A DNA stretch of 64,000 nt, from assembly GCA_009843915.1 (NCBI GenBank), contig VYCM01000146.1, positions 31,332 through 95,331 on the forward strand, given 5' to 3'. The position numbers and the translations under genes are program-made. The notes beneath the pieces were generated by a model that searched no databases, was not told the origin of the DNA, and worked only from the letters and a program-made list of their open reading frames with translations. Shown here one piece after another: positions 1 to 64,000 of this stretch (positions are counted from its first letter, which is position 1; every line of letters begins with the position of its first letter). The stretch comes from Acidimicrobiaceae bacterium (GTDB taxonomy: Bacteria > Actinomycetota > Acidimicrobiia > Acidimicrobiales > Aldehydirespiratoraceae).

Positions 1-357
1 GCCGATGGCTGCGCCGTTGATGGCCGCGATCACGGGCTGGTGCAGGTCGCCGACCAGCTCGATCACCTCGTGGAGCCGGTCGGCGGCCCTGTGGGCGATG
101 GTCGATCGGGTGAGTCCTTCGATGTAGGGAACCCGACCCGCGCTCACCATGTCGGCGCCGGAGCAGAAGCCGTGGCCTGCGCCGGTGATCACCACGACCC
201 GCACATCGTTGTCGTTGTTGACCCCGCGCAGGGCCTCGGCCAGCGGCACCATCACGTCGAAGGCCATGGCGTTCATGCGCTCGGGCCGGTTGAGGGTGAC
301 CAGCGCTATCTCCGGCCGGGGGTGATCGATCAGGACGAAGTCATCGGATGAGGGCAT
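1..357 (-). CDS. Enoyl-CoA hydratase/isomerase (crotonase) family protein, N-terminal part only (runs off the window edge)
   Basis: My own reverse-strand translation from ATG 357..355: MPSSDDFVLIDHPRPEIALVTLNRPERMNAMAFDVMVPLAEALRGVNNDNDVRVVVITGAGHGFCSGAD...QPVIAAINGAAIG. This is the typical crotonase-fold N-terminus. It is absent from the ORF track because there is no stop codon in the window. Confidence 0.75.
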   Translation of the reverse strand, partial: MPSSDDFVLIDHPRPEIALVTLNRPERMNAMAFDVMVPLAEALRGVNNDNDVRVVVITGAGHGFCSGADMVSAGRVPYIEGLTRSTIAHRAADRLHEVIELVGDLHQPVIAAINGAAIG

Positions 358-413
358 GGGGCGACGGTATCAGCCGGTGCCCCGACGACCGGGTGCCCGC
401 CCCGACCGCTGGC

Positions 414-1193
414 TCAGTCGCCGAGGTCGGGCTTCCACGCCGCGCCGTTGATGTGGCCGCCACCATCGACGAACAGTGTGTTGCCCGTCATGTACCGGCT
501 GGCGTCCGAGGCCAGGAAGACCACCACCGGGGCAATGTCGAGGTCTGGGTCGCCGATACGGCCCATCGGGTTGGAGGCGTCGGCCGCGGCCAGCAGCTCT
601 GGATGCTCGCCCAGCACCCGGTTGAAGCTGGCCGACTTGGCCGCCGGGCACAAGATGTTGGCGGTGATGCCCCATTCCGCCCACTCCCGGGCCGCGGTGC
701 GGGTGGCGGCCCTCAGCGCCTCCTTGGCCGAGTTGTACTCGACCGTGCCCATGTGGGCGTTGACTCCGTTGAGCGAGCACATGTTGATGACCCGGCCCCA
801 GCCGTTGGCCTTCATGATCGGCAGCGCCGCGGCCATGGCCCAGAACGGGCCGTAGAACCCCACCGCCAGGGCCCGGGCCATCCCGGCGGGCGTCTTGTGC
901 TCCACCCGGCTCACCTCTCCGCCGCCCCAGGCGTTGTTGACCAGGATGTCCACCGATCCCCAGCGCTGGGACGCATGAGCGACCATGGCTTCGACCGCGG
1001 CCCGGTCGCCCACGTCGGTGGAAAGGAACTCGCAGGAGTCGCCGAACTCCGCAGCGGCGTCGTGGCCGAGATCCTCGTCGATCTCGGCCACGAGCACATT
1101 GGCTCCCTCGGCCGCGAAGGCCCGGGCCACCGACCGCCCGATGCCCTCGCCCGCGCCGGTGACTATCGCCGTCCTGCCGTCCAGCTGCCCCAT
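414..1193 (-). CDS. Short-chain dehydrogenase/reductase (SDR)
   Basis: TGAGEGIG cofactor motif, NNAW, and a catalytic Y-x3-K (YNSAKEA). I chose ATG 1193 (MGQLDGRTAIVTG) because GGGAGG lies 6 nt upstream. The track ORF extends to 1244. Confidence 0.85.
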   Translation of the reverse strand: MGQLDGRTAIVTGAGEGIGRSVARAFAAEGANVLVAEIDEDLGHDAAAEFGDSCEFLSTDVGDRAAVEAMVAHASQRWGSVDILVNNAWGGGEVSRVEHKTPAGMARALAVGFYGPFWAMAAALPIMKANGWGRVINMCSLNGVNAHMGTVEYNSAKEALRAATRTAAREWAEWGITANILCPAAKSASFNRVLGEHPELLAAADASNPMGRIGDPDLDIAPVVVFLASDASRYMTGNTLFVDGGGHINGAAWKPDLGD

Positions 1194-1300
1194 GGCCTGC
1201 CTCCCGCTGTGAGCCGTTGCATCATTCTTCCCCAGCGGCTGCACCGGCGCGGGGAGTGGTAGACAACCGGCACGACATCCCCCAGCCGAAGAGGAGTCCG

Positions 1301-1972
1301 GTGGACGACCTGCAACAGAGGGCCCAGCGCATTGCGGCCAAGCGCAGTTCCATGTGGGTTTACCGCTCGGTGCGCCGCACCATCATGACGGTGCTGTACC
1401 CCTACTTCCGGGTGCGGCGGCGAGGCCGGGAATATCTCGACATCGAAGGACCGGTGATCGTGGCTCCCGTGCACCGGTCCAACCTCGACACTCCGCTGCT
1501 GTCCGGGATGAGTCGCCGCCGCCTGCGGGCGCTGTCCAAGGAGTCCCTGTTCTCAAACCGGTACTTCGGAGCGTTCCTGGCCGCACTTGGAGCGTTCCCC
1601 GTGCGGCGGGGCGCAGCCGACCGGGAGGCGATGCGGGAGGCGGTCAAGATGCTGGAGGCGGGTGAGCAGATGGTGGTGTTCCCCGAGGGAACCCGCCAGT
1701 CGGGGACCCAAGTGGGCGAGGTGTTCGACGGCGTGAGCTACCTAGCGTCGCGAACCGGGGCGGCCGTCGTGCCGATCGGCATCGCCGGAACTGAGGCCGC
1801 GATGAGCACCGGCACCCGGATGCCCCGACCGGTCAGGGTGGCCATGGTGGCCGGACCGCCCATCCGTCCGCCGGATGGTCGCATGACCCGCCCCCAGATG
1901 AGCCGATTCTCCGAGATGGTGCGCGAGCGCCTCCAAGACGTCTTCGAGGAGGCCCAGGCGCTGGCGGGGTGA
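1301..1972 (+). CDS. 1-acyl-sn-glycerol-3-phosphate acyltransferase-like (PlsC family)
   Basis: H-x4-D acyltransferase motif (VHRSNLD) and an FPEGTR motif. GTG 1301 is preceded by GAGGAG. The track ORF begins at 1217. Confidence 0.8.
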   Translation: MDDLQQRAQRIAAKRSSMWVYRSVRRTIMTVLYPYFRVRRRGREYLDIEGPVIVAPVHRSNLDTPLLSGMSRRRLRALSKESLFSNRYFGAFLAALGAFPVRRGAADREAMREAVKMLEAGEQMVVFPEGTRQSGTQVGEVFDGVSYLASRTGAAVVPIGIAGTEAAMSTGTRMPRPVRVAMVAGPPIRPPDGRMTRPQMSRFSEMVRERLQDVFEEAQALAG

Positions 1973-2008
1973 ACGGGCCGATACGGGCCGCCGGTAGCCT
2001 CGGCACAT

Positions 2009-3205
<1,197 letters not shown>

Positions 3206-3221
3206 CGGCTGACGCTCCCCG

Positions 3222-4976
3222 GTGAGCGCTTCCCGCGACAGCATGCCCCGCCGGGGCTACCGGCTGATCATGCGGTCGGTGCGGGCCCACCCCGTCCCGC
3301 ATCTCGTGGCCCTGCTCGGCGCCCTCGGGTTCGTCGCCGCCACCGTGGGGACCGCCTGGCTGCTGGGCTGGATCACCGACAACGTGATCATCGCTCCGGA
3401 GTCCGAGCGGACCGGTCCTGCCGCGGCCGCCGCGATGGTTATCGGAGTCTCGGTGGCCAGCGGGATCTCGGTGCTGATGCGCCGGTGGTTCCTGGCCATG
3501 GCCGAGCTGAGAACCCAGCGTGACTGGCGGCGAGCCCTCCTTCACCGCTACATCGATCTGCCCATGGACTTCCACCGCGAGCGCGACCCGGGCGAGCTGC
3601 TCGCCCATGCCGACTCCGACGTCAACACAGCCACCATGGTGCTCAAACCGCTGGCCTTCGCGGTCAGCGTGGTGGTCCTCGTGGTGGTCACGATGGTCGC
3701 CCTGTTCGCCGCCCATCCGCTGCTGGCGTTGATCGCGGCGATCGTGTTCCCGGCGCTGGCGGTGATCAGCCGGGTCTACACGCGCATGGTCGAGGCGCCG
3801 TCGGCCGAGGTCCAGCGGCGGGTCGGCGAGGTGTCGGAGGTCGCCCACGAGAGCTTCGACGGAGCGGTTGTGGTGAAGACTCTCGGCCGGGAGCCCATCG
3901 AGGTGGAGCGCATGAGGGCCGCGTCGGCGAGGCTCCGCGACGAGCGCATACGGGTGGGTCGGATGCGGGCCAGCTTCGAGCCCTCCATAGACGCCCTGCC
4001 CACGGTGGGCGCCATCGTCCTGCTGCTGGTCGGAGCCTGGCTGGTGGGGCGCGGCTCGGCTACGCCCGGTGACCTAGTGCTGGCCGCGACCCTGTTCTCG
4101 CTGCTCGCCCTGCCGCTATTCATCGTCGGGTTCTTCCTGGAGGAGATGCCCCGTTCGGTGGTGTCGCTGGAGCGGGTGGACCGCGTGCTGGACCGGCCCC
4201 TCGAGCCGTCGGCCGAACCTGAGGGCAACGGCCCGGTGCTGCCTCCGGGTCCGCTCGGGCTCCAGATTGACGGCCTCGCGGTCCGCTACGGATCGCGGCT
4301 CGTCCTCGACGGGCTGTGGCTTGCCGTCAGTCCGGGCGAGACCGTGGCGCTGGTGGGCGCCACCGGCTCGGGCAAGTCGACGCTGCTCGAGACCGTGGCC
4401 GGGCTCAACTCTGTGGCCGGCGGCTCGATACAACTCTCGGGCGCGGCTCTGCAGGACGTTCCGTCCCGAGAGCTCCACAGCGCGGTGGCGCTGGTGTTCC
4501 AGGAGGCGTTCCTGTTCGCCGACACGGTCACCGAGAACGTCGGTCTCCAGTGGGGGCGCTCACCGGCCGACGTGACCGCCGCGCTGGACTCAGCAGCTGC
4601 GGGCGCCTTCGTGGACGCCCTGCCCGACGGCGGCTCCACCGTGGTGGGGGAGCGGGGTGTGACCCTCTCCGGTGGCCAGCGGCAGCGGGTGGCGCTGGCC
4701 CGTGCCCTGGTCCGCTCACCGCGGCTGCTCATGCTCGACGACGCCACCAGCGCGGTCGACCCCGTCGTGGAGGGTGAGATCCTCGCCAACCTCCGCCGCG
4801 ATCTCGACACCACGATGCTGGTGGTAGCGCACCGGATCTCCACGATCGAGCTCGCCGACCGGGTTGCGTACCTGGCCGGCGGCAGGATCGTTGCCACCGG
4901 CACCCACGATGAGTTGCTGGACATCGACGACTACCGGTCGCTGGTCTCGGCCTACGAGCAGGCCGAAGTCCCGTGA
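3222..4976 (+). CDS. ABC transporter, fused permease/ATP-binding half-transporter (exporter type)
   Basis: N-terminal six-TM-type hydrophobic domain. Walker A GATGSGKST, signature LSGGQRQR, Walker B LLMLDDATSAVD. 4-nt overlap with the next gene. Confidence 0.85.
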   Translation: MSASRDSMPRRGYRLIMRSVRAHPVPHLVALLGALGFVAATVGTAWLLGWITDNVIIAPESERTGPAAAAAMVIGVSVASGISVLMRRWFLAMAELRTQRDWRRALLHRYIDLPMDFHRERDPGELLAHADSDVNTATMVLKPLAFAVSVVVLVVVTMVALFAAHPLLALIAAIVFPALAVISRVYTRMVEAPSAEVQRRVGEVSEVAHESFDGAVVVKTLGREPIEVERMRAASARLRDERIRVGRMRASFEPSIDALPTVGAIVLLLVGAWLVGRGSATPGDLVLAATLFSLLALPLFIVGFFLEEMPRSVVSLERVDRVLDRPLEPSAEPEGNGPVLPPGPLGLQIDGLAVRYGSRLVLDGLWLAVSPGETVALVGATGSGKSTLLETVAGLNSVAGGSIQLSGAALQDVPSRELHSAVALVFQEAFLFADTVTENVGLQWGRSPADVTAALDSAAAGAFVDALPDGGSTVVGERGVTLSGGQRQRVALARALVRSPRLLMLDDATSAVDPVVEGEILANLRRDLDTTMLVVAHRISTIELADRVAYLAGGRIVATGTHDELLDIDDYRSLVSAYEQAEVP

Positions 4977-6781
4977 GCGACGCACCGGAGACCGAGGTCC
5001 AGGCACTCCGAGTGCTGCGTCGCGGCTTCGCCATGAGCCCGGAATTGCGTCGAGGACTCCCGGTGGTCGCCGCGGCGGGGCTGTTCGCCGCCGTCGGCAG
5101 GCTGATCGTGCCGGTCATGGTGCAACTCGTGCTCGACCACGGCGTGATCGGCCCCGACGGCTACCGGCCCGGTGTGGTGTGGATCCTGTCGGTGGCCGCG
5201 CTGGGAGCGGTGCTGGTGGTAGCCGCGGCCAGCCGCTTCGCCCTGATCCGGCTGGTGCGCATGGCCGAGTCGGCGCTGCTCGGCCTGAGGGTCAGGGCGT
5301 TCGAGCACATCCACCGGCTGAGCCTGGCCACCCACACCGAGACGCGTCGGGGGGTTCTGGTGGCCCGGGTGACCAGCGACATCGAGGCCATGGCCATCTT
5401 CATGCAGTGGGGCGCCATGTCCTGGACCATCAACCCGGTGCTGATCCTGGCGACGCTGGCAGTGATGCTGTTCTACAGCTGGCAGCTCACGCTGCTGGTG
5501 CTGGTCCTGCACCTGCTGGTCCTGCCGTTCATGCGCTGGGTGCAGCGCCGCCAGATCGCGGCCCACTCCCGGGTGCGCGACCGGGTGGCCGACACCATGG
5601 GCCACGCCAGCGAGACGGTGTCGGCCGCGGCGGTGATACGGGCTTACGGGTACCGCGGCGCCGTCCGGGACCGACTCGACCGCGCCGTGGACCGCCAGTA
5701 CCAGGCCCAGATGTCCGCCTTCAAGTGGTGGGCGTTTCTGATGCCGACGGTGGACCTGGTGTCGTCGGTGGCGCTGGCTGCGGCCCTCGTCGCCGGGGTG
5801 ACGTGGAGCGAGGAGTTGGGCATCGGCGCCGGAGGGCTGGTGGCGTTCGTGTTCCTTGTGCGGCTCTTGATGAGGCCGATCTCGGAGATCGGTGAGGTGT
5901 TCGACAACACCCAGGCCGCGCTGGCGGCCTGGTGGAAGGTGATGGGAGTGCTGGACACACCGGTCGAGGTGGTCGAGCCGGAGCCCGCTGAGGCTCAGGA
6001 GCTGCCAGCGGGGCCGCTGGGTGTCGAGGTTCGGTCCGTGGACTTCGCCTACCGCACGGGTGCGCTAGTGCTCCGCGGCGTGGACGTGTCGATCCTGCCG
6101 GATGCAAATGTGGCCGTGGTAGGCGAGACCGGCTCGGGCAAGACGACCTTCGCCCGTCTTCTGGCCCGCCTAGCCGACCCCGCGACGGGCGAAGTCGTGG
6201 TGGGCGGTGTGGACCTTCGCGCCGTAGCTCCCGAGGCTCGCCGCCGGAGCATCAGGATGGTTCCCCAGGACGGCTTCCTGTTCGCGGCCACCATTGAGGA
6301 CAACATCCGCTACGGCCGGCCCGGTGCCACCGCAGCCGATGCGGCCGCGGCCATCGACGAGCTTGGGCTGCGGGCCTGGGTCGACGGGCTCCCGGCCGGG
6401 ATGCAGACTCCGGTGGGCCAGCGAGGCGGGCGGCTGTCGGTAGGCGAGCGCCAGCTGGTGGCGCTGGCCCGGGCCCAGGTCGCCGATCCGGGCCTGCTGA
6501 TCCTGGACGAGGCCACCTCCGCAGTGGACCCCGAGACCGAGGAGGCTTTGGCCGCGGCCATGGCCCATCTGGCGGTCGGTCGCACGACGGTGTCGGTGGC
6601 CCACCGCTTGAGCACCGCCGAGCGCGCCGACCTGGTGCTGGTGTTCGACGATGGGCGGGTGGTGGAGCAGGGCACCCACCGCGATCTGGTCGCTGCTGGC
6701 GGCGTGTACGCCCGGTTGCACCGGTCCTGGGTGGGAAACACCCGCCAGACAGCGGTCAGGGTCAAGGCTCAGCCCGGCTGA
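4973..6781 (+). CDS. ABC transporter, fused permease/ATP-binding half-transporter (partner of the previous gene)
   Basis: Walker A GETGSGKTT, signature LSVGERQ, Walker B LLILDEATSAVD. The GTGA overlap with the upstream gene suggests a heterodimeric exporter. Confidence 0.85.
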   Translation: MSDAPETEVQALRVLRRGFAMSPELRRGLPVVAAAGLFAAVGRLIVPVMVQLVLDHGVIGPDGYRPGVVWILSVAALGAVLVVAAASRFALIRLVRMAESALLGLRVRAFEHIHRLSLATHTETRRGVLVARVTSDIEAMAIFMQWGAMSWTINPVLILATLAVMLFYSWQLTLLVLVLHLLVLPFMRWVQRRQIAAHSRVRDRVADTMGHASETVSAAAVIRAYGYRGAVRDRLDRAVDRQYQAQMSAFKWWAFLMPTVDLVSSVALAAALVAGVTWSEELGIGAGGLVAFVFLVRLLMRPISEIGEVFDNTQAALAAWWKVMGVLDTPVEVVEPEPAEAQELPAGPLGVEVRSVDFAYRTGALVLRGVDVSILPDANVAVVGETGSGKTTFARLLARLADPATGEVVVGGVDLRAVAPEARRRSIRMVPQDGFLFAATIEDNIRYGRPGATAADAAAAIDELGLRAWVDGLPAGMQTPVGQRGGRLSVGERQLVALARAQVADPGLLILDEATSAVDPETEEALAAAMAHLAVGRTTVSVAHRLSTAERADLVLVFDDGRVVEQGTHRDLVAAGGVYARLHRSWVGNTRQTAVRVKAQPG

Positions 6782-6802
6782 GGGCGTGCCGCACCGGCTA
6801 CC

Positions 6803-7798
6803 GTGCCCGCCATGCGTGATCCAGTGAGAGTGGCCGTCACCGGAGCGGCCGGGCAGATCGGTTACAGCCTGCTGTTCCGCATCGCCTCGGGCTCGATGCT
6901 CGGACCCGAGGTGCCGGTGATCCTCCAGATGCTGGAGATTCCGCCGGCCATGGACGCCCTGCGGGGCGTGGCCATGGAGCTCGACGACTGCGCCTTCGGG
7001 CTGCTGGCGGGCATGGTGCTCAGCGACGACCCCGACGAGGCCTTCGACAGCGTCCAGATCGCCCTGCTGGTGGGCTCCCGGCCCCGCACCAAGGGCATGG
7101 AGCGCAAGGACCTGCTGGAGGCCAACGGCGCGATCTTCACCGTTCAGGGCCGGGCCTTGGCCGCCCGCGCCGCTGATGATCTCCGGGTGCTGGTGGTGGG
7201 CAACCCGGCCAACACCAACTGCCTGATCGCCATGAACAACGCCGAGGGGGTGCCCCGCGAGCGGTTCACGGCCATGACCCGCCTCGACCACAACCGGGCC
7301 AAGGCTCAGCTCGCCGCCCGGGTGGGCGCCACCGTGGGCGACGTCCGCAAGATGACGATCTGGGGCAACCACTCCGCCACCCAGTACCCCGACCTGTTCC
7401 ACTGCGAGGTGGACGGTCGCAACGCCGCTGGCCTCGTGGACGACCAGGAGTGGCTCGAGGGGACGTTCATCCCCACCGTGCAGCAGCGGGGTGCGGCCAT
7501 CATCGAGGCCCGGGGCGCGTCATCGGCGGCCTCCGCGGCCAGCGCGGCCGTCGACCACGTACGCGACTGGATGCTGGGCACGCCGCCGGGCGACTGGGTC
7601 TCGATGGCGGTCCCCTCCGACGGCAGCTACGGCGTGCCCGAAGGGCTGATCTCGTCGTTCCCAGCCACATGCGCCCGCGGCGAATACCAGATCGTCGGCG
7701 GCCTGGAGATCGACGGCTTCTCGCGGGCCCGCATCGACGCCTCCGTGGCCGAACTGGCCGCCGAGCGGGACACGGTGGCCTCACTCGGCCTCATCTAA
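6803..7798 (+). CDS. mdh: Malate dehydrogenase
   Basis: [24 protein letters not shown]-binding N-terminus, GNPANTNC, and [12 protein letters not shown] (MDH type with the conserved H). An alternative ATG start is at 6812. Confidence 0.9.
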
Positions 7799-7824
7799 GA
7801 GGCCAGCGGGACAGGCAGCGACTC

Positions 7825-8688
7825 GTGCCGGAGCTGCCGGAGGTCGCAGCCCACGCCGAGCGGCTGTCTGCCGGGTTCGCCGGAACACCGCTGGCCCGGT
7901 TCGAGCCGATGCACCCGGCTGTACTCAAGACTTTCGACCCCAGGCCCGCCGCGGCCGCGAGCAAGGCGCTCAAGGAGGTCGGCCACCGGGGCAAGTACCT
8001 GCTGCTGCGCTTCGGTGAGGGCAACGGTGGGTACGAGACCTCGGACCTGACGTTCGTGGTCCATCTCATGCAGGCGGGCCGGCTGCGCATCGACACCAAC
8101 AAGGCCCGCAAGCCCCGCGGCGGCATCGCCCGCTGGACCTTCGCCGACGGCCCGGCGCTTCTGCTCACCGAGGCCGGCACGGAGCGCCGAGCGGGCGTCT
8201 GGCTGCTGGCCGGCGACCCGGGAGCGGTCGAGCCGCTAGCGCGTCTCGGACCCGATGCCCACACCATCGGCCGCGACGAGTTCGCCCAGCGCCTGGCCGC
8301 GGCCAGCGAGCGCGTGCACGGCTTCCTGCGAGATCAGTCGCATCTGGCCGGGATCGGCCGCCTGCTCGCCAACGAGATACTTCACACGGCCCGGATCTCA
8401 CCCTTCGCCAATACGTCGCGCCTCGACGGCGACGCCGTCGACCGTCTGCACGCGGCCATCACCACATCCATCGCGAGGGGTCTCGCGGCGGAGCGAGAGC
8501 GCGAGGACATGGGCCGCTCCCAGGATCGCCCCAGCGACGTCCACCATCGAGTGGGCGAGCCGTGCCCGGCATGCGGAGACACGGTGCGCTCGGTCGAATA
8601 CCGCCGCTACCGGGTGGCCTATTGCCCGACCTGCCAGACGGGCGGCAAGGTGCTGGCCGACAACACCACCAGCCGGTTCCTGAAGTAG
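7825..8688 (+). CDS. Fpg/Nei family DNA glycosylase / AP lyase
   Basis: Canonical (M)PELPEV N-terminus at GTG 7825, an H2TH region, and a C-terminal zinc finger CPACG...CPTCQ. The track ORF (from 7450) carries an implausible Arg/Gly-rich N-terminal extension. Confidence 0.85.
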   Translation: MPELPEVAAHAERLSAGFAGTPLARFEPMHPAVLKTFDPRPAAAASKALKEVGHRGKYLLLRFGEGNGGYETSDLTFVVHLMQAGRLRIDTNKARKPRGGIARWTFADGPALLLTEAGTERRAGVWLLAGDPGAVEPLARLGPDAHTIGRDEFAQRLAAASERVHGFLRDQSHLAGIGRLLANEILHTARISPFANTSRLDGDAVDRLHAAITTSIARGLAAEREREDMGRSQDRPSDVHHRVGEPCPACGDTVRSVEYRRYRVAYCPTCQTGGKVLADNTTSRFLK

Positions 8689-8706
8689 TAGGCCGGGTCG
8701 GCGTGG

Positions 8707-9111
8707 TCAGGCTGCCCCGGCCAGGACGGCGCCGATGGCCTCCATGGCCGGGCGGGCCGCGAGCAGCAGCCGAGGATCGCCATCGAACCGCAGCCGCCCC
8801 TCGGCGAAGGCGCGTTGGGCGGATTCGCCCTCTATCGCGATCGCTCGAGCCGTGTCGCGATCCGAAGCCAGCGTCAAGACGGGTTGACCGTGCGCCTCGC
8901 CGGCGCGCCCGACTGCGGCCGACACCCGACCGGAGGCGATACGCACATGCCAGCAGAAGACGGAGGCGTCGTCGGAAGCGTGGTACTCCAGCACCAAACC
9001 GACTGTGTCGTCGACGCGGCACTCCGACAGGGCGGCGTCGAGCCAGTCCACCCACTCGTCAGAAGGGAACACAGGCATGTGGGCGGGAGTCCGCTCGGCG
9101 GTCATCGACAA
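8707..9111 (-). CDS. SCP2 sterol-binding-domain-like small protein
   Basis: 134 aa. The C-terminal AFAEGRLRFDGDPRLLLAARPAMEAIG resembles the SCP2 fold signature. Otherwise no motif found. Confidence 0.45.
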   Translation of the reverse strand: MSMTAERTPAHMPVFPSDEWVDWLDAALSECRVDDTVGLVLEYHASDDASVFCWHVRIASGRVSAAVGRAGEAHGQPVLTLASDRDTARAIAIEGESAQRAFAEGRLRFDGDPRLLLAARPAMEAIGAVLAGAA

Positions 9112-9142
9112 CGCACACTACCCGTGCTCGTAACCTGACCCC

Positions 9143-10639
9143 ATGTCCCGTCCGAGCACCGGTGACCTGATAGCCGGGGTGTCGGTGGCTCTCGTCGCTA
9201 TCCCGCAGTCGCTGGCCTACGCCGAACTGGCCGGACTTCCACCCCACTACGGCCTCTATGCGACGGCGCTACCGTCGCTGCTGGCCGCGTTCTTCGTGTC
9301 GTCGAGATACCTGCAGACCGGACCGGTGGCCCTGACAGCCCTGCTCACTCTCGGGGCGCTGTCCGGGGTGGCCGAGCCAGGCGGGGCCAGCTACATCCAG
9401 AGTGCGGCGCTGCTGGCCCTGCTGGTGGGCGTCATACGGGTGCTGCTGGGCGCGGCCCGCATGGGCCGGGTCGCCTACGTGCTGTCGGAGCCGGTCGTCA
9501 CCGGATTCACCGCTGGAGCCGCGGTCGTGATCATCGCCTCGCAGCTCCCCAAGATCTTCGACGTCTACCCCGACGGGCAGGTGCTGGCCGCCGCGGTGCG
9601 GGCTCTGGGGCAGCCCGACGAATGGCGTTGGTCGGCCATTGCCTTCGCCGCGATAACGGTGTGCCTGATGCTCGGCGGTCGCCACATCCACCGCCTGTTC
9701 CCCGGTGTGCTGGTGGCAGTAATCGCCGGCGTGGTATTGGCCGGCGCCAGCGACTACGCGGGTTCGCAGGTGGGCGACCTCGACGGCGGGTTCATACCGC
9801 TGAGCCTGGAATTTCCATGGTCGGAGGCGCCGAGCCTGCTGCTGCCGGCCGCGGTGATCGCCCTGATCGGGTTCGCGGAGCCGGCGTCGATCGCCCGCAC
9901 CTACGCCGCAGCCGACCGCCTGCCGTGGAACGCCAACCGCGAGATGGTGAGCCAGGGCGTCGCCAACCTCGCGTCCGCGGTGTCCGGAGCCTTCCCGGTG
10001 GGCGGCTCCTTCTCGCGCAGTTCGCTCAACCGGATGGCCGGCGCTACCAGCGCATGGTCGGGCGCGATCACCGGAGCCTTCGTGCTGGCCGTGCTGCCGC
10101 TCGCCTTCCTGCTGGAGGACCTGCCCACTTCGGTGCTCGGTGTGATCGTGATAGTCGTCGTGGTGCGGCTGGTCGACATCAAGGAGATAACCCGCCTGCC
10201 GTGGGGCTCCTTCCCGCAAGCGCTGGTGGGCGCGGGAACCACTTTCGCCACCATCGGCTTCGCGCCCCGGGTGGAGCGGGGCGTGCTGGTGGGGATCGGA
10301 TTGGCCATCGCGGTACACCTCTACCGCGAGATGCAGGTCATCACCCCCGCCGAGCGGAACCATGAGACCCTCACCGTGAGACCCAAGGGCGTGATGTGGT
10401 TCGCCACCGTGCCCCAGGTGGAGCGCTCGGTCCGTGAGGAACTGGCCACCGAACGCGGCCTGACGTCGGTGGTGATCGACCTGTCCGGCGTGGGACGGCT
10501 CGACTACTCCGGAGCGGTGGCGCTGCGACGCATCATCGAGAGGATGTCGGCCGGCGGGGTGAGGGTCGTCGTGGCCGGCATCCCGCCCAGCGCATCAGGG
10601 GCAGTGCGCGCCGAGCTGGAGGGCTACGAGTCGGCGTGA
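9143..10639 (+). CDS. SulP family anion (sulfate/bicarbonate) permease with C-terminal STAS domain
   Basis: GDLIAG(V)SVALVAIPQSLAYAELAGLPP N-terminal SulP signature, multiple TM segments, and a C-terminal STAS-like region (VVIDLSGVGRLDYSGAVALRRI). Confidence 0.85.
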   Translation: MSRPSTGDLIAGVSVALVAIPQSLAYAELAGLPPHYGLYATALPSLLAAFFVSSRYLQTGPVALTALLTLGALSGVAEPGGASYIQSAALLALLVGVIRVLLGAARMGRVAYVLSEPVVTGFTAGAAVVIIASQLPKIFDVYPDGQVLAAAVRALGQPDEWRWSAIAFAAITVCLMLGGRHIHRLFPGVLVAVIAGVVLAGASDYAGSQVGDLDGGFIPLSLEFPWSEAPSLLLPAAVIALIGFAEPASIARTYAAADRLPWNANREMVSQGVANLASAVSGAFPVGGSFSRSSLNRMAGATSAWSGAITGAFVLAVLPLAFLLEDLPTSVLGVIVIVVVVRLVDIKEITRLPWGSFPQALVGAGTTFATIGFAPRVERGVLVGIGLAIAVHLYREMQVITPAERNHETLTVRPKGVMWFATVPQVERSVREELATERGLTSVVIDLSGVGRLDYSGAVALRRIIERMSAGGVRVVVAGIPPSASGAVRAELEGYESA

Positions 10640-11667
10640 CAGCCCCTAGTGTGGGGGCTATGACCGAGGCGGCCGGCTCTCTGTCCCACGACGAGCTGGT
10701 AGCGACCATGACCGGGGGCATGGCCCGCTCCGACCTGCCCGACTTCCCGGGCTCGGAGCGATTGCGGCCCGACGGTCGGCCCCGACCGGAGTTCCGGGCC
10801 GAACTGCGCCGGATCCCCAACATCATCAACGCCGTGACCGTGGCGGCCACACTGGCCGCGGCAGTGACCTTGGTCTGGACGGTGATCGCCGTCGATCACT
10901 GGCTGGCCACCGCGCTCGCAGTGCCGGTGATGGGGATCGTGATGCTGCGGATGTTCATCCTGCACCATGAGGCCGCCCACCGGCTGCTGTTCTCCAACCG
11001 CCTGGTCAACGACGTCGTGGGCGTGAACCTCCTGGGGTGGCTGACCTTCGGCACCGGTACTCACCACTACCGGCGGGGCCACGCCAACCATCACCGCGAC
11101 GAGTTCGGCCCCAAGGAGCCCGACTTCCTGCTGTACTCCCTGTACCCGGTGTCGCGAGCGTCGATACGCCGCAAGCTGCTGCGCGACCTGTTCGGCGTGT
11201 CGGCCTACCGCATCGTCAAGCCCCGCTTCACCGGGCTGGTCCGGCCGCCGTTCCTGCTGCTGAGTCTGCGGTTCTTCGCCGGTCAGGCGCTGGTGTTTGG
11301 GGCCTTCTGGCTGGTCGGGCACCCGTGGCTGTACGCAGTGCTGTGGGTGCTGCCCTACTTCACCTACTACCAGGTGGCCAACCGCTTGCGGGTCATCGCC
11401 GAGCACGGTGGCATGACTCGCACCCCCGACCGTCGCAACACCACCCACCATGTGCGCCAGAGCTGGTCCGCCCGGTTGTTCCTCGTTCCTTACAACGTGG
11501 GCTATCACCTAGCCCATCATGTCGACTCCGGAATCCCGGCGCGCAACCTTCCCCGGCTGCACCGCGCCCTCAAGGAGGACGGGTACCTGCCGGCCGACGC
11601 GGTATGGCCCGGCTACCGCTCGCTTTGGCGGGCTCTGGTCCGCTCGCCCGCGAGTTCCGCTCCCTAG
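10636..11667 (+). CDS. Membrane fatty-acid desaturase family protein
   Basis: Three histidine boxes: HHEAAH, HHYRRGHANHH, HLAHH. Hydrophobic segments are present. GTGA overlap with SulP; an alternative ATG start is at 10660. Confidence 0.8.
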   Translation: MTAPSVGAMTEAAGSLSHDELVATMTGGMARSDLPDFPGSERLRPDGRPRPEFRAELRRIPNIINAVTVAATLAAAVTLVWTVIAVDHWLATALAVPVMGIVMLRMFILHHEAAHRLLFSNRLVNDVVGVNLLGWLTFGTGTHHYRRGHANHHRDEFGPKEPDFLLYSLYPVSRASIRRKLLRDLFGVSAYRIVKPRFTGLVRPPFLLLSLRFFAGQALVFGAFWLVGHPWLYAVLWVLPYFTYYQVANRLRVIAEHGGMTRTPDRRNTTHHVRQSWSARLFLVPYNVGYHLAHHVDSGIPARNLPRLHRALKEDGYLPADAVWPGYRSLWRALVRSPASSAP

Positions 11668-11669
11668 AA

Positions 11670-12065
11670 CTAGAAGGCGAAGCCGTCCAGGACCTTCTTG
11701 AGGTCCTCCGTGTCCTGCGAGCCGAGCACCACCCTGGAGTTCGTGGCCACGTAGACGATGTCGAGGTTTATGCCGGCGTCAGAAACCATCCGGGCCAGCT
11801 CGGCCAGCTCGCCCGGCCGGTCCTTGGCCTGGACCACCACCACCTCGCGCTCGCGGGTGACGGACGGTCCATGCGTGTTGGCCAGCGCCCTGTACACCGG
11901 CTCACCGTGGGGCACGAGGATGTGAAGCTCCGCCGTGTTGCCGTTTCCCATGCACGTCGCGGCCGCGATGTTCACGCCCGCGTCGCTGATCGCAGTTGCC
12001 ACTTTGGCCAGCGCCCCCGGTTTGTTCTCCAACTCGATAACCAGGTCGCTGGCCAGAGTAGACAT
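11670..12065 (-). CDS. Tandem ACT-domain protein
   Basis: 131 aa with two ACT-like repeats (ELENKPGALAKVATAISDAGVNI and QAKDRPGELAELARMVSDAGINL). ATG 12065 has GGAGGAAG upstream. The rest of the 366-aa track ORF is low-complexity. Confidence 0.65.
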   Translation of the reverse strand: MSTLASDLVIELENKPGALAKVATAISDAGVNIAAATCMGNGNTAELHILVPHGEPVYRALANTHGPSVTREREVVVVQAKDRPGELAELARMVSDAGINLDIVYVATNSRVVLGSQDTEDLKKVLDGFAF

Positions 12066-12206
12066 GAGAGCGCTTCCTCCTTGGGTTGTGGGGCCCGGTG
12101 CGAGCGCCCGGGCGGATCGGAGCCGACTGTAGAACACAACCGCGCTGCTGTGAAGCCCGAGTTTGCGCTCCGGGAGGGAAGCAGGCGGAACCACTAGCGT
12201 TCGCAG

Positions 12207-13022
12207 GTGCTCGTCGACGCCCACACCCACGTCGTGGCGGCCGACCGGGAAGCGTTTCCCCTCTCGGCGGCTGCGCTGCCACAGGACTGGTACATCCGGG
12301 CGCCGTGCTCGGCCGAGGGACTGCGGGCCGAGATGGACACCGCGGGCGTCGATCTGGCCGTGCTGGTCCAGCCGGTCGGGGCGTACTCCTACGACAACCG
12401 CTACGTGGCGACCAGCGCAGCGCAGCACGCCGACCGGTTCACAGCCGCCTGCTGCGTCGACCCCTACGGCCAGTCGCCGGCCGAGGAACTGCAGCGCTGG
12501 CTCGATCACGGCGGCGTCGGTGGCGTCCGGTTCTTCGCGCTCTCGGCGGAGCGGTCCTGGTTGAGCGATCCGAACACATTCGGACTGTGGGAGCAGGCCG
12601 CGGCATCCGGTGCCCATGTGATCGTGACCGTCTTCGAGAACCAGTTCGATGAGCTGGCCGGAGTGCTCGCTCGGTTCCAGGACGTGGCCGTGTCGCTGGA
12701 CCACTGCGGATTCTGTGACACCGCGCGGCCCGAGCCGCTGGAGGAGTTGGCCCGGTTCGAGAATCTCCACCTCAAGGTGACCACCAACGTGATCGACGCC
12801 GCGCTAGCGGCCCAGGGCACCGCCCGACCCTTCGTGACGCGGTTGGCCGGCGCCTTCGGTGCGGAGCGGCTGATGTGGGGCTCGGATTTCTGCCAGACCC
12901 ACGACCGCCCCTATCGGGAGCTGGTGCGGAACGGGATCGAGGCCTTCGCAGCCCTTCCGGGCCCTCATCAGGACGCGTGCCTAGGCGGAACCGCGCTACG
13001 TCTATGGGGTTTCGTCGGCTAG
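12207..13022 (+). CDS. Amidohydrolase-2 (metal-dependent TIM-barrel hydrolase) family protein
   Basis: N-terminal VDAHTHV metal-binding motif and a C-terminal MWGSDF motif. An in-frame TAG at 12195 fixes the start at GTG 12207. Confidence 0.7.
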   Translation: MLVDAHTHVVAADREAFPLSAAALPQDWYIRAPCSAEGLRAEMDTAGVDLAVLVQPVGAYSYDNRYVATSAAQHADRFTAACCVDPYGQSPAEELQRWLDHGGVGGVRFFALSAERSWLSDPNTFGLWEQAAASGAHVIVTVFENQFDELAGVLARFQDVAVSLDHCGFCDTARPEPLEELARFENLHLKVTTNVIDAALAAQGTARPFVTRLAGAFGAERLMWGSDFCQTHDRPYRELVRNGIEAFAALPGPHQDACLGGTALRLWGFVG

Positions 13023-14048
13023 CAGGTCGATCTCGTTGAGGAGGGGCTCGCCGGCGACGTAGCGGGCGAGGTTGTCCGCGAAGACCCGGTGCGCTGACTC
13101 GAAGAAGCGGGTCGGCTCAGTGGAGCAGTGGGCCGAGATGTAGATGTTGGGGGCGTCCCAGAGGGGAGAGTTCTCCGGCAGGGGCTCGACCGCGGTCACG
13201 TCGAGAGCGGCGGCCCGGAGCTTGCCCGAGCGGAGGGCGGCCACCAGAGCGGGCTCGTCGACGAGTGATCCCCGGCCCACGTTCACGAACATCGAGCCGT
13301 CCTGCATCGCCGCGAAGGCCGATGAGTCGAACAGCTCGTGGGTCTCGGGCGACTCCGGGACGGCCGCGACGACGATGTCGCAGCGGCCCAGCATGTCGTG
13401 GAGCCCGCCGGGTCCGAGGGCCTCATCGGCAAGGTCGCTGGGGGCTGCGCTGCGACGCACGACGATCACGTCCAGTTCGAAGGCACGGGCTCGGCGGGCC
13501 ACCGCCTGATTGATGGGTCCGAAGCCCACCAGCCCGATGGTGGAGCCCGCGAGGTTCTGGCCGAACACCGGGTGCCATCGCCGTTGTTGCTGGATCGTGT
13601 CCAGCCGGCGGGTCCGCTTGAACTCGCCCAGGATGCGGGCGAAGACGAACTCGGCAATCGAAGTGGCGTTGGCCCCGGAGGCGTTGGTTAGACGGATGCC
13701 CGCTTCCCGAAGTCCCGCTGAGGTGAGATGAGCCACCCCGGCGGCCAGGGCCTGCACCCAGCGCAGCCGGGGCGCGACCGCGGCAACGTCGAACGGCAGG
13801 TCGAGCGTGAGGCAGCACTCGATGCGGGCGAAGGCGCGCCTCTGGGCCGCAGTGAGCGAGGGCGCCAGATGGCGCACCGCGTCATAGGGCGGGACTCCCC
13901 GGCCGGAACGGAGTTCCCTGGACTCCTCGTAGGGCTCCAGGACGATCTCGATGCGGGGGTCGATGGCGGCCAACTCGGCCAGATGCCGGTCGAAGTCGAG
14001 ATTCCATTCGTCCGGATACAGGACTCCGACGACGAGCGGGTCGGTCAT
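13002..14048 (-). CDS. D-isomer-specific 2-hydroxyacid dehydrogenase family protein (NAD-binding)
   Basis: GLVGFGPINQAVARRA dinucleotide fold, VNVGRGSLVDE, AALDVTAVEPLP, and a catalytic His in ISAHCS. Its ATG shares one nucleotide with the stop of the upstream gene. Confidence 0.85.
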   Translation of the reverse strand: MTDPLVVGVLYPDEWNLDFDRHLAELAAIDPRIEIVLEPYEESRELRSGRGVPPYDAVRHLAPSLTAAQRRAFARIECCLTLDLPFDVAAVAPRLRWVQALAAGVAHLTSAGLREAGIRLTNASGANATSIAEFVFARILGEFKRTRRLDTIQQQRRWHPVFGQNLAGSTIGLVGFGPINQAVARRARAFELDVIVVRRSAAPSDLADEALGPGGLHDMLGRCDIVVAAVPESPETHELFDSSAFAAMQDGSMFVNVGRGSLVDEPALVAALRSGKLRAAALDVTAVEPLPENSPLWDAPNIYISAHCSTEPTRFFESAHRVFADNLARYVAGEPLLNEIDLLADETP

Positions 14049-14563
14049 CAGGGTACGGTCAGAAGGCGCAGCGTCGGTTCCACCGCTTTCTCTGCCCGTT
14101 CGATGACTGCAGCCTCGTCGATGCCGCCCAGGGGATGCTCGACGGCGACGATCCGCAGGTCCGGAAGGTCCAGCGTCTCGGCTACGCCAGCGGCCAGAGA
14201 CTCGAAGCTGGTGGTCGCCACGAGGACCGTCGGAGTCCCCGCCGACTCAAGGTTGACGGAGTCGTGGACACTCCACGACGTGCAACTTCCTCAATCGGCT
14301 GAGCCGGTGAGGACCACCTCGGCCTCGGCCAGCCGGGCCAGCAGATCGTCGGGCGCGGGCAGGGCCGCGTTCTTGCGCTCGACGAGGCCCACCGTTGCGC
14401 CGGTACGGACCGCGAGGCCCTCGGCCAGTCGTTGAAGCAGCAGGCCGGCGTTCGGCTTGGAGTTGTCGAGTATCCCGATGCGCTTGCCGGCCAGCGTCGG
14501 CTCGGTAACGGCGCGGGAAATGGCGGCCGGTCCCACCGCTCCCACCGGGGCATAGATCCTCAT
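14048..14563 (-). CDS. Putative selenoprotein, UGSC-motif family (in-frame UGA at 14293..14291 read as selenocysteine)
   Basis: ATG 14563 has AAGGAGGG 6 nt upstream. The frame stays open across TGA 14291-14293 for 80 more codons to TGA 14048-14050. Motif: ...VVLTGSAD-U-GSCTSWSVHD. A SECIS-like hairpin lies 11 nt downstream. No RBS or start follows the internal TGA. Confidence 0.7.
14248..14290 (-). promoter_or_regulatory. Candidate bacterial SECIS element
   Basis: The mRNA after the UGA reads GGAAGUUGCAC-GUCGUGGA-GUG-UCCACGAC-UCCGUCAACCUUG. It has a perfect 8-bp apical stem (+ strand 14261-14279) and a G/U-containing loop. The lower stem has AC/GU and GUUG/CAAC pairs with bulges. Confidence 0.5.
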
Positions 14564-14605
14564 CGGTTCCCTCCTTCGAAGATCCTTGTGGGTTCCGTCA
14601 CGGGC

Positions 14606-15646
14606 TCAGACCTCCACCGGCACGGTGGCGCTCCTGGTCATACCCCAGCTCGGGATAACCGAGCTGTGCTTTCCCGGTCCTCCCACCACGATGATCTTGA
14701 TGTTGCAGGGATGTTCGGTGACGGACATCATCGCGTCGTCATCTAGGGCCTCCTGCCACGGCGCCCACGCCCGAAGCGCGAACGCGGCCCGCAGGTCGCC
14801 GACCCGCATCTGAGCCCGCTCGTGGAGATAGGAGGCCACCCGGTCGCGCGTCCACCCGGCGTCGTCACAGGCCGCGGCGTGCTCGGGGCACAGCATCACG
14901 AAGAACTCGCCGGAGCTGACCGGCGCATTGTTGGACCCCAGTGAGGTCATGGCTGAAGCGGCCTTGTCGAGGATGGCGGCAGGATCCTTCGACTCCATGT
15001 CATGGAAGTTGTGGGGCGCTTCGCCGCAGTGGACAGTGACCGCGGAGACCGCAGCGACTCCGACGCTGGCTGCGTATCCGCCCCAGGGCGACTCGGCCAG
15101 GTTCTCGGCCACGCAGTAGGTGTACTTGGCCGGCCCGCCCTGGGTGGACGCATCGCCCGCCCCGGGGACGGCTCCAGCGACGTGGAGAAGGATGAGCCTC
15201 AGCGCGCGGCCGGTGGCTGCGTTGGCCACGTTGCCGGGGCCGAAGGCGCCCAGCCCCGGGTTGTAGCCCGCGGTCTGGGCGATCTCGCCGTGGACGATGA
15301 GCAGTGGCGCCACCGGATGGGTGGTGGCGTTCACGCCTCGCAGGTTGATCTCGGGACGGGCCAGAGCCCGCACCGCCGCTACGAGAACAGGCAGGTGCTC
15401 GGGGCGGCAGCCGGCCAGCACCGCGTTGACAGCGATCACCCGGCGGGTAGCCACACCGGACCGGGGCGGCAGGACGGCGACGGGCTCGTCGGGATCCGCG
15501 TTGCAGGTGGCGAGCATGGCGTCTACCCGCTCGGGCGTGGGGGCCACCAGCGGCAGTCCGTCACCCCAGCCCCGCTCCGCGTAGCAGTCCCGGACCGCTT
15601 CGGGGTCGTCCGAGGCGATGTCGAGCATCTCCAGCGGGTCGGCCAT
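14606..15646 (-). CDS. Conserved hypothetical protein (no recognised domain), first gene of the UGSC operon
   Basis: Long ORF with good GC3 bias and conserved-looking blocks (ERGWGDGLPLVAPT, NATTHPVAPLLIVHG). ATG 15646 has a GGGGG stretch just upstream. The track start 15685 adds 13 aa and has no SD. Confidence 0.6.
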   Translation of the reverse strand: MADPLEMLDIASDDPEAVRDCYAERGWGDGLPLVAPTPERVDAMLATCNADPDEPVAVLPPRSGVATRRVIAVNAVLAGCRPEHLPVLVAAVRALARPEINLRGVNATTHPVAPLLIVHGEIAQTAGYNPGLGAFGPGNVANAATGRALRLILLHVAGAVPGAGDASTQGGPAKYTYCVAENLAESPWGGYAASVGVAAVSAVTVHCGEAPHNFHDMESKDPAAILDKAASAMTSLGSNNAPVSSGEFFVMLCPEHAAACDDAGWTRDRVASYLHERAQMRVGDLRAAFALRAWAPWQEALDDDAMMSVTEHPCNIKIIVVGGPGKHSSVIPSWGMTRSATVPVEV

Positions 15647-15824
15647 GCCCCCAAGTCTGCTGCCAATCGGGCGCGTTTGCCTCATGCGAGTAGGCGGCGG
15701 TGGACCGGCGCGCCGGCAGGCATGAAGGCGAAGACCTGGGCCGGCAATTCACTGCATGAAATCAGATGGTGATACATGTGGTCATCGGCGCGAGGAGTAG
15801 TAATCGGGGCACTAGTCTGCGGCA

Positions 15825-17360
15825 ATGAGCGCCGAGCGTCGAAGGCGACGGCCACGCCAGACCGTGGTCGAGAAGCCCAGCGGCCCGGTCCAGCCGCCGT
15901 GGCGGCTGCATGAGCGCCGGTTCGAGCCGACGCCGGTGGTGAGCGAGGACGAACTCGAAGCCATCCACGCCGCCTCGCTGGTCGTGCTTCGTGATACCGG
16001 AATGGAGTTCCTGCATCCGACGGCCCAGCGGATGTGGGCCGAGGTCGGGGCCAAGGTCGACGGTGATCGGGTGCGCTTCGACCCGGAGATGATCACCGAA
16101 CTGGTAGCCACCGCTCCCGGCGAGTTCGTGCTGCACGCCCCCGACCCGGCCCGGCACCTCCCGATGGGTGGACGAAGCGTGGCCTTCTCGTCGGTCGCCA
16201 GCCCCCCGAACGTGGCCGATCGGGCCGGAGGCCGCCGCACCGGCAACCGGGAGGACTTCCGGCGGCTGGTGATGCTCGGGGAAGTTCTCAACTCCATCGC
16301 CTTCCAGGGCGGCTACCCGGTGGAGCCGGTGGACGTGCACGCATCGGTGCGCCACCTGGTTGCCACCCGCGACCTGCTCACGTTGACGGGCAAGGCCCTC
16401 CACGCCTACTCGCTGGGAGCGCAGCGCAACCGCGACTGCCTGGAGATGGTGCGAATCGTCCGCGGTGTCAGCAACGACGATCTGGAGGCGGAGCCGTCGA
16501 TCTTCACCGTGGTGAACTGCAACTCGCCGCTGCGTCTCGACACGCCCATGCTGGAGGGGATCCTCCAGTACTCGGCCCGCAATCAGGCGGTGGCGGTCAC
16601 CCCGTTCACGCTGGCCGGGGCGATGGCGCCGGTGACGGTGGCCGGCGCGGTGGTGCAGCAGAACGCCGAGGCGTTGGCCGGGATGGCCTTCTGCCAGCTG
16701 GTGCGGCCCGGATCGCCGGTGATCTACGGGGGGTTCACCTCCAACGTCGACATGCAGTCGGGTGCTCCCGCCTTCGGCACCCCCGAGTACATGCAGGCGG
16801 TGCTGCTCGGGGGCCAGCTGGCGCGGCGGTATGGCGTTCCATACCGGTCCTCCAACGTCTGCGCGGCCAACGCGGTCGACGCCCAGGCCGCCTACGAGAG
16901 CGTGTTCTCGCTGTGGGCCGTGGTGACGGGCGGCGCCCACATGGTGATGCACGGGGCGGGGTGGATGGAGGGCGGGCTGCAGGCCTGCTACGAGAAGATG
17001 GTCATCGACGCCGACATGATCGGCATGGTGGGGGAGTTCCTGCAGCCCCTCGCGACCGACGCCGACTCGCTCGCGGTCGAGGCCATCGACGAGGTCGGCC
17101 CGGGCGGGCACTTCTTCGGCACGGCCCACACGCTGGCCCGCTTCCGCGACGCGTTCTTCAAGCCGATGGTGTCGGACTGGCGCAACTACGAGTCCTGGGT
17201 CGAGGCCGGCTCGCCCACTGCTCTAGACCACGCCGAGCGCCTCGTGGGTGAGCTCCTGGACGCCTACGAGCCGCCTCCGCTGGCCGACGACGTCCGAGCC
17301 GAACTGGACGACTTCACCGACCGGCGCATAGCCGAGGGCGGAGTCGACACCGACTTCTAG
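15825..17360 (+). CDS. Trimethylamine methyltransferase (MttB) superfamily protein, non-pyrrolysine type (quaternary-amine:corrinoid methyltransferase candidate)
   Basis: 511 aa uninterrupted, with no in-frame TAG. MttB-family blocks: VNCNSPLRLD, TPFTLAGAMAPVTVAG, GAPAFGTPE, HGAGWMEGGL, GPGGHFFGTAHT. Confidence 0.85.
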   Translation: MSAERRRRRPRQTVVEKPSGPVQPPWRLHERRFEPTPVVSEDELEAIHAASLVVLRDTGMEFLHPTAQRMWAEVGAKVDGDRVRFDPEMITELVATAPGEFVLHAPDPARHLPMGGRSVAFSSVASPPNVADRAGGRRTGNREDFRRLVMLGEVLNSIAFQGGYPVEPVDVHASVRHLVATRDLLTLTGKALHAYSLGAQRNRDCLEMVRIVRGVSNDDLEAEPSIFTVVNCNSPLRLDTPMLEGILQYSARNQAVAVTPFTLAGAMAPVTVAGAVVQQNAEALAGMAFCQLVRPGSPVIYGGFTSNVDMQSGAPAFGTPEYMQAVLLGGQLARRYGVPYRSSNVCAANAVDAQAAYESVFSLWAVVTGGAHMVMHGAGWMEGGLQACYEKMVIDADMIGMVGEFLQPLATDADSLAVEAIDEVGPGGHFFGTAHTLARFRDAFFKPMVSDWRNYESWVEAGSPTALDHAERLVGELLDAYEPPPLADDVRAELDDFTDRRIAEGGVDTDF

Positions 17361-17392
17361 TAGAGCTGAGGGACCGTGAGCGTTGCGCACTG

Positions 17393-18694
17393 ATGCGTGG
17401 TCGTGGTGTACTTCGCGCGGTGACAACGCTCCAGGGCAGCGCCCGCTACGTAGACGAGGGGTTCTGGGCGGCGACCCGCCGACCGCTGGATCAGGCGACA
17501 GGTCTGCCGCCGGTCGCCTACACGGGCGACGATTTCTTCGAGGTTGAGCAGCGCAGGCTGTTCGCCCGGGCCTGGGTTGCGGTGGCGTCCGCGTCGGAAG
17601 TGGCCCAGCCGGGCCGTCTGCTGGTGCGTTCCGTCGGCGGTACGTCGGTGCTCATCACCCGGGACCGCGACGGTGTGCTGAGGGCCTTCATCAACTCGTG
17701 CCGCCACCGGGGCACCGAACTGGCCTCCGAGGACTGCACCGTGTCGCGGATGATCCGGTGCCCGTATCACCGCTGGGGATACGCCCTAGATGGTTCCCTG
17801 GTGGCGTCCCCGCTGTTCGACGAGGTGCCCAGAGCGGACTTCGACCCGGCCGAGCTGTCGCTGCTGCCGGTGCGGGCGGAGGTCTGGGGCCTGGATGTGT
17901 TCGTCTGCCTGGACGAGGCCACCCCGCCGCTGGCCGAGTGGCTTGGCGACCTGCCCGAGCGCATGGCCGGCTACGGCTTCGACGGCTGGGTCGTCCACGA
18001 GAAGTGCACCTTCGACGTGGCCGCCAACTGGAAGCTGATCACCGAGAACTTCCAGGAGTACTACCACCTGGCCTGGGTCCATCCCGAGCTGGCCAAGGTG
18101 TCCCGGGTGAAGGACCACTACCGCTACCAGGGGCCGGGCCTGTACTGCGGCCAGACCACCACGCCGGTGTCGAGTGACGAGCGCGACGACTGGCTGGCGC
18201 TGCCGCCCGCGCCCGGTCTGGACTCATCGGACAGCGTCAGCGGCCGGTTCGTGGCCGTGTACCCCAACCTGACGCTGGCCGTTCTTCCCGGCCATGCCTT
18301 CGTGATCCGCCTGGAGCCGCTGTCGTCGGGCGCCACCCGCGAGCACTGCGCTCTGCTGCTGCCGTCGTCCACGCCGGCCGAGCAGTACGGCGACGCCGCG
18401 GCCGAGACGCTCAAGTTCTGGATCGAGATCAACAACGAGGACATCGACATCTGCGAGCGGTCCCACCGGGGACTGGCACTGGGCGGGGCCCCGCCCGGGC
18501 CGCTGTCGCCGCGCTTCGAGGAGCCCCTGCACCGCTTCCAGAACATGGTGGCCGACTGCATGACCGCCGATTCGCTCGCCGACGGGCTGAGGATCCCACC
18601 CGGCGACGGCCCCGACGACGGGGCCCGCTACGGTTGCGGGCCGAACCCCGCTCTGCCCGCCATCGACGCCCGCCGGTGGTCGGCCACGGGCTGA
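17393..18694 (+). CDS. Rieske [2Fe-2S] non-heme-iron oxygenase, alpha-subunit type (GbcA/CntA-like)
   Basis: Rieske motif CRHRG...CPYHRWGY. Catalytic-domain block NWKLITENFQEYYHLAWVHPEL. The true start may lie a few codons inside. Confidence 0.8.
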   Translation: MRGRGVLRAVTTLQGSARYVDEGFWAATRRPLDQATGLPPVAYTGDDFFEVEQRRLFARAWVAVASASEVAQPGRLLVRSVGGTSVLITRDRDGVLRAFINSCRHRGTELASEDCTVSRMIRCPYHRWGYALDGSLVASPLFDEVPRADFDPAELSLLPVRAEVWGLDVFVCLDEATPPLAEWLGDLPERMAGYGFDGWVVHEKCTFDVAANWKLITENFQEYYHLAWVHPELAKVSRVKDHYRYQGPGLYCGQTTTPVSSDERDDWLALPPAPGLDSSDSVSGRFVAVYPNLTLAVLPGHAFVIRLEPLSSGATREHCALLLPSSTPAEQYGDAAAETLKFWIEINNEDIDICERSHRGLALGGAPPGPLSPRFEEPLHRFQNMVADCMTADSLADGLRIPPGDGPDDGARYGCGPNPALPAIDARRWSATG

Positions 18695-18724
18695 TCGGCG
18701 CTGGCAACTGGTAGGAAGCCGCGA

Positions 18725-21277
18725 ATGAGGTCCGGCGCGCAGGTCGTGGTGGTCGGCGGGGGAGTGGTGGGCGCCAGCGTGCTCTACCACCTCACCAAGG
18801 CGGGCTGGACCGATGTCGTGCTGGTGGAGCGCACCGAGCTCACCGCCGGCTCCACTTGGCACAGTGCCGGCGGCATGCACACCCTCAACAGCGATCCCAA
18901 CGTCGCCCGGCTCCAGCGCTACACCATTGAGCTGTACGCCGAGATCGAGCGGATCTCGGGCCAGGACTGCGGGGTCCACATGCCCGGCGGCGTCATGCTG
19001 GCCGACACGCCGGAGCGGCTCGACTGGCTCAAGATGACGCACGCCCGGGGCCGCTACCTCGGGATGGAGACCGAGTTGGTGTCGGTGGCCGAGGCGGCCG
19101 AACTGGTCCCGCTGATCGACCCCCAGCACTTCGTGGGCGCCCTGGTCGACGCCCACGAGGGCCACGTCGACCCGGCCGGGGTGACCCATGCCTTCGCCCG
19201 GGCGGCCCGGGCCGCGGGCGCCGAGGTGTACCGCAACTGCTGGGCCCGGGCCATCGAGCGACGTCGCGACGGCGGCTGGCGGGTGCTGGTGTACGACACC
19301 GCCAGCGGGGAGGACCTCGGGGCCATCGACTGCGAGCACGTGGTGAACTGCGGTGGCCTGTGGGCCCGCGAGGTAGGCCGCATGGTGGGGCTGGAGCTTC
19401 CGGTGCTGGCCATGGAGCACACGTACATCGTGACCGAGCCGCTCGAAGAGGTGATCGAGTACAACCGGCGGACCGGCTCACGGCTGAGACACGTGATCGA
19501 CTTCGGCGGCGAGATGTACATGCGCCAGGAGGGCGAGGGCATGCTGCTGGGCACCTACGAGCAGGCCTGCCTGCCATGGTCGCCACGTCAGACGCCGTGG
19601 GACTTCCCCATGCGGCTGTTGCCGTCGGACCTGGACCGCATCGCCGACTCGCTGGAGGTCGCCTTCGCCCACTTCCCCGCGTTTGCTGCGGCCGGGATCC
19701 AGCGGGTGGTGAACGGGCCGTTCACCTTCGCGCCCGACGGCAACCCGCTGGTCGGTCCGGTCCGGGGGCTGCCGGGGTACTGGACCGCGTGCGGCGTGAT
19801 GGCTGGACTGTCCCAGTGCGGCGGCGTGGGGCTGTCGGTGGCCAACTGGATCACGGCGGCGGATCCCGGCTTCGACGTTTGGGCCATGGACGTGGCCCGG
19901 TTCGGCGATTACGCCACGCTCGCCTATACCAACGCCAAGGTGCGGGAAAACTACACGCGCCGGTTCCGGATCACGTTCCCCAACGAGTTCCTGCCCGAGG
20001 GACGGGGCGTGCAGACCTCCCCCATCTATGACCGGCTGGTGGCGGCCAACGCGGTGTGGGGCGACGCCTTCGGCTTGGAGTCGGCGCTGTGGTTCCAGGA
20101 GGAGGGTCTGGAGCCGGTCGAGGAGGTCACCTTCGGACGGTCCAATGCATGGGACCGGGTGCGGGCCGAGACCCTGGCCGTGCGGGCCGGCGTAGGCATG
20201 ATGGAGACCACCGGCTTCGCCAAGTTCCTGGTGTCGGGTCCGGCTGCGAGGGAGTGGCTCGACCGGCTGCTGGCGGGTCGGGTGCCGATCCCGGGCCGCA
20301 TGGCGCTGACGCCGATGACCAACCCTAGGGGCAACCTCGCCGGCGACTTGACGGTGGCATGCCTGCCTCCCGCGCCCGGCCGGGCCGAGGGACCGGCGGG
20401 CACCGTGGTGGGCGGAGCCACCGGCAACGTGCGGGACGGCGAGCGGTTCGTGGTGTTCGGCTCCGGCATCGCGGAGCGCTACTACGAGCGCTGGTTCGAC
20501 GCCCATCTGCCGGCCGACGGCTCGGTCGGCTACCAGACGCTCGGAGCGGAATTGTGCGGTCTGGCCATCGCCGGGCCGGCGGCGCGGGCGCTGCTGGCTG
20601 AGGTCACCGGCACCGACGTGTCGGCTCACGGGATGCGGTTCATGGCCTTCGATGAGATGGAGGTGGGCCAGGCCCCGGTGTGGTGCGGGCGGATCAGCTT
20701 CACCGGCGATCTGGGCTACGAGCTGTGGATGCCGGCCCGCTACCAGCGCTACGTGTTCGATCTGCTGCGGTCGGCGGGGGAGGCGCACGGCCTGGAGCTG
20801 TTCGGGCTGCACGCGCTGAACTCGCTGCGCCTGGAGAAGGGGTTCGGGTCGTGGCTCCGTGAGTACCGGCCCGACTACGACCCGTTCGAGGCCGGGCTGG
20901 GCCGCTTCGTGCGGATGGAGAAGGACTTCATCGGCCGGGACGCGTTGATCGCCAAGTACGGCGAGAGCGGCCCGCCGGGCGGGGTGGCGGCGACAGGCCT
21001 ACGCCTGTGCACCTGGACGGTTGACGTGGGCACCGGCGCCGATGCCTGCGACGTGATCGGCGACGAGCCGGTGTGGCACGACGGCGAGGTGGTCGGCTGG
21101 GTCACCTCCGGCGGCTACGCCCACCACAGTGAGGTGTCCGTGGCCATGGGCTACGTCCCCGCCGAGCTGGCCGACTCGTCCGGCCGCTTCGAGATCGAGA
21201 TAGTCGGCTCCCGCCGCCCAGCCAAGCCGGTCGAGAGCTGCCTATGGGACCCCGCAGGCGACAGAATGCGATCCTGA
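18725..21277 (+). CDS. Dimethylglycine/sarcosine dehydrogenase-like FAD oxidoreductase fused to a GcvT-type folate-binding aminomethyltransferase domain
   Basis: 850 aa. VVVVGGGVVGASVLYHL FAD fold, TAGSTWHSAGG, and a C-terminal GcvT-like region (GDLGYELW, RLEKGF). Confidence 0.85.
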   Translation: MRSGAQVVVVGGGVVGASVLYHLTKAGWTDVVLVERTELTAGSTWHSAGGMHTLNSDPNVARLQRYTIELYAEIERISGQDCGVHMPGGVMLADTPERLDWLKMTHARGRYLGMETELVSVAEAAELVPLIDPQHFVGALVDAHEGHVDPAGVTHAFARAARAAGAEVYRNCWARAIERRRDGGWRVLVYDTASGEDLGAIDCEHVVNCGGLWAREVGRMVGLELPVLAMEHTYIVTEPLEEVIEYNRRTGSRLRHVIDFGGEMYMRQEGEGMLLGTYEQACLPWSPRQTPWDFPMRLLPSDLDRIADSLEVAFAHFPAFAAAGIQRVVNGPFTFAPDGNPLVGPVRGLPGYWTACGVMAGLSQCGGVGLSVANWITAADPGFDVWAMDVARFGDYATLAYTNAKVRENYTRRFRITFPNEFLPEGRGVQTSPIYDRLVAANAVWGDAFGLESALWFQEEGLEPVEEVTFGRSNAWDRVRAETLAVRAGVGMMETTGFAKFLVSGPAAREWLDRLLAGRVPIPGRMALTPMTNPRGNLAGDLTVACLPPAPGRAEGPAGTVVGGATGNVRDGERFVVFGSGIAERYYERWFDAHLPADGSVGYQTLGAELCGLAIAGPAARALLAEVTGTDVSAHGMRFMAFDEMEVGQAPVWCGRISFTGDLGYELWMPARYQRYVFDLLRSAGEAHGLELFGLHALNSLRLEKGFGSWLREYRPDYDPFEAGLGRFVRMEKDFIGRDALIAKYGESGPPGGVAATGLRLCTWTVDVGTGADACDVIGDEPVWHDGEVVGWVTSGGYAHHSEVSVAMGYVPAELADSSGRFEIEIVGSRRPAKPVESCLWDPAGDRMRS

Positions 21278-21320
21278 CGGCAACACCACTTCAGATCCTG
21301 ACTACCGGCAGCCACCGCTG

Positions 21321-21758
21321 CTACTCGCGGATGAGGGTCTCGATGTTGGGGTCGAGGGTGTGGTAGTCGGAGGCTTCGACCTCGAATAGCGCACCCTCGG
21401 TAGTCAAGCCGGTGGGGAGATCCAGCGTGCCGGCGCAGATGGCGATGTGGTCGGCCTGATCGCCGGGGCCCTCGTGCACCCTCCAGAACAACGACCCGCC
21501 GCAGTCGCGGCAGAACCCGTAGGCCACGTTGGGGTCGTCGACGGGATGGTGCCAGGCCAGCGAGTCGTCGGACACGAGGTGGAGATGCTCCTGGCGGCAG
21601 TTCGTGCCCGCCATAAAATGGCCGGTCCAGCGCCGGCAGCGCCAGCAGTGGCAGTTCCATACCGGGCGGGCCGGGCCGTGCACCTCGTAGCTCACGGCGC
21701 CGCAGAGGCAGTGGCCTGAGAGCTGCGATTCGGGTTCGGGGCGGGTGTTCTCGTTCAC
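21321..21758 (-). CDS. GFA (glutathione-dependent formaldehyde-activating enzyme) family protein
   Basis: 145 aa. CLCGAV...CHCWRCRR...CRDCG zinc-binding cysteine pattern typical of GFA/CENP-V. Confidence 0.8.
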   Translation of the reverse strand: MNENTRPEPESQLSGHCLCGAVSYEVHGPARPVWNCHCWRCRRWTGHFMAGTNCRQEHLHLVSDDSLAWHHPVDDPNVAYGFCRDCGGSLFWRVHEGPGDQADHIAICAGTLDLPTGLTTEGALFEVEASDYHTLDPNIETLIRE

Positions 21759-21859
21759 GCCAGTGCCTCCCTGGATCTCCTCCGGCAGCGGTAGGGTCGC
21801 GATTGTTGCATGACCCGGGAGTGCGCCGTCGCACTCCGGCTTGAGTTCGGAAGGGGACT

Positions 21860-23554
21860 ATGGCAGATCACGGCCGTCGTTACGACTACGTGATCGTGGG
21901 CGGGGGCTCGGCTGGCTGCGCGCTGGCCAACCGGCTCAGCACTGATCCGGGCACCTCGGTGCTGGTGCTGGAGGCGGGTCGGCGGGACTGGCGCTTCGAC
22001 GTGTACATACACATGCCGGCAGCTCTGTCGTTCCCCATCGGCAACCGCTTCTACGACTGGCAGTACACTTCCGAGCCCGAGCCCCACATGGGCGGGCGCC
22101 GCGTCTACCACGCCCGGGGCAAGGTGCTGGGCGGATCCTCCAGCATCAACGGCATGATCTTCCAGCGGGGCAATCCCCTCGACTACGAGCGCTGGGCCGC
22201 CGACCCCGGCATGGAGCGCTGGGACTACGCCCACTGCCTGCCCTACTTCAAGCGCATGGAGCAGTGCCTGGCCGGTGACGACCACAGCGGCCCCGACGGG
22301 ACCCGTGGCAAGGGCGCCTACCGCGGCCACCAAGGCCCTCTGGTGCTGGAGCGGGGGCCGGCCACCAACCCCCTGTTCGAGGCATTCCTGGAAGCCACCG
22401 AGCAGGCCGGCCACCCCCGGACCGCCGATGTCAACGGCTACCGCCAGGAGGGCTTCGCCGCGTTCGACCGCAACGTCCACCGGGGCCGGCGTCTGAGCGC
22501 GTCCCAGGCCTATCTGCATCCCGTGCTCAAGCGGCCCAACCTCCATCTCGTCACCCGGGCACTCACCACCAGGATCCTCTTCAACGGCGACCGGGCCACC
22601 GGCGTCACCTACACCAAGGGCGGCCGCCACCGCACCGTTGAGGCCGGCGAGGTGATCTGCTGCGGCGGGGCCATCAACTCGCCGCAACTCCTGCAGCTCT
22701 CCGGCGTGGGCCCGGCCGGCCTCCTGCACCGCCACGGCATCGACGTGGTGGCCGACGTTCCCGCCGTCGGCGCCAACATGCAGGACCACCTGGAGGTGTA
22801 CGTCCAGTACGCCTGCAAGCAGCCGGTGTCGATGCAGCCGCACCTGGCCAAATGGCGCCGGCCCTGGATCGGCCTGCAATGGCTGGCTCGCCGCGGTCCC
22901 GCCGCGACCAACCACTTCGAGGCGGGCGGCTTCATCCGCAGCAACGACGACGTCGCCTATCCCAACCTCATGTTCCACTTCCTGCCCATCGCCATCCGTT
23001 ACGACGGCTCGGTGCCCGAGGGCGGCCACGGCTATCAGGTGCACGTAGGGCCGATGTACAGCAACTCGCGGGGGACCGTTGCCATCGTCTCGACTGACCC
23101 GCGGACCAAGCCGGCGCTGCGCTTCAACTACCTGTCCACCGACGAGGACCGCCGGGAGTGGGTGGAGGCCGTCCGCCACGCCCGGCACATTCTCAACCAG
23201 CCGGCCATGAACCCGTTCAACGGCGGGGAGGTATCGCCCGGCCCCTCGGTGAGCACCGACGAGGAGATCCTCGACTGGGTGCGCAGCGACGCCGAGACCG
23301 CCCTGCACCCGTCCTGCACGGCCCGCATGGGCCTGGGCGACGACTCGGCGCTGAACCCGGACTCGCTCGAGGTTCACGGCACGAGGAGCCTGCGGGTGGT
23401 GGACGCCTCGTCGATGCCGTATGTGACCAACGGCAACATCTACGCCCCGGTGATGATGCTGGCCGAGAAGGCCGCAGACCTGATCCTGGGAAACATGCCG
23501 CTGGCTGCTGAACCGGTGGACTTCTACCGGGCCGACCCAACCGGTGTGACCTAA
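21860..23554 (+). CDS. betA: Choline dehydrogenase-like GMC oxidoreductase
   Basis: [23 protein letters not shown] motif, [13 protein letters not shown], and a C-terminal HPSCTARMG / active-site region. Length 564 aa. Confidence 0.8.
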
Positions 23555-23658
23555 ATCACACCCCTTCTGACCTCCAATTCGTTGCAATTCGCGGCGTTCG
23601 GCGAAACACTCTGAAGACAGCCGACGATGTGGCGTACACAGGCAAAGGAGGAGCGAGG

Positions 23659-23808
23659 ATGAGCCCCATTCCGTTCAGCAACAGCAAGGTCAACGCCAAC
23701 ACTGTGTGGCGAGACGCCTTAGGGCCCGGCTATGCCGTAGGCGTGGTCGAGAGCCTGTTGCGGGTGACCGGCGAGGCCGCCGGCCGCCCGTACCGGGTCC
23801 GCCGCTAG
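23659..23808 (+). CDS. Unannotated 49-codon small ORF (hypothetical)
   Basis: Below the ORF-track size cutoff. ATG 23659 is preceded by AAAGGAGGAG with 6-nt spacing. It encodes MSPIPFSNSKVNANTVWRDALGPGYAVGVVESLLRVTGEAAGRPYRVRR. Mostly G/C-ending codons. TAG at 23806-23808. Confidence 0.3.
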   Translation: MSPIPFSNSKVNANTVWRDALGPGYAVGVVESLLRVTGEAAGRPYRVRR

Positions 23809-23833
23809 CGGACCACGGATCAGCACGACGATT

Positions 23834-23957
23834 CCCTCCCGAGGGGCGTAAGCCCCTCACCCCAACTCGAGGCCCCCGCCGAGATCGGTCACCCCCCAGC
23901 CGATACGGCGAGGGCCTCGACGCGTCCGGCCGCGGCTACCCCTTCAGCCTTTAGGCT
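23834..23957 (+). promoter_or_regulatory. Structured 5' leader of metY (three hairpins; function unknown)
   Basis: Hairpin one is GAGGGGC-GUAA-GCCCCUC (23841-23858, GNRA loop). Hairpin two is a long interrupted hairpin, GAGGCCC/CGCCG/AUCGG-loop-CCGAU/CGGCG/GGGCCUC (23869-23918). Hairpin three is AGCCU-UU-AGGCU (23946-23957), just before GTG 23965. Confidence 0.35.
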
Positions 23958-23964
23958 CGCCGGT

Positions 23965-25257
23965 GTGGTAGAGCCCGACTTCCTGCGTTTCGACACTCTC
24001 AGCCTTCACGCCGGCCAGCACAGCGATCCGACGACGGGCGCCAGAGCCGTGCCTATCTACTTCACCACCTCGTACTCCTTCGAGGACACCGACCACGCGG
24101 CCGGGCTGTTCAACCTCGAGATCCCGGGCCACATTTACTCCCGGATCTCCAACCCGACCGTGGCCGTGTTCGAGGAACGGGTGGCTGCACTGGAGGGCGG
24201 TGTGGGCGCGGTGGCCACCGCCAGCGGCCAGGCCGCCTTCTTCCTGGCCGTGGCCACCCTGATGGACACCGGCGGCCACATCGTGGCCAGCCGCAACATC
24301 TACGGCGGCACCCACAACATGCTCAACCTGACCCTGCCGCGCTTCGGCATCACCACCACGTTCGTGGACCCCCGCCGTCCCGACGAGTTCGCGGCGGCCA
24401 TCCGCTCCGAAACCCGCCTCATCTTCGCGGAGACGCTCGGCAATCCGGGCATAGAGGTGCTCGACATCGGCGCAGTGGCCGAAGTGGCTCACGCCCGCGG
24501 GCTGCCTCTGATGGTGGATGCCACGTTCTCGACCCCTTACCTCATCCGCCCCATCGAGCACGGCGCCGACATCGTGATGCACTCGGCCACCAAGTTCCTC
24601 GGCGGTCACGGCATCGCTCTCGGAGGCGTGCTCGTCGACGGCGGCCACTTCGACTGGGACGCGTCGGGCCTGTTTCCCACAATCACCGAGCCCTACGCCG
24701 GCTACCACGGCATCAGCTTCAGCGACGAGTTCGGTCCGGGAGCCTTCATCAGCCGGGCCCGGGCGGAGGGGCTGCGGGACTTCGGCGCCTGCATGAGCCC
24801 GGCCAACGCCTTCCAGATCCTGTCGGGCGTCGAGACGCTGCCGCTGAGGATGCAGCGCCACATGGCCAACACCGAGGCCGTGGCCGAGGCATTGACGGCC
24901 AACGACGCGGTGACCTGGGTCAAGCACCCGTCCCTGTCCAGCCATCCCGACCACGAACTGGCCCGCCGGCTCTACCCGAGAGGCACCGGCGCCATCCTGA
25001 GCTTCGGCATCGCCGGAGGACGCGACGCCGGGGCCAAGTTCATCGCCGCGGTCCGCCTGGCCTCCCATCTGGCCAACGTGGGCGACGCCAAGACGCTGGT
25101 GATCCACCCGGCCAGCACCACCCACCAGCAGATGTCGGCCGAAGACCTGGCCGCGTCCGGAATGGGCGAGGATCTCGTGCGGATCTCGGTCGGCCTGGAG
25201 GACCCCCGCGACATCATCGAGGACTTGGAGCGGGCCCTCAAGGCTTCGCAGCGCTGA
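23965..25257 (+). CDS. metY: O-acetylhomoserine aminocarboxypropyltransferase / sulfhydrylase (PLP-dependent)
   Basis: 430 aa. FDTLSLHAGQ, IYSRISNPT, and SATKFLGGHG (PLP lysine) are classic MetY/Cys-Met metabolism family blocks. Confidence 0.85.
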   Translation: MVEPDFLRFDTLSLHAGQHSDPTTGARAVPIYFTTSYSFEDTDHAAGLFNLEIPGHIYSRISNPTVAVFEERVAALEGGVGAVATASGQAAFFLAVATLMDTGGHIVASRNIYGGTHNMLNLTLPRFGITTTFVDPRRPDEFAAAIRSETRLIFAETLGNPGIEVLDIGAVAEVAHARGLPLMVDATFSTPYLIRPIEHGADIVMHSATKFLGGHGIALGGVLVDGGHFDWDASGLFPTITEPYAGYHGISFSDEFGPGAFISRARAEGLRDFGACMSPANAFQILSGVETLPLRMQRHMANTEAVAEALTANDAVTWVKHPSLSSHPDHELARRLYPRGTGAILSFGIAGGRDAGAKFIAAVRLASHLANVGDAKTLVIHPASTTHQQMSAEDLAASGMGEDLVRISVGLEDPRDIIEDLERALKASQR

Positions 25258-25270
25258 GAGCTGAGCCGAC

Positions 25271-26068
25271 GTGGAAGCGCTGATCGACGGGCGGGTGGTG
25301 CGCTGTGCCACCGGGGGACGCAGCATCGACGGCGACGAGCCCGCGGTCGTACTGGTGCACGGAGCGGGCGGCGACCGCACGGTGTGGCAGCTCCAGACCC
25401 GCTGGATCGCGCACCACGGCTACCGGGCCGCGGCGGTGGACCTGCCCGGACACGGCGGCAGCCGGGGCCCAGTGCTAGCCGGCATCGAGGAGATGGGGGC
25501 GTGGCTGGCGAGCACCACCGAGGCCCTGGGCTTGGCGCCTGCCCACCTAGTTGGGCATTCGATGGGCACGTTCGTGGCGCTGGAGGCGGCCGCCCAGCGG
25601 CCTGAGGTGGCCCGATCGCTGGTACTGCTGGGCACCGCCGGGGCGATGCCGGTGCATCCCGCGCTGCAGTCGGCAGCCGATGCCGACGACCCCGTGGCCG
25701 GGCGCCTCATCACCTCCTGGGGCATAGGCAGTCGAGCGCACACCGGCGGACACGCCTCACCGGGCATGTGGCTCATCGGGGGCAACACCTCCCTGCTGGA
25801 CCGGGCGCGGCCCGGAGTGCTGGCCAATGATCTGGCCGCGTGCGACGCCTACGACGGGGCCGAAGCAGCCGCGGCCCGGGTGCAGTGCCCCGTGACGCTG
25901 GTGCTGGGCCGTGAGGACAAGATGACCCCGAACAAGCGGGCGGCGGGGATGATCGACGCCTTCGGGGACGTGCACAGCGTCTACCTCGATCGGGTCGGTC
26001 ACTTCCTGCAGATCGAGAGCCCCATTCCGGTGCGCAAGGCCATCGCCGCGGCCCTGGCCCGAGCCTGA
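25271..26068 (+). CDS. Alpha/beta-fold hydrolase
   Basis: VVLVHGAGGD oxyanion region, GHSMG nucleophile elbow, and a C-terminal GHF(L) histidine. Confidence 0.75.
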   Translation: MEALIDGRVVRCATGGRSIDGDEPAVVLVHGAGGDRTVWQLQTRWIAHHGYRAAAVDLPGHGGSRGPVLAGIEEMGAWLASTTEALGLAPAHLVGHSMGTFVALEAAAQRPEVARSLVLLGTAGAMPVHPALQSAADADDPVAGRLITSWGIGSRAHTGGHASPGMWLIGGNTSLLDRARPGVLANDLAACDAYDGAEAAAARVQCPVTLVLGREDKMTPNKRAAGMIDAFGDVHSVYLDRVGHFLQIESPIPVRKAIAAALARA

Positions 26069-26179
26069 CGCAATCCGGCTCGAGCCGGCCGCGGCCGTCA
26101 GGCCGGTCGGCCCCCATTGTGACGAAAGTCACGAGCGAATTGCGGGCTTGCCGTCGGGGCTCGTCACTACGATCCGGTC

Positions 26180-27481
26180 GTGGCCTCAGGCGCTGTGGTG
26201 CGGCCCGAGCCTGGCGACGAAGGGCTGCCGGGCGGACCGCTGATCGAGCCGCGCGGCGACAGCTTCGGCGCGGTCAGGTCGTTGCTGGTAGGAGTGGCCC
26301 TGGCCATGAGCTGCAACGGTCTGCTGCGGGTCGCGCTGGGGGTGCGGGCCGAGTTGGAGGACTTCGGGCTGGCCGTGACCGGCGTGGTGATGGCCGGCTA
26401 CTTCCTGGGCTTCCTGTTCGGGACCAAGGCAGCCGAGCACTTCATCGCCTCCGTCGGCCACATCCGGGTGTTCGCCGCCCTGTCGTCGGTGGGCTCGGCC
26501 GCCGCCGTCCTGCACGTGGTATGGATCCATCCGGCGTCGTGGACGCTGCTGAGGTTCGCCTACGGGCTGTGCCTGGCCGGGATCCTGGTGACCGTCGAGT
26601 CGTGGCTCAACGACATGGCCACCAACGCCACCCGGGGCCGGATGCTGTCGCGCTACATGATCGTGACCATGGGCGGGATCGGCGTGGGCCAGTTGATGCT
26701 CAACCTCGCCGATCCCGGCGGCTTCAAGCTGTTCGTGGTGTCCTCGGCGTTGATCTCGTTCGCGCTGGTGCCGGTGGCACTGTCGGCGTCGACCGCGCCG
26801 CCGTTGGTGGTGCCCGAGCCGATCTCGCTGCGGGAGCTCGTCAAGGTCGTGCCCCTGGGGCTGCTGACCGCGTTCTGGGTTGGCGTCTCGCAGGGCTGCT
26901 TGATGGGGCTCGGTGCCTTCTATGCCGCCTCGGAGGGCCTGTCCAACACCCGGATCTCGTTGTTCGTGGTCTCGTCGATGGCGGGGTCTGTGGCTTTCCA
27001 GTGGCTCGTTGGCAGCGCCTCGGACCGGGTGCCGCGCCGCTATGTGATCCTGGTCGTGGCCATCATCGCGGCAGGATCCGCGGGTCTGCACCTGCTGGTG
27101 CCGGTGGGATCGGCTCTGTCGCTGCTGCTGATGTTCATCCACGGCGGCTCGACGTTCCCGCTGTACTCCCTGGCCGTGGCCACCACCGCCGACAGCGTCT
27201 CGCCCGCGCAGTTGACCGGGGCCAGCGCTTCGCTGGTGAGGGTCAGCGGGGTCGGGGCCGTGATCGGGCCGACGCTGGGCGGATTTCTTATGGCGGCCAT
27301 CGCGCCGTGGGCCTACTTCGGGGTCCTCGTCGTGTGCCACGCCGTCATCGCGCTGTACGTGGTGTACCGCATGTTCACACGGCCGGCCCCGCCCGTCACC
27401 GAGCAGGGCACGTTCGATCCGTGGCCGCTGCGGGCCTCAGCCGTGGCTGCCAACCTCCTGCGTCGCCCCCGCCTCCGCTGA
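26180..27481 (+). CDS. MFS transporter
   Basis: About 12 hydrophobic segments and the MFS loop motif region (DRVPRRYVIL). The start codon is uncertain. Confidence 0.7.
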   Translation: MASGAVVRPEPGDEGLPGGPLIEPRGDSFGAVRSLLVGVALAMSCNGLLRVALGVRAELEDFGLAVTGVVMAGYFLGFLFGTKAAEHFIASVGHIRVFAALSSVGSAAAVLHVVWIHPASWTLLRFAYGLCLAGILVTVESWLNDMATNATRGRMLSRYMIVTMGGIGVGQLMLNLADPGGFKLFVVSSALISFALVPVALSASTAPPLVVPEPISLRELVKVVPLGLLTAFWVGVSQGCLMGLGAFYAASEGLSNTRISLFVVSSMAGSVAFQWLVGSASDRVPRRYVILVVAIIAAGSAGLHLLVPVGSALSLLLMFIHGGSTFPLYSLAVATTADSVSPAQLTGASASLVRVSGVGAVIGPTLGGFLMAAIAPWAYFGVLVVCHAVIALYVVYRMFTRPAPPVTEQGTFDPWPLRASAVAANLLRRPRLR

Positions 27482-27541
27482 GGGGCCTAACTCTTGGAAC
27501 CGCCCGCTCCGTGGCGGTGGTGACGGCTAGTCTGAAACTCC

Positions 27542-29332
27542 GTGAGAACGCGTCCGGCTAAGCCATGGCGATGTGCCGGGTATTTGCGGGGTCTGCTGGT
27601 GGTGGCGGCGCTGATCGCGGTGGCGGCATGCGGCGGGTCGACCGACGGCGATGCGGCGGACGGCGAGAGCGCGACCGATCCGGCCGTGACGGCCGCCGGC
27701 TCCACCGACACGGCTCCGGAGACGGCTGAAGCCGCCGCGGGCCGTCCCGGCGGCGAGATCGTGCTGGCCGTGGAGCAATGGCCCGAGTGTCTCAACCCGA
27801 TTACGTCCTGCAACAACGCGACGTGGCTCAGTTGGTCGGTGCTAGTGCATGTCGTGCCCCGCCTCATGGAGTTCGATGTCGACCACAACATCGGTGCCTC
27901 GCCGGTTCTGATGGAGGCGCCGACGGTGGACAACGGCGGGGCAGTGCTCAACGACGACGGCACGCTCACGATCACATACCGGCTCAATCCTGAGGCGCGC
28001 TGGAGTGACGGCACGCCCATTACCAGCACCGACGTGTGGTTCACCTGGCGGGCGATCATCGAGACCGAGGGCTCTCTCAACACCATCGGGTACGACCTCA
28101 TCACCGATGTGAGCCATGACGATCCTCACACCGCGATCGTCACGCTGTCCGAGTCCTATGCGCCCTGGCGTGAGCTCTTCGGCGGACTCGACGGGATCCT
28201 GCCCGCCCACGCCTTCGACGGCCAGACCGACATCTCCGGCCACTGGAACGACTCGATACCGATCTCGGGAGGACCCTGGCGCCAGGAGTCCTGGAGCCAG
28301 CAACAGCACATCCTCGTCCCCAACGAGAACTACTGGGTACCCGAGCGCATCCCTCGGGTTGACCGGGTGGTGATGGTCCCCCGGGAGGACACCGACACCG
28401 AGATCGTGGCCCTTCAGACCGGCGAGGCCATGGCCGCCTTCCCCCAGCCGTTCCCCGGCGCCAAGGAGCGCCTGGCCCCGCCGCTGACGTTCGTCTCGGG
28501 AGCGGGAACGTTCATCGAGGGTCTGTGGATCAACCAGATCGCGCCGGACCGGTACTTCGAGATCACCAAGAACTTGCGGCAGGCCCTGGCCTACGCCCTC
28601 GATCGGGAAGAGATCGCCGACGTGGCCCTCGGCCCCATCATCGACGATCCGGTGGTGCTGCAGTGCGCGGGCTGGAACCCGGCCTTCGGGGACTGGTGCG
28701 CCGACGACTTCGCCCACTACCGCCAGGACATGGCCGCCGTCGAGCGACTGCTCACCGAGGACGGCTGGACCCGCCCCGATCCCGAGGGCCTGTGGGTGAA
28801 CGACGAGGGCGTCGAGTTGGTGCTGCAGTGGAACACCGTGGCCGGCAACAAGCGCCGCGAGGACGTGCAGGCCCTCGTGACCGAGATGACGAGGCCCTTC
28901 GGGATCGGCTGGGAGATCATCAACTACGACCCGGGCGAGCTGTTCCAGAACCGGCTCCCGGCCATGAACTTCGGTCCGGTGGCCCTGTTCGCCAACAGCA
29001 CCACCCCCGATCCGACCGTGACCGCCCACTACGACATCGACGGCATCCCCAGCGAGGCCAACGGTTTCAGCGGCCAGAACTTCACCGCCTACGCCAGCCG
29101 GCAGGCCAGCGACTTGGCCTTCGCCATCGACGCCGAGGTCGACGAGGCCGCCCGCCTCGAACTCGTGCGCGAGCTTGGCACACTGCTGGCTTCCGACGTT
29201 CCCTGGATCCCGCTGTACGTGCTCCCCAACCTGCTGGCCTGGGACCCCGGTGTCCTGGAGGGGCCCGGAGGCTGGGTGTCGAGCGTCTACGGGGGCTTCT
29301 ACGACCTCTACGACTGGACCGTGATCGGGTGA
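27542..29332 (+). CDS. ABC transporter substrate-binding lipoprotein, family 5 (peptide/nickel/opine type)
   Basis: Signal peptide plus lipobox (LIAVAACGGS). The length of 596 aa and conserved blocks are typical of SBP family 5. Confidence 0.85.
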   Translation: MRTRPAKPWRCAGYLRGLLVVAALIAVAACGGSTDGDAADGESATDPAVTAAGSTDTAPETAEAAAGRPGGEIVLAVEQWPECLNPITSCNNATWLSWSVLVHVVPRLMEFDVDHNIGASPVLMEAPTVDNGGAVLNDDGTLTITYRLNPEARWSDGTPITSTDVWFTWRAIIETEGSLNTIGYDLITDVSHDDPHTAIVTLSESYAPWRELFGGLDGILPAHAFDGQTDISGHWNDSIPISGGPWRQESWSQQQHILVPNENYWVPERIPRVDRVVMVPREDTDTEIVALQTGEAMAAFPQPFPGAKERLAPPLTFVSGAGTFIEGLWINQIAPDRYFEITKNLRQALAYALDREEIADVALGPIIDDPVVLQCAGWNPAFGDWCADDFAHYRQDMAAVERLLTEDGWTRPDPEGLWVNDEGVELVLQWNTVAGNKRREDVQALVTEMTRPFGIGWEIINYDPGELFQNRLPAMNFGPVALFANSTTPDPTVTAHYDIDGIPSEANGFSGQNFTAYASRQASDLAFAIDAEVDEAARLELVRELGTLLASDVPWIPLYVLPNLLAWDPGVLEGPGGWVSSVYGGFYDLYDWTVIG

Positions 29333-29378
29333 GCGACAGGGTGAGCCGCCGAGGGGGACCGGCGGGCACGCTGCGGAG

Positions 29379-30359
29379 GTGATCCGTTACGCGGCGGGAC
29401 GTCTCGCGGTCACCGTTCCCATTCTCCTGGCTATCTCGTTCGCCACATTCTGGGCGGCGGGCGAGATCTCCAGTCCTGCCGCCCAGCTCACTCTCAACCC
29501 TCGGATAAGTCCGGAGGCCAGAAGGGCCTACATCGAATCCCTCGGCCTTGAAGAGCCGTTCGGCGTGCGCTACCTGACTTGGCTCGGCAACTTCGTGACC
29601 GGGGATCTGGGCACGTCACTGGTCCGCAACGGCCAAGAGGTATGGCCGCTGGTGAGAAGCGCTATGGCCAACACGCTGCTGCTGATCGTGGTGGCGATGG
29701 CCTTCTCGCTGGCGGTCGGGTTGGTCGTGGGCACCTTGTCGGCGCTGCGGCCGGGCTCCGTCATCGACCGGGCCTCGACCACCGTGTCGTTCCTGGGCAT
29801 CTCGATCCCCGTGTTCTGGCTGGGCCTGATGCTGCAGCTGATGTTCGGTCTGTATCTGGCCGAGTGGCTCCGGCTCGGAGCGCCGTTGCTGCCCACCGCC
29901 GGGATCTACTCGCCCGGCCAGCAGGGCTTCGACCTGCTGGACAGGGCGCGGCATCTCGCGCTGCCAACGATGACGCTGTCGCTGCAGCTGATCGCGGCCT
30001 ACAGCCGTTACATGAGGTCGTCCATGCTCGACGTGATGGGCATGGACTACATCTCCACCGCCCGGGCCAAGGGCCTGCCCGAACGCCATGTGGTGGTGCG
30101 TCACGGCGTGCGCAATGCGCTGATCCCGGTGACGACGCTGGCCGCGGTGGATCTCGGTCTGCTGGTGGGCGGCCTGATCGTCACCGAGCGGGTCTTCCAG
30201 TACCCGGGCATGGGCCTGCTGTTCCTCGACGCGATGACCGGCGGCGACTACCCCGTGCTGCTGGCCACGGTGATGATCGTCTCGGCCGCGGTGTTCTTGA
30301 TGAACCTGCTGGCCGATCTGCTCTACGCGGTGCTCGACCCGAGGATCCGTTATGGCTGA
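29379..30359 (+). CDS. ABC transporter permease (DppB/OppB type)
   Basis: MIRYAAGRL... N-terminus, the EAA-loop region YISTARAKGLPERHVVVRHGVRNALIP, and multiple TM segments. Confidence 0.85.
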   Translation: MIRYAAGRLAVTVPILLAISFATFWAAGEISSPAAQLTLNPRISPEARRAYIESLGLEEPFGVRYLTWLGNFVTGDLGTSLVRNGQEVWPLVRSAMANTLLLIVVAMAFSLAVGLVVGTLSALRPGSVIDRASTTVSFLGISIPVFWLGLMLQLMFGLYLAEWLRLGAPLLPTAGIYSPGQQGFDLLDRARHLALPTMTLSLQLIAAYSRYMRSSMLDVMGMDYISTARAKGLPERHVVVRHGVRNALIPVTTLAAVDLGLLVGGLIVTERVFQYPGMGLLFLDAMTGGDYPVLLATVMIVSAAVFLMNLLADLLYAVLDPRIRYG

Positions 30360-31302
30360 GCACTCGTCGTCGCGGCCGGGCTACCAGCACCGGGGCGAGG
30401 GCCGGCTCGCCGACAGGCGGTCGATGGCGGGGCAGCCGCTCGAGACACCCGGCGATGAGATCGCGCCGCACTGGCGGACCGTGTGGCGACGGTTCCGCAA
30501 GCACCGTCTGGCGACCGCCTCGCTGGCAGTGTTCGCCTTGATCGCGCTGTGCGCGGTATTCGCCGACTGGGTAGCTCCCCACGGTGCCACCGAGCAGCAC
30601 CTGGACAAGATCCTGGAACCGCCGGGCCGCGACTTCCTGCTGGGGTCGGACACCCTCGGGCGGGACACGCTGAGCCGGATCCTCTACGGAGGCCGGATCT
30701 CCCTGCTGGTCGGGGTGTCGGTGGCGTTGATCAGCGGCGTTGTGGGAACGGCGGTGGGGCTGGTGGCGGGCTACTGCCGGGGTTGGGTGGACTCGGCGCT
30801 GATGCGCCTCACCGACACGATGCTGGCGCTCCCGAGCCTGATGGTGGTGATCATGGCGGCTCGAATACTGGGCGACAGCGTGCTCGACGTGGTGATCGTC
30901 CTGGCCGCAGTCAGCTGGATGGTCCCGGCCCGGATCGTGCGGGCCAAGGTGCTGTCGCTGTGCGAGAACCAGTTCGTGGAGGCCGCCGTCTCGCTCGGCG
31001 TGCCCGGTCGCCGCATCATGGTGCGCGATCTGCTGCCCAACCTGGTGGGCGAGATCGTTGTGGCGGTGTCGTTGACGGTGGCCGGTGCCATCCTGGCGGA
31101 GTCGACGCTGAGCTTCCTGGGGTTGGGGGTGAGCGCGGCCCATACAGCCACCTGGGGAAACATGCTCGGGGGCAATGAGGGCTTCATGATCACCGCGCCC
31201 TGGCTGGTGTGGGCTCCAGGCCTGGCCATCGTGGCCACGGTCCTGTGCATCAACTTCATCGGTGACGGCCTGCGCGATGCCCTGGACCCGCCCCGTCGAT
31301 AA
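30352..31302 (+). CDS. ABC transporter permease (DppC/OppC type)
   Basis: LGSDTLGRDTLSRILYGGRISL and FVEAAVSLGVPGRRIMVRDLLPN blocks. 8-nt overlap with the preceding permease. Confidence 0.85.
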   Translation: MAEHSSSRPGYQHRGEGRLADRRSMAGQPLETPGDEIAPHWRTVWRRFRKHRLATASLAVFALIALCAVFADWVAPHGATEQHLDKILEPPGRDFLLGSDTLGRDTLSRILYGGRISLLVGVSVALISGVVGTAVGLVAGYCRGWVDSALMRLTDTMLALPSLMVVIMAARILGDSVLDVVIVLAAVSWMVPARIVRAKVLSLCENQFVEAAVSLGVPGRRIMVRDLLPNLVGEIVVAVSLTVAGAILAESTLSFLGLGVSAAHTATWGNMLGGNEGFMITAPWLVWAPGLAIVATVLCINFIGDGLRDALDPPRR

Positions 31303-31410
31303 CCGCGGGCGGGCGGGCCGGCCGGATGGGCCGCTGTCGCGATGAAGCGGGGCGGCGGCCCACTAGCCTCGGACGCAGGTCCCCGCGGAGCGCGTCGAAA
31401 GGAGACACAG

Positions 31411-31776
31411 ATGGCGGCGAGAGGTTCATCGGCTTGGCACTCATGGGTGGAGGCGGTCTTCGACGATGGGGTCAACCGCTCACGGCCCCGCGCTCTGAGG
31501 GCTCTCGCGGAATGGGCGGCGGCGTCGGTTGCAGTGAATGGCGATGTCTACGCGGGCATCTCTGCGGGTTATGCGGCCGTGTCGCGCGCCGCCGAGTCTC
31601 CGGAGGCGACGATCCGGGCTGCTCGCTACGCCATCTGGCACGCAGTGACGTCGCTGCGTGAGAGCAGCCCCGACGACGTCGACGTATGGCACTTCGAGCT
31701 GCACGCTGCGGGCGAGCTCATAGGTCTGCGGCTGCCCGACCGCCCCCACCTGGAAAACGTCTCGATCGCCAGCTGA
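31411..31776 (+). CDS. Hypothetical protein
   Basis: ATG 31411 with AAAGGAGA upstream. 121 aa with no recognised motif. The coding call rests on the RBS and GC3 bias only. Confidence 0.4.
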   Translation: MAARGSSAWHSWVEAVFDDGVNRSRPRALRALAEWAAASVAVNGDVYAGISAGYAAVSRAAESPEATIRAARYAIWHAVTSLRESSPDDVDVWHFELHAAGELIGLRLPDRPHLENVSIAS

Positions 31777-31795
31777 GTTGGCTGGCCGAACCCGG

Positions 31796-33328
31796 TCAGC
31801 CGATCTCGTCGGGCATCTCGGCCTTGCGTCGGGCCACGTAGTCGCGCAGTTCGGCGTCCACCGCGTCGTCGATGGGGGGCGGCTCGTAGTCGGCCAGCAG
31901 TTGCTTCCAGCGGGCGTTGGCCCGCTGTCCGGCTGAGAGCGAGCCCTCCTCGGACCACTGCTCATAGCTGGCCGCGTCGGAGATGTCCGACCGCCAGAAG
32001 GCGGTCTCGAAGTTGGCCAGGGTGTGAGGGTTGCCCAGGAAGTGGTCGCCGTGGGCGTTGGTGCGGAACGCCTCCATGGCTTGGCCGTTCTCGCTGACGT
32101 CGACTCCCCGGGCCCAGATTTCCATGGCGCCCAGCTGGTCGGCGTCCAGGATCAGCTTCTCATAGCCCAGCGCCAGCCCTCCCTCCTGCCAGCCCGCGGC
32201 GTGCAGCACGAAATTCACCCCCGCCTGCATCGTGGGCAGCAGGGTGTGGGCCGACTCGTAGGCGGCCTGCGCGTCGGGCAGCTTCGAGGAAGTGAACTGA
32301 CCGCCTGAGCGGAACGGCACACCGACCCGGCGGGCCAGCGACGCCATCACATGGATGGCTTGGCCGGCCTCGGGCGTGCCGAAGGTGGGCGCCCCGGTGG
32401 CCATCGACATCGAGGAGGCGAACGTGCCGAACACGACCGGAGCGCCGGGCCGCACCAGCTGCAAGTAGGCCATGCCGGACAGCGCTTCGGCCAGGGCTTG
32501 TGCGGCCAGACCGGCCACCGTCACCGGTGACATCGCCCCGGCCAGGATGAACGGGCTCATGATGCAGGCCTGGTTGGCTCGGGCGTAGGTGGTTGCTGCG
32601 CCCAACATGGGGGCGTCCCAGCGCATCGGGGATGAGACGTTGATCAGCGAGGTCATCACCGTGCGGTCGGCGAGATCTCCGCCGAAGGCGATCCGGGCCA
32701 TCTCGACGGAGTCCGCGGCCCGTTCGGCCGCGGTCACCGAGCCCATGAAGGGCTTGTCGCTGTAACGCAGGTGGGCGTACACCATGTCGAGGTGGCGCTT
32801 GTTCACCGGCACGTCCACCGGCTCGCACACCGTGCCCCCGCTGTGGTGCAGCTGGGGCAGGGCATAGGCGAGCTTCACCACGTTGCAGAAGTCCTCCAGC
32901 GTGGCGTAGCGGCGGCCCCGGTCGAGGTCCATGACGAAGGGTGATCCGTAGTTGGGGGCGAAGACGGTGGCGTCGCCCCCGACCATGACGTTGCGGGCGG
33001 GATTGCGGGCGTGCTGGGTGTAGGCGGCAGGGGCGTTGTCCTGCACGATCTGGCGGCACAGGCCGGGCGGGCACTTCACGAGTTCCCCGTCGATGTCGGC
33101 CCCGGCGGCCCGCCACAGCTCCAGGGCCTCCGGGAAGTCCTGGAAGGCGATGCCGACCTCGGACAGGATGGTCTCGGCGTTGCGTTCGATCTGCTCCAGA
33201 CCCTCGTCATCGACTATGTCCACCGGCGGCGTCCGGCGGACCAGGTACGGCGCTGACTCGGTCGACGCCGCCCGCGCCGCCCTTCTTCCTGCCCGGCCGC
33301 CGCCCCTCCGCCGCGTTGTCTCGCTCAT
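31796..33328 (-). CDS. MttB superfamily methyltransferase, non-pyrrolysine type (second paralog; last gene of the corrinoid operon)
   Basis: 510 aa uninterrupted. It is collinear with the 15825-17360 paralog (SPFILAGAMSPVTVAG, GAPTFGTPE, HAAGWQEGGL, HFLGNPHT). Confidence 0.85.
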   Translation of the reverse strand: MSETTRRRGGGRAGRRAARAASTESAPYLVRRTPPVDIVDDEGLEQIERNAETILSEVGIAFQDFPEALELWRAAGADIDGELVKCPPGLCRQIVQDNAPAAYTQHARNPARNVMVGGDATVFAPNYGSPFVMDLDRGRRYATLEDFCNVVKLAYALPQLHHSGGTVCEPVDVPVNKRHLDMVYAHLRYSDKPFMGSVTAAERAADSVEMARIAFGGDLADRTVMTSLINVSSPMRWDAPMLGAATTYARANQACIMSPFILAGAMSPVTVAGLAAQALAEALSGMAYLQLVRPGAPVVFGTFASSMSMATGAPTFGTPEAGQAIHVMASLARRVGVPFRSGGQFTSSKLPDAQAAYESAHTLLPTMQAGVNFVLHAAGWQEGGLALGYEKLILDADQLGAMEIWARGVDVSENGQAMEAFRTNAHGDHFLGNPHTLANFETAFWRSDISDAASYEQWSEEGSLSAGQRANARWKQLLADYEPPPIDDAVDAELRDYVARRKAEMPDEIG

Positions 33329-33390
33329 GTTGGCTCGTTCATGGTCTTGCTGTCTCCGGATCGTGAATTCGGGCGATTGTCGAGCGATGT

Positions 33391-35367
33391 TTATGCTGCC
33401 GGGCGGGGTCTGCGGCGCCGGCGGGAACCCTGTTCGGGACCGGCAGCGGCCGCCTCGGGAAGATCGATCACCGCGGCAAGATGCGGGGTGGGATCGGTCT
33501 CGTGGGGGAAGGCCATGGCCGCGACGAACAGCTCCTGGAAGCGGGACTCGGTGGCCGTCTCGATCTTGATCACCGACCGCACCATTCGCTCGACCTCCAG
33601 GCGCTGCTCACCCGACAGAAGCATGCGGACGGCGCCCACCCCCGAGGCGTTGCCGGCCGCTCGCACACCGCCCGCGGGCGTGTCGGGGACGAGGCCCAGC
33701 ACCATCGCCCGAACCGGGTCGATATGGGCGCCGAAGGCCCCGGCCAGCCGTATGTCGGGCACCTCGTCGATGCCCGCGTGCTCGCGCAGCAAGTCGATGC
33801 CGGCCCGCAGCGCGGCCTTGGCCAGCTGGACGGCACGAACGTCGTTCTGGGTGATCGACAGCAGGATCGGCTCGGTCTGAAGCACGTAGCTGAAGGTGCG
33901 GCCGTCGGCCACGATGCGGGGCGACCGGCCCTGATCCGACGAGATCACGCCGTGACGGTCGCTGATTCCGGCCAGGAACATCTCCGCGATCACCTCGATG
34001 ATGCCGGAGCCGCACAAGCCCGAGACCTGGAGCCCGGCGCGGTCCAGCTCCTGGGCGAACCCGGGCTCGTCGGACCAGAGCTCGCAGCCGATGACCTTGA
34101 ATCGGGGCTCCCAGGTGTCCGGATCGATCCGGATCCGCTCCACCGCGCCGGGGGTGGCCCTCTGGCCGCAGCTGATCTGGGCTCCCTCGAAGGCCGGGCC
34201 GGTCGGGCTTGATGCGGCCAGGACCCGGTTCCCGTCGCCCAGCACGATCTCGGCGTTGGTGCCCACGTCCACCACCAGCATCGGCTTCTCGGTCCGGTGA
34301 GGTCCCTCGGCCAGGGTGGCTGCGGCCGCGTCGGCGCCGACATGCCCGGCGATGCACGGACCGATGTACAGAGCGGCGTTCGGTAGCCCGATCCCGATGT
34401 CGGTGGCGCGGCCCCGCACAGCTGCAGCGGTGGTGAGCGTGAACGGCGCCGCACCCAGCGGTGTGGGGTCCAGACCCAGCACCAGGTGGTGCATGATCGG
34501 ATTCCCCACAACCACAAGGTCGTGCACCCTGCTGCGGTCCGCGCCGGCCAGCCCGCACAACTCACCCACCAGCTCGTCGATGGCGGTTCGCACCGCGGCG
34601 GTGAGCTCGACCTCGCCGCCGGGGTTCATCATCACGTAGGACACCCGGCTCATGAGGTCCTCGCCGAAGCGGATCTGCGGGTTCATCCGGCCCGAGGCCG
34701 CGGCCACCTCGCCCGACGAGAGCTCGAGCAGGTACCCGGCGATGGTCGTCGACCCCACATCGACCGCCACCCCCCAGGCCTCGTCGGAGTAGCCGGGGCG
34801 CACGTCGAGGACGGTGCGGCGGTCGTGCACCACCACCGTGACCGACCGGTCTCCGGCTGCTATGGCTGGGGAGAGCCCGGCCAGGACCGGAACCGGGAAC
34901 TCCAGGCCGATCAGGCCCCAGTCGGTGGCGAGGGCCTCGGCGACCAGGTCGAGCTCGGCGGCCTCGAAACCGAGGACCACCTCGGGAAGCTCCACGTAGT
35001 GGAGGGTGACCACCGGATGGATGACCACCTCGGCGAGGTCGATCGACTTGCGCACCACCGGCCGGTGGACCTGGCTCTCCGGCGGGACGTCGACGACGGC
35101 GTTGGCCAGCACCACGGCCTGGCAGCCCAGGCGGAAGCCCTCGGCGATCGGGCGACGTCCCCGGTAGCGCAACTCGGTGGGGCCGGGATCCGACAGGACG
35201 CCGGCTTCGGTGGCCGAGACCTGGCAGCGGCCGCACAGGCCCCGCCCGCCGCACACCGAGTCGAGGTCCACCCCGCCGGCGCGGGCCGCGTCGAGGACGG
35301 TGGCCCCGGCAGCCACCGAGGCGCGTATCCCCGAAGGGTTGAACACCACACTGTGCGTGTCGTGCAT
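33391..35367 (-). CDS. Corrinoid reductive activase (RACo/RamA-like): N-terminal [2Fe-2S] ferredoxin fused to an ASKHA ATPase domain
   Basis: N-terminal plant-type ferredoxin motif CGGRGLCGRCQV plus C...C. A large ASKHA-type domain follows (VAVDVGSTTIAGY, VVDVGTNAEIV). Confidence 0.8.
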   Translation of the reverse strand: MHDTHSVVFNPSGIRASVAAGATVLDAARAGGVDLDSVCGGRGLCGRCQVSATEAGVLSDPGPTELRYRGRRPIAEGFRLGCQAVVLANAVVDVPPESQVHRPVVRKSIDLAEVVIHPVVTLHYVELPEVVLGFEAAELDLVAEALATDWGLIGLEFPVPVLAGLSPAIAAGDRSVTVVVHDRRTVLDVRPGYSDEAWGVAVDVGSTTIAGYLLELSSGEVAAASGRMNPQIRFGEDLMSRVSYVMMNPGGEVELTAAVRTAIDELVGELCGLAGADRSRVHDLVVVGNPIMHHLVLGLDPTPLGAAPFTLTTAAAVRGRATDIGIGLPNAALYIGPCIAGHVGADAAAATLAEGPHRTEKPMLVVDVGTNAEIVLGDGNRVLAASSPTGPAFEGAQISCGQRATPGAVERIRIDPDTWEPRFKVIGCELWSDEPGFAQELDRAGLQVSGLCGSGIIEVIAEMFLAGISDRHGVISSDQGRSPRIVADGRTFSYVLQTEPILLSITQNDVRAVQLAKAALRAGIDLLREHAGIDEVPDIRLAGAFGAHIDPVRAMVLGLVPDTPAGGVRAAGNASGVGAVRMLLSGEQRLEVERMVRSVIKIETATESRFQELFVAAMAFPHETDPTPHLAAVIDLPEAAAAGPEQGSRRRRRPRPAA

Positions 35368-35371
35368 GCGT

Positions 35372-36262
35372 TCAGGCGCTTCGGCGACGCCCGCCCCGCC
35401 GTCTCAGGCCGACCGTGTCGGGGTCCCGGTGCTCGGCGATCCACGCGGCGCAGTCCCGGTCGTTCCCGGCCAGGACGTCGGCGGCCATCACCGCGTTCTT
35501 CACCTCGGGGTGCATGGGGTTCATGATCGCCGAGGTGAGCCCGGCGCCTATGGCCATCGACAGGAACGTTCCGGTGATCATGTGGCGGGCCGGAAGGCCG
35601 AAGCTGACATTGCTGGCGCCGCAGGTGGTGTTCACCCCCAACTCGGTGCGCAGACGCCGCACCAGTTGGAACACCTGCCGTCCAGCCGTGCCCATGGCGC
35701 CGATCGGCATCACCAGCGGGTCGACCACCACGTCGGAGGCCGGGATGCCGTGGTCGGCGGCCCGGTTGACGATCTTGCGAGCGACCTCGAAGCGCACGTC
35801 GGGATCCTCGCTGATGCCCGTCTCGTCGTTGGAGATGGCCACCACTGCCGCGCTGTGGCGGGCCACCAGAGGCAGCACCCGCTCCAGCACCTCCTCCTCC
35901 CCGGTGACGGAGTTGATGAGAGGCTTGCCCTCGTACACCGCAATGCCGGCCTCCAGGGCTTCGATGATCGAGGAATCGATGGACAGAGGCACGTCGGTCA
36001 CGCTCTGAACGAGCTTGATGGCCTGGGCCAGAAGGGCAGGCTCATCGGCGAGGGGGATCCCCGCATTGACGTCGAGCATGTGGGCTCCAGCCGCGGTCTG
36101 CGCCAGCGCATCGGCCTCGACCCGGCTGAAGTCCCCGTTGCGCATCTCCTCGGCCAGCAGCCGCCGTCCGGTGGGGTTGATGCGCTCACCGATCATCACG
36201 AACGGGCGGTCGAACCCGATGACCACCTCTCTGGTGGCCGAGCTGACGACGGTGTCGGTCAC
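35372..36262 (-). CDS. Methyltetrahydrofolate:corrinoid methyltransferase (pterin-binding, MetH/AcsE/MtgA-like)
   Basis: GTG 36262 with AAGGAGA upstream. Pterin-binding barrel blocks: IGERINPTG, MLDVNAG, LSIDSS, LINSV, VVDPLV, TTCGASNVSFGLP. Confidence 0.8.
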   Translation of the reverse strand: MTDTVVSSATREVVIGFDRPFVMIGERINPTGRRLLAEEMRNGDFSRVEADALAQTAAGAHMLDVNAGIPLADEPALLAQAIKLVQSVTDVPLSIDSSIIEALEAGIAVYEGKPLINSVTGEEEVLERVLPLVARHSAAVVAISNDETGISEDPDVRFEVARKIVNRAADHGIPASDVVVDPLVMPIGAMGTAGRQVFQLVRRLRTELGVNTTCGASNVSFGLPARHMITGTFLSMAIGAGLTSAIMNPMHPEVKNAVMAADVLAGNDRDCAAWIAEHRDPDTVGLRRRGGRRRSA

Positions 36263-36636
36263 TGCGGATCTCCTTCGGAGTCGATGCTGCGATCGGGATC
36301 CCAGCCGCCGGTCTTGACGAACTCGTCCAGACGCTCCCGGGGGAACGCCTCCTCCAGGGAGGCCGCAGCCGCCATGGCGGCCGCCTCGGGATCGTCCGTG
36401 CCCGAGGGGATCAGAGACCGGCGCCACTCCCCTACGTACTGCGAGGCCTGAGTCTTGCCCGCCACCATGGCGGCCCGGTCGATGGCTCTCTGGAACCGGC
36501 GGGGGAGGATGCGCTGGACCCGGTCGGCGCCGGAACCGCCGTTGACCTGGGCGGGTATGTCGCGCCAACTGATCAGCACCAGGCTGCCGTCGTCGTTGCG
36601 GCGCCTGCGCCCGCCTCGCCCCGCTGGGGGACTCAT
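36259..36636 (-). CDS. Small protein of the 'virulence factor' (PF13769-like) family that accompanies corrinoid methyltransferase operons
   Basis: ATG 36636 overlaps the DUF1638 stop (ATGA), and its stop overlaps the GTG of the next gene (GTGA). The block SWRDIPAQVNG...QRAIDRAAM matches my recollection of this family. The assignment is from memory, not a search. Confidence 0.5.
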   Translation of the reverse strand: MSPPAGRGGRRRRNDDGSLVLISWRDIPAQVNGGSGADRVQRILPRRFQRAIDRAAMVAGKTQASQYVGEWRRSLIPSGTDDPEAAAMAAAASLEEAFPRERLDEFVKTGGWDPDRSIDSEGDPQ

Positions 36637-37261
36637 GCCGCCTCTGAGGTGTCCGCGCTGGCCAGCTCCACGATCCGGCCCTCGAGTCCGCCGATGCCGG
36701 TGACGATCCGCTCGCAACGAAGGCCGAGACGGGCGGCGGCCTGCTCCGCGGCGCGGGCCAGGCGGTCATCGTCGGCCTGGGCGAGGTGGACGACCCGGGT
36801 GTAGTTGCCGAAGTACGCCTCAAGGAGTTCCGGATGCTGGGAGATGCCCAACCCCTCCATGATCAAGCGATCGAAATGCCGCACCAGGTAGTCGGTGAGG
36901 TAGAAGGTGCCCGGCTCGACATCCTGCAGGCCGGCGAAGGCGTCGGGGCCGGTGTAGAGCTCGTAGCAGTGGGCGCCCGGCAGCCGCTCGACCCCCTCCT
37001 CGGCGCACACCCGGTCGAGCAGCCCGCCCGTGCCGCAGTCCATGTAGCCCACGATGATCGTTCTGTAGGCGCCGCGAGCCTTGGCGACCCGGACCCGCCG
37101 ACGGACGGCGTCGGGGATCCGCTCGGGGCGGTTGTGCATTATCGCGGGCAGGCACTCCACCTCGAGGTGCTTGCTGCCGTTGAGGGCTGCTATCTCGCGC
37201 AGTTCGCGGACCAGCGCGCCACAGCCGATGACAAGAACTTTCGAAGGGTGCGGCGGGGCCG

Positions 37262-37265
<4 letters not shown>
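36633..37265 (-). CDS. DUF1638 domain protein
   Basis: 210 aa. KVLVIGCGAL...VGYMDCGTGG...YLTDYLVRHFD matches the DUF1638 pattern as I recall it. ATGA overlaps at both ends. Confidence 0.6.
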
Positions 37266-37981
<716 letters not shown>

Positions 37982-38155
37982 CCGGCTCAGCCCTCCGCAT
38001 GTCGGTATTGGGCCCATTCCTACGGATGACAGCCACCTGCTGGTTCCGTACTGTGGACCAGTCCCACGATACGGAACGGATCGTAGCACGGTCCGGTACC
38101 GACACAAGCAACCCGCGCGTGAGATTTCCATCAGTGACTCGGCGGCCACGTAGCC

Positions 38156-40999
38156 TTGGCCGTCATGCCCGTGCCGGATGGCGACACACCCCCGCACCGT
38201 TACGACGCGGCCCTCGCGGCCGACATCGAGAGTCGCTGGCAGGACCATTGGGAAGCGAGCGGTGCCTATGAGACGCCCAACCCGGCCGGGGCGCTCTCGA
38301 CGGGCCGTGGCTCGTCCGGCCCCAAGCTGTTTGTGATGGACATGTTCCCGTACCCGTCGGGGTCGGGACTGCACGTCGGCCATCCGCTGGGCTACATAGC
38401 CACCGACGTGTACGTCCGCTTCAAGCGGATGGCCGGATTCAGCGTGCTGTACACGATGGGTTTCGACGCCTTCGGGCTGCCGGCGGAAGAGCATGCCCGC
38501 CAGACCGGCCAGCACCCCCGGATCAACACTGAGGCCAACATCGACAACATGCGCCGCCAGCTCGACCGGCTCGGTCTGGGCCACGACAAGCGGCGGGGCG
38601 TCGCTACGACCGACATCGACTACTACCGCTGGACCCAGTGGATCTTCCTGCAGATCTTCAACTCATGGTTCGACCCCGGCGAGCGTCGGGCCCGGCCCAT
38701 CGCCGAGCTGGTCGACGAATTCTCCTCCGGCCGGAGGCCGGTGCCCGACGGCCGAGCCTGGGAAGAGCTCAGCGAGGCCGAACAGCGAGAGGTTGTGGAC
38801 TCCCATCGCCTGGCCTACGTGGCCGACGCCCCGGTCAACTGGTGCCCGGCGCTGGGCACCGTGCTGTCCAACGAGGAGGTCACCAACGAGGGCCGCTCCG
38901 AGCGAGGCAACCACGAGGTGTTCGAGCGCCCGCTCAAGCAGTGGATGATGCGCATCACCGCCTACGCCGACCGCCTGCTGGAGGACCTCGACCGCCTCGA
39001 CTGGCCCGAGTCGGTCAAGACCATGCAGCGCAACTGGATCGGCCGCTCCGAGGGCGCCCTGATCTCGTTCCCCGCCTCCACCGCGCCGGACGGACCGGTG
39101 AGCGACATCGAGGTGTTCACCACCCGGCCCGACACCCTCTTCGGCACCACCTACATGGTGCTGGCGCCGGAGCATCCGCTGGTGGAGGAACTGACCGCCG
39201 ACGCCTGGCCCTCGGGCACCCCCGACTCCTGGACCGGCGGCGCAGCCACACCCTCGGAGGCGGTGGCCGCCTACCGGGCCCGCGCCTCCGAGATGAGCGA
39301 CGCCGACCGCAGCGACTCCAAGACCGGGATCTTCGTGGGCGCCCATGCCACGGTTCCGTTCACCGAGAGTGAGATGGTCCCGGTGTTCGTGGCTGACTAC
39401 GTGCTGATGGGGTACGGCACCGGAGCGGTGATGGGCGTGCCCGGCGAGGACCAGCGCGACCGCGAGTTCGCCGAAGCCTTCGGCTTGCCGGTCGTCCGCA
39501 CGGTTCAGCCTCCGCTCGACCATCCCGAGGATCTGGCCTACGCGGGCGAAGGTCCCTCCATCAACTCCCGGTTCCTGGATGGGCTCGATGTCGAAGCATC
39601 CAAGGCTTTGATCCTGGACAGGCTTCAGGAGGCCGGCCGGGGGAGTCCCAAGGTCAACTACAGGCTGCGGGACTGGAACTTCAGCCGGCAGCGGTACTGG
39701 GGTGAGCCCATTCCCATCGTGTTCGACGAGTACGGACCGGTCGCTCTGCCCGAGGACATGCTGCCGCTGGAGCTACCCGAGCTGACCGACTGGGCGCCCC
39801 GGGCACTGGCCCGGGACTCCGAGCCGGAGCCGCCCCTGGGCCGGGTGACGGATTGGGTCAACGTCGAGCTGGACCTCCACCGTGGCGACGGGCCGCGCCC
39901 CTACCGGCGCGAGCTCAACACGATGCCCCAGTGGGCCGGCTCCTGCTGGTACTACCTGCGCTACCTGGACCCCCGCAACGACGATCACTTGGTGGATCCC
40001 GATGTCGAGCGCTACTGGATGGCCGACCCCGAACCCGACGGCGTGGGCGGGGTGGACCTGTACGTGGGCGGGGTCGAGCACGCGGTGCTGCACCTGCTGT
40101 ACGCCCGCTTCTGGCACAAGGTGCTCTACGACCTCGGCCATGTGAGCGGGCCGGAGCCGTTCAAGCGCCTCATCAACCAGGGCTACATCCAGGCCTATGC
40201 CTTCAAGGACGATCGCGGTGTTTACGTTCCCGCGGAGGAAGTGGGGGGCTCTCCGCAGAGGGGCTTCCTCCACGACGGGCAGCCGGTCTCGCGAGAGCTG
40301 GGCAAGATGGGCAAGTCGCTCAAGAACTCGGTCACCCCCGACGACATGTACGCCTCCTACGGGGCCGACACCCTGCGCCTCTACGAGATGTTCATGGGGC
40401 CCATCGACCAGGACCGACCCTGGGAGACACGATCCGTGGTGGGCTCCCAGCGAGTGCTGCAACGGGTGTGGCGCAACGTGGTCGACGAGGAGACCGGCGA
40501 GTTGCGGGTCAGCGACGAACTGCCGGACGACGATCTGCTCAGGTTGCTGCACCGAACCATCGACGGCGTCCGCTCCGATATGGAGGGCATGCGTTTCAAT
40601 ACCGCCATCGCCAAGTTGACCGAGCTCAACAACGAGCTCACCCGCCGGGGCGCGGGCGCACCCCGCGAGGTGGCCGCGGTGATGGTGCGGATGCTGGCCC
40701 CGCTAGTGCCGCACTTCGCGGAGGAGCTGTGGCACCGCCTGCACGGCGGGGGCGCCGACTCCGTGATGCGAGCCGAGTTCCCCGCAGCCGATCCGGCCCT
40801 GTTGGTGGAGGACATCATCGAAGTGCCTGTGCAGGTCAACGGCAAGGTGCGGGGCCGGGTCAGTATCGCGGCCGACGCCGACGAGGGCACCGCGGTGAGC
40901 GCCGCGCTAGCCGAGCCCAACGTGGCCGCCCACGTGGGCGGCCGCGAGCTGCGCAAGCAGCTCTATGTGCCCGGCCGCATGATCACCCTGGTGGTGTGA
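38156..40999 (+). CDS. leuS: Leucine--tRNA ligase
   Basis: [17 protein letters not shown] (HIGH), KMGKSLKN (KMSKS), and an editing domain. 947 aa. A probable alternative start is ATG 38165. Confidence 0.95.
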
Positions 41000-42189
41000 G
41001 CGGCCGCCGGCTCTCGATCTCTCAAGCCCGCCGGATAGCGCTGGCGGCTCAGGGCTTCACCGACCCGGCGCCGGCAGGGCGAGTGGACCGCCGCCATCTG
41101 CGCCGGGTGATGGGCCGGGTCAAGCTGCTGCAGCTCGACTCGGTGCCGGTGGTCATCCGGACGCAGTACCTCCCGCCGTTCTCCCGGCTGGGCTGCTACG
41201 AGGCATCCCTGCTCGACCGGATCGCCTACCGCGACGACGAGTGGTTCGAGGCATGGGCCCACGAGGCTTCGCTGCTGCCGGTGGAGGACGAGCCGCTGCT
41301 GCGCTGGCAGAAGCGGAGGGCCGAGCAGGGCGAGACCTGGAGCAATCTGGTGGAGCTGGCCCGGCGCGAATCCGGCTACGTGGTCGAGGTGCTGGCCCAA
41401 GTGGAGGAGCGCCCGCTGACCGCCGGCGAACTGGCCGATCCCCGGCGCCGCTCCGGCGAATGGTGGGGGAGCCGGTCGCTCGGGTCCATCGCACTGGACT
41501 GGCTGTTCCGGATCGGCGCGGTCGGGATCCGGCGCCGGGGCAACTTCACCAAGGAGTTCGACCTGCTGGAGCGGATCGTGCCGGCGGAGGTGCTGGCCCA
41601 GCCGACGCCCACCGCCGAAGAGGCCCAGCGTGAGCTGCTGGTTCGCTCCGGCGCGGCCCTCGGGATGGGAACGGCCACCGATCTCATTGACTACTACCGG
41701 CTCCCCGTGCGGGAGGGCCGGACCAGGCTGCATGAGGTTGTCGAGGCGGGAGGGCTCCTCACCGTGGAGGTCGAGGGCTGGTCCGAGCCCGCCTACCTGC
41801 ACCCCGCAGCGAGGCTCCCGAGGTCGGTGGGTGCCTTGACGGTGCTGTCGCCGTTCGATCCGATTGTGTGGAACCGGTCCCGGGCGGCCCGGCTGTGGGG
41901 CTTCGACTACCGGATCGAGATCTACGTCCCCGCGTCCAAGCGGGTCTACGGCTACTACGTGCTGCCGGTTCTGGACGGCGAGCGCTTGGTGGCCCGCCTC
42001 GACCTCAAGACCGACCGGGCCGCCGGTGCGCTGTGCGTGCTGGGCGCCTTCGCCGAGCCGGGCGTGGACCATGGCGCACTGGCCGAGCGGCTCCGGCCGC
42101 ACCTGATCGAGCTGGCCCGCTTCGTGGGAGTCGGCGACGTCCGCTACGGCTCCCGTGGCGACCTCATGACCGCACTGGATCCCGGCTAG
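40996..42189 (+). CDS. Winged-helix DNA glycosylase-like protein (YcaQ/AlkZ, DUF1006 family)
   Basis: GTG 40996 overlaps the leuS stop (GTGA). [25 protein letters not shown] and [17 protein letters not shown] blocks resemble YcaQ-family proteins. The upstream part of the 778-aa track ORF is a shadow of leuS. Confidence 0.65.
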
Positions 42190-42200
42190 CGTCTGAAGCG

Positions 42201-42536
42201 GTGAGCCTTGCCGTCGAACCGCAGGACTTGGCCTCGGTTGCCGCCGAGCACGGGCCGACAGCTTTCGTGCTGACGGTGGGTGACGACGGGCGAACCCGGA
42301 TCATCCACGTGAAGGTCGACATCGACGGCCGGGGCGTGATCCGGGCGGTGGTCGGCCGGGGCGCGGCGGCAAACGCGGTCGCCCGGCCCGACGTGGTCGT
42401 GCTGTGGTCGCCGGCCGCCGACGGTTTCAGCCTCATTGCCGACGGGGTCGCCTCGGTGGACGGCGAGCCGAGGCCCGCCACGCCGATCACGATCGAGGTC
42501 TTCTCCGCGGTCAGGCACCGTCCCGCCCCCGTCTGA
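42201..42536 (+). CDS. Small hypothetical protein (possibly pyridoxamine-5'-phosphate-oxidase-like split-barrel)
   Basis: GTG 42201, 111 aa. The family guess is weak and comes from the overall beta-rich pattern only. Confidence 0.35.
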   Translation: MSLAVEPQDLASVAAEHGPTAFVLTVGDDGRTRIIHVKVDIDGRGVIRAVVGRGAAANAVARPDVVVLWSPAADGFSLIADGVASVDGEPRPATPITIEVFSAVRHRPAPV

Positions 42537-42547
42537 GAGCGGAGCTC

Positions 42548-43048
42548 GTGTCGTTCCTGATCCGGCGTCCGGCGGCGCGCTGCGTGCTGCTCGACAACGC
42601 CCGCCGGGTGTTCCTGATCCGATCCGAAGATCCGATCGACCCTCACAAGCCGGAGTGGCTCGAGATACCGGGCGGAGGCGTCGGCTACGGCGAGGACTCG
42701 GCCGCGGCTTGCCGGCGCGAGCTGTACGAGGAGACCGGCATCACCGATGTGGAGATGGGGCCGTGCGTATGGACCCAGTACGTGGAGTACACGTTCTGCG
42801 GCATGCGCTTCGAGTCCCACGAGCGGATCCACGTGGCTTGGTGTGACGGCGGTGAATACCGCCCCCGCGGTCTCGAAGCGCTCGAGGCGGCCGCCTTCAT
42901 CGAGGCGGGCTGGTGGACGCTCGATGAGCTGCTGGCCAACAACGAGCCCACGGTTCCCGCTCGCCTGAGGGAGTTCCTCCCGGCGGTAGTGGCCGGCGAC
43001 CTGGGCGATCCGCCGATCGACATCTCGCCCGATCTGCCGGCGGTCTAG
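42548..43048 (+). CDS. NUDIX hydrolase
   Basis: Nudix box GGGVGYGEDSAAACRRELYEETGI. GTG 42548 has GGAG 4 nt upstream. Confidence 0.8.
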   Translation: MSFLIRRPAARCVLLDNARRVFLIRSEDPIDPHKPEWLEIPGGGVGYGEDSAAACRRELYEETGITDVEMGPCVWTQYVEYTFCGMRFESHERIHVAWCDGGEYRPRGLEALEAAAFIEAGWWTLDELLANNEPTVPARLREFLPAVVAGDLGDPPIDISPDLPAV

Positions 43049-43063
43049 GCGCCGCGCCAGCGG

Positions 43064-43324
43064 CTACCAGTCGTCGTCGCGGTCGGCCCGGTCGGCTGCG
43101 CTGACGCCGTAGCCGATGATTATCGACGGCAACAGCACGAGGGATCCGGCCACCAGAGTGACCGCGGCGATCGTGGCCGGCGCGGTGGTGAAGCCGGTCA
43201 CGAAGCCGGCGACGAACGCAGCTAGGGACACGCCGTACAGCGAATAGCCCAATCGCCGTCCCGACCGGGCCAAGCGGGCCAGGCGCTGTCTCCGCTCGAG
43301 GACCGGGTCGTCGGATCCCGTCAT
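43064..43324 (-). CDS. Small membrane protein (two predicted TM helices), hypothetical
   Basis: 86 aa. Two hydrophobic stretches (LYGVSLAAFVAGFVTGF and IAAVTLVAGSLVLLPSIIIGY). 4-nt overlap with the upstream gene. Confidence 0.45.
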   Translation of the reverse strand: MTGSDDPVLERRQRLARLARSGRRLGYSLYGVSLAAFVAGFVTGFTTAPATIAAVTLVAGSLVLLPSIIIGYGVSAADRADRDDDW

Positions 43325-43989
43325 CGGGCCGTGTCTTCAGCCGAGCCCGACACCGAGTCGTCGCTGGGGTCGTACAGCCAGCAATGGACGCCGCGGTAGC
43401 GGGCCACTTCGTGCTCGAAGTTCGTGCGATTGGGTGTGAACACCCCGATGTCGTACACCGACAACTCGTAGATCTCGCCCACGAAGGCCTCGAACTGCTC
43501 GTAGCACACCCTCAGGGCGAAACCACGCACCGCATCGTCGCCCGGGTAGATGGCAGGGTCGGGAGCGTCCAGATCGAAGGTGTGGTACACCTCGCCCCAG
43601 TGGGGCTCGTCGCAGCCGGTGCGGGCTGTGATCGCCAGCCGCCGACCCGCCTGCAGGCCCTCGAACCGGTTGAAGCAGTCACCCTCGACGAGGCTGTACT
43701 CGCTGATGATCTCGCCGGGAATGTCCAGCGGATCGATCGGTCCCAGTTCGAGGGGACCGCCCGAGCCGCCGCCGGCATCAGCGGCGGTGTCCGGCCTGGC
43801 CCCGCTTCCCCCCTCGAGAGCCGCCACCACATCGGCGGTGTTCGTGGGACCCGATGCAGCCACCGCCGCGGCCGGGTCGGTCACGCCCTCGTTCCCGTCC
43901 TCGGGTCCGCCGCTGCACGCTGCCAACAGCACCGCCGCGGCCACGGCGCCATGAAGCGAGCGCCCGAGGACTCGAGAAGCCAATCCCAT
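43321..43989 (-). CDS. Putative secreted lipoprotein (septum-formation-family-like)
   Basis: Signal peptide plus lipobox (AAAVLLAACSGG) if ATG 43989 is used. Paired Cys residues (CFNRF...CDEPHWGEVY...C...C). The track start 44055 would overlap the divergent gene. Confidence 0.5.
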   Translation of the reverse strand: MGLASRVLGRSLHGAVAAAVLLAACSGGPEDGNEGVTDPAAAVAASGPTNTADVVAALEGGSGARPDTAADAGGGSGGPLELGPIDPLDIPGEIISEYSLVEGDCFNRFEGLQAGRRLAITARTGCDEPHWGEVYHTFDLDAPDPAIYPGDDAVRGFALRVCYEQFEAFVGEIYELSVYDIGVFTPNRTNFEHEVARYRGVHCWLYDPSDDSVSGSAEDTAR

Positions 43990-44030
43990 CGAGCCGGAGA
44001 CTAGGACCTTGGCATCTAGAGTGTGCGCCG

Positions 44031-45212
44031 ATGACAGATCTGGGCTTCGCCGCATTCGACGCCGACAACCACTACTACGAGGCCACCGACGCCTTCACGC
44101 GCCACGTCGACCCGAGGATGCACAAGCGCTGCATGCAGTGGGCGACCGTAGACGGGCGCGAGCGGCTGCTGGTAGCCGGTCGGATCAACCGCTTCATCCC
44201 CAACCCCACCTTCGACCCGGTGGCGAGACCGGGCTGTCTGGACGATTACTTCAGGGGAAAGATCCCGGCCTCCGACATGCGCGAGGCCTTCGGCGAACTC
44301 AGGCCCATCTCGGCGGCCTACCGCGACCGCGACGCCCGCATCGAGTTGCTGGATTCACAAGGTCTGCAGGCGTGCTTCCTGTTCCCAACGCTGGGCGTGG
44401 GCATGGAGGCCGCCCTCGAGCACGACCCGGCCGCTCTCACGGCAGCGTTCGGGGGCTTCAACCGGTGGCTGGCCGACGACTGGGGGTTCGCCTACCGCGA
44501 CCGCCTGTTCGCGGCCGGGTACCTGACGCTGGCCGACCCCGACTGGGCCCTCGACGAGCTCGACTGGCTGATCGCCAACGACGTGCGGGTGGTGAACATG
44601 CGACCGTCGTCGGTGCCCGACACCGCAGGCGGCCGCCGCTCGCTGGGCCACCCCGCCCATGACAAGGTGTGGCAGCGGCTGGACGATCACGGCATCACGG
44701 TGGCCATGCACTCCGGCGACTCCGGCTACGGGTTCCTGCTGGAGCACTGGGGGGTGGACAGCGAGTTCGAGTCGTTCCGCTACAACGCCCTCAAGAGCAT
44801 GCTCACCTACTCGCCGATCTCCGACGCGCTGGCCTCGCTGCTGGCCGAGGGCGTGCTGAGCCGTCACCGGAACCTGCGCGTCGCCACCATCGAGACCGGC
44901 TCGGAATGGGTGTGGCCCTTCGTGAAGAAGCTCACCAAGACCTACCGCCAGCAGAGGCATGCCTTCGACGAGGATCCGCTGGAGGTGTTCCGGCGCCAGG
45001 TATGGATCTCGCCTTACTACGAGGACGACCTGCTCGCGCTGCGGGACCTGATCGGCGCGGACCACGTGCTGTTCGGGTCGGATTTCCCCCACGCCGAGGG
45101 ACTGGCCGATCCCGTGTCATTCGTGCATGACCTCGCCGGGTTCGCCGACGACGAGATCGAGCAGGTCATGCGCACCAACGGCCTGTCGCTCACCCAACGG
45201 GCCGCAGCCTGA
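44031..45212 (+). CDS. Amidohydrolase-2 family protein
   Basis: AFDADNHYYE N-terminal metal motif, and FGSDFPHAEG near the C-terminus. ATG 44031. Confidence 0.75.
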   Translation: MTDLGFAAFDADNHYYEATDAFTRHVDPRMHKRCMQWATVDGRERLLVAGRINRFIPNPTFDPVARPGCLDDYFRGKIPASDMREAFGELRPISAAYRDRDARIELLDSQGLQACFLFPTLGVGMEAALEHDPAALTAAFGGFNRWLADDWGFAYRDRLFAAGYLTLADPDWALDELDWLIANDVRVVNMRPSSVPDTAGGRRSLGHPAHDKVWQRLDDHGITVAMHSGDSGYGFLLEHWGVDSEFESFRYNALKSMLTYSPISDALASLLAEGVLSRHRNLRVATIETGSEWVWPFVKKLTKTYRQQRHAFDEDPLEVFRRQVWISPYYEDDLLALRDLIGADHVLFGSDFPHAEGLADPVSFVHDLAGFADDEIEQVMRTNGLSLTQRAAA

Positions 45213-45238
45213 TCACCGATCGCGGCCCCGTCCAGCCT

Positions 45239-45859
45239 GTGAACGCGGCTGCCCGGGTCGGTGGCGACGGACGGGTTCGGTGCTGGTGGCCGGGTGACGA
45301 CGAGGGCTACATCGCCTATCACGACCGCGAATGGGGCCGCCCGGTAACCGACGACGACCGGCTGTTCGAGAAGCTCTGCCTCGAAGGCTTCCAGGCCGGA
45401 CTGTCCTGGCTGACAATCCTGCGCAAGCGCGGCAACTTCCGGGCCGCATTCAGGGGCTTCGACATATCGGCCGTGGCCGCCTTCGAGCCCGGAGACGTCG
45501 AGCGGCTGCTGGGTGATGCCGGCATCGTGCGCCACCGGGGCAAGATCGCCTCAGCCGTCAACAACGCCGGCAGAGCCCTGGAGGTGATCGAGGACTTCGG
45601 CTCGCTCGCGGCCTACATCTGGGGCTGGGAGCCGGCCCCGGGCGCCGCACCGCCGGCCAGCATGGAGGCGTTGCCCGCGTCCACCCCGGAGTCCGAAGCC
45701 CTGGCCAAGGACCTGAAGCGACGGGGATGGACCTTCGTCGGTCCCACCACCGTCTACGCCTTCATGCAGTCGATGGGCCTGGTCAACGATCACATCGAGG
45801 GCTGCTTCGCCCGCGGGGACTGCGAAGCAGAGCGGGCCGCACTGGCTCGCCCCCAGTAG
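45239..45859 (+). CDS. tag: DNA-3-methyladenine glycosylase I
   Basis: YHDREWGRP, FEKLCLEGFQAGLSW, and RRGWTFVGPTTVYAFMQSMGLVNDH are typical Tag blocks. Confidence 0.85.
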   Translation: MNAAARVGGDGRVRCWWPGDDEGYIAYHDREWGRPVTDDDRLFEKLCLEGFQAGLSWLTILRKRGNFRAAFRGFDISAVAAFEPGDVERLLGDAGIVRHRGKIASAVNNAGRALEVIEDFGSLAAYIWGWEPAPGAAPPASMEALPASTPESEALAKDLKRRGWTFVGPTTVYAFMQSMGLVNDHIEGCFARGDCEAERAALARPQ

Positions 45860-45871
45860 CGGAGGGCCCAA

Positions 45872-47239
45872 CTAATCGGCCACCATCGGGATGGCGGGCA
45901 TGCCCTCCCGGCGCCTCAGCAGGTCCACGGTCCGCTCGTGGATCTCGGTCAGCGCCTCCGACTCGTCCACACCGCAGATCTCGCCGCCGGCGACGCAGGC
46001 CCGGCCCTGAACCCAGACGTCCCGCACGTCGCTGGAACGGCCGGCGAACACGAGGTTCCACAGGATCGGGTCATGTCCCTCCGACAGGGCCACGGGCAGC
46101 AGGTGAGGTTGCCACAGATCGACGGTGATCACATCGGCCTGCTTGCCGACCTCTATCGAGCCGACGGCCTCGCCAATACCGAGCAGCCGAGCGCCGTCGA
46201 TGGTGGCCATCCGCAGCGCTTCGTCGGCACTCACCGCGGTGGCGTCCAAGCGGGCCACCTTCTGAAGCAGCGACCCGATCTTCATGCACTCCCACATGCT
46301 CACCGAGTTGTTGGAGATCCCGCCGTCGGTGCCGAGCCCGACGACAATCCCCTGGTCCCAGAATCTCTCCAGCGGTGCGGTCCCGCCAGCCAGCTTCATG
46401 TTGCTCACCGGGCAGTGGGCCACACCGGTGCCGGTCTCGGCCAGCACCGCGATCTCGGCGTCGTCGACGTACACGCAATGGGCCAGTACCGAGCCGGGCC
46501 GCAGGATCCCGCGCTCGCTGAAGACGTGAACGGGCCGGTCGCCGAAGAGTTCGACCACCACGTCCACCTCCTCGCTCTGCTCGCTGGTGTGGGTGTGGAC
46601 GCTCACCCCGTAGGCGTCGGCCAGCTCGCCCACCCGCTGGAACATCTGCTCCGAGCAGTAGGTGATGTGCTCCAGTCCGAGCCACACCCTGATCCGCCCG
46701 TCGTGGGTGTCGTGGCAGTCCCGTATCAGTTGCTCGCTCGTCTCCAGCGTCTCGAAGAAATGCTTGGTCGGATGGTCGGCCGCGTAGGGCACCAGATTCG
46801 CCCGCATGCCCAGCGCGGCCGCGGCCTCCGCGCCCTTGTGTGGGTACCGGTACATGTCCATGACGGTGGTGGTGCCGCCCTTGAGCGCCTCCATGTAGCT
46901 GACCAGGTACCCGTAGTAGGCATCATCGGGCGTGAGCACCTGGTGCTCCCGCTGGTACTCGGGCAGCCAGTCCATCAACTGGGCGTTCTCGGAGTAGCCC
47001 TTGAGCAGACTGGAGTGGCTGTGGGCGTCGATCAGCCCGGGCAGCACCGCCAGCCGGCCACCGGCGTCGATCACCGTTGCCGAGTCGGGCACCTCGACGC
47101 CGCCGGTCGGCCCTACGGCGGTTATCACGCCGTCGGAGAAGACTACCGAGCCTGGGTTGAAGCTCCTGGAACCGTCGTCACAGCAGTAGACGACGGCGTT
47201 GACGATGGCCGTCTTGGCCCGAGTGTCCTGGTCGTTCAT
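45872..47239 (-). CDS. Amidohydrolase, TRZ/ATZ (chlorohydrolase/aminohydrolase/deaminase) family
   Basis: GLIDAHSHS, HTHTSEQ, AHCVY, HCPVSNMKLAGG, and LGTDGG metal-ligand blocks. ATG 47239 has GGAGGAA 4 nt upstream. Confidence 0.8.
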   Translation of the reverse strand: MNDQDTRAKTAIVNAVVYCCDDGSRSFNPGSVVFSDGVITAVGPTGGVEVPDSATVIDAGGRLAVLPGLIDAHSHSSLLKGYSENAQLMDWLPEYQREHQVLTPDDAYYGYLVSYMEALKGGTTTVMDMYRYPHKGAEAAAALGMRANLVPYAADHPTKHFFETLETSEQLIRDCHDTHDGRIRVWLGLEHITYCSEQMFQRVGELADAYGVSVHTHTSEQSEEVDVVVELFGDRPVHVFSERGILRPGSVLAHCVYVDDAEIAVLAETGTGVAHCPVSNMKLAGGTAPLERFWDQGIVVGLGTDGGISNNSVSMWECMKIGSLLQKVARLDATAVSADEALRMATIDGARLLGIGEAVGSIEVGKQADVITVDLWQPHLLPVALSEGHDPILWNLVFAGRSSDVRDVWVQGRACVAGGEICGVDESEALTEIHERTVDLLRRREGMPAIPMVAD

Positions 47240-47325
47240 GGGTTCCTCCGGAGGCCGAAGGTAGCCGCTGCCAGTTCCGCCATCTGTATGCGCGAGACTG
47301 CCAGCGGCCATTGAGGAGGCAAACC

Positions 47326-49926
47326 ATGGAGCAGCTCCTGGGAGCGCGATCGGGAACCGCCTACGGCGACGGATGGGTCCGCAGCGCGTGCACGATCTGC
47401 ATGAACCGGTGCGGGATCCTGGCCCATGTCAACGAGGACGAGGTGGTCGACAAGATCCTCGGCGACCCCGAGAACCCTCACAACCACGGACGCACCTGCG
47501 CCAAGGGCGACGCCGGGTTCGAGGGCCTTACCGATACCGATCGCATCACCACCCCGCTGCGGCGGACCAACCCCGACAAGGGCGTGGGCGTCGATCCCGG
47601 ATGGGTTCCGATCAGCTGGGACGAGGCCCTCGACGAGATAGCCGGGCATCTGCGCGACACCATCGCCGACGACCCCGAGAAGATCCTCTACACCAGCTTC
47701 GACATCTACCACCTGCGGGGCGCGCTGGCCGCGTCGTGGGTGACGGGGCTGGGGATGCCTGGGTACTCCACCTGGTCGGCCGCCATCTTCTGCGGCAACA
47801 ACGTGCACGGCATCCTCTACATGAACCAGAACGCGTTCGAGAGCAACCCCGATCCCATCTACAGCCGCTACATCCTCAACTTCGGGGCCCAGTTCGGCTC
47901 GGTGGTGCACTACGACACGATGCACTCCACCCACGAGCTGTCGGTGCGCCGCTCGGAAGTGCGGATGGTGTCGGTCGACCCGGTGTGCTCCTCCGCGGCG
48001 GCGGTGGCCGACGAGTGGGTGCCGATCCGCCCCGGCACCGATGCGGCGCTGATCCTGGGCATGGTCGACCAGCTCATCAACGAGCTCGGCATCTACGACG
48101 CCGAGTTCCTCAAGAACTTCACCAACGCCGCCTACCTGGTGGGCACCGACGGGCGCTACCTCCGCGATCCCGGCACCGGGAAGCCGCTGGTGTGGGACGA
48201 GGACAACGGACCGCAGCCCTTCGATGCCGGCACCGCCAACGCGGCCCTCACCGGCGTCTACGACGTGGACGGCGCCGAGGCCCGGCCCGGCTTCCAGATG
48301 CTGGCCGATCATGTGCGCTCGTACACGCCCGAGTACGTGGAGTCGATCACCACCGTGCCCGCCGCGACCGTCCGGCGACTGGCCAGGGAGTTCGGCGAGG
48401 CCGCCTGCATCGGCGAGACCATCACTGTCGACGGTGTCGAGTTGCCCTACCGCCCGGCCACCGTGGCCTGGTACCGGGGATTGTCGGCCCACAAGCACTC
48501 GATGCTCAACGGCATGGCCATCATCCTGCTGCCGACCCTGATCGGCGGCATCGACGTGCCCGGAGGGCTGCTGGGTGACCCGTGGGGGCTCATCGGCAAG
48601 GTCAAGGACCTTGAGTACACCTCCAAGGCCTCCGATGACGGGCTGATCTCGCAGGGGTTCATCGGCGGCGGTCGGGTGGGGGGCCTGTACCCGCCCCGGC
48701 CGACCGGGCCGCCCCGCACCACCGAGATGTGGGAGCTGCTGCCGTGCGCCCCCTACGGGACGGTGTTCTCGCTGCTCAACTCCGAGCAGCCCGAGCTCTT
48801 CGGGGCGCCACCGTTCCCGTCGATGATGATCAACTTCCAGTCCAACATGATGAAGAGCTCGGGCCCGCCCGAGGTCGTGGAGCGGTTCATCAAGCGGATC
48901 CCGTTCGTCGCCGCCATCGCCAGGCGCTTCGAGGAGACCACGCTGATGGCCGACATCGTGCTGCCCGACGTTCACTACCTGGAGCGGATGACGCCGCTGG
49001 TGTACCAGCATCTGGCCTCGGGCGACTCTCGCCATGCGGCCTACGGGGCCAAGCCGGTGGTGCAGTCGAGCATCGAGGGACCCGTGGCCGGCGAGCCTTA
49101 CGTGGACGCCATGCAGATCTACCTGGAGCTGCTGAGGCGGGCCGACCGGCTGCCGCAGTTCAACGAGGCGTTCAACAACATCGCCAAGATGCGGGAGCCC
49201 TACAGGCTCGACCTCGATGGCAGATACTCGTACTTCGAGATCTGCGACCGGTGGCTCCGCAACACCCTGGGGGACGACAAGGGCCTCGACTGGCATCTCA
49301 GCGACGGGCTCTGGACCGCCGACAAGACCGTCGAGCAGAAGTTCCCGAGGCCGTTCTTCGACGCCAGGGCGCAGGTCTACTGCGAGTTCATGGTCGACAC
49401 CAAGGTGAACCTCGAGCACACCGTCGAGGAGCTGGGCATCCCGTGGGAGACCGACGACTACCAGCCGCTGCCCGACTGGAAGCCGGGACCGGCCTATGAG
49501 CGCACCGCTCCCCACGACCTGTTCGTGACCAACATGAAGGTCCCCAATCACGCGCTGTCCCACACTCACAAGAACTCGATCCTGAACACGCTGTCGAACC
49601 GGCACAACGATCTGAAGTCGGTGTGGATCAACCCCAAGACAGCTGAGGCCCGGCGCATATCCCACGGCGACCTGGTGGAGATCGAGACCTCGGGGGGCCG
49701 CAAGCAGACGGCCACCGCCCGGGTCACGCAGCTGGTCCATCCCGAGGTGCTGGCCACGCAGGGCTGTGGCGGCGGCTGGAGCAGCGGCAGCAGCGGCGAC
49801 GAGGTCAACTTCAACGCCTTGCTGAACATCGATGTCGAGCACATCGACTTCGTGTCGGGGGCACTGGACTGCGCCATCGCGGCCGACGTGCGGACCGTGC
49901 CGACCGGACGGGGAGGGGCGCGATGA
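47326..49926 (+). CDS. Molybdopterin (Mo/W-bisPGD) oxidoreductase catalytic subunit, no Tat signal
   Basis: ATG 47326 follows GAGGAGG. N-terminal FS0 cluster motif C-x2-C-x3-C...C (CTICMNRC...GRTCAKG). About 866 aa. There is no RRxF twin-arginine leader. Confidence 0.85.
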   Translation: MEQLLGARSGTAYGDGWVRSACTICMNRCGILAHVNEDEVVDKILGDPENPHNHGRTCAKGDAGFEGLTDTDRITTPLRRTNPDKGVGVDPGWVPISWDEALDEIAGHLRDTIADDPEKILYTSFDIYHLRGALAASWVTGLGMPGYSTWSAAIFCGNNVHGILYMNQNAFESNPDPIYSRYILNFGAQFGSVVHYDTMHSTHELSVRRSEVRMVSVDPVCSSAAAVADEWVPIRPGTDAALILGMVDQLINELGIYDAEFLKNFTNAAYLVGTDGRYLRDPGTGKPLVWDEDNGPQPFDAGTANAALTGVYDVDGAEARPGFQMLADHVRSYTPEYVESITTVPAATVRRLAREFGEAACIGETITVDGVELPYRPATVAWYRGLSAHKHSMLNGMAIILLPTLIGGIDVPGGLLGDPWGLIGKVKDLEYTSKASDDGLISQGFIGGGRVGGLYPPRPTGPPRTTEMWELLPCAPYGTVFSLLNSEQPELFGAPPFPSMMINFQSNMMKSSGPPEVVERFIKRIPFVAAIARRFEETTLMADIVLPDVHYLERMTPLVYQHLASGDSRHAAYGAKPVVQSSIEGPVAGEPYVDAMQIYLELLRRADRLPQFNEAFNNIAKMREPYRLDLDGRYSYFEICDRWLRNTLGDDKGLDWHLSDGLWTADKTVEQKFPRPFFDARAQVYCEFMVDTKVNLEHTVEELGIPWETDDYQPLPDWKPGPAYERTAPHDLFVTNMKVPNHALSHTHKNSILNTLSNRHNDLKSVWINPKTAEARRISHGDLVEIETSGGRKQTATARVTQLVHPEVLATQGCGGGWSSGSSGDEVNFNALLNIDVEHIDFVSGALDCAIAADVRTVPTGRGGAR

Positions 49927-50588
49927 CCCGGTGGGGCATGGTGATCGACGCGGCTCGCTGCGTCGGCTGCCAGGCCTGCACCGTGGCCTGCAAGACCGAG
50001 AACCAGTCGCCGCTGGACGCCTGGTACGCGCCCGTGATCGAGTGGGAGGAGGGCGAGTTCCCCGACGCCACCCTCAACTACCTGCCGGTGCTGTGCAACC
50101 ACTGCGAGGACGCCCCCTGCGTGACCGCCTGCCCGTCGGGAGCGCTCACGCGCCGCGACGACGGCATCGTGATGGCCGACGAGGACGTGTGCATCGGCTC
50201 GCGGGCTTGCATGACAGCCTGCCCCTACGGTGCGCTGCACTTCTTCGAGGACCGCGGCACGGTGGCCGTGGAGGGCGCCCCCGCCGAGGCCGTGCCCAGC
50301 GTGCCGGAACGCTACGCGCACCAACGCCATGTGCGGGGCGCGGTGTCGAAGTGCACCTACTGCGCCCACAAGATCGACTTCGGCCTCGAGAACGGCCTCG
50401 AGGTCGGGGTGCATCCCCTGGCCACGCCCGCCTGCGTGGTCACCTGCCCGGCCGAGTGCCGGATCTTCGGCGACCTCGACGACCCCGACAGCAACGTGAG
50501 CCAGTACCTGGCCGAGCACGGCGGCGGCGAAGCGCTCAGACCTGACGCGAAGACGCTGCCGAGCACCCAGTATGTGGGGCTCCCATGA
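49923..50588 (+). CDS. 4Fe-4S dicluster electron-transfer subunit (DmsB/PsrB type)
   Basis: CVGCQACTVACK, CNHCEDAPCVTACP, CIGSRACMTACP, and CTYC...CVVTCP ferredoxin motifs. ATGA overlap with the catalytic subunit. Confidence 0.85.
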   Translation: MTRWGMVIDAARCVGCQACTVACKTENQSPLDAWYAPVIEWEEGEFPDATLNYLPVLCNHCEDAPCVTACPSGALTRRDDGIVMADEDVCIGSRACMTACPYGALHFFEDRGTVAVEGAPAEAVPSVPERYAHQRHVRGAVSKCTYCAHKIDFGLENGLEVGVHPLATPACVVTCPAECRIFGDLDDPDSNVSQYLAEHGGGEALRPDAKTLPSTQYVGLP

Positions 50589-51592
50589 CTGCGGTCAGTC
50601 CGATGGCTGGGGGAGGTGCCGGCCCCCAGAACGTGTTCATGGACCAGTTCAACCTGGAGGCCCGCACCCAGAGGGTGTGGGACATCAACCACGCCATCTG
50701 GTTCACGCTGATGGGAGTCGGCGGGGGAGTGTTCCTGGCCGGGCGGATCCTGAACCTCACCGAGGGTCTCGGCTACGTGCTCGGGATCCCCACCGTCGAT
50801 GTCGTCAGCTTCCTGGCGATCGCGGTCGGCGGGGCGATCCTGGTCGCCGACCTGGGCCGGCCCCTCCAGGCCTGGAGGGCCTTCGTCAATGTGCGCACCA
50901 GCTGGATTTCCTGGGGGGCGTGGTCCGACCTGATCTTCCTGGTCATGGCCGGTCTGCTGGTACTCCCCGCGTTGAGCCTGGGCGGATCAGAGCCGTTCTC
51001 CGGGTTGGGATGGGATCCCCACGGCGGCGACGGTGGCGGCCTCGCGCTGGAGATCATCGCCGGCGTGGCCGCAGTGGTGGTGATGACCTACGCGGGGGCG
51101 GTCCTGGCCCGGCCCCGTGCCATCCCGTACTGGAACTCGCCGGCGGTGCCGCTTCAGTTCCTGCTGTCGTCGGCCGCGATGTCGGTGGCGGTGGTGATGC
51201 TGATCGAGGTGATCGCGGGCGAGCCCGTGACCGCCGGCCAGATGGTGCTGCTGGGTCTCCTGACGGCAGCCTTGACGGTGGCGGTGGTCGTACACCTGCT
51301 TGCCCGGACCGATGCTCCCGGCAAGAAGGAGAGCCTGGATCGACTGCTGCGGGGCCAGTACCGCTCGATGTTCGTGTGGGGCGTCTTCGCGAGCGGGACG
51401 GTCGCTCCGGCGGTTCTCGCATTCGCCGGTGCCGTCGTCGGCGTGTCCGGCGCCCGTGATGCGCTGGCCGTGATCTGCTGTGTGCTGCTTGTGCCGGGCG
51501 GTTTCTGGCTGAGGCTGCTCACGCTGCGGGTGGGGATCTTCCCACCGGTTCACATCCCGTCGGTCAGCGGCCCCCGGATGGCCGCCCCGTAG
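50585..51592 (+). CDS. NrfD/PsrC-type integral membrane quinone-interacting subunit
   Basis: 335 aa with about 8 hydrophobic helices. 4-nt overlap with the FeS subunit. The gene order A-B-C is that of complex iron-sulfur molybdoenzymes. Confidence 0.75.
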   Translation: MTAVSPMAGGGAGPQNVFMDQFNLEARTQRVWDINHAIWFTLMGVGGGVFLAGRILNLTEGLGYVLGIPTVDVVSFLAIAVGGAILVADLGRPLQAWRAFVNVRTSWISWGAWSDLIFLVMAGLLVLPALSLGGSEPFSGLGWDPHGGDGGGLALEIIAGVAAVVVMTYAGAVLARPRAIPYWNSPAVPLQFLLSSAAMSVAVVMLIEVIAGEPVTAGQMVLLGLLTAALTVAVVVHLLARTDAPGKKESLDRLLRGQYRSMFVWGVFASGTVAPAVLAFAGAVVGVSGARDALAVICCVLLVPGGFWLRLLTLRVGIFPPVHIPSVSGPRMAAP

Positions 51593-51607
51593 CCGGAGGG
51601 TGACGCC

Positions 51608-52120
51608 GTGGCCATGACCGACGCCGCCCTCGACGCCGCCCACGAGGGGCTGCGGGCCGCAGGCATCGACTTCGTCTCTGGGCTGCCCGACGGCTGGCAG
51701 CGGCCGCTGCACGAGCGGGTGGAGCTCGACCCGGACATCCGCTATGTGCCGGTGTGCAACGAGGGCGTCGGGTTCTCGATCTGCGCCGGGGCGTGGCTCG
51801 GGGGCAAGAAGCCTGCCCTGATCATGGAGAACAGCGGGCTGCGGGTGGCCTCGGAGTACATCGCCCGCATCTCGCTGGGCACCGGTGTGCCGGTCACGCT
51901 GCTGTGCTCGTACCGGGGCGACGTGGGCGAGACCGAGCACTGGGGGATCCCTCACGGGATCGTGGCCGAGCCTCTGCTGGACGCGCTGAGGATCAAGTAC
52001 CTGATCGTGCGCCATGTGGAGGATCTGGCCAAGTCGATCGTGCGGGCCAAGCGGATCTCCGAGGCCCAGCTCCATCCCGCGGCCGTGCTCGTCTCCGGCG
52101 ACTGCGTGTGGGAGGACTGA
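51608..52120 (+). CDS. ThDP-dependent decarboxylase, alpha (pyrimidine-binding) subunit; sulfopyruvate/phosphonopyruvate decarboxylase-like
   Basis: 170 aa. GIDFVSGLPDG...VPVCNEGVGFSICAGAWLGG with the catalytic Glu context. GGAGGG lies upstream of GTG 51608. Confidence 0.65.
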   Translation: MAMTDAALDAAHEGLRAAGIDFVSGLPDGWQRPLHERVELDPDIRYVPVCNEGVGFSICAGAWLGGKKPALIMENSGLRVASEYIARISLGTGVPVTLLCSYRGDVGETEHWGIPHGIVAEPLLDALRIKYLIVRHVEDLAKSIVRAKRISEAQLHPAAVLVSGDCVWED

Positions 52121-52123
52121 GGG

Positions 52124-52777
52124 GTGGCCCTGGACCGCTACGAATGGCTTGGCCGGCTGGCCAACCGGCTGCCCGAGGACTGCCTTGTGATGTCCACCTA
52201 CATCGGGGCAGTGTCCTTCGAGTGGGCCCACCACACGGAGGAGCACCACCGGACCGCTCACCTCGGCCAGATGGGCGACGTGATCGGCATGGCGGTGGGC
52301 CTGGCGCTGGCCCTGCCCCACCGCAGGATCGTGTGCCTCGACGGCGACGGGTCGGTGCTGATGGAACTGGGCCAACTGGTGGCTATGGGGGAGCAGCAGC
52401 CCGACAACCTGGTGGTGTTCGTGGTGGACAACGGCGTGTACGAGTCGATCGGCTGGAGCAGCCAGGGCCGGCGGCCCACCGCTACCGCCGGCCGGGTCGA
52501 CCTAGCCGCCATCGCGGCAGGCTGCGGGGTGCCCTACACCGTGGACGTCACCGCCGAGGACGAGCTGGACGCCGAGATCGAGTTGGCCTTCTCCCGCAAT
52601 GTGTGCAGCTTCATCAACGTGCGCACCCGGCCCGGCCACTCCCACGTGCGGCCCCGCCGCACCGACGGCATAGAGGACAAGTACCGCTTCGTGCGCTACG
52701 TCGAGCGCCTAGAGGGCATCTGGATCACCGGAGTCCCACCCCAGGACATCGCCCTGATGAAGGACCGTAAGGGCTAG
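52124..52777 (+). CDS. ThDP-dependent decarboxylase, beta (diphosphate-binding) subunit
   Basis: ThDP motif GDGS-x(24-27)-N: LDGDGSVLMELGQLVAMGEQQPDNLVVFVVDNGVYES. 217 aa, starting 3 nt after the alpha subunit. Confidence 0.65.
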   Translation: MALDRYEWLGRLANRLPEDCLVMSTYIGAVSFEWAHHTEEHHRTAHLGQMGDVIGMAVGLALALPHRRIVCLDGDGSVLMELGQLVAMGEQQPDNLVVFVVDNGVYESIGWSSQGRRPTATAGRVDLAAIAAGCGVPYTVDVTAEDELDAEIELAFSRNVCSFINVRTRPGHSHVRPRRTDGIEDKYRFVRYVERLEGIWITGVPPQDIALMKDRKG

Positions 52778-52783
52778 CGGATC

Positions 52784-53916
52784 CTAGGAGGCGTCGGGGT
52801 CGGATAGGCGGAGGTCGGCGAACTCGTGGGGGTTGCGGTCACCGACCAGCACGTGCTGGCTGCCGGCGTGCATGTCGCGGAAGCAGCGCTGCAGCGGCCC
52901 GTCCCGCAGAGCCTCGGTACCGCACCACTCGTAGAGGCTGCGGACCACGGCCAGACCCTCCTGGGTGAGCAGCGTGGCCGACTGCTTGATGTTGGTGGCC
53001 AGCACCGGGTCGCGGCCCGAGCCGGCCTCGGCCGCCTGCTCGGCCGTCCGGAAGGCCTGGCGGCACCAGGTCTCGGCTGCCTCGAAGCGCGACACCCCCA
53101 TGGCGAACTCGTAACGGAAGCGGGGATCCTCCGCGATGACCGACGGAGCAGCCATGCGGGTCCGGACCTTGGCGATGGACACCGCCTCGTCGATGGCTCG
53201 CCGGACGACCCCGATGGTCCAGCCCATGTGACCGATCTCGGTGAGGATGATCACCCCGAGGTCGTACATGGGGCCGCCCCTGTACCGGGTGGGGGAGAAG
53301 AACTCGAAGGTGGCGTGGGCGGGTAGGTCGGCGTCGATGCTGTAGTCGTAGGACGAGGCGGCCCGCAGCCCCAGCACGTCCCAGTTACCGAGCAGCTCCA
53401 CCTCGGAGCGGGGCATCATCATCAGGCGGAACTCGGCTTGTTCGCCCTCGGGCGGGGCGGTGAAGGCGCCCCCGCCCACCCAATCGGCATGGGCAACACC
53501 CGACCCGAAGCTGTACTTGCCGGTGAGCCGATACATGTCGCCGTTGGGCACCGCGGTGCCGTTGGGCGCGAACTGGCCGGCCACCACCGGGACGACACCT
53601 CCGGCGATCATCTCGTCGGTGAAGCTGTCGGGGCAGTAGGCACCGAAGAAGCAGGCGGCGGTGGCTCCGGCCATGAGGGACCAGCCGAGGGGCCATCGCC
53701 GTAGGCCACCTCGGCGAACACGTCCAGGCAGTCATCGGTGGGCAGTTCGGCACCGCCCACGGCACGCGGTGACAGGGCGCCGTACAGGCCCGCCTCGAAG
53801 CAGACGCTCACTAACTCCTGTGGCAGAGCGGTCGCGCCGGTCTCCGCGGCCGCCGCGCCGCCAGCATCGACCGCTGGGCGCAGATCGCGGGCCCGTTCCA
53901 GCAGTTCGGATCCCAT
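52784..53916 (-). pseudogene. Acyl-CoA dehydrogenase-fold (flavin) oxidoreductase, disrupted by a 1-nt frameshift
   Basis: The N-terminal 75 aa (53916 downward: MGSELLERARDLRP...DVFAEVAYGDG) and the C-terminal 296 aa (from 53674) are both ACAD-like but lie in different frames. Adding one C to the C4 run (G4 at 53689-53692 on +) restores ...AYGDGPLGWSLMAGATAACFF.... Confidence 0.65.
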
Positions 53917-53926
53917 CCGCTCGGAC

Positions 53927-55144
53927 CTAGGGGACTGCCCGAAGCGACTCGGCCATGGTGTCGATGATCCGGCCGATCTCGTCGTCGGTGATCACCAGCG
54001 GCGGGCACAGCGCCAGCACGTCGTTGATGGGCCGTGCGATCACACCCCGCCGCAACATGTCGTTGCGCACGTCCATCGACGGGCGGTCCAGCACCGCGGC
54101 CTGGACCGCGCCCTCGCCGCGGTACGACGCGATGAGCCCGTCGGCGGCCAACGCCGCGAGCCCCTCGGTCAGCTTGGCTCCCACATGGCGGGCCCGGTCC
54201 ACGAGGCCCTCCTCGGTGATGATCTCCAGGTTCTTGACCGCGGCGGCGGCCACGGTGGGATGGCCCGAGTAGGTGTAGCCGGTGCGCAGCAGGAAGCCGG
54301 GCTCCTCGAGGTTCTCGCACACCCGGCGGCTGACGATCACGCCGCTGAGGGGCAGGTAGCCGGAGGTCACGCCCTTGGCGAAGGTCATCATGTCGGGGGT
54401 CACGCCGAAGGTCTGTGCCCCGAACCACTCGCCGGTGCGGCCGAATCCGCAGATCACCTCGTCGAGGATCAGCAGGGCGCCGTGCTGGTCGCACAGCCGG
54501 CGGACCCCGGCGAGGTAGCCCTCCGGCGGCGGGAACACGCCGCCCGCGCCCTGCACCGGCTCGGTGATCACCGCGGCCACCCGTTCGCCGTGCTCGGCGA
54601 ACGCGGTGGCCATCACCTCGATGTCGTCGTTGGGGACCTCGATGAAGTGGGGGACAAGATCGCCCCATCCCTCGCGGTTGGGAGCGATGCCCTGGGCCGA
54701 GGTGCCGCCGAAGTTGGTGCCGTGGTAGCCGTTGGTGCGCCGTATCACCACCTGGCGCTCGGCTCCGCTGGTCCGCCGGGCGTAGAGGCGGGCGAGCTTG
54801 AGTGCGGTGTCCACCGCGTCCGACCCGGTGCAGCCGAAGAACACCCGCCCGTCGGTCAGGGGTGAGCGTTCCGCGATCAACTCGGCCGCCCTGGCCGCGG
54901 GCGGGTTGGTGAACGGGTCGAATGTGTTGTAGGTGGCGAGATCGCGCATCTGCGCGGCCACCGCGTCGGCCATCTCCGGTCGGGAATGGCCGATCTGGCA
55001 GTACCAGAGGCTGGCCAGGCCGTCGATGTATGAGTTCCCCTGATCGTCGTAGAGGGTGGAGCCCTCCGCCCGCACGATGTTGATCATCTCGGACTCCGGC
55101 TTGGCCGGAGGGGCGAAGGGATGGAGCAGAGCGTGATTACCCAT
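53927..55144 (-). CDS. Class III (omega-) aminotransferase, PLP-dependent
   Basis: GCTGSDAVDTALKLAR, ILDEVICGFGRTG, and TFAKGVTSGYLPL (PLP lysine) blocks. AGGAGC lies 8 nt upstream of ATG 55144. Confidence 0.85.
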   Translation of the reverse strand: MGNHALLHPFAPPAKPESEMINIVRAEGSTLYDDQGNSYIDGLASLWYCQIGHSRPEMADAVAAQMRDLATYNTFDPFTNPPAARAAELIAERSPLTDGRVFFGCTGSDAVDTALKLARLYARRTSGAERQVVIRRTNGYHGTNFGGTSAQGIAPNREGWGDLVPHFIEVPNDDIEVMATAFAEHGERVAAVITEPVQGAGGVFPPPEGYLAGVRRLCDQHGALLILDEVICGFGRTGEWFGAQTFGVTPDMMTFAKGVTSGYLPLSGVIVSRRVCENLEEPGFLLRTGYTYSGHPTVAAAAVKNLEIITEEGLVDRARHVGAKLTEGLAALAADGLIASYRGEGAVQAAVLDRPSMDVRNDMLRRGVIARPINDVLALCPPLVITDDEIGRIIDTMAESLRAVP

Positions 55145-55228
55145 GGGACAGGCTCCTGAGGTCGCGACGGTGAGGCAGCCGGCTCAGCCTACGGCACCCC
55201 GGAAGGTCAGCTTCACGGTCCGGTCCGA

Positions 55229-55276
55229 GAATTGACAGCGTTATGACCCCTATAGGGGGTGTTCTGCTGCCAATTC
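55229..55276. repeat. Palindromic intergenic element, member of the GAATTG(G/A)CAGC...GCTGCCAATTC family
   Basis: GAATTGACAGCG-(23 nt containing the ACCCC-TATA-GGGGT inner hairpin)-CTGCTGCCAATTC. It lies 16 nt past the stop of the 55292-56329 gene. Confidence 0.6.
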
Positions 55277-55291
55277 GGCTGGGAGAGGGGC

Positions 55292-56329
55292 TCAGAACAC
55301 GACGGTGCCGGCCGACACCACCGGAGTGCCGTCGAGGGTGACGGTGCAGTTGCGCATGGGCAGGTCGAAATGGCCCAGGGTGTGGCGCCCCGCGGTCTCG
55401 TTGGCTCCGGTGGAGTACAGGAAGTTGCCGGCGAAGGCCCGCAGCTCGGTGCCGTTGAACTGGGTGCGGTCGTACATCGTCATCGCGTCCCAGCGGGCTG
55501 CGGGGTTCATGCCCCATCCGACGTGGGAGACGGCGTAGGCGTCGGGGTCGTCCCAGGCGGCCAGGTAGCTGGAGGTGAGGGCGGCGTCGACGCCGTCGCC
55601 GGCGATGTCGGTGATGTAGTCGTCGGTGACGCGCATCCGCACCGGCGACTCCAGGTAGCGCTTGAAGGTGAGGTTCACGTCGCCGGCGTCGAGCACCAGG
55701 GTGCCGTTGACGGTTCCTGCGGCGGGGAAGCACAGGCACAGGCCGCCGGGCCAGTGGGCGAAGGTGCCCGGACCGTCGGTGCACCCCCAACTCCCGGCGG
55801 CCGGGGCGTGTGACACGTCGATGGTCAAGTCGGTGCCCGCCGCCGACGTGACTCGCATCTCAGCGGCCTGCTCGAGCATGGTCGCGCCCTGCTGTACCCG
55901 GATCTTCAGCGCGGGGTCCGGCAGCAGCCTCTCCAGGATCTCGGGATGCTCGTTGGACACCATCAGGATCCGGGCTCCGCCGTCGAGGATCGCCCCCAGT
56001 TCGGCGGCGTGGAGCAGGCCCTCCACGGTGCAGTCGGCTACGAACGACGACCCGGCCAGCGCGGCCACCGCGGGCTCGAGCCCGTCGATGGCGTCGGAGG
56101 CTCCGGTGGAGCGCACCGGCACCGCCACCTTCTGGCGCGGCGTGGTCAGGCGCAAGTGGAAGACCCGGGCCCCGAGTCGCTGCAGGGCCAACTCGGCGAG
56201 CTGCACGTTGACCGGGCGGCTCTGGGACTCCGACAGCACTGCGGCGGTCTCGCCCTCGGTCACTCCGCAGAGCCTGAACGTCTCCGCGAACGCCTCGATC
56301 CACTTCCCCTCGACCTGCTCTACGAGCAT
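55292..56329 (-). CDS. Aminopeptidase-T/NicX-like (2,5-dihydroxypyridine dioxygenase family) protein
   Basis: 345 aa. The family guess comes from overall similarity to the leucyl-aminopeptidase-T/NicX fold as I remember it (HVGWGMNPAA, GRHTLGHFD blocks). No search was possible. Confidence 0.45.
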   Translation of the reverse strand: MLVEQVEGKWIEAFAETFRLCGVTEGETAAVLSESQSRPVNVQLAELALQRLGARVFHLRLTTPRQKVAVPVRSTGASDAIDGLEPAVAALAGSSFVADCTVEGLLHAAELGAILDGGARILMVSNEHPEILERLLPDPALKIRVQQGATMLEQAAEMRVTSAAGTDLTIDVSHAPAAGSWGCTDGPGTFAHWPGGLCLCFPAAGTVNGTLVLDAGDVNLTFKRYLESPVRMRVTDDYITDIAGDGVDAALTSSYLAAWDDPDAYAVSHVGWGMNPAARWDAMTMYDRTQFNGTELRAFAGNFLYSTGANETAGRHTLGHFDLPMRNCTVTLDGTPVVSAGTVVF

Positions 56330-56350
56330 CCTGATCCCTTCACCGACCGA

Positions 56351-57310
56351 TCAGGTGCGGTACTCCACACCGGGGAGCACGCAAAGCATCTCGTAGACGA
56401 GATCGGCGGCAATGTGGGCCGTCATTCCCGAGGTGTCGTAGATGGGCGCCACCTCCACCATGTCACAGCCGACCAGGTCCAGGCCCCGGCAGCCGCGGAT
56501 GATCTCCAGGGCCTGTGGGGTGGTGAGCCCGCCGATCTCGGGGGTGCCGGTGCCGGGAGCGAACGACGGGTCGAGCCCGTCGATGTCGAAGCTCAGGTAC
56601 ACCGGGCCGCCGCCGACCTGGTCGCGCACCTCGTCCATCAGCGGCGCCAGCGAGCGGTGCCAGCACTCCTCGATCTGCACCACCCGGAAACCCTGCTGGC
56701 GTGACCAGTCGAAGTCCTCGGCCGCGTAACCGGTGGCCCGCATACCGATCTGGACCACCCGTGAGCAGTCGAGCAGTCCCTCCTCCACCGCCCGGCGGAA
56801 CGGGGTGCCGTGGGCGATGCGCTCACCGAACATCTCGTCGTTGATGTCGGTGTGGGCGTCGATATGCACCAGCCCGACCGGTCCGTGGCGGGCCCGCATG
56901 GCCCGCAGGATGGGCAGCGCGATGGTGTGGTCGCCGCCGAGGGCCACGGTGATCACATCGTGGGACAGCAGCTCGGCGAAGTGCGCTTCGATGCGGTCGA
57001 CCGAGTCCAGCAGGTTGTAGGGGTTGGTGGCCACGTCTCCGGTGTCGTCGATGCGCAGGCTGTCGAAGGGTGCGGCCCGGGTGGCCATGTTGTAGGGGCG
57101 AATCAGCACCGACTCGTCGCGGATGCCCCGGGGGCCGAAGCGTGCGCCGGGCCGGTTCGAGGTGCCGATGTCGAACGGCACTCCGACGATGGCCGCATCG
57201 AGTTCCGAGGGCTGCGAACGTCCCGGCAGCCGCATGAAGGTGGCTATCCCCGCGAAGCGAGGCATCTCGTTGCCACCCAGCGGCTGGGGGTTGGCGTCTG
57301 GCCCGGTCAC
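56351..57310 (-). CDS. Agmatinase-family ureohydrolase (guanidino-compound amidinohydrolase)
   Basis: Mn-binding blocks of the arginase/agmatinase family: LGGDHTI, VHIDAHTD, LSFDIDGLDP, and EVAPIYD. Confidence 0.85.
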   Translation of the reverse strand: MTGPDANPQPLGGNEMPRFAGIATFMRLPGRSQPSELDAAIVGVPFDIGTSNRPGARFGPRGIRDESVLIRPYNMATRAAPFDSLRIDDTGDVATNPYNLLDSVDRIEAHFAELLSHDVITVALGGDHTIALPILRAMRARHGPVGLVHIDAHTDINDEMFGERIAHGTPFRRAVEEGLLDCSRVVQIGMRATGYAAEDFDWSRQQGFRVVQIEECWHRSLAPLMDEVRDQVGGGPVYLSFDIDGLDPSFAPGTGTPEIGGLTTPQALEIIRGCRGLDLVGCDMVEVAPIYDTSGMTAHIAADLVYEMLCVLPGVEYRT

Positions 57311-57335
57311 AGGACCAACCCTAGGGCTGGCCTGC

Positions 57336-57385
57336 GAACTTCTGTCAGTGGACCCCCTGTGGGGTGGACAATTGACAGAAGTTCG
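57336..57385. repeat. Palindromic intergenic element (perfect 12-bp inverted repeat) related to the 55229 and 58611 elements
   Basis: GAACTTCTGTCA-(26 nt with the inner hairpin CCCC-TGT-GGGG and CAATTGACAG)-TGACAGAAGTTC. It lies 10 nt past the stop of the 57395-58588 gene. Confidence 0.6.
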
Positions 57386-57394
57386 TCGGGCTCG

Positions 57395-58588
57395 CTAGGC
57401 CCGCAGGCAAGGCACCAGGCGGTCGAGCACCCCGTCCAGGACGGTCATAGGCGTGCCGAAGTTGAGGCGCAAGTGGCCGTCGCCGTTCGTCCCGAACTCG
57501 GTGCCCTCGGACAGGGCCACACCGGCGTCGTGCAGCAGGCGGGAGGCCGGGGCCTCCCCCAATCCGCAAGCCGACACGTCCAGCCAGGCCAGGAACGTCG
57601 AGTCGGGCCGGTGGAAGACGACCTCGGGTGCCTCGGCGGACAGGCGGGCGCTGAGGTGGTCGCGTAGTTCGTTCAGATACGCCACCAGCCCGTCGGCCCA
57701 GGCCGCGCCGTGGCGCCAGGCTGCGACGCTGGCGTCGATGCCGGTTCGGGCCGCGTGGCCGAGCAGCAGCGGCGGGTGGGCTTGGCGCACCCGTCTACGT
57801 AGGTCGCGGTCGCCGTAGGCCATCACCGCGCAGCGCAGTCCCGACAGGGCGAAAGTCTTGGCCGGCGACGTGATGGTGACCACCCGTTCGGCCGCGCCCG
57901 GGATGGCCAGTATCGGTGTGAACGGCGCGGCCGAGTCCGGGTACACCAAGTCGGCGTGGATCTCGTCGGACACCACGTAGAAGTCGTAGGCGTGGGCCAA
58001 CTCGACGATCCTGGCTAGGACCTCGGCACTGGCCACCCATCCGGTGGGGTTGTGGGGGTGGCACCACAGCAGCACCCGTGCGCCGGGCTCCCGCTGTACC
58101 AGCGCCTCCAGGTCGTCAGGGTCGAGATGCCAGCCCCGGCTTGGGTCGTAGCGCATCGGCCATTCGAGCTGGCGGCGCCGGGCCGTCGGGCAGATCTGGA
58201 GGAAGATGTGGTAGATGGGCGGGGTGAGGATCACCCCCTCGCCGGGCCCGGCCAGCGCGGTGATCGCCGCGGTGACGCCCTGGAGAACGTCCACGCAGGT
58301 ATGGACGAACCCGGGGTCGGGGCTCCAGCCGTAGCGCTCAGCGGCCCACTGGGCGAACGCCGCGCCCACATCGTCCTCCAGGTCGTGGTAGCCGAAGTCG
58401 CCCCGGTCGATGGTGGCCCTCATGGCGTCGAGCACGACGGGCGGGGGCCGGAAGTCGTGCTCGGCCACCCACGCCGGCAGGGTGTCGGCGGCGTACTTCG
58501 ACCACTTGGCGTTGCGGTTGCCCCTCTTGCGCCCGATGTCGACGCTCGGGTCGAAGGCGTCAGGATGCAAGTCGCCCGTTCCGGTCAC
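57395..58588 (-). CDS. MalY/PatB-type PLP-dependent C-S lyase (class I/II aminotransferase fold)
   Basis: NAKWSKY...LPAWVAEHDF N-terminal block, NPHNPTG, and TSPAKTFALSG (PLP lysine) are typical of the PatB/MalY family. GTG start at 58588. Confidence 0.8.
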   Translation of the reverse strand: MTGTGDLHPDAFDPSVDIGRKRGNRNAKWSKYAADTLPAWVAEHDFRPPPVVLDAMRATIDRGDFGYHDLEDDVGAAFAQWAAERYGWSPDPGFVHTCVDVLQGVTAAITALAGPGEGVILTPPIYHIFLQICPTARRRQLEWPMRYDPSRGWHLDPDDLEALVQREPGARVLLWCHPHNPTGWVASAEVLARIVELAHAYDFYVVSDEIHADLVYPDSAAPFTPILAIPGAAERVVTITSPAKTFALSGLRCAVMAYGDRDLRRRVRQAHPPLLLGHAARTGIDASVAAWRHGAAWADGLVAYLNELRDHLSARLSAEAPEVVFHRPDSTFLAWLDVSACGLGEAPASRLLHDAGVALSEGTEFGTNGDGHLRLNFGTPMTVLDGVLDRLVPCLRA

Positions 58589-58607
58589 AGGCCGTCAAGC
58601 TAGCCGT

Positions 58608-58733
58608 GTCGGAATTGGCAGCGGTGGGTGCCCGTTTGGGAGTCCTGCGCTGCCAGTTCGCCATTGCGACGGGACTTGTCGGGGAATTGGCAGCGGTGGG
58701 TGCCCGTTTGGGAGTCCTGGGCTGCCAATTCGC
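58608..58733. repeat. Tandem duplication (period about 72 nt) of a palindromic intergenic element
   Basis: An identical 37-nt core, GGAATTGGCAGCGGTGGGTGCCCGTTTGGGAGTCCTG, occurs at 58611-58647 and 58683-58719. Each copy closes with (C/G)GCTGCCA(G/A)TTCGC, which is the inverted repeat of GAATTGGCAGC. Confidence 0.85.
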
Positions 58734-58741
58734 TGGTGACG

Positions 58742-59680
58742 CTAGGGCAGCGAGCCGGTGTTGACGATGGGGGTGGTCTGCTGCTCGCTGGTCAGGACCA
58801 CCAGAAGGTTGGCCACCATCGACGCCTTGGCCTGCTCGTCGAGGTCGACGACCGAGCGCTCGGCCAGCAGCTCGAGGGCCTCTTCCACCATGCCGACCGC
58901 TCCCTCCACGATGGTGCGCCGAGCGGCCACCACCGCGGCGGCCTGCTGGCGCCTCAGCATGGCCTCGGCGATCTCGGTGGCGTAGGCCAGATGGTTGAGC
59001 CGGGTCTCGATGACCTCCACACCGGCCCGATCCAGGCGGTCCTGCACCTCGGCGTGCAGCGTGGCCGCCACCGTGTCGGGATCGGAGCGCAGCGACACCC
59101 TGTCGCCCTCGAAGTCGTCGTAGGGGTACTGGGTGCCCAGATGGCGGATGGCCGTCTCGCTCTGGACGTGCACGAAGTCCTCGAAGTCGTCCACCTCGAA
59201 CACGGCCGCGGCGGTGTCGACCACCCGCCAAACCACCACCGCGGAGATCTCGATGGGGTTGCCCTCGGCGTCGTTGACCTTGGACACGCTGGTGGTGAAG
59301 TTGTGCACCCGCAGTGAGATCTTGCGCGACTCCATGCGGGTGAACGGGTTGGCCAGATGCCAGCCGGGGGTCTCGACGGTGCCCTTGTAGCGGCCGAACA
59401 GGATCAACACCAGCGCCTCGTTGGGCTGCACCAGGTACTGGCCCGGCCAGGCGAACACGAATGTGATCCCGCCCACCGGGATGAGGAACACCAGCGGCCA
59501 GGCCACCGCGGCCACACCGACGATCCCGGCCGCGATCACGATCAGTGCGAGCAGCGCGATCAGCACGCCGAGCAGGCCCGGCTTGGTGCGGGCGGGGCGG
59601 GCCGTGACCGCGGGTGTCGAGGAGTCCTCGGCGAGACTGCCGGAAGCGGAGGGGGAGGAGGTCTCGGTCATGTCCGCCAT
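58742..59680 (-). CDS. SPFH/Band-7 (stomatin-prohibitin) domain membrane protein
   Basis: N-terminal TM segments followed by an SPFH core (VVWRVVDTAAAVFEV, IRHLGTQYPYD, GVEVIETRLNHLAY). Confidence 0.8.
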   Translation of the reverse strand: MADMTETSSPSASGSLAEDSSTPAVTARPARTKPGLLGVLIALLALIVIAAGIVGVAAVAWPLVFLIPVGGITFVFAWPGQYLVQPNEALVLILFGRYKGTVETPGWHLANPFTRMESRKISLRVHNFTTSVSKVNDAEGNPIEISAVVVWRVVDTAAAVFEVDDFEDFVHVQSETAIRHLGTQYPYDDFEGDRVSLRSDPDTVAATLHAEVQDRLDRAGVEVIETRLNHLAYATEIAEAMLRRQQAAAVVAARRTIVEGAVGMVEEALELLAERSVVDLDEQAKASMVANLLVVLTSEQQTTPIVNTGSLP

Positions 59681-59741
59681 CCTGTCATCCGGATGCGTCG
59701 CTGGCTACCGTGACCGGCCGGCGTTCAAGTAAGGAGCACAG

Positions 59742-60605
59742 ATGAAGTTCGGCATCTCGTTTGCCAATGTGGGCACGTTTGTGAAGGGCAAGGGTGCGGC
59801 CCTGCTGGCCCAGGCGGCCGAGGAGGCCGGGTTCGACTCGCTGTGGACGGTGGAGCACATCCTCTATCCGGAGGGCTACGAGTCGGTCTACCCGTACGCG
59901 CCCGACGGGAAGATGCCCGGCTCCGGCAACAACCCGATTCCCGACCCGCTGGTGTGGCTCGGCTACGCGGCCGCAGTCACTTCCAGCATCAGGCTGGCCA
60001 CCGGCATCTCGCTGCTGCCCGAGCGTCATCCGCTCACCTTCGCCAAGGAGGTGGCCACGCTCGACGTTCTGTCGGGCGGCCGGGTCACGCTCGGGGTGGG
60101 CATCGGCTGGCTGCGCGAGGAGTTCGACGCGCTCGATGTTCCCTGGGAGCGCAGGGGTCCCCGCACCGAGGAGTACATGGAGGTCATGCGCAGGGTGTGG
60201 GCCGAAGACGATGTGACCTTCGACGGCGAGTTCGTGTCGTTCCGCCGGGCCAGTTCCAATCCCAAGCCGGTTGCGGGGCGGGTCCCGATCCACATCGGCG
60301 GACACAGCGAGGCGGCGGCCCGCCGGGCCGGGCGCGTCGGGGACGGTCTGTTCCTCGCCGGAGGCGACATGGCGCACCTGCTCGACCTGGCTCGCAACAC
60401 TGCCGCCGACTGCGGGCGCGATCCGGCCGACCTGGAGATGTCGGCCGTGCATCTCGGGCTGTTCGGCGACGATCCGGCGGCGGCGGTTCAGGAGGCCGAG
60501 TCGTGGGGTGTGGAACGGCTGATGGTGCCGTCGGTGTTCTATTTCCGCAACACGGCCGAGGGCCTGGCAGCCTTCGGTGAATCGGTGATCGCGGCCCACT
60601 CCTGA
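59742..60605 (+). CDS. LLM-class F420-dependent oxidoreductase (luciferase-like monooxygenase family)
   Basis: MKFGISF... start with AAGGAG upstream. GFDSLWTVEH, GGRVTLGVGIGW, and PIHIGGHSEAAARRAGRVGDG are typical blocks. Confidence 0.8.
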   Translation: MKFGISFANVGTFVKGKGAALLAQAAEEAGFDSLWTVEHILYPEGYESVYPYAPDGKMPGSGNNPIPDPLVWLGYAAAVTSSIRLATGISLLPERHPLTFAKEVATLDVLSGGRVTLGVGIGWLREEFDALDVPWERRGPRTEEYMEVMRRVWAEDDVTFDGEFVSFRRASSNPKPVAGRVPIHIGGHSEAAARRAGRVGDGLFLAGGDMAHLLDLARNTAADCGRDPADLEMSAVHLGLFGDDPAAAVQEAESWGVERLMVPSVFYFRNTAEGLAAFGESVIAAHS

Positions 60606-60624
60606 CTCGCCGGGTGCCGGCTGC

Positions 60625-62256
60625 TCAGGCTCGAAGTCCTCTGGGAGTGGCATTGCCCGGCCCGTTGGCGGGGTGGTTCCTGCGCTGACGCTCCCGGCTG
60701 GTATCCACCACCCGGAAGTCGACGGTGCGCTGGAGGGCGTCTGCCAGCAGATTCGCGCTGCGGCGAGCGGTGAACAGCTCGATGTCCACGTCGGTGCCCG
60801 CGGCAATCTCAACATCGATGGTCACTGCCTCTTCGCTCACGGAGGCATGGACCCGCTCGACGGCCCTCCGATAGGTGCGGTCCAGCGCTATCCCCACCCG
60901 CAGCAGCCCGGCCAGCACTCGCACCCGGCGGCGGTCGGGCTTGCTGAGCGCCGTGTACTCGCGGTGCGACGACACCGGCCGGCTCTTGCGGTGGTAGCGG
61001 GCCACCAGCGCGATCAACTCCAGTTCGTTCTCGCTGAACCCGGCCAGGCGTTCGCTGTTGCGGATCAGGTAGTAGGAGTGCTTGTGGTGCGAGGAGTTGG
61101 CCACGAAGCGGCCGATGTTGTGGAGCAGGCCTGCGGCCTCCAGCAACTCGCTGTCCGCGATGGTCAGCCCGTGCGCGGCTCCGGTCTCGTCGAACAACTC
61201 CAAGGCCAGGTCGGTGGCGTGCTCGGCATGGATCAAGTCCTCGTGATAGCTGCGAGCCAGGGCCAGCACGCTGGAGCGTCTGAGGTCGCTTAGGTGGTGC
61301 AGCCCGTCGTCGCGGGAGCGGTCCCTGCGGTTGAAGCGGTCGAGCAGCAGCCCCTCGCGCAGCGCTCCCGTCGACACCACCAGCGATTCGATGCCGAGGG
61401 CCTTGAACAGCTGCCGCAGAAGGATGGCCCCCGCCACGATCACGTCGCGGCGGGCGGGGTCCAGGCCGGGCACACCGGCACGCTCGCCGGGTGTGGACCT
61501 CGATATGAGGTCGGCGACCACCTCGTTGAGGTCGGAGCGTTCGATGGTGGCGTTGGCAACGGTGCGCAAGGTCTCACCGCGGCGAGCCGCGCAGAGAACG
61601 GCCACCGCCGCGATGGTGCCCGAACAGCCCACCGCGACGTCGAAGCCGATGTCGCGAGCCTCCCGGGCCGCGTGGGCCACGAACGACTTGATATGTCGCC
61701 GGCAGGCCTTGACCGCGCCGTCGGCGATCACGCCGCCATCGAAGAAGCGGTCGGTGAGTCGGATGTGGCCCAGCTTGAGGCTGCGGGCCAGCGCTGCGGG
61801 GGCGTGGTCGCCGACGATGAGCTCGGTGGAGCCACCGCCGATGTCGATGACGATGTGGGGCCGGCCCGCGATCGGCACCGCGCTCATGGCGCCGAGGTGG
61901 ATCAGCCGGGCCTCCTCCATGCCCGAAACGATCTCCACCGTGATGCGGGCCTCGTCGTGGACCCTGCGCAGGAACCGGCCCTGATTGTCGGCCTCCCGCA
62001 CCGCGCTGGTTGCTACCGCCACCACGTCGGCGTCGTGGGCATCGGCGATGTGACGGAACTCCACCAGTGCGGTGACGGCCCGCTCGACGGCGTCGGGCAT
62101 CAGCAGCTTCATGTCGTCGCCGCCGGTGCCGAGGCGCACCGGCACGCGCTCACGGGCCAGGATCTCGGGTGATCCGCCGGGCACGGGCCGGGCGATCACC
62201 ATGTGCACGGAGTTGGTGCCCACATCGATGGCGGCCAGCGCCCGCGCCCCAGTCAT
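60625..62256 (-). CDS. Ppx/GppA family phosphatase with C-terminal HD domain
   Basis: AAIDVGTNSVHMVIA and DIGGGSTEL ASKHA motifs. HD-domain region: LLHNIGRFV...HHKHSYYLI. Confidence 0.85.
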   Translation of the reverse strand: MTGARALAAIDVGTNSVHMVIARPVPGGSPEILARERVPVRLGTGGDDMKLLMPDAVERAVTALVEFRHIADAHDADVVAVATSAVREADNQGRFLRRVHDEARITVEIVSGMEEARLIHLGAMSAVPIAGRPHIVIDIGGGSTELIVGDHAPAALARSLKLGHIRLTDRFFDGGVIADGAVKACRRHIKSFVAHAAREARDIGFDVAVGCSGTIAAVAVLCAARRGETLRTVANATIERSDLNEVVADLISRSTPGERAGVPGLDPARRDVIVAGAILLRQLFKALGIESLVVSTGALREGLLLDRFNRRDRSRDDGLHHLSDLRRSSVLALARSYHEDLIHAEHATDLALELFDETGAAHGLTIADSELLEAAGLLHNIGRFVANSSHHKHSYYLIRNSERLAGFSENELELIALVARYHRKSRPVSSHREYTALSKPDRRRVRVLAGLLRVGIALDRTYRRAVERVHASVSEEAVTIDVEIAAGTDVDIELFTARRSANLLADALQRTVDFRVVDTSRERQRRNHPANGPGNATPRGLRA

Positions 62257-62330
62257 CGGCGGGCAAGCCTCACGTCAAACCGCGCGTCTCGCAACCTCTC
62301 TCCACTACCGTCACGGTGGTGAGCGGGGTT

Positions 62331-63059
62331 ATGACCGGGCGCCGGGTGCTGGTGGTGGGCGCATCGTCGGGGATCGGTGCTGCGGTGGCTCGGGCCGTGG
62401 CGGCGCGGGGCGGGCAGGTCACCGTGTCGGCTCGAAGGCGGGAGAAGCTGGAGGCTCTCGTGGCCGATTTGGGCACCGGCCACGCGACACCCGGCGACAC
62501 CACTGTGGCTGCCGACGCCCACCGGGTGGCCGCCGAGGCGGCCTCGGCGATGGGCGGACTCGATCTGATGGTGTACGCCGCCGGCTTCGGCGTGCTCCAG
62601 CCGCTGACTGCAACGGACCCGGGCACCTGGGCCGACGTGTACCGGGTGAACGTCGTGGGAGCCAACCTGGCCGCGGCGGCCGCCCTGGACCACATGGATC
62701 GCAACGGTCTGATCGCGTTCGTGTCGTCCCGAACCACGGAGGACGCCAACGCGCTGTTCGGGTCCTACAGCGCCACCAAGGCTGCTCTCGACCTGTGCAT
62801 ACGGGTGTGGAGGGCCGAGCATCCCGACCGGCGCTTCATGCGGATCGTGATGGGCAACACCATGCCGACCGAGTTCGGCGACCACATGAATCTCGACCTG
62901 ATTGAGGAGGCGCTTGCGGCCTGGGAGCGGCAGGCCGTGCCGGGCGGCATCATGCATGTCGACGACGTGGGAGCGGCCCTCGCAGAAGCCTGCGCGGTGG
63001 CGCTGGATCATCCCGACATCGACTTCCCGGAGCTCAAGCTGGACGCCCGCACCGCCTGA
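62331..63059 (+). CDS. Short-chain dehydrogenase/reductase (SDR)
   Basis: VLVVGASSGIGAAVA cofactor motif and catalytic YSATKAA. ATG 62331; the track ORF starts upstream within the antisense of ppx. Confidence 0.8.
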   Translation: MTGRRVLVVGASSGIGAAVARAVAARGGQVTVSARRREKLEALVADLGTGHATPGDTTVAADAHRVAAEAASAMGGLDLMVYAAGFGVLQPLTATDPGTWADVYRVNVVGANLAAAAALDHMDRNGLIAFVSSRTTEDANALFGSYSATKAALDLCIRVWRAEHPDRRFMRIVMGNTMPTEFGDHMNLDLIEEALAAWERQAVPGGIMHVDDVGAALAEACAVALDHPDIDFPELKLDARTA

Positions 63060-63077
63060 GCCCGGACGCCGCCCTTC

Positions 63078-63899
63078 TCAGGCGGTGGCCAGGGGGCGGT
63101 CCGGATCGGATCCCCAGGCGGACCACGACCCCACGAACAGCCGGCCGTCACCCAGCCCCGTATGACGGAGGGCGAGCAGGTCGTGACAGGCCGACACGCC
63201 GCTGCCGCAGTAGGCGATCACCGGGCGGTCTGCCGCTCCGACCTCGGTGTAGCGGTCTCGCAGGTCGTCAGCAGGCCGGAACCGGCCGTCGTGGAGGTTG
63301 TCGCCGACCTGCATGCTCACCGCGCCGGGGATGTGGCCGAAGCGGGGATCGATGGCGTTGGGCTCGCCGCGGTACCGCTCGACGGAGCGGGCGTCGATCA
63401 CCAGACGGTTCGGGTCGGTGCGGGCCGCGTCGACCTCGTCGATGGTGGCGAAGCGCTCTGCGGGCCAGGGTCGGGCGGTGAACGGCTCCGGCTGCCATGA
63501 GGGCTCCGCTGTCTGCAGGGCGCCGGGCCAGGCGTCGAGCCCGCCGTCGAGCACAGCCACGTCACGGCCTACGCAGTCGAGCATCCACCACAGCCGCGAT
63601 GCGATGACTCCGCCGACGTCGTCGTAAGCGACGACAGCGGCGTCGTCACCGATCCCCAGCCGGCCCATGGCCGCGGCGAAGTCCTCGGGTGAGGGCAGGG
63701 GATGGCGGCCGCTCTCGGTTGTGGGCGGGCCCGAGAGATCGGTGTCGAGGTCGACGAAGCGAGCCCCCGGGATGTGGCCCCGGTCGTAGGCCTCCCGACC
63801 CGAGCGGCCGTCCAGGTACCACCTGACATCGGCGATCACCGCGGCATCGGCGTGGGCCGCCAGCCATTCGGCGTCGACCAGGGGTCCGAAGCCGTCCAT
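63078..63899 (-). CDS. sseA: Tandem-rhodanese sulfurtransferase (3-mercaptopyruvate/thiosulfate sulfurtransferase)
   Basis: Two rhodanese repeats, the HIPGA motif twice, and the active-site loop YCGSGVSAC. Confidence 0.85.
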   Translation of the reverse strand: MDGFGPLVDAEWLAAHADAAVIADVRWYLDGRSGREAYDRGHIPGARFVDLDTDLSGPPTTESGRHPLPSPEDFAAAMGRLGIGDDAAVVAYDDVGGVIASRLWWMLDCVGRDVAVLDGGLDAWPGALQTAEPSWQPEPFTARPWPAERFATIDEVDAARTDPNRLVIDARSVERYRGEPNAIDPRFGHIPGAVSMQVGDNLHDGRFRPADDLRDRYTEVGAADRPVIAYCGSGVSACHDLLALRHTGLGDGRLFVGSWSAWGSDPDRPLATA

Positions 63900-64000
63900 C
63901 AGTGCCTCCCAGGAGTCAGGCCAGCCGCTGCGGCCACGTCGCGCACCATGTCGGCCACCGCGTCCGGATGGGTTCTCATCAACCGGTGGCGGCCCTCGTC
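63899..64000 (-). CDS. C-terminal end of an unidentified protein (gene starts beyond the window)
   Basis: My own reverse translation gives ...DEGRHRLMRTHPDAVADMVRDVAAAAGLTPGRH*. The stop TGA (63901..63899) shares one nucleotide with the sseA ATG. The product is not identifiable from 33 aa. Confidence 0.4.
   Translation of the reverse strand, partial: DEGRHRLMRTHPDAVADMVRDVAAAAGLTPGRH

Follow-up and report, generated by a model that had tools for sequence, protein, structure and literature searches.

The locus considered here raised the question of which pathway would bring a membrane-anchored Mo/W-bisPGD enzyme together with a split ThDP enzyme. The preliminary description of the window (a 64-kb stretch of DNA from an uncultured Acidimicrobiaceae MAG) had taken the combination to suggest a sulfonate pathway that disposes of its sulfite in the cytoplasm. 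Re-reading of the open reading frames between 47326 and 52777 recovered the five tightly packed plus-strand genes, with the overlaps and the short gaps (3 to 15 nt) that had been described (Table 1); third-position GC was high in the four of the five genes scored (0.87–0.93). The best explanation is that they form one operon, encoding a quinone-coupled Mo/W-bisPGD oxidoreductase together with a split ThDP decarboxylase, a distinct member of the ComDE/Ppd superfamily.

Table 1. Position and assignment of the operon genes and of neighbouring features within the 64-kb window.
Feature	Position	Strand	Length	Remarks
Amidohydro_2 protein (ACMSD / isoorotate-decarboxylase type)	43854..45212	+		PF04909
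TRZ/ATZ-family aminohydrolase (deaminase-type Amidohydro_1)	45872..47239	-		PF01979, 232 bits; divergent from MoA
Divergent intergenic region	47240..47325		86 nt	common to deaminase gene and MoA operon
MoA, Mo/W-bisPGD catalytic subunit	47326..49926	+	866 aa
FeS subunit, four-cluster-type ferredoxin	49923..50588	+	221 aa	overlaps MoA by 4 nt
NrfD/PsrC-type membrane anchor	50585..51592	+	335 aa	overlaps FeS by 4 nt
ThDP-alpha, PYR (pyrimidine-binding) half of split ThDP decarboxylase	51608..52120	+	170 aa	15-nt gap after NrfD
ThDP-beta, PP (diphosphate-binding) half	52124..52777	+	217 aa	3-nt gap after alpha
Class-III (omega) aminotransferase	53927..55144	-		PF00202, 308 bits
NicX-like protein	55292..56329	-	345 aa	PF26233 in L087 orthologue
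Agmatinase-like ureohydrolase	56351..57310	-		PF00491

The catalytic subunit, an exact match of NCBI MYH78878.1 (Acidimicrobiaceae MAG), contained the Pfam domains Molybdop_Fe4S4, Molybdopterin and Molydop_binding. Alignment of 24 homologues showed that the FS0 cluster ligands C22, C25, C29 and C58 were invariant, as was C156 in the FCGNN motif, which aligned with the Mo-ligand Cys of ArrA. Its AF2 model (pLDDT 83.5, pTM 0.88) gave ArrA, PcrA and PsrA as best Foldseek matches. The absence of a twin-arginine leader, claimed previously, was confirmed: the ATG at 47326 is preceded by a ribosome-binding site (GAGGAGG), and the in-frame stretch upstream, open for 41 codons as far back as a stop at 47200, contained no Tat consensus. 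That stretch overlaps the divergent amidohydrolase gene and offers TTG at 47311 as the sole alternative start. A Tat motif ahead of the CxxCxxxC cluster was likewise absent from all 14 homologue N-termini inspected.

The FeS subunit had been described as a four-cluster ferredoxin, which agreed with its Fer4_11 domain and 16 Cys but required correction in detail, since motif alignment placed CIGSRAC as the third Cys group and a compensating extra Cys in CPAEC; one Cys ligand is relocated in this way, a feature specific to the family. Identity was 45–48% to PadC-like subunits compared to 34–37% to SoeB. The membrane subunit matched NrfD (PF03916, 65 bits) and its hydropathy profile contained the eight hydrophobic segments expected from the earlier assignment. 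Approximately 13 Lys/Arg were located in its N-terminus, even loops and C-terminus, and none in the remaining loops, or one if the unresolved TM7–8 loop is counted. Because of this distribution, the positive-inside rule predicts both termini to be cytoplasmic, on the same side as the Tat-less MoA and FeS subunits; the anchor presumably provides the quinone site. The set thus retained the SoeABC-like, cytoplasm-facing architecture and topology that had been proposed for it.

The next two genes encode one ThDP enzyme in two subunits, as had been recognised, and this enzyme belongs to the ComDE/Ppd superfamily. ThDP-beta carried TPP_enzyme_C (PF02775, 77 bits); the match of ThDP-alpha to TPP_enzyme_N was weak (19.5 bits, below the 26.8 cut-off). 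The motif reported as GDGS...NN reads GDGS-x26-N-G (…VVDNG), ending in NG rather than NN. A ComDE-like function was not borne out, the equivalog cut-offs being missed widely both for ComD (alpha, 94.5 bits vs. 147.95) and for ComE (beta, 101 bits vs. 221.5). Comparison with phosphonopyruvate decarboxylases ended similarly, although Ppd was the best NCBIfam match of beta (118.6 bits vs. a cut-off of 312.5). The nearest solved structures were the unnamed split ThDP enzyme 9u8q_A (78 bits) followed by RhiE (43 bits) for alpha, and RhiF 9iz3_B (49.5 bits) for beta. Homologues of alpha were 74–96% identical across metagenomes; the name 'sulfopyruvate decarboxylase' that it bears in IMG and NCBI MAG records is an automatic transfer without evidential weight.

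The position of MoA was examined in a neighbour-joining tree of 85 homologues (810 columns, 100 bootstraps) built without curated reference sequences, in which two 90% clusters bearing the IMG label 'sulfite dehydrogenase (quinone) subunit SoeA' served to identify the SoeA group. This group formed a clade of its own (100% bootstrap), and the window MoA family fell into another 100% clade together with a group lacking FS0; the two clades were sisters within a Tat-less superclade (99%) and shared an FC(G/S)xN motif at the Mo-ligand Cys. The FS0-less group was identified as PadB because its member in Paramagnetospirillum caucaseum (L018) sits in a pad operon, where PadE (320/300), PadG (774/700) and PadI (816/700) exceeded their NCBIfam equivalog cut-offs; the PaaK-like ligase there scored 588 bits, below its 646 cut-off, and such ligases occurred in 7 of the 14 loci of the group. 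The PadB profile outscored the SoeA profile in all 25 window-family members (median 341 vs. 233 bits), with a mixed profile of Tat-bearing Psr-like sequences nearly equalling it (median 308). SoeA-group proteins aligned with the window MoA over residues 20–554, at only 29–31% identity. Their length between stop codons was approximately 940–1020 aa (about 965–986 aa for the annotated members of the clusters), and MoA falls short of annotated SoeA by about 100 aa. The window family is an uncharacterised one, and its sequences point to PadBCD, phenylacetyl-CoA:acceptor oxidoreductase, as the nearest characterised relative; it is sister to PadB rather than within it, and retains the FS0 that PadB lacks.

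Conservation of the gene pairing extended well beyond the source genome, in line with the molybdoenzyme–ThDP coupling noted earlier. The five genes were kept together in many uncultured Actinobacteria, and MoABC was present, in three gene orders, in 12 of 25 metagenomic ThDP-pair loci of at least 8 kb. Seven loci (two of them near-identical to each other) had the genes in the co-directional order MoA-FeS-NrfD(-ThiS-like)-ThDPalpha-beta; the window order recurred in L087, the pair adjoined MoABC divergently in L005/L006 and L007, and in L088 it lay 9 kb away. Two further MoABC loci, L097 and L163, were window-like. The linkage was maintained over MoA identities of 63–95% in soil, marine and freshwater metagenomes. 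The remaining 13 of the 25 loci had the ThDP pair without MoABC, and such loci carried Fe-ADH and/or a VanA-type oxygenase in its place, as apparent functional substitutes. Fe-ADH was present in six ThDP loci, some also with a VanA_C oxygenase, and never with MoABC; these six had no overlap with the 17 MoABC loci, in a set that is small and partly redundant. By analogy with the mandelate pathway, this exclusion would fit formation of the same 2-oxo acid through an oxygenase and a dehydrogenase.

Aldehyde dehydrogenase, TRZ/ATZ or adenosine-type deaminases and XDH-type hydroxylases were the recurrent companions of ThDP/MoABC loci; together with UbiD/Amidohydro_2 decarboxylases they dominated the neighbourhoods. 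Aldehyde dehydrogenase occurred in 15 of the 25 ThDP loci; in 17 of 42 informative loci it was encoded by the very next gene, in convergent orientation. XDH-type LMS genes occurred in 12 of the 25, and directly upstream of MoABC in at least six of these (L100, L102, L104, L113, L122 and nearby arrangements). Most MoA genes had Amidohydro_1 or TRZ/ATZ deaminase genes nearby (as many as six in L088), and adenosine-deaminase-family genes lay upstream of the ThDP pair in six loci. Hydantoinase A/B, RidA, isochorismatase, NicX-like proteins, DHO_dh and Bmp- or NMT1-type binding proteins also recurred. Distant MoA relatives in Chloroflexi and Bacillota were stand-alone, between UbiD and XDH genes and without FeS subunit, anchor or ThDP pair, indicating that a tie to the ThDP step is not a property of the entire MoA family; a relative in Nitrososphaerales (L001) had a NarI-type cytochrome b as its anchor.

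Beyond the observed gene content, topology, phylogenetic position and conserved linkage, we infer for the MoABC-ThDP module a reaction, an order of steps and a substrate class. Most likely, MoABC and the ThDP pair shorten an organic acid by one carbon. That they do so as a Pad-like alpha-oxidation module, MoABC forming a 2-oxo acid with transfer of electrons to quinone and the ThDP pair decarboxylating it, is a tentative assignment with somewhat less than an even chance. In a cytoplasmic organic acid, MoABC would oxidise the activated methylene or hydroxymethine carbon adjoining a carboxyl group, with oxygen derived from water, and the electrons would pass from FS0 via the four-cluster subunit to NrfD, where quinone would accept them. 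The ThDP pair would convert the 2-oxo acid to an aldehyde, to be oxidised in most lineages by the convergently encoded aldehyde dehydrogenase; in the window lineage, its consumer may be the class-III aminotransferase. Overall, one carbon would be lost, with an oxidation step independent of O2. PadBCD converts phenylacetyl-CoA to a 2-oxo acid, and the product of the pad molybdoenzyme, phenylglyoxylate, is reportedly consumed by the ThDP-dependent PadEFGHI (Rhee & Fuchs 1999). The pad cluster, whose composition includes the Mo enzyme and PadEFGHI (PMC4453571), is therefore a precedent for passing a 2-oxo acid from a Mo enzyme to a ThDP-dependent enzyme. In the loci examined, the window family was accompanied neither by a CoA ligase nor by a thioesterase or an OFOR (2-oxoacid:ferredoxin oxidoreductase); Pad-like chemistry, if it takes place, would not act on a PaaK-activated thioester. 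Because deaminases, XDH-type hydroxylases and UbiD/Amidohydro_2 decarboxylases mark the loci, the module may be part of islands devoted to the catabolism of amino-substituted N-heterocycles or related compounds.

The same neighbours allow for a pathway in which the two enzymes catalyse non-consecutive steps: after deamination, MoABC, acting beside the XDH-type hydroxylases, would (de)hydroxylate an N-heterocyclic ring or one of its substituents, and a 2-oxo-acid fragment from later ring cleavage would go to the ThDP pair and aldehyde dehydrogenase. The frequency of deaminases near MoA, the XDH-type genes, the adenosine-deaminase-family genes upstream of the ThDP pair, the UbiD, Amidohydro_2 and other recurrent neighbours listed above, and the stand-alone MoA genes between UbiD and XDH genes all argue for it. 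To our knowledge, however, the known hydroxylases of N-heterocyclic rings are XDH-family rather than Mo-bisPGD enzymes; PadB oxidises a side-chain methylene; and adjacent steps are suggested both by the tight co-directional operon and by the presence of Fe-ADH/VanA_C, in place of MoABC, immediately next to the ThDP genes. This arrangement is rather unlikely. Operation in the reductive direction, with MoABC oxidising quinol to reduce an N-oxide, S-oxide or hydroxylated heterocycle in the cytoplasm, as a detoxification or a dehydroxylation, and only loosely linked to the ThDP pair, would agree with the NarI-type anchor in Nitrososphaerales, an anchor typical of quinol-oxidising reductases, with the many reductases among Psr/Arr-type relatives and with the stand-alone family members. 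We regard it as improbable: SoeABC and PadBCD, the characterised cytoplasm-facing NrfD-anchored relatives, are dehydrogenases feeding quinone, the hosts are mostly aerobic heterotrophs with these genes in catabolic clusters, and both the operon fusion and the Fe-ADH/oxygenase substitution would be left unexplained. Fortuitous abutment of two unrelated modules in the source genome could be argued from the loci in which either occurs without the other, and is very improbable given the overlaps and short gaps in the window and the persistence of the linkage across MoA divergence, gene orders and habitats.

In the sulfonate proposal, MoABC would be a SoeABC-type sulfite:quinone dehydrogenase, combined with a sulfopyruvate decarboxylase or an Xsc-like sulfite-releasing ThDP enzyme and with the aminotransferase as Tpa, in a taurine, cysteate or sulfolactate pathway. 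Several features lend themselves to it, namely the identical architecture and topology, the fairly close relationship with SoeA, the database name of alpha, NMT1/SsuA-like binding proteins at some loci, the source in an uncultured Acidimicrobiaceae MAG, and the fact that the Fe-ADH, aldehyde dehydrogenase and class-III aminotransferase families each include sulfoacetaldehyde enzymes. It fails the refuting test put forward with it, because the catalytic subunit, also the shorter protein, lies outside the SoeA clade; the ComD, ComE and Ppd cut-offs were missed by wide margins, and we consider the proposal improbable. Furthermore, Xsc, SuyAB, CuyA, sulfolactate dehydrogenase (SlcD/ComC), Pta, PEP mutase and TauABC were all absent from the window, for which the lack of Xsc, SuyAB and a sulfonate transporter had been stated correctly, and from approximately 45 related loci. 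The luciferase-like neighbours were F420/Mer-like rather than SsuD, SsuA-family scores were 49–84 against a cut-off of 163, and the constant partners were deaminases and XDH-type enzymes. A phosphonopyruvate decarboxylase in a phosphonate cluster seems scarcely credible: Ppd and RhiF were the best NCBIfam and solved-structure matches of beta, and the same three dehydrogenase and aminotransferase families include phosphonoacetaldehyde enzymes, but the Ppd score was far below its cut-off, alpha was closer to the 9u8q enzyme than to RhiE, and PEP mutase, PhnX, PhnA and PhnWY were absent from every Pfam-annotated or labelled neighbourhood.

Within the window, some genes flanking the operon are possible members of its pathway. 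No aldehyde dehydrogenase gene was present in the 64 kb, and the class-III aminotransferase, conserved in L087 and L097 and 54% identical to the one adjoining the ThDP pair in L093, possibly handles the aldehyde or an amine product in this lineage. The NicX-like protein (25% identity over 328 aa to the PF26233 protein adjoining the L001 MoA homologue) is a possible pathway member, as is the Amidohydro_2 protein, whose gene has kept its place next to the cluster in both L087 and L097; genes for Amidohydro_2 or UbiD decarboxylases are repeatedly found close to those of MoA-family members. The ureohydrolase passed two NCBIfam agmatinase models (subfamily, 308.5/302; equivalog, 225.9/174.3) and was encoded beside the cluster in no relatives other than the close ones, L087 and L097; its link to the MoABC-ThDP system is uncertain. 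The open reading frame of the divergent aminohydrolase extends to 47311, with the likely start at 47239 (GGAGGA ribosome-binding site); its best NCBIfam matches (chlorohydrolase, 5'-deoxyadenosine deaminase, TRZ/ATZ) were all below cut-off, and Amidohydro_1 genes lay near MoA in L001, L005, L007, L087–L089, L091 and L092. Direct reading of the intergenic region showed ribosome-binding sites on both strands, and it presumably holds promoters and regulatory sites. The dominant deaminase and XDH-type neighbours are equally compatible with MoABC acting directly on a heterocycle ring.

The catalytic subunit (MoA, Mo/W-bisPGD type), the FeS subunit and the NrfD-type anchor, together MoABC, and the two halves of a split ThDP enzyme, ThDP-alpha (170 aa, PYR half) and ThDP-beta (217 aa, PP half), followed one another with two 4-nt overlaps and then gaps of 15 and 3 nt, in a window with a GC content of approximately 69%. 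The MoA, FeS, NrfD and divergent deaminase proteins were exact matches of MYH78877-MYH78880, NCBI entries from an uncultured Acidimicrobiaceae MAG. The preliminary description of a Tat-less Mo-bisPGD subunit with a four-cluster FeS subunit and an NrfD/PsrC anchor, facing the cytoplasm, agreed with the Pfam assignments, the predicted topology and a reading of the upstream sequence. The frame upstream of the MoA ATG was short (41 in-frame codons before a stop), overlapped the divergent gene and held no Tat consensus, while a GAGGAGG ribosome-binding site was located 5' of the ATG at 47326. The N-termini of all 14 MoA homologues inspected were likewise free of a Tat motif, and by these sequence features MoA cannot have a Tat leader. 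The four cysteines of its N-terminal cluster (FS0) and Cys156 (FCGNN) were invariant in 24 MoA homologues, and Cys156 aligned with the Mo-ligand Cys of ArrA. The anchor contained eight hydrophobic segments, with approximately 13 Lys/Arg residues in the even loops and the two terminal segments and at most one in the remaining loops; because of this concentration, both termini are predicted to face the cytoplasm together with the Tat-less subunits. Domains and structure matches likewise agreed with a split ThDP enzyme of PYR alpha and PP beta subunits directly downstream, and its motif, earlier given as GDGS…NN, was corrected to GDGS-x26-NG.

Predicted genes of the window, with positions in window coordinates and the basis of the gene call
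Feature	Position	Strand	Basis
SulP/STAS transporter	9143-10639	+	
MttB-family methyltransferase	15825-17360	+	
Rieske oxygenase	17393-18694		
DAO+GCV_T dimethylglycine-dehydrogenase-like protein	18725-21277		
GMC oxidoreductase	21860-23554		
MttB-family methyltransferase	31796-33328	−	
RACo corrinoid activator	33391-35367	−	
Pterin-binding methyltransferase	35372-36823	−	
DUF1638 protein	36633-37823	−	
Deaminase (TRZ/ATZ-type Amidohydro_1)	45872-47239	−	
MoA	47326-49926	+	third-position-GC filter, Pfam
FeS subunit	49923-50588	+	ORF, translation, Pfam domain (not third-position-GC filter)
NrfD-type anchor	50585-51592	+	third-position-GC filter, Pfam
ThDP-alpha	51608-52120	+	third-position-GC filter, Pfam
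ThDP-beta	52124-52777	+	third-position-GC filter, Pfam
HsaA/acyl-CoA-dehydrogenase-like flavin monooxygenase ORF, 296 aa	52784-53674	−	
Tandem-rhodanese protein	63078-63899	−	

SoeABC, the sulfite:quinone dehydrogenase of Allochromatium vinosum, Ruegeria pomeroyi and Aquifex aeolicus, shares with the window complex the subunit set, the cytoplasm-facing topology, the FS0 cluster and a Cys-ligated Mo centre with an FC(G/S)xN motif, and MoABC had been compared with it on its architecture. However, the sequence relationships of MoA did not agree with this identity. NCBIfam holds no SoeA or PadB model, and naming MoA from NCBIfam was rejected because every match lay far under its cut-off (at best PhsA, 195 vs. 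694; ArrA, 118 vs. 1600). The SoeA group was instead identified via the IMG name 'sulfite dehydrogenase (quinone) subunit SoeA' among 90% cluster members. Among the genome-collection matches listed, this group occurred in Beta- and Gammaproteobacteria (Gallionella/Sideroxyarcus, Billgrantia, Burkholderiales) and was only 29-31% identical to MoA over residues 20-554; its proteins were Tat-less and approximately 940-1020 aa from stop to stop (annotated cluster members approximately 965-986 aa). A tblastn search of the plasmid collection returned only SoeA-like or generic 'molybdopterin oxidoreductase' matches of at most 33% identity. Close members of the window family, i.e., the MoA homologues closest to the window protein, were few among the genome-collection matches listed and were supplemented by contig look-ups and by a metagenome scan with ThDP-alpha.

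A neighbour-joining tree was computed from 85 homologues (810 columns, 100 bootstrap replicates). In it, SoeA stood apart as a clade of its own, with a long stem and 100% support. The other 100% clade united the window family (30 sequences from Acidimicrobiia, Nitrososphaerales, Chloroflexi, Deltaproteobacteria and Bacillota) with a 14-member group lacking FS0, assigned below to PadB, and was the sister of SoeA within a Tat-less superclade (99% bootstrap). Median profile scores over the window family were 341 bits for PadB, 308 bits for mixed Tat-bearing Psr-like proteins and 233 bits for SoeA; for all 25 members scored, the PadB-group profile exceeded that of SoeA, the lowest of the three. 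The phylogenetic placement proposed in the preliminary description therefore set the window family with PadB and SoeA apart, and on these sequence comparisons the window molybdoenzyme is not SoeABC. Against solved structures, the sequence profile of the MoA family was closest to PsrA (218 bits) and ArrA (210 bits), and pyrogallol transhydroxylase and acetylene hydratase were discarded as nearest relatives (50 and 150 bits, respectively, vs. 218 for PsrA). The closest fold matches of the AF2 model of MoA (pLDDT 83.5) were ArrA, PcrA and PsrA, with TM-scores of 0.67-0.78 for the PsrA/ArrA-type structures. PsrABC/PhsABC also use an NrfD-type anchor but, like ArrAB, are Tat-exported and periplasm-facing; membership in PsrABC/PhsABC was rejected because MoA lacks a Tat leader and falls short of the PhsA cut-off.

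The pad cluster occurs in Thauera, Aromatoleum and Magnetospirillum. Its Mo enzyme reportedly oxidises the alpha-methylene group of phenylacetyl-CoA in a water-dependent four-electron reaction that yields phenylglyoxylate and passes the electrons to quinone, and its ThDP enzyme is said to decarboxylate the phenylglyoxylate. The FS0-less group was identified as PadB by operon context and by PadE, PadG and PadI equivalog scores. In Paramagnetospirillum caucaseum (locus L018 of the numbered related loci from genome and metagenome look-ups), the FS0-less homologue was preceded by an FlK-like thioesterase and followed by an FeS subunit; the phenylglyoxylate dehydrogenase subunits scored above their NCBIfam equivalog cut-offs (PadE 320/300, PadG 774/700, PadI 816/700), and after them came a PaaK-like phenylacetate-CoA ligase (588 bits vs. 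a cut-off of 646). By its predicted gene content this locus is a pad cluster, with the known composition padBCD, padEFGHI and padJ (PMC4453571). As in the window, a ThDP-dependent enzyme is encoded after the Mo enzyme, and in Pad it decarboxylates the 2-oxo-acid product of the latter. A PaaK-like ligase was found at 7 of the 14 loci of the PadB group.

PadBCD resembles the window complex in being Tat-less, membrane-bound, three-subunit and cytoplasm-facing, and PadB was nearest to MoA both by the 100% neighbour-joining clade and by the highest profile score. The window FeS subunit was 45-48% identical to PadC-like proteins and 34-37% to SoeB. Within the shared clade, the window family was the sister of the PadB subclade (itself supported at 100%) rather than part of it. 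PadB is thus, judged from sequence, the nearest characterised relative of MoA, with the window family outside both SoeA and PadB proper; tree, profile scores, FeS identity and structure matches together place this family as a cytoplasm-facing offshoot of the Psr/Arr/Soe/Pad radiation. Unlike the PadB proteins, its members keep the complete FS0 Cys motif, and they are shorter (834-890 aa vs. approximately 905-950 aa). The ThDP partner of the window family is a split decarboxylase of the non-oxidative type together with an aldehyde dehydrogenase, whereas that of Pad is an O2-sensitive 2-oxoacid oxidoreductase. The hosts are aerobic Acidimicrobiia, Nitrososphaerales and Chloroflexi rather than denitrifiers, and the gene neighbours suggest catabolism of N-heterocycles or amines, unlike those of Pad. 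No OFOR, PaaK-type ligase or FlK thioesterase accompanied the window family, and tblastn searches with the PaaK-like, PadG, PadI and FlK-like proteins of L018 found nothing in the window or in approximately 100 family and ThDP loci.

The FeS subunits of the window family displayed a family-specific swap of one Cys ligand of the four-cluster ferredoxin, in which the third Cys group (CIG-S/A/D-xAC) has lost its second Cys and an extra Cys occurs after the fourth group (CPAEC). This was common to the FeS subunits of the window and of loci L001, L005, L007, L009, L087, L088, L100, L112, L149 and L157; the standard CIGCxxC … CPxxA was kept in the PadC-like, SoeB-like and L073 FeS subunits. The swap could represent a relocated ligand or a 3Fe-4S cluster.

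The ThDP pair belonged to the ComDE/Ppd superfamily but scored below every equivalog cut-off: 94.5 vs. 147.95 for ComD (TIGR03845), 101 vs. 221.5 for ComE (TIGR03846), and 118.6 (beta) and 60.6 (alpha) vs. 312.5 for Ppd (TIGR03297). Its reading as a ComDE sulfopyruvate decarboxylase was not supported, given the missed ComD and ComE cut-offs and the lack of a suitable context, as no sulfolactate, cysteate or coenzyme M genes were found in the window or related loci. The phosphonopyruvate decarboxylase alternative named in the same description fared no better, as the Ppd cut-off was missed by both halves and no PEP mutase was adjacent; the PEP_mutase family was absent from the Pfam-annotated neighbourhoods and the window genes. 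Among solved structures, ThDP-alpha was closest to 9u8q (78 bits), an unnamed split ThDP enzyme, and not to RhiE; a literature search on PDB 9U8Q-9U8S found no relevant paper. Next for the pair, at 43-50 bits, was RhiEF (PDB 9IZ3), a split phosphonopyruvate decarboxylase (PMC12141560). ComDE and RhiEF share with the pair the superfamily, the division into a PYR subunit of approximately 170 aa and a PP subunit of approximately 190-220 aa, the GDG…N motif and probably the type of reaction, in which a 3-substituted pyruvate loses CO2 to give a substituted acetaldehyde (PMC12141560). In place of ComABC or PepM, however, the genes constantly found next to the pair encode an aldehyde dehydrogenase, deaminases and XDH-type enzymes. 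ThDP-alpha had 508 matches in 5.8 billion proteins, the best 120 of the 508 at 74-96% identity, and by sequence defines a narrow, strongly conserved family, whose homologues carry 'sulfopyruvate decarboxylase' as an automatic label in IMG and some NCBI MAG records.

The coupling of MoABC with the ThDP pair pointed out in the preliminary description proved to be real. In the window the decarboxylase lies directly downstream of MoABC, and the linkage was conserved across loci: L087 had the same gene order (MoA 83% identical), L005, L006 and L007 carried the pair divergently upstream of MoA (63-66% identity), and in L088 it was located 9 kb downstream (64% identity). The metagenome scan with ThDP-alpha yielded 79 loci, of which the 25 of at least 8 kb were counted, and MoABC was present at 12 of these. 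Seven of the 12 had the co-directional order MoA-FeS-NrfD(-ThiS/MoaD-like)-ThDPalpha-ThDPbeta (two being near-identical to each other), and two further loci (L097, L163) had a window-like arrangement. An aldehyde dehydrogenase was found at 15/25 loci, and it was the immediate convergent neighbour of ThDP-beta at 17 of 42 informative loci. TRZ/ATZ-type Amidohydro_1 genes occurred at 15/25 and XDH-type LMS hydroxylases at 12/25, while an adenosine-deaminase-family gene lay upstream of the pair in six loci. Loci without MoABC often had Fe-ADH divergently upstream and/or a VanA_C-type oxygenase downstream (L093, L095, L098, L101, L115, L133). Fe-ADH and MoABC never occurred together, among 17 MoABC and 6 Fe-ADH loci that are few and partly redundant. 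The module thus joins a predicted cytoplasm-facing Mo-bisPGD/FeS/NrfD complex, related to PadBCD, in a conserved operon link with the ThDP decarboxylase and usually with an aldehyde dehydrogenase.

A small ThiS/MoaD-like gene was usually located between NrfD and ThDP-alpha or directly 3' of MoA (L005, 12243-12587; L007, 14280-14591; L090, 11570-11887; and 7 of the 12 metagenomic MoABC loci). It was missing from the window, where NrfD and ThDP-alpha are 15 nt apart. In MoABC-less soil loci (L133, 6389-13681; L117, L126, L128, L136 and L138), the adenosine-deaminase-family gene preceded the ThDP pair, and in L133 an IF-2B/MtnA-type isomerase and a P450 came after the pair. This gene content hints at a link to 5'-deoxy- or methylthio-adenosine-like purine metabolism. 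The contig of L093 and L094, binned as Verrucomicrobiales, encoded a ThDP-alpha 80% identical to that of the window in a context typical of Acidimicrobiia (aminotransferase, Amidohydro_1, Fe-ADH, aldehyde dehydrogenase, XDH), reflecting either horizontal transfer or mis-binning.

In the contig look-ups, the ThDP pair was absent near MoA in Nitrososphaerales, Chloroflexi, Deltaproteobacteria and Bacillota. There, MoA was accompanied by Amidohydro_1 proteins including cyclic amidases, XDH-type enzymes, UbiD and Amidohydro_2 decarboxylases, hydantoinase A/B, RidA, isochorismatase, NicX-like, DHO_dh and Amdase proteins, as well as by luciferase-like oxidoreductases and NMT1- or Bmp-type binding proteins. 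Reading the latter two as SsuD and SsuA of a sulfonate system was rejected, as the luciferase-like proteins were F420/Mer-like and the binding proteins scored 49-84 vs. an SsuA-family cut-off of 163. Locus L090 (1373-13625) contained MoA in three paralogous copies of 883, 855 and 854 aa. Two of these stood in tandem, PrpD and cupin genes separated the first from the second, and a single ThiS/MoaD-like-FeS-NrfD set followed, so several catalytic subunits may share one electron-transfer/anchor module. In L001/L002 (8001-12579; Nitrososphaerales), MoA, FeS and a 104-aa protein were combined with a NarI-type (PF02665) cytochrome b anchor replacing NrfD, flanked by a divergent Amidohydro_1, an isochorismatase and a NicX-like gene.

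Based on the relationship to Pad and the conserved linkage, MoABC and the ThDP pair could constitute a Pad-like module in which a 2-oxo acid is made and decarboxylated and the aldehyde is oxidised, a tentative reading to which we give somewhat less than an even chance. MoABC would generate the 2-oxo acid while reducing quinone, the split ThDP enzyme would convert it to an aldehyde, and the aldehyde dehydrogenase would oxidise the latter. No aldehyde dehydrogenase was found in the window; in this lineage the aldehyde may instead be used by a class-III aminotransferase that is 54% identical to the one next to the ThDP pair in L093. The mandelate pathway (mandelate dehydrogenase, benzoylformate decarboxylase, benzaldehyde dehydrogenase) shares this logic of forming a 2-oxo acid, decarboxylating it with ThDP and oxidising the aldehyde. 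The MoABC-less variants, with Fe-ADH and/or the VanA_C oxygenase, the ThDP pair and aldehyde dehydrogenase, resemble this scheme and would reach the same 2-oxo acid via O2 and NAD. In contrast to that pathway, the oxidising enzyme of the window is a membrane Mo-bisPGD complex, and the ThDP pair, being split, is only distantly related to benzoylformate decarboxylase (25-33 bits). An arginine-transaminase-like route (aminotransferase, the ThDP pair as AruI analogue, guanidinobutyrase and GabT), an idea prompted by the − strand genes of the window, was not adopted because these genes accompany the cluster only in the close relatives L087 and L097, while elsewhere the pair travels with aldehyde dehydrogenase, XDH-type enzymes and deaminases.

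For the Pad-like module, the gene neighbours suggest an amino-substituted N-heterocycle or related compound as substrate, and CoA activation was not evident, as neither a PaaK-type ligase nor an FlK thioesterase was present with the window family. It is doubtful, but conceivable, that MoABC, the ThDP pair and, where present, the aldehyde dehydrogenase perform an O2-independent, one-carbon-shortening alpha-oxidation of carboxymethyl-substituted N-heterocycles or similar acids by a PadB sister family in aerobic Acidimicrobiia, interchangeable with the oxygenase/Fe-ADH version. As the main alternative, MoABC might, within the same pathway, act on the heterocycle itself, which we consider unlikely. 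The sulfite/sulfonate model, for which the SoeABC-like subunit set and the ComDE-like split of the ThDP enzyme speak, appears very improbable. SoeA lies in a clade of its own, and the window family lacks a sulfur-oxidation or sulfonate gene context. Xsc, SuyAB, CuyA, sulfolactate dehydrogenase, Pta and PEP mutase were all absent from the Pfam-annotated neighbourhoods; the absence of Xsc and SuyAB from the window, already noticed, extended to CuyA, a sulfolactate dehydrogenase, Pta and PEP mutase among approximately 50 Pfam-scanned window genes, and dsr, sox, apr, xsc, suyAB and tauABC were found neither in the 64-kb window nor in related loci. The only sulfur-related window genes, encoding the tandem-rhodanese protein and the SulP/STAS transporter, each lay at a distance of over 10 kb from the cluster and were not conserved near it in other loci.

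To our knowledge, cytoplasm-facing, quinone-feeding Mo-bisPGD enzymes are few, the characterised ones being SoeABC and PadBCD, and PadBCD is known to us only from anaerobic phenylalanine degradation. By sequence, PadB has a large uncharacterised sister family in Acidimicrobiia, Nitrososphaerales, Chloroflexi, Deltaproteobacteria and Bacillota, and its actinobacterial members repeatedly share an operon with a dedicated split ThDP decarboxylase whose sequence is highly conserved. The system is, on this comparison, a new variation on the Pad-type arrangement and neither SoeABC, ComDE nor Ppd. Pad-like enzymes joined to a split ThDP decarboxylase in aerobic Actinobacteria would surprise specialists. 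If the proposed function is correct, abundant uncultured aerobes would possess a new catabolic route by alpha-oxidation, Pad-type chemistry would reach beyond the anaerobic phenylalanine degradation of denitrifiers to widespread soil, marine and possibly symbiotic aerobes, and a testable function would be available for proteins that databases label 'sulfopyruvate decarboxylase', 'polysulfide reductase NrfD' and 'anaerobic selenocysteine-containing dehydrogenase'. If these genes were annotated as SoeABC or ComDE, the MAGs would be credited in error with sulfite oxidation and sulfonate metabolism.

Downstream of the operon, the HsaA-like ORF ended 6 nt from the ThDP-beta stop and covered only profile positions 104-359 of 383; as its alignment starts at position 104, approximately 100 N-terminal residues are missing. 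It was absent from the syntenic locus L087 and is probably a gene fragment. Further upstream, at 15825-37823, the window contained a large set of quaternary-amine demethylation genes, which also included a GFA protein.
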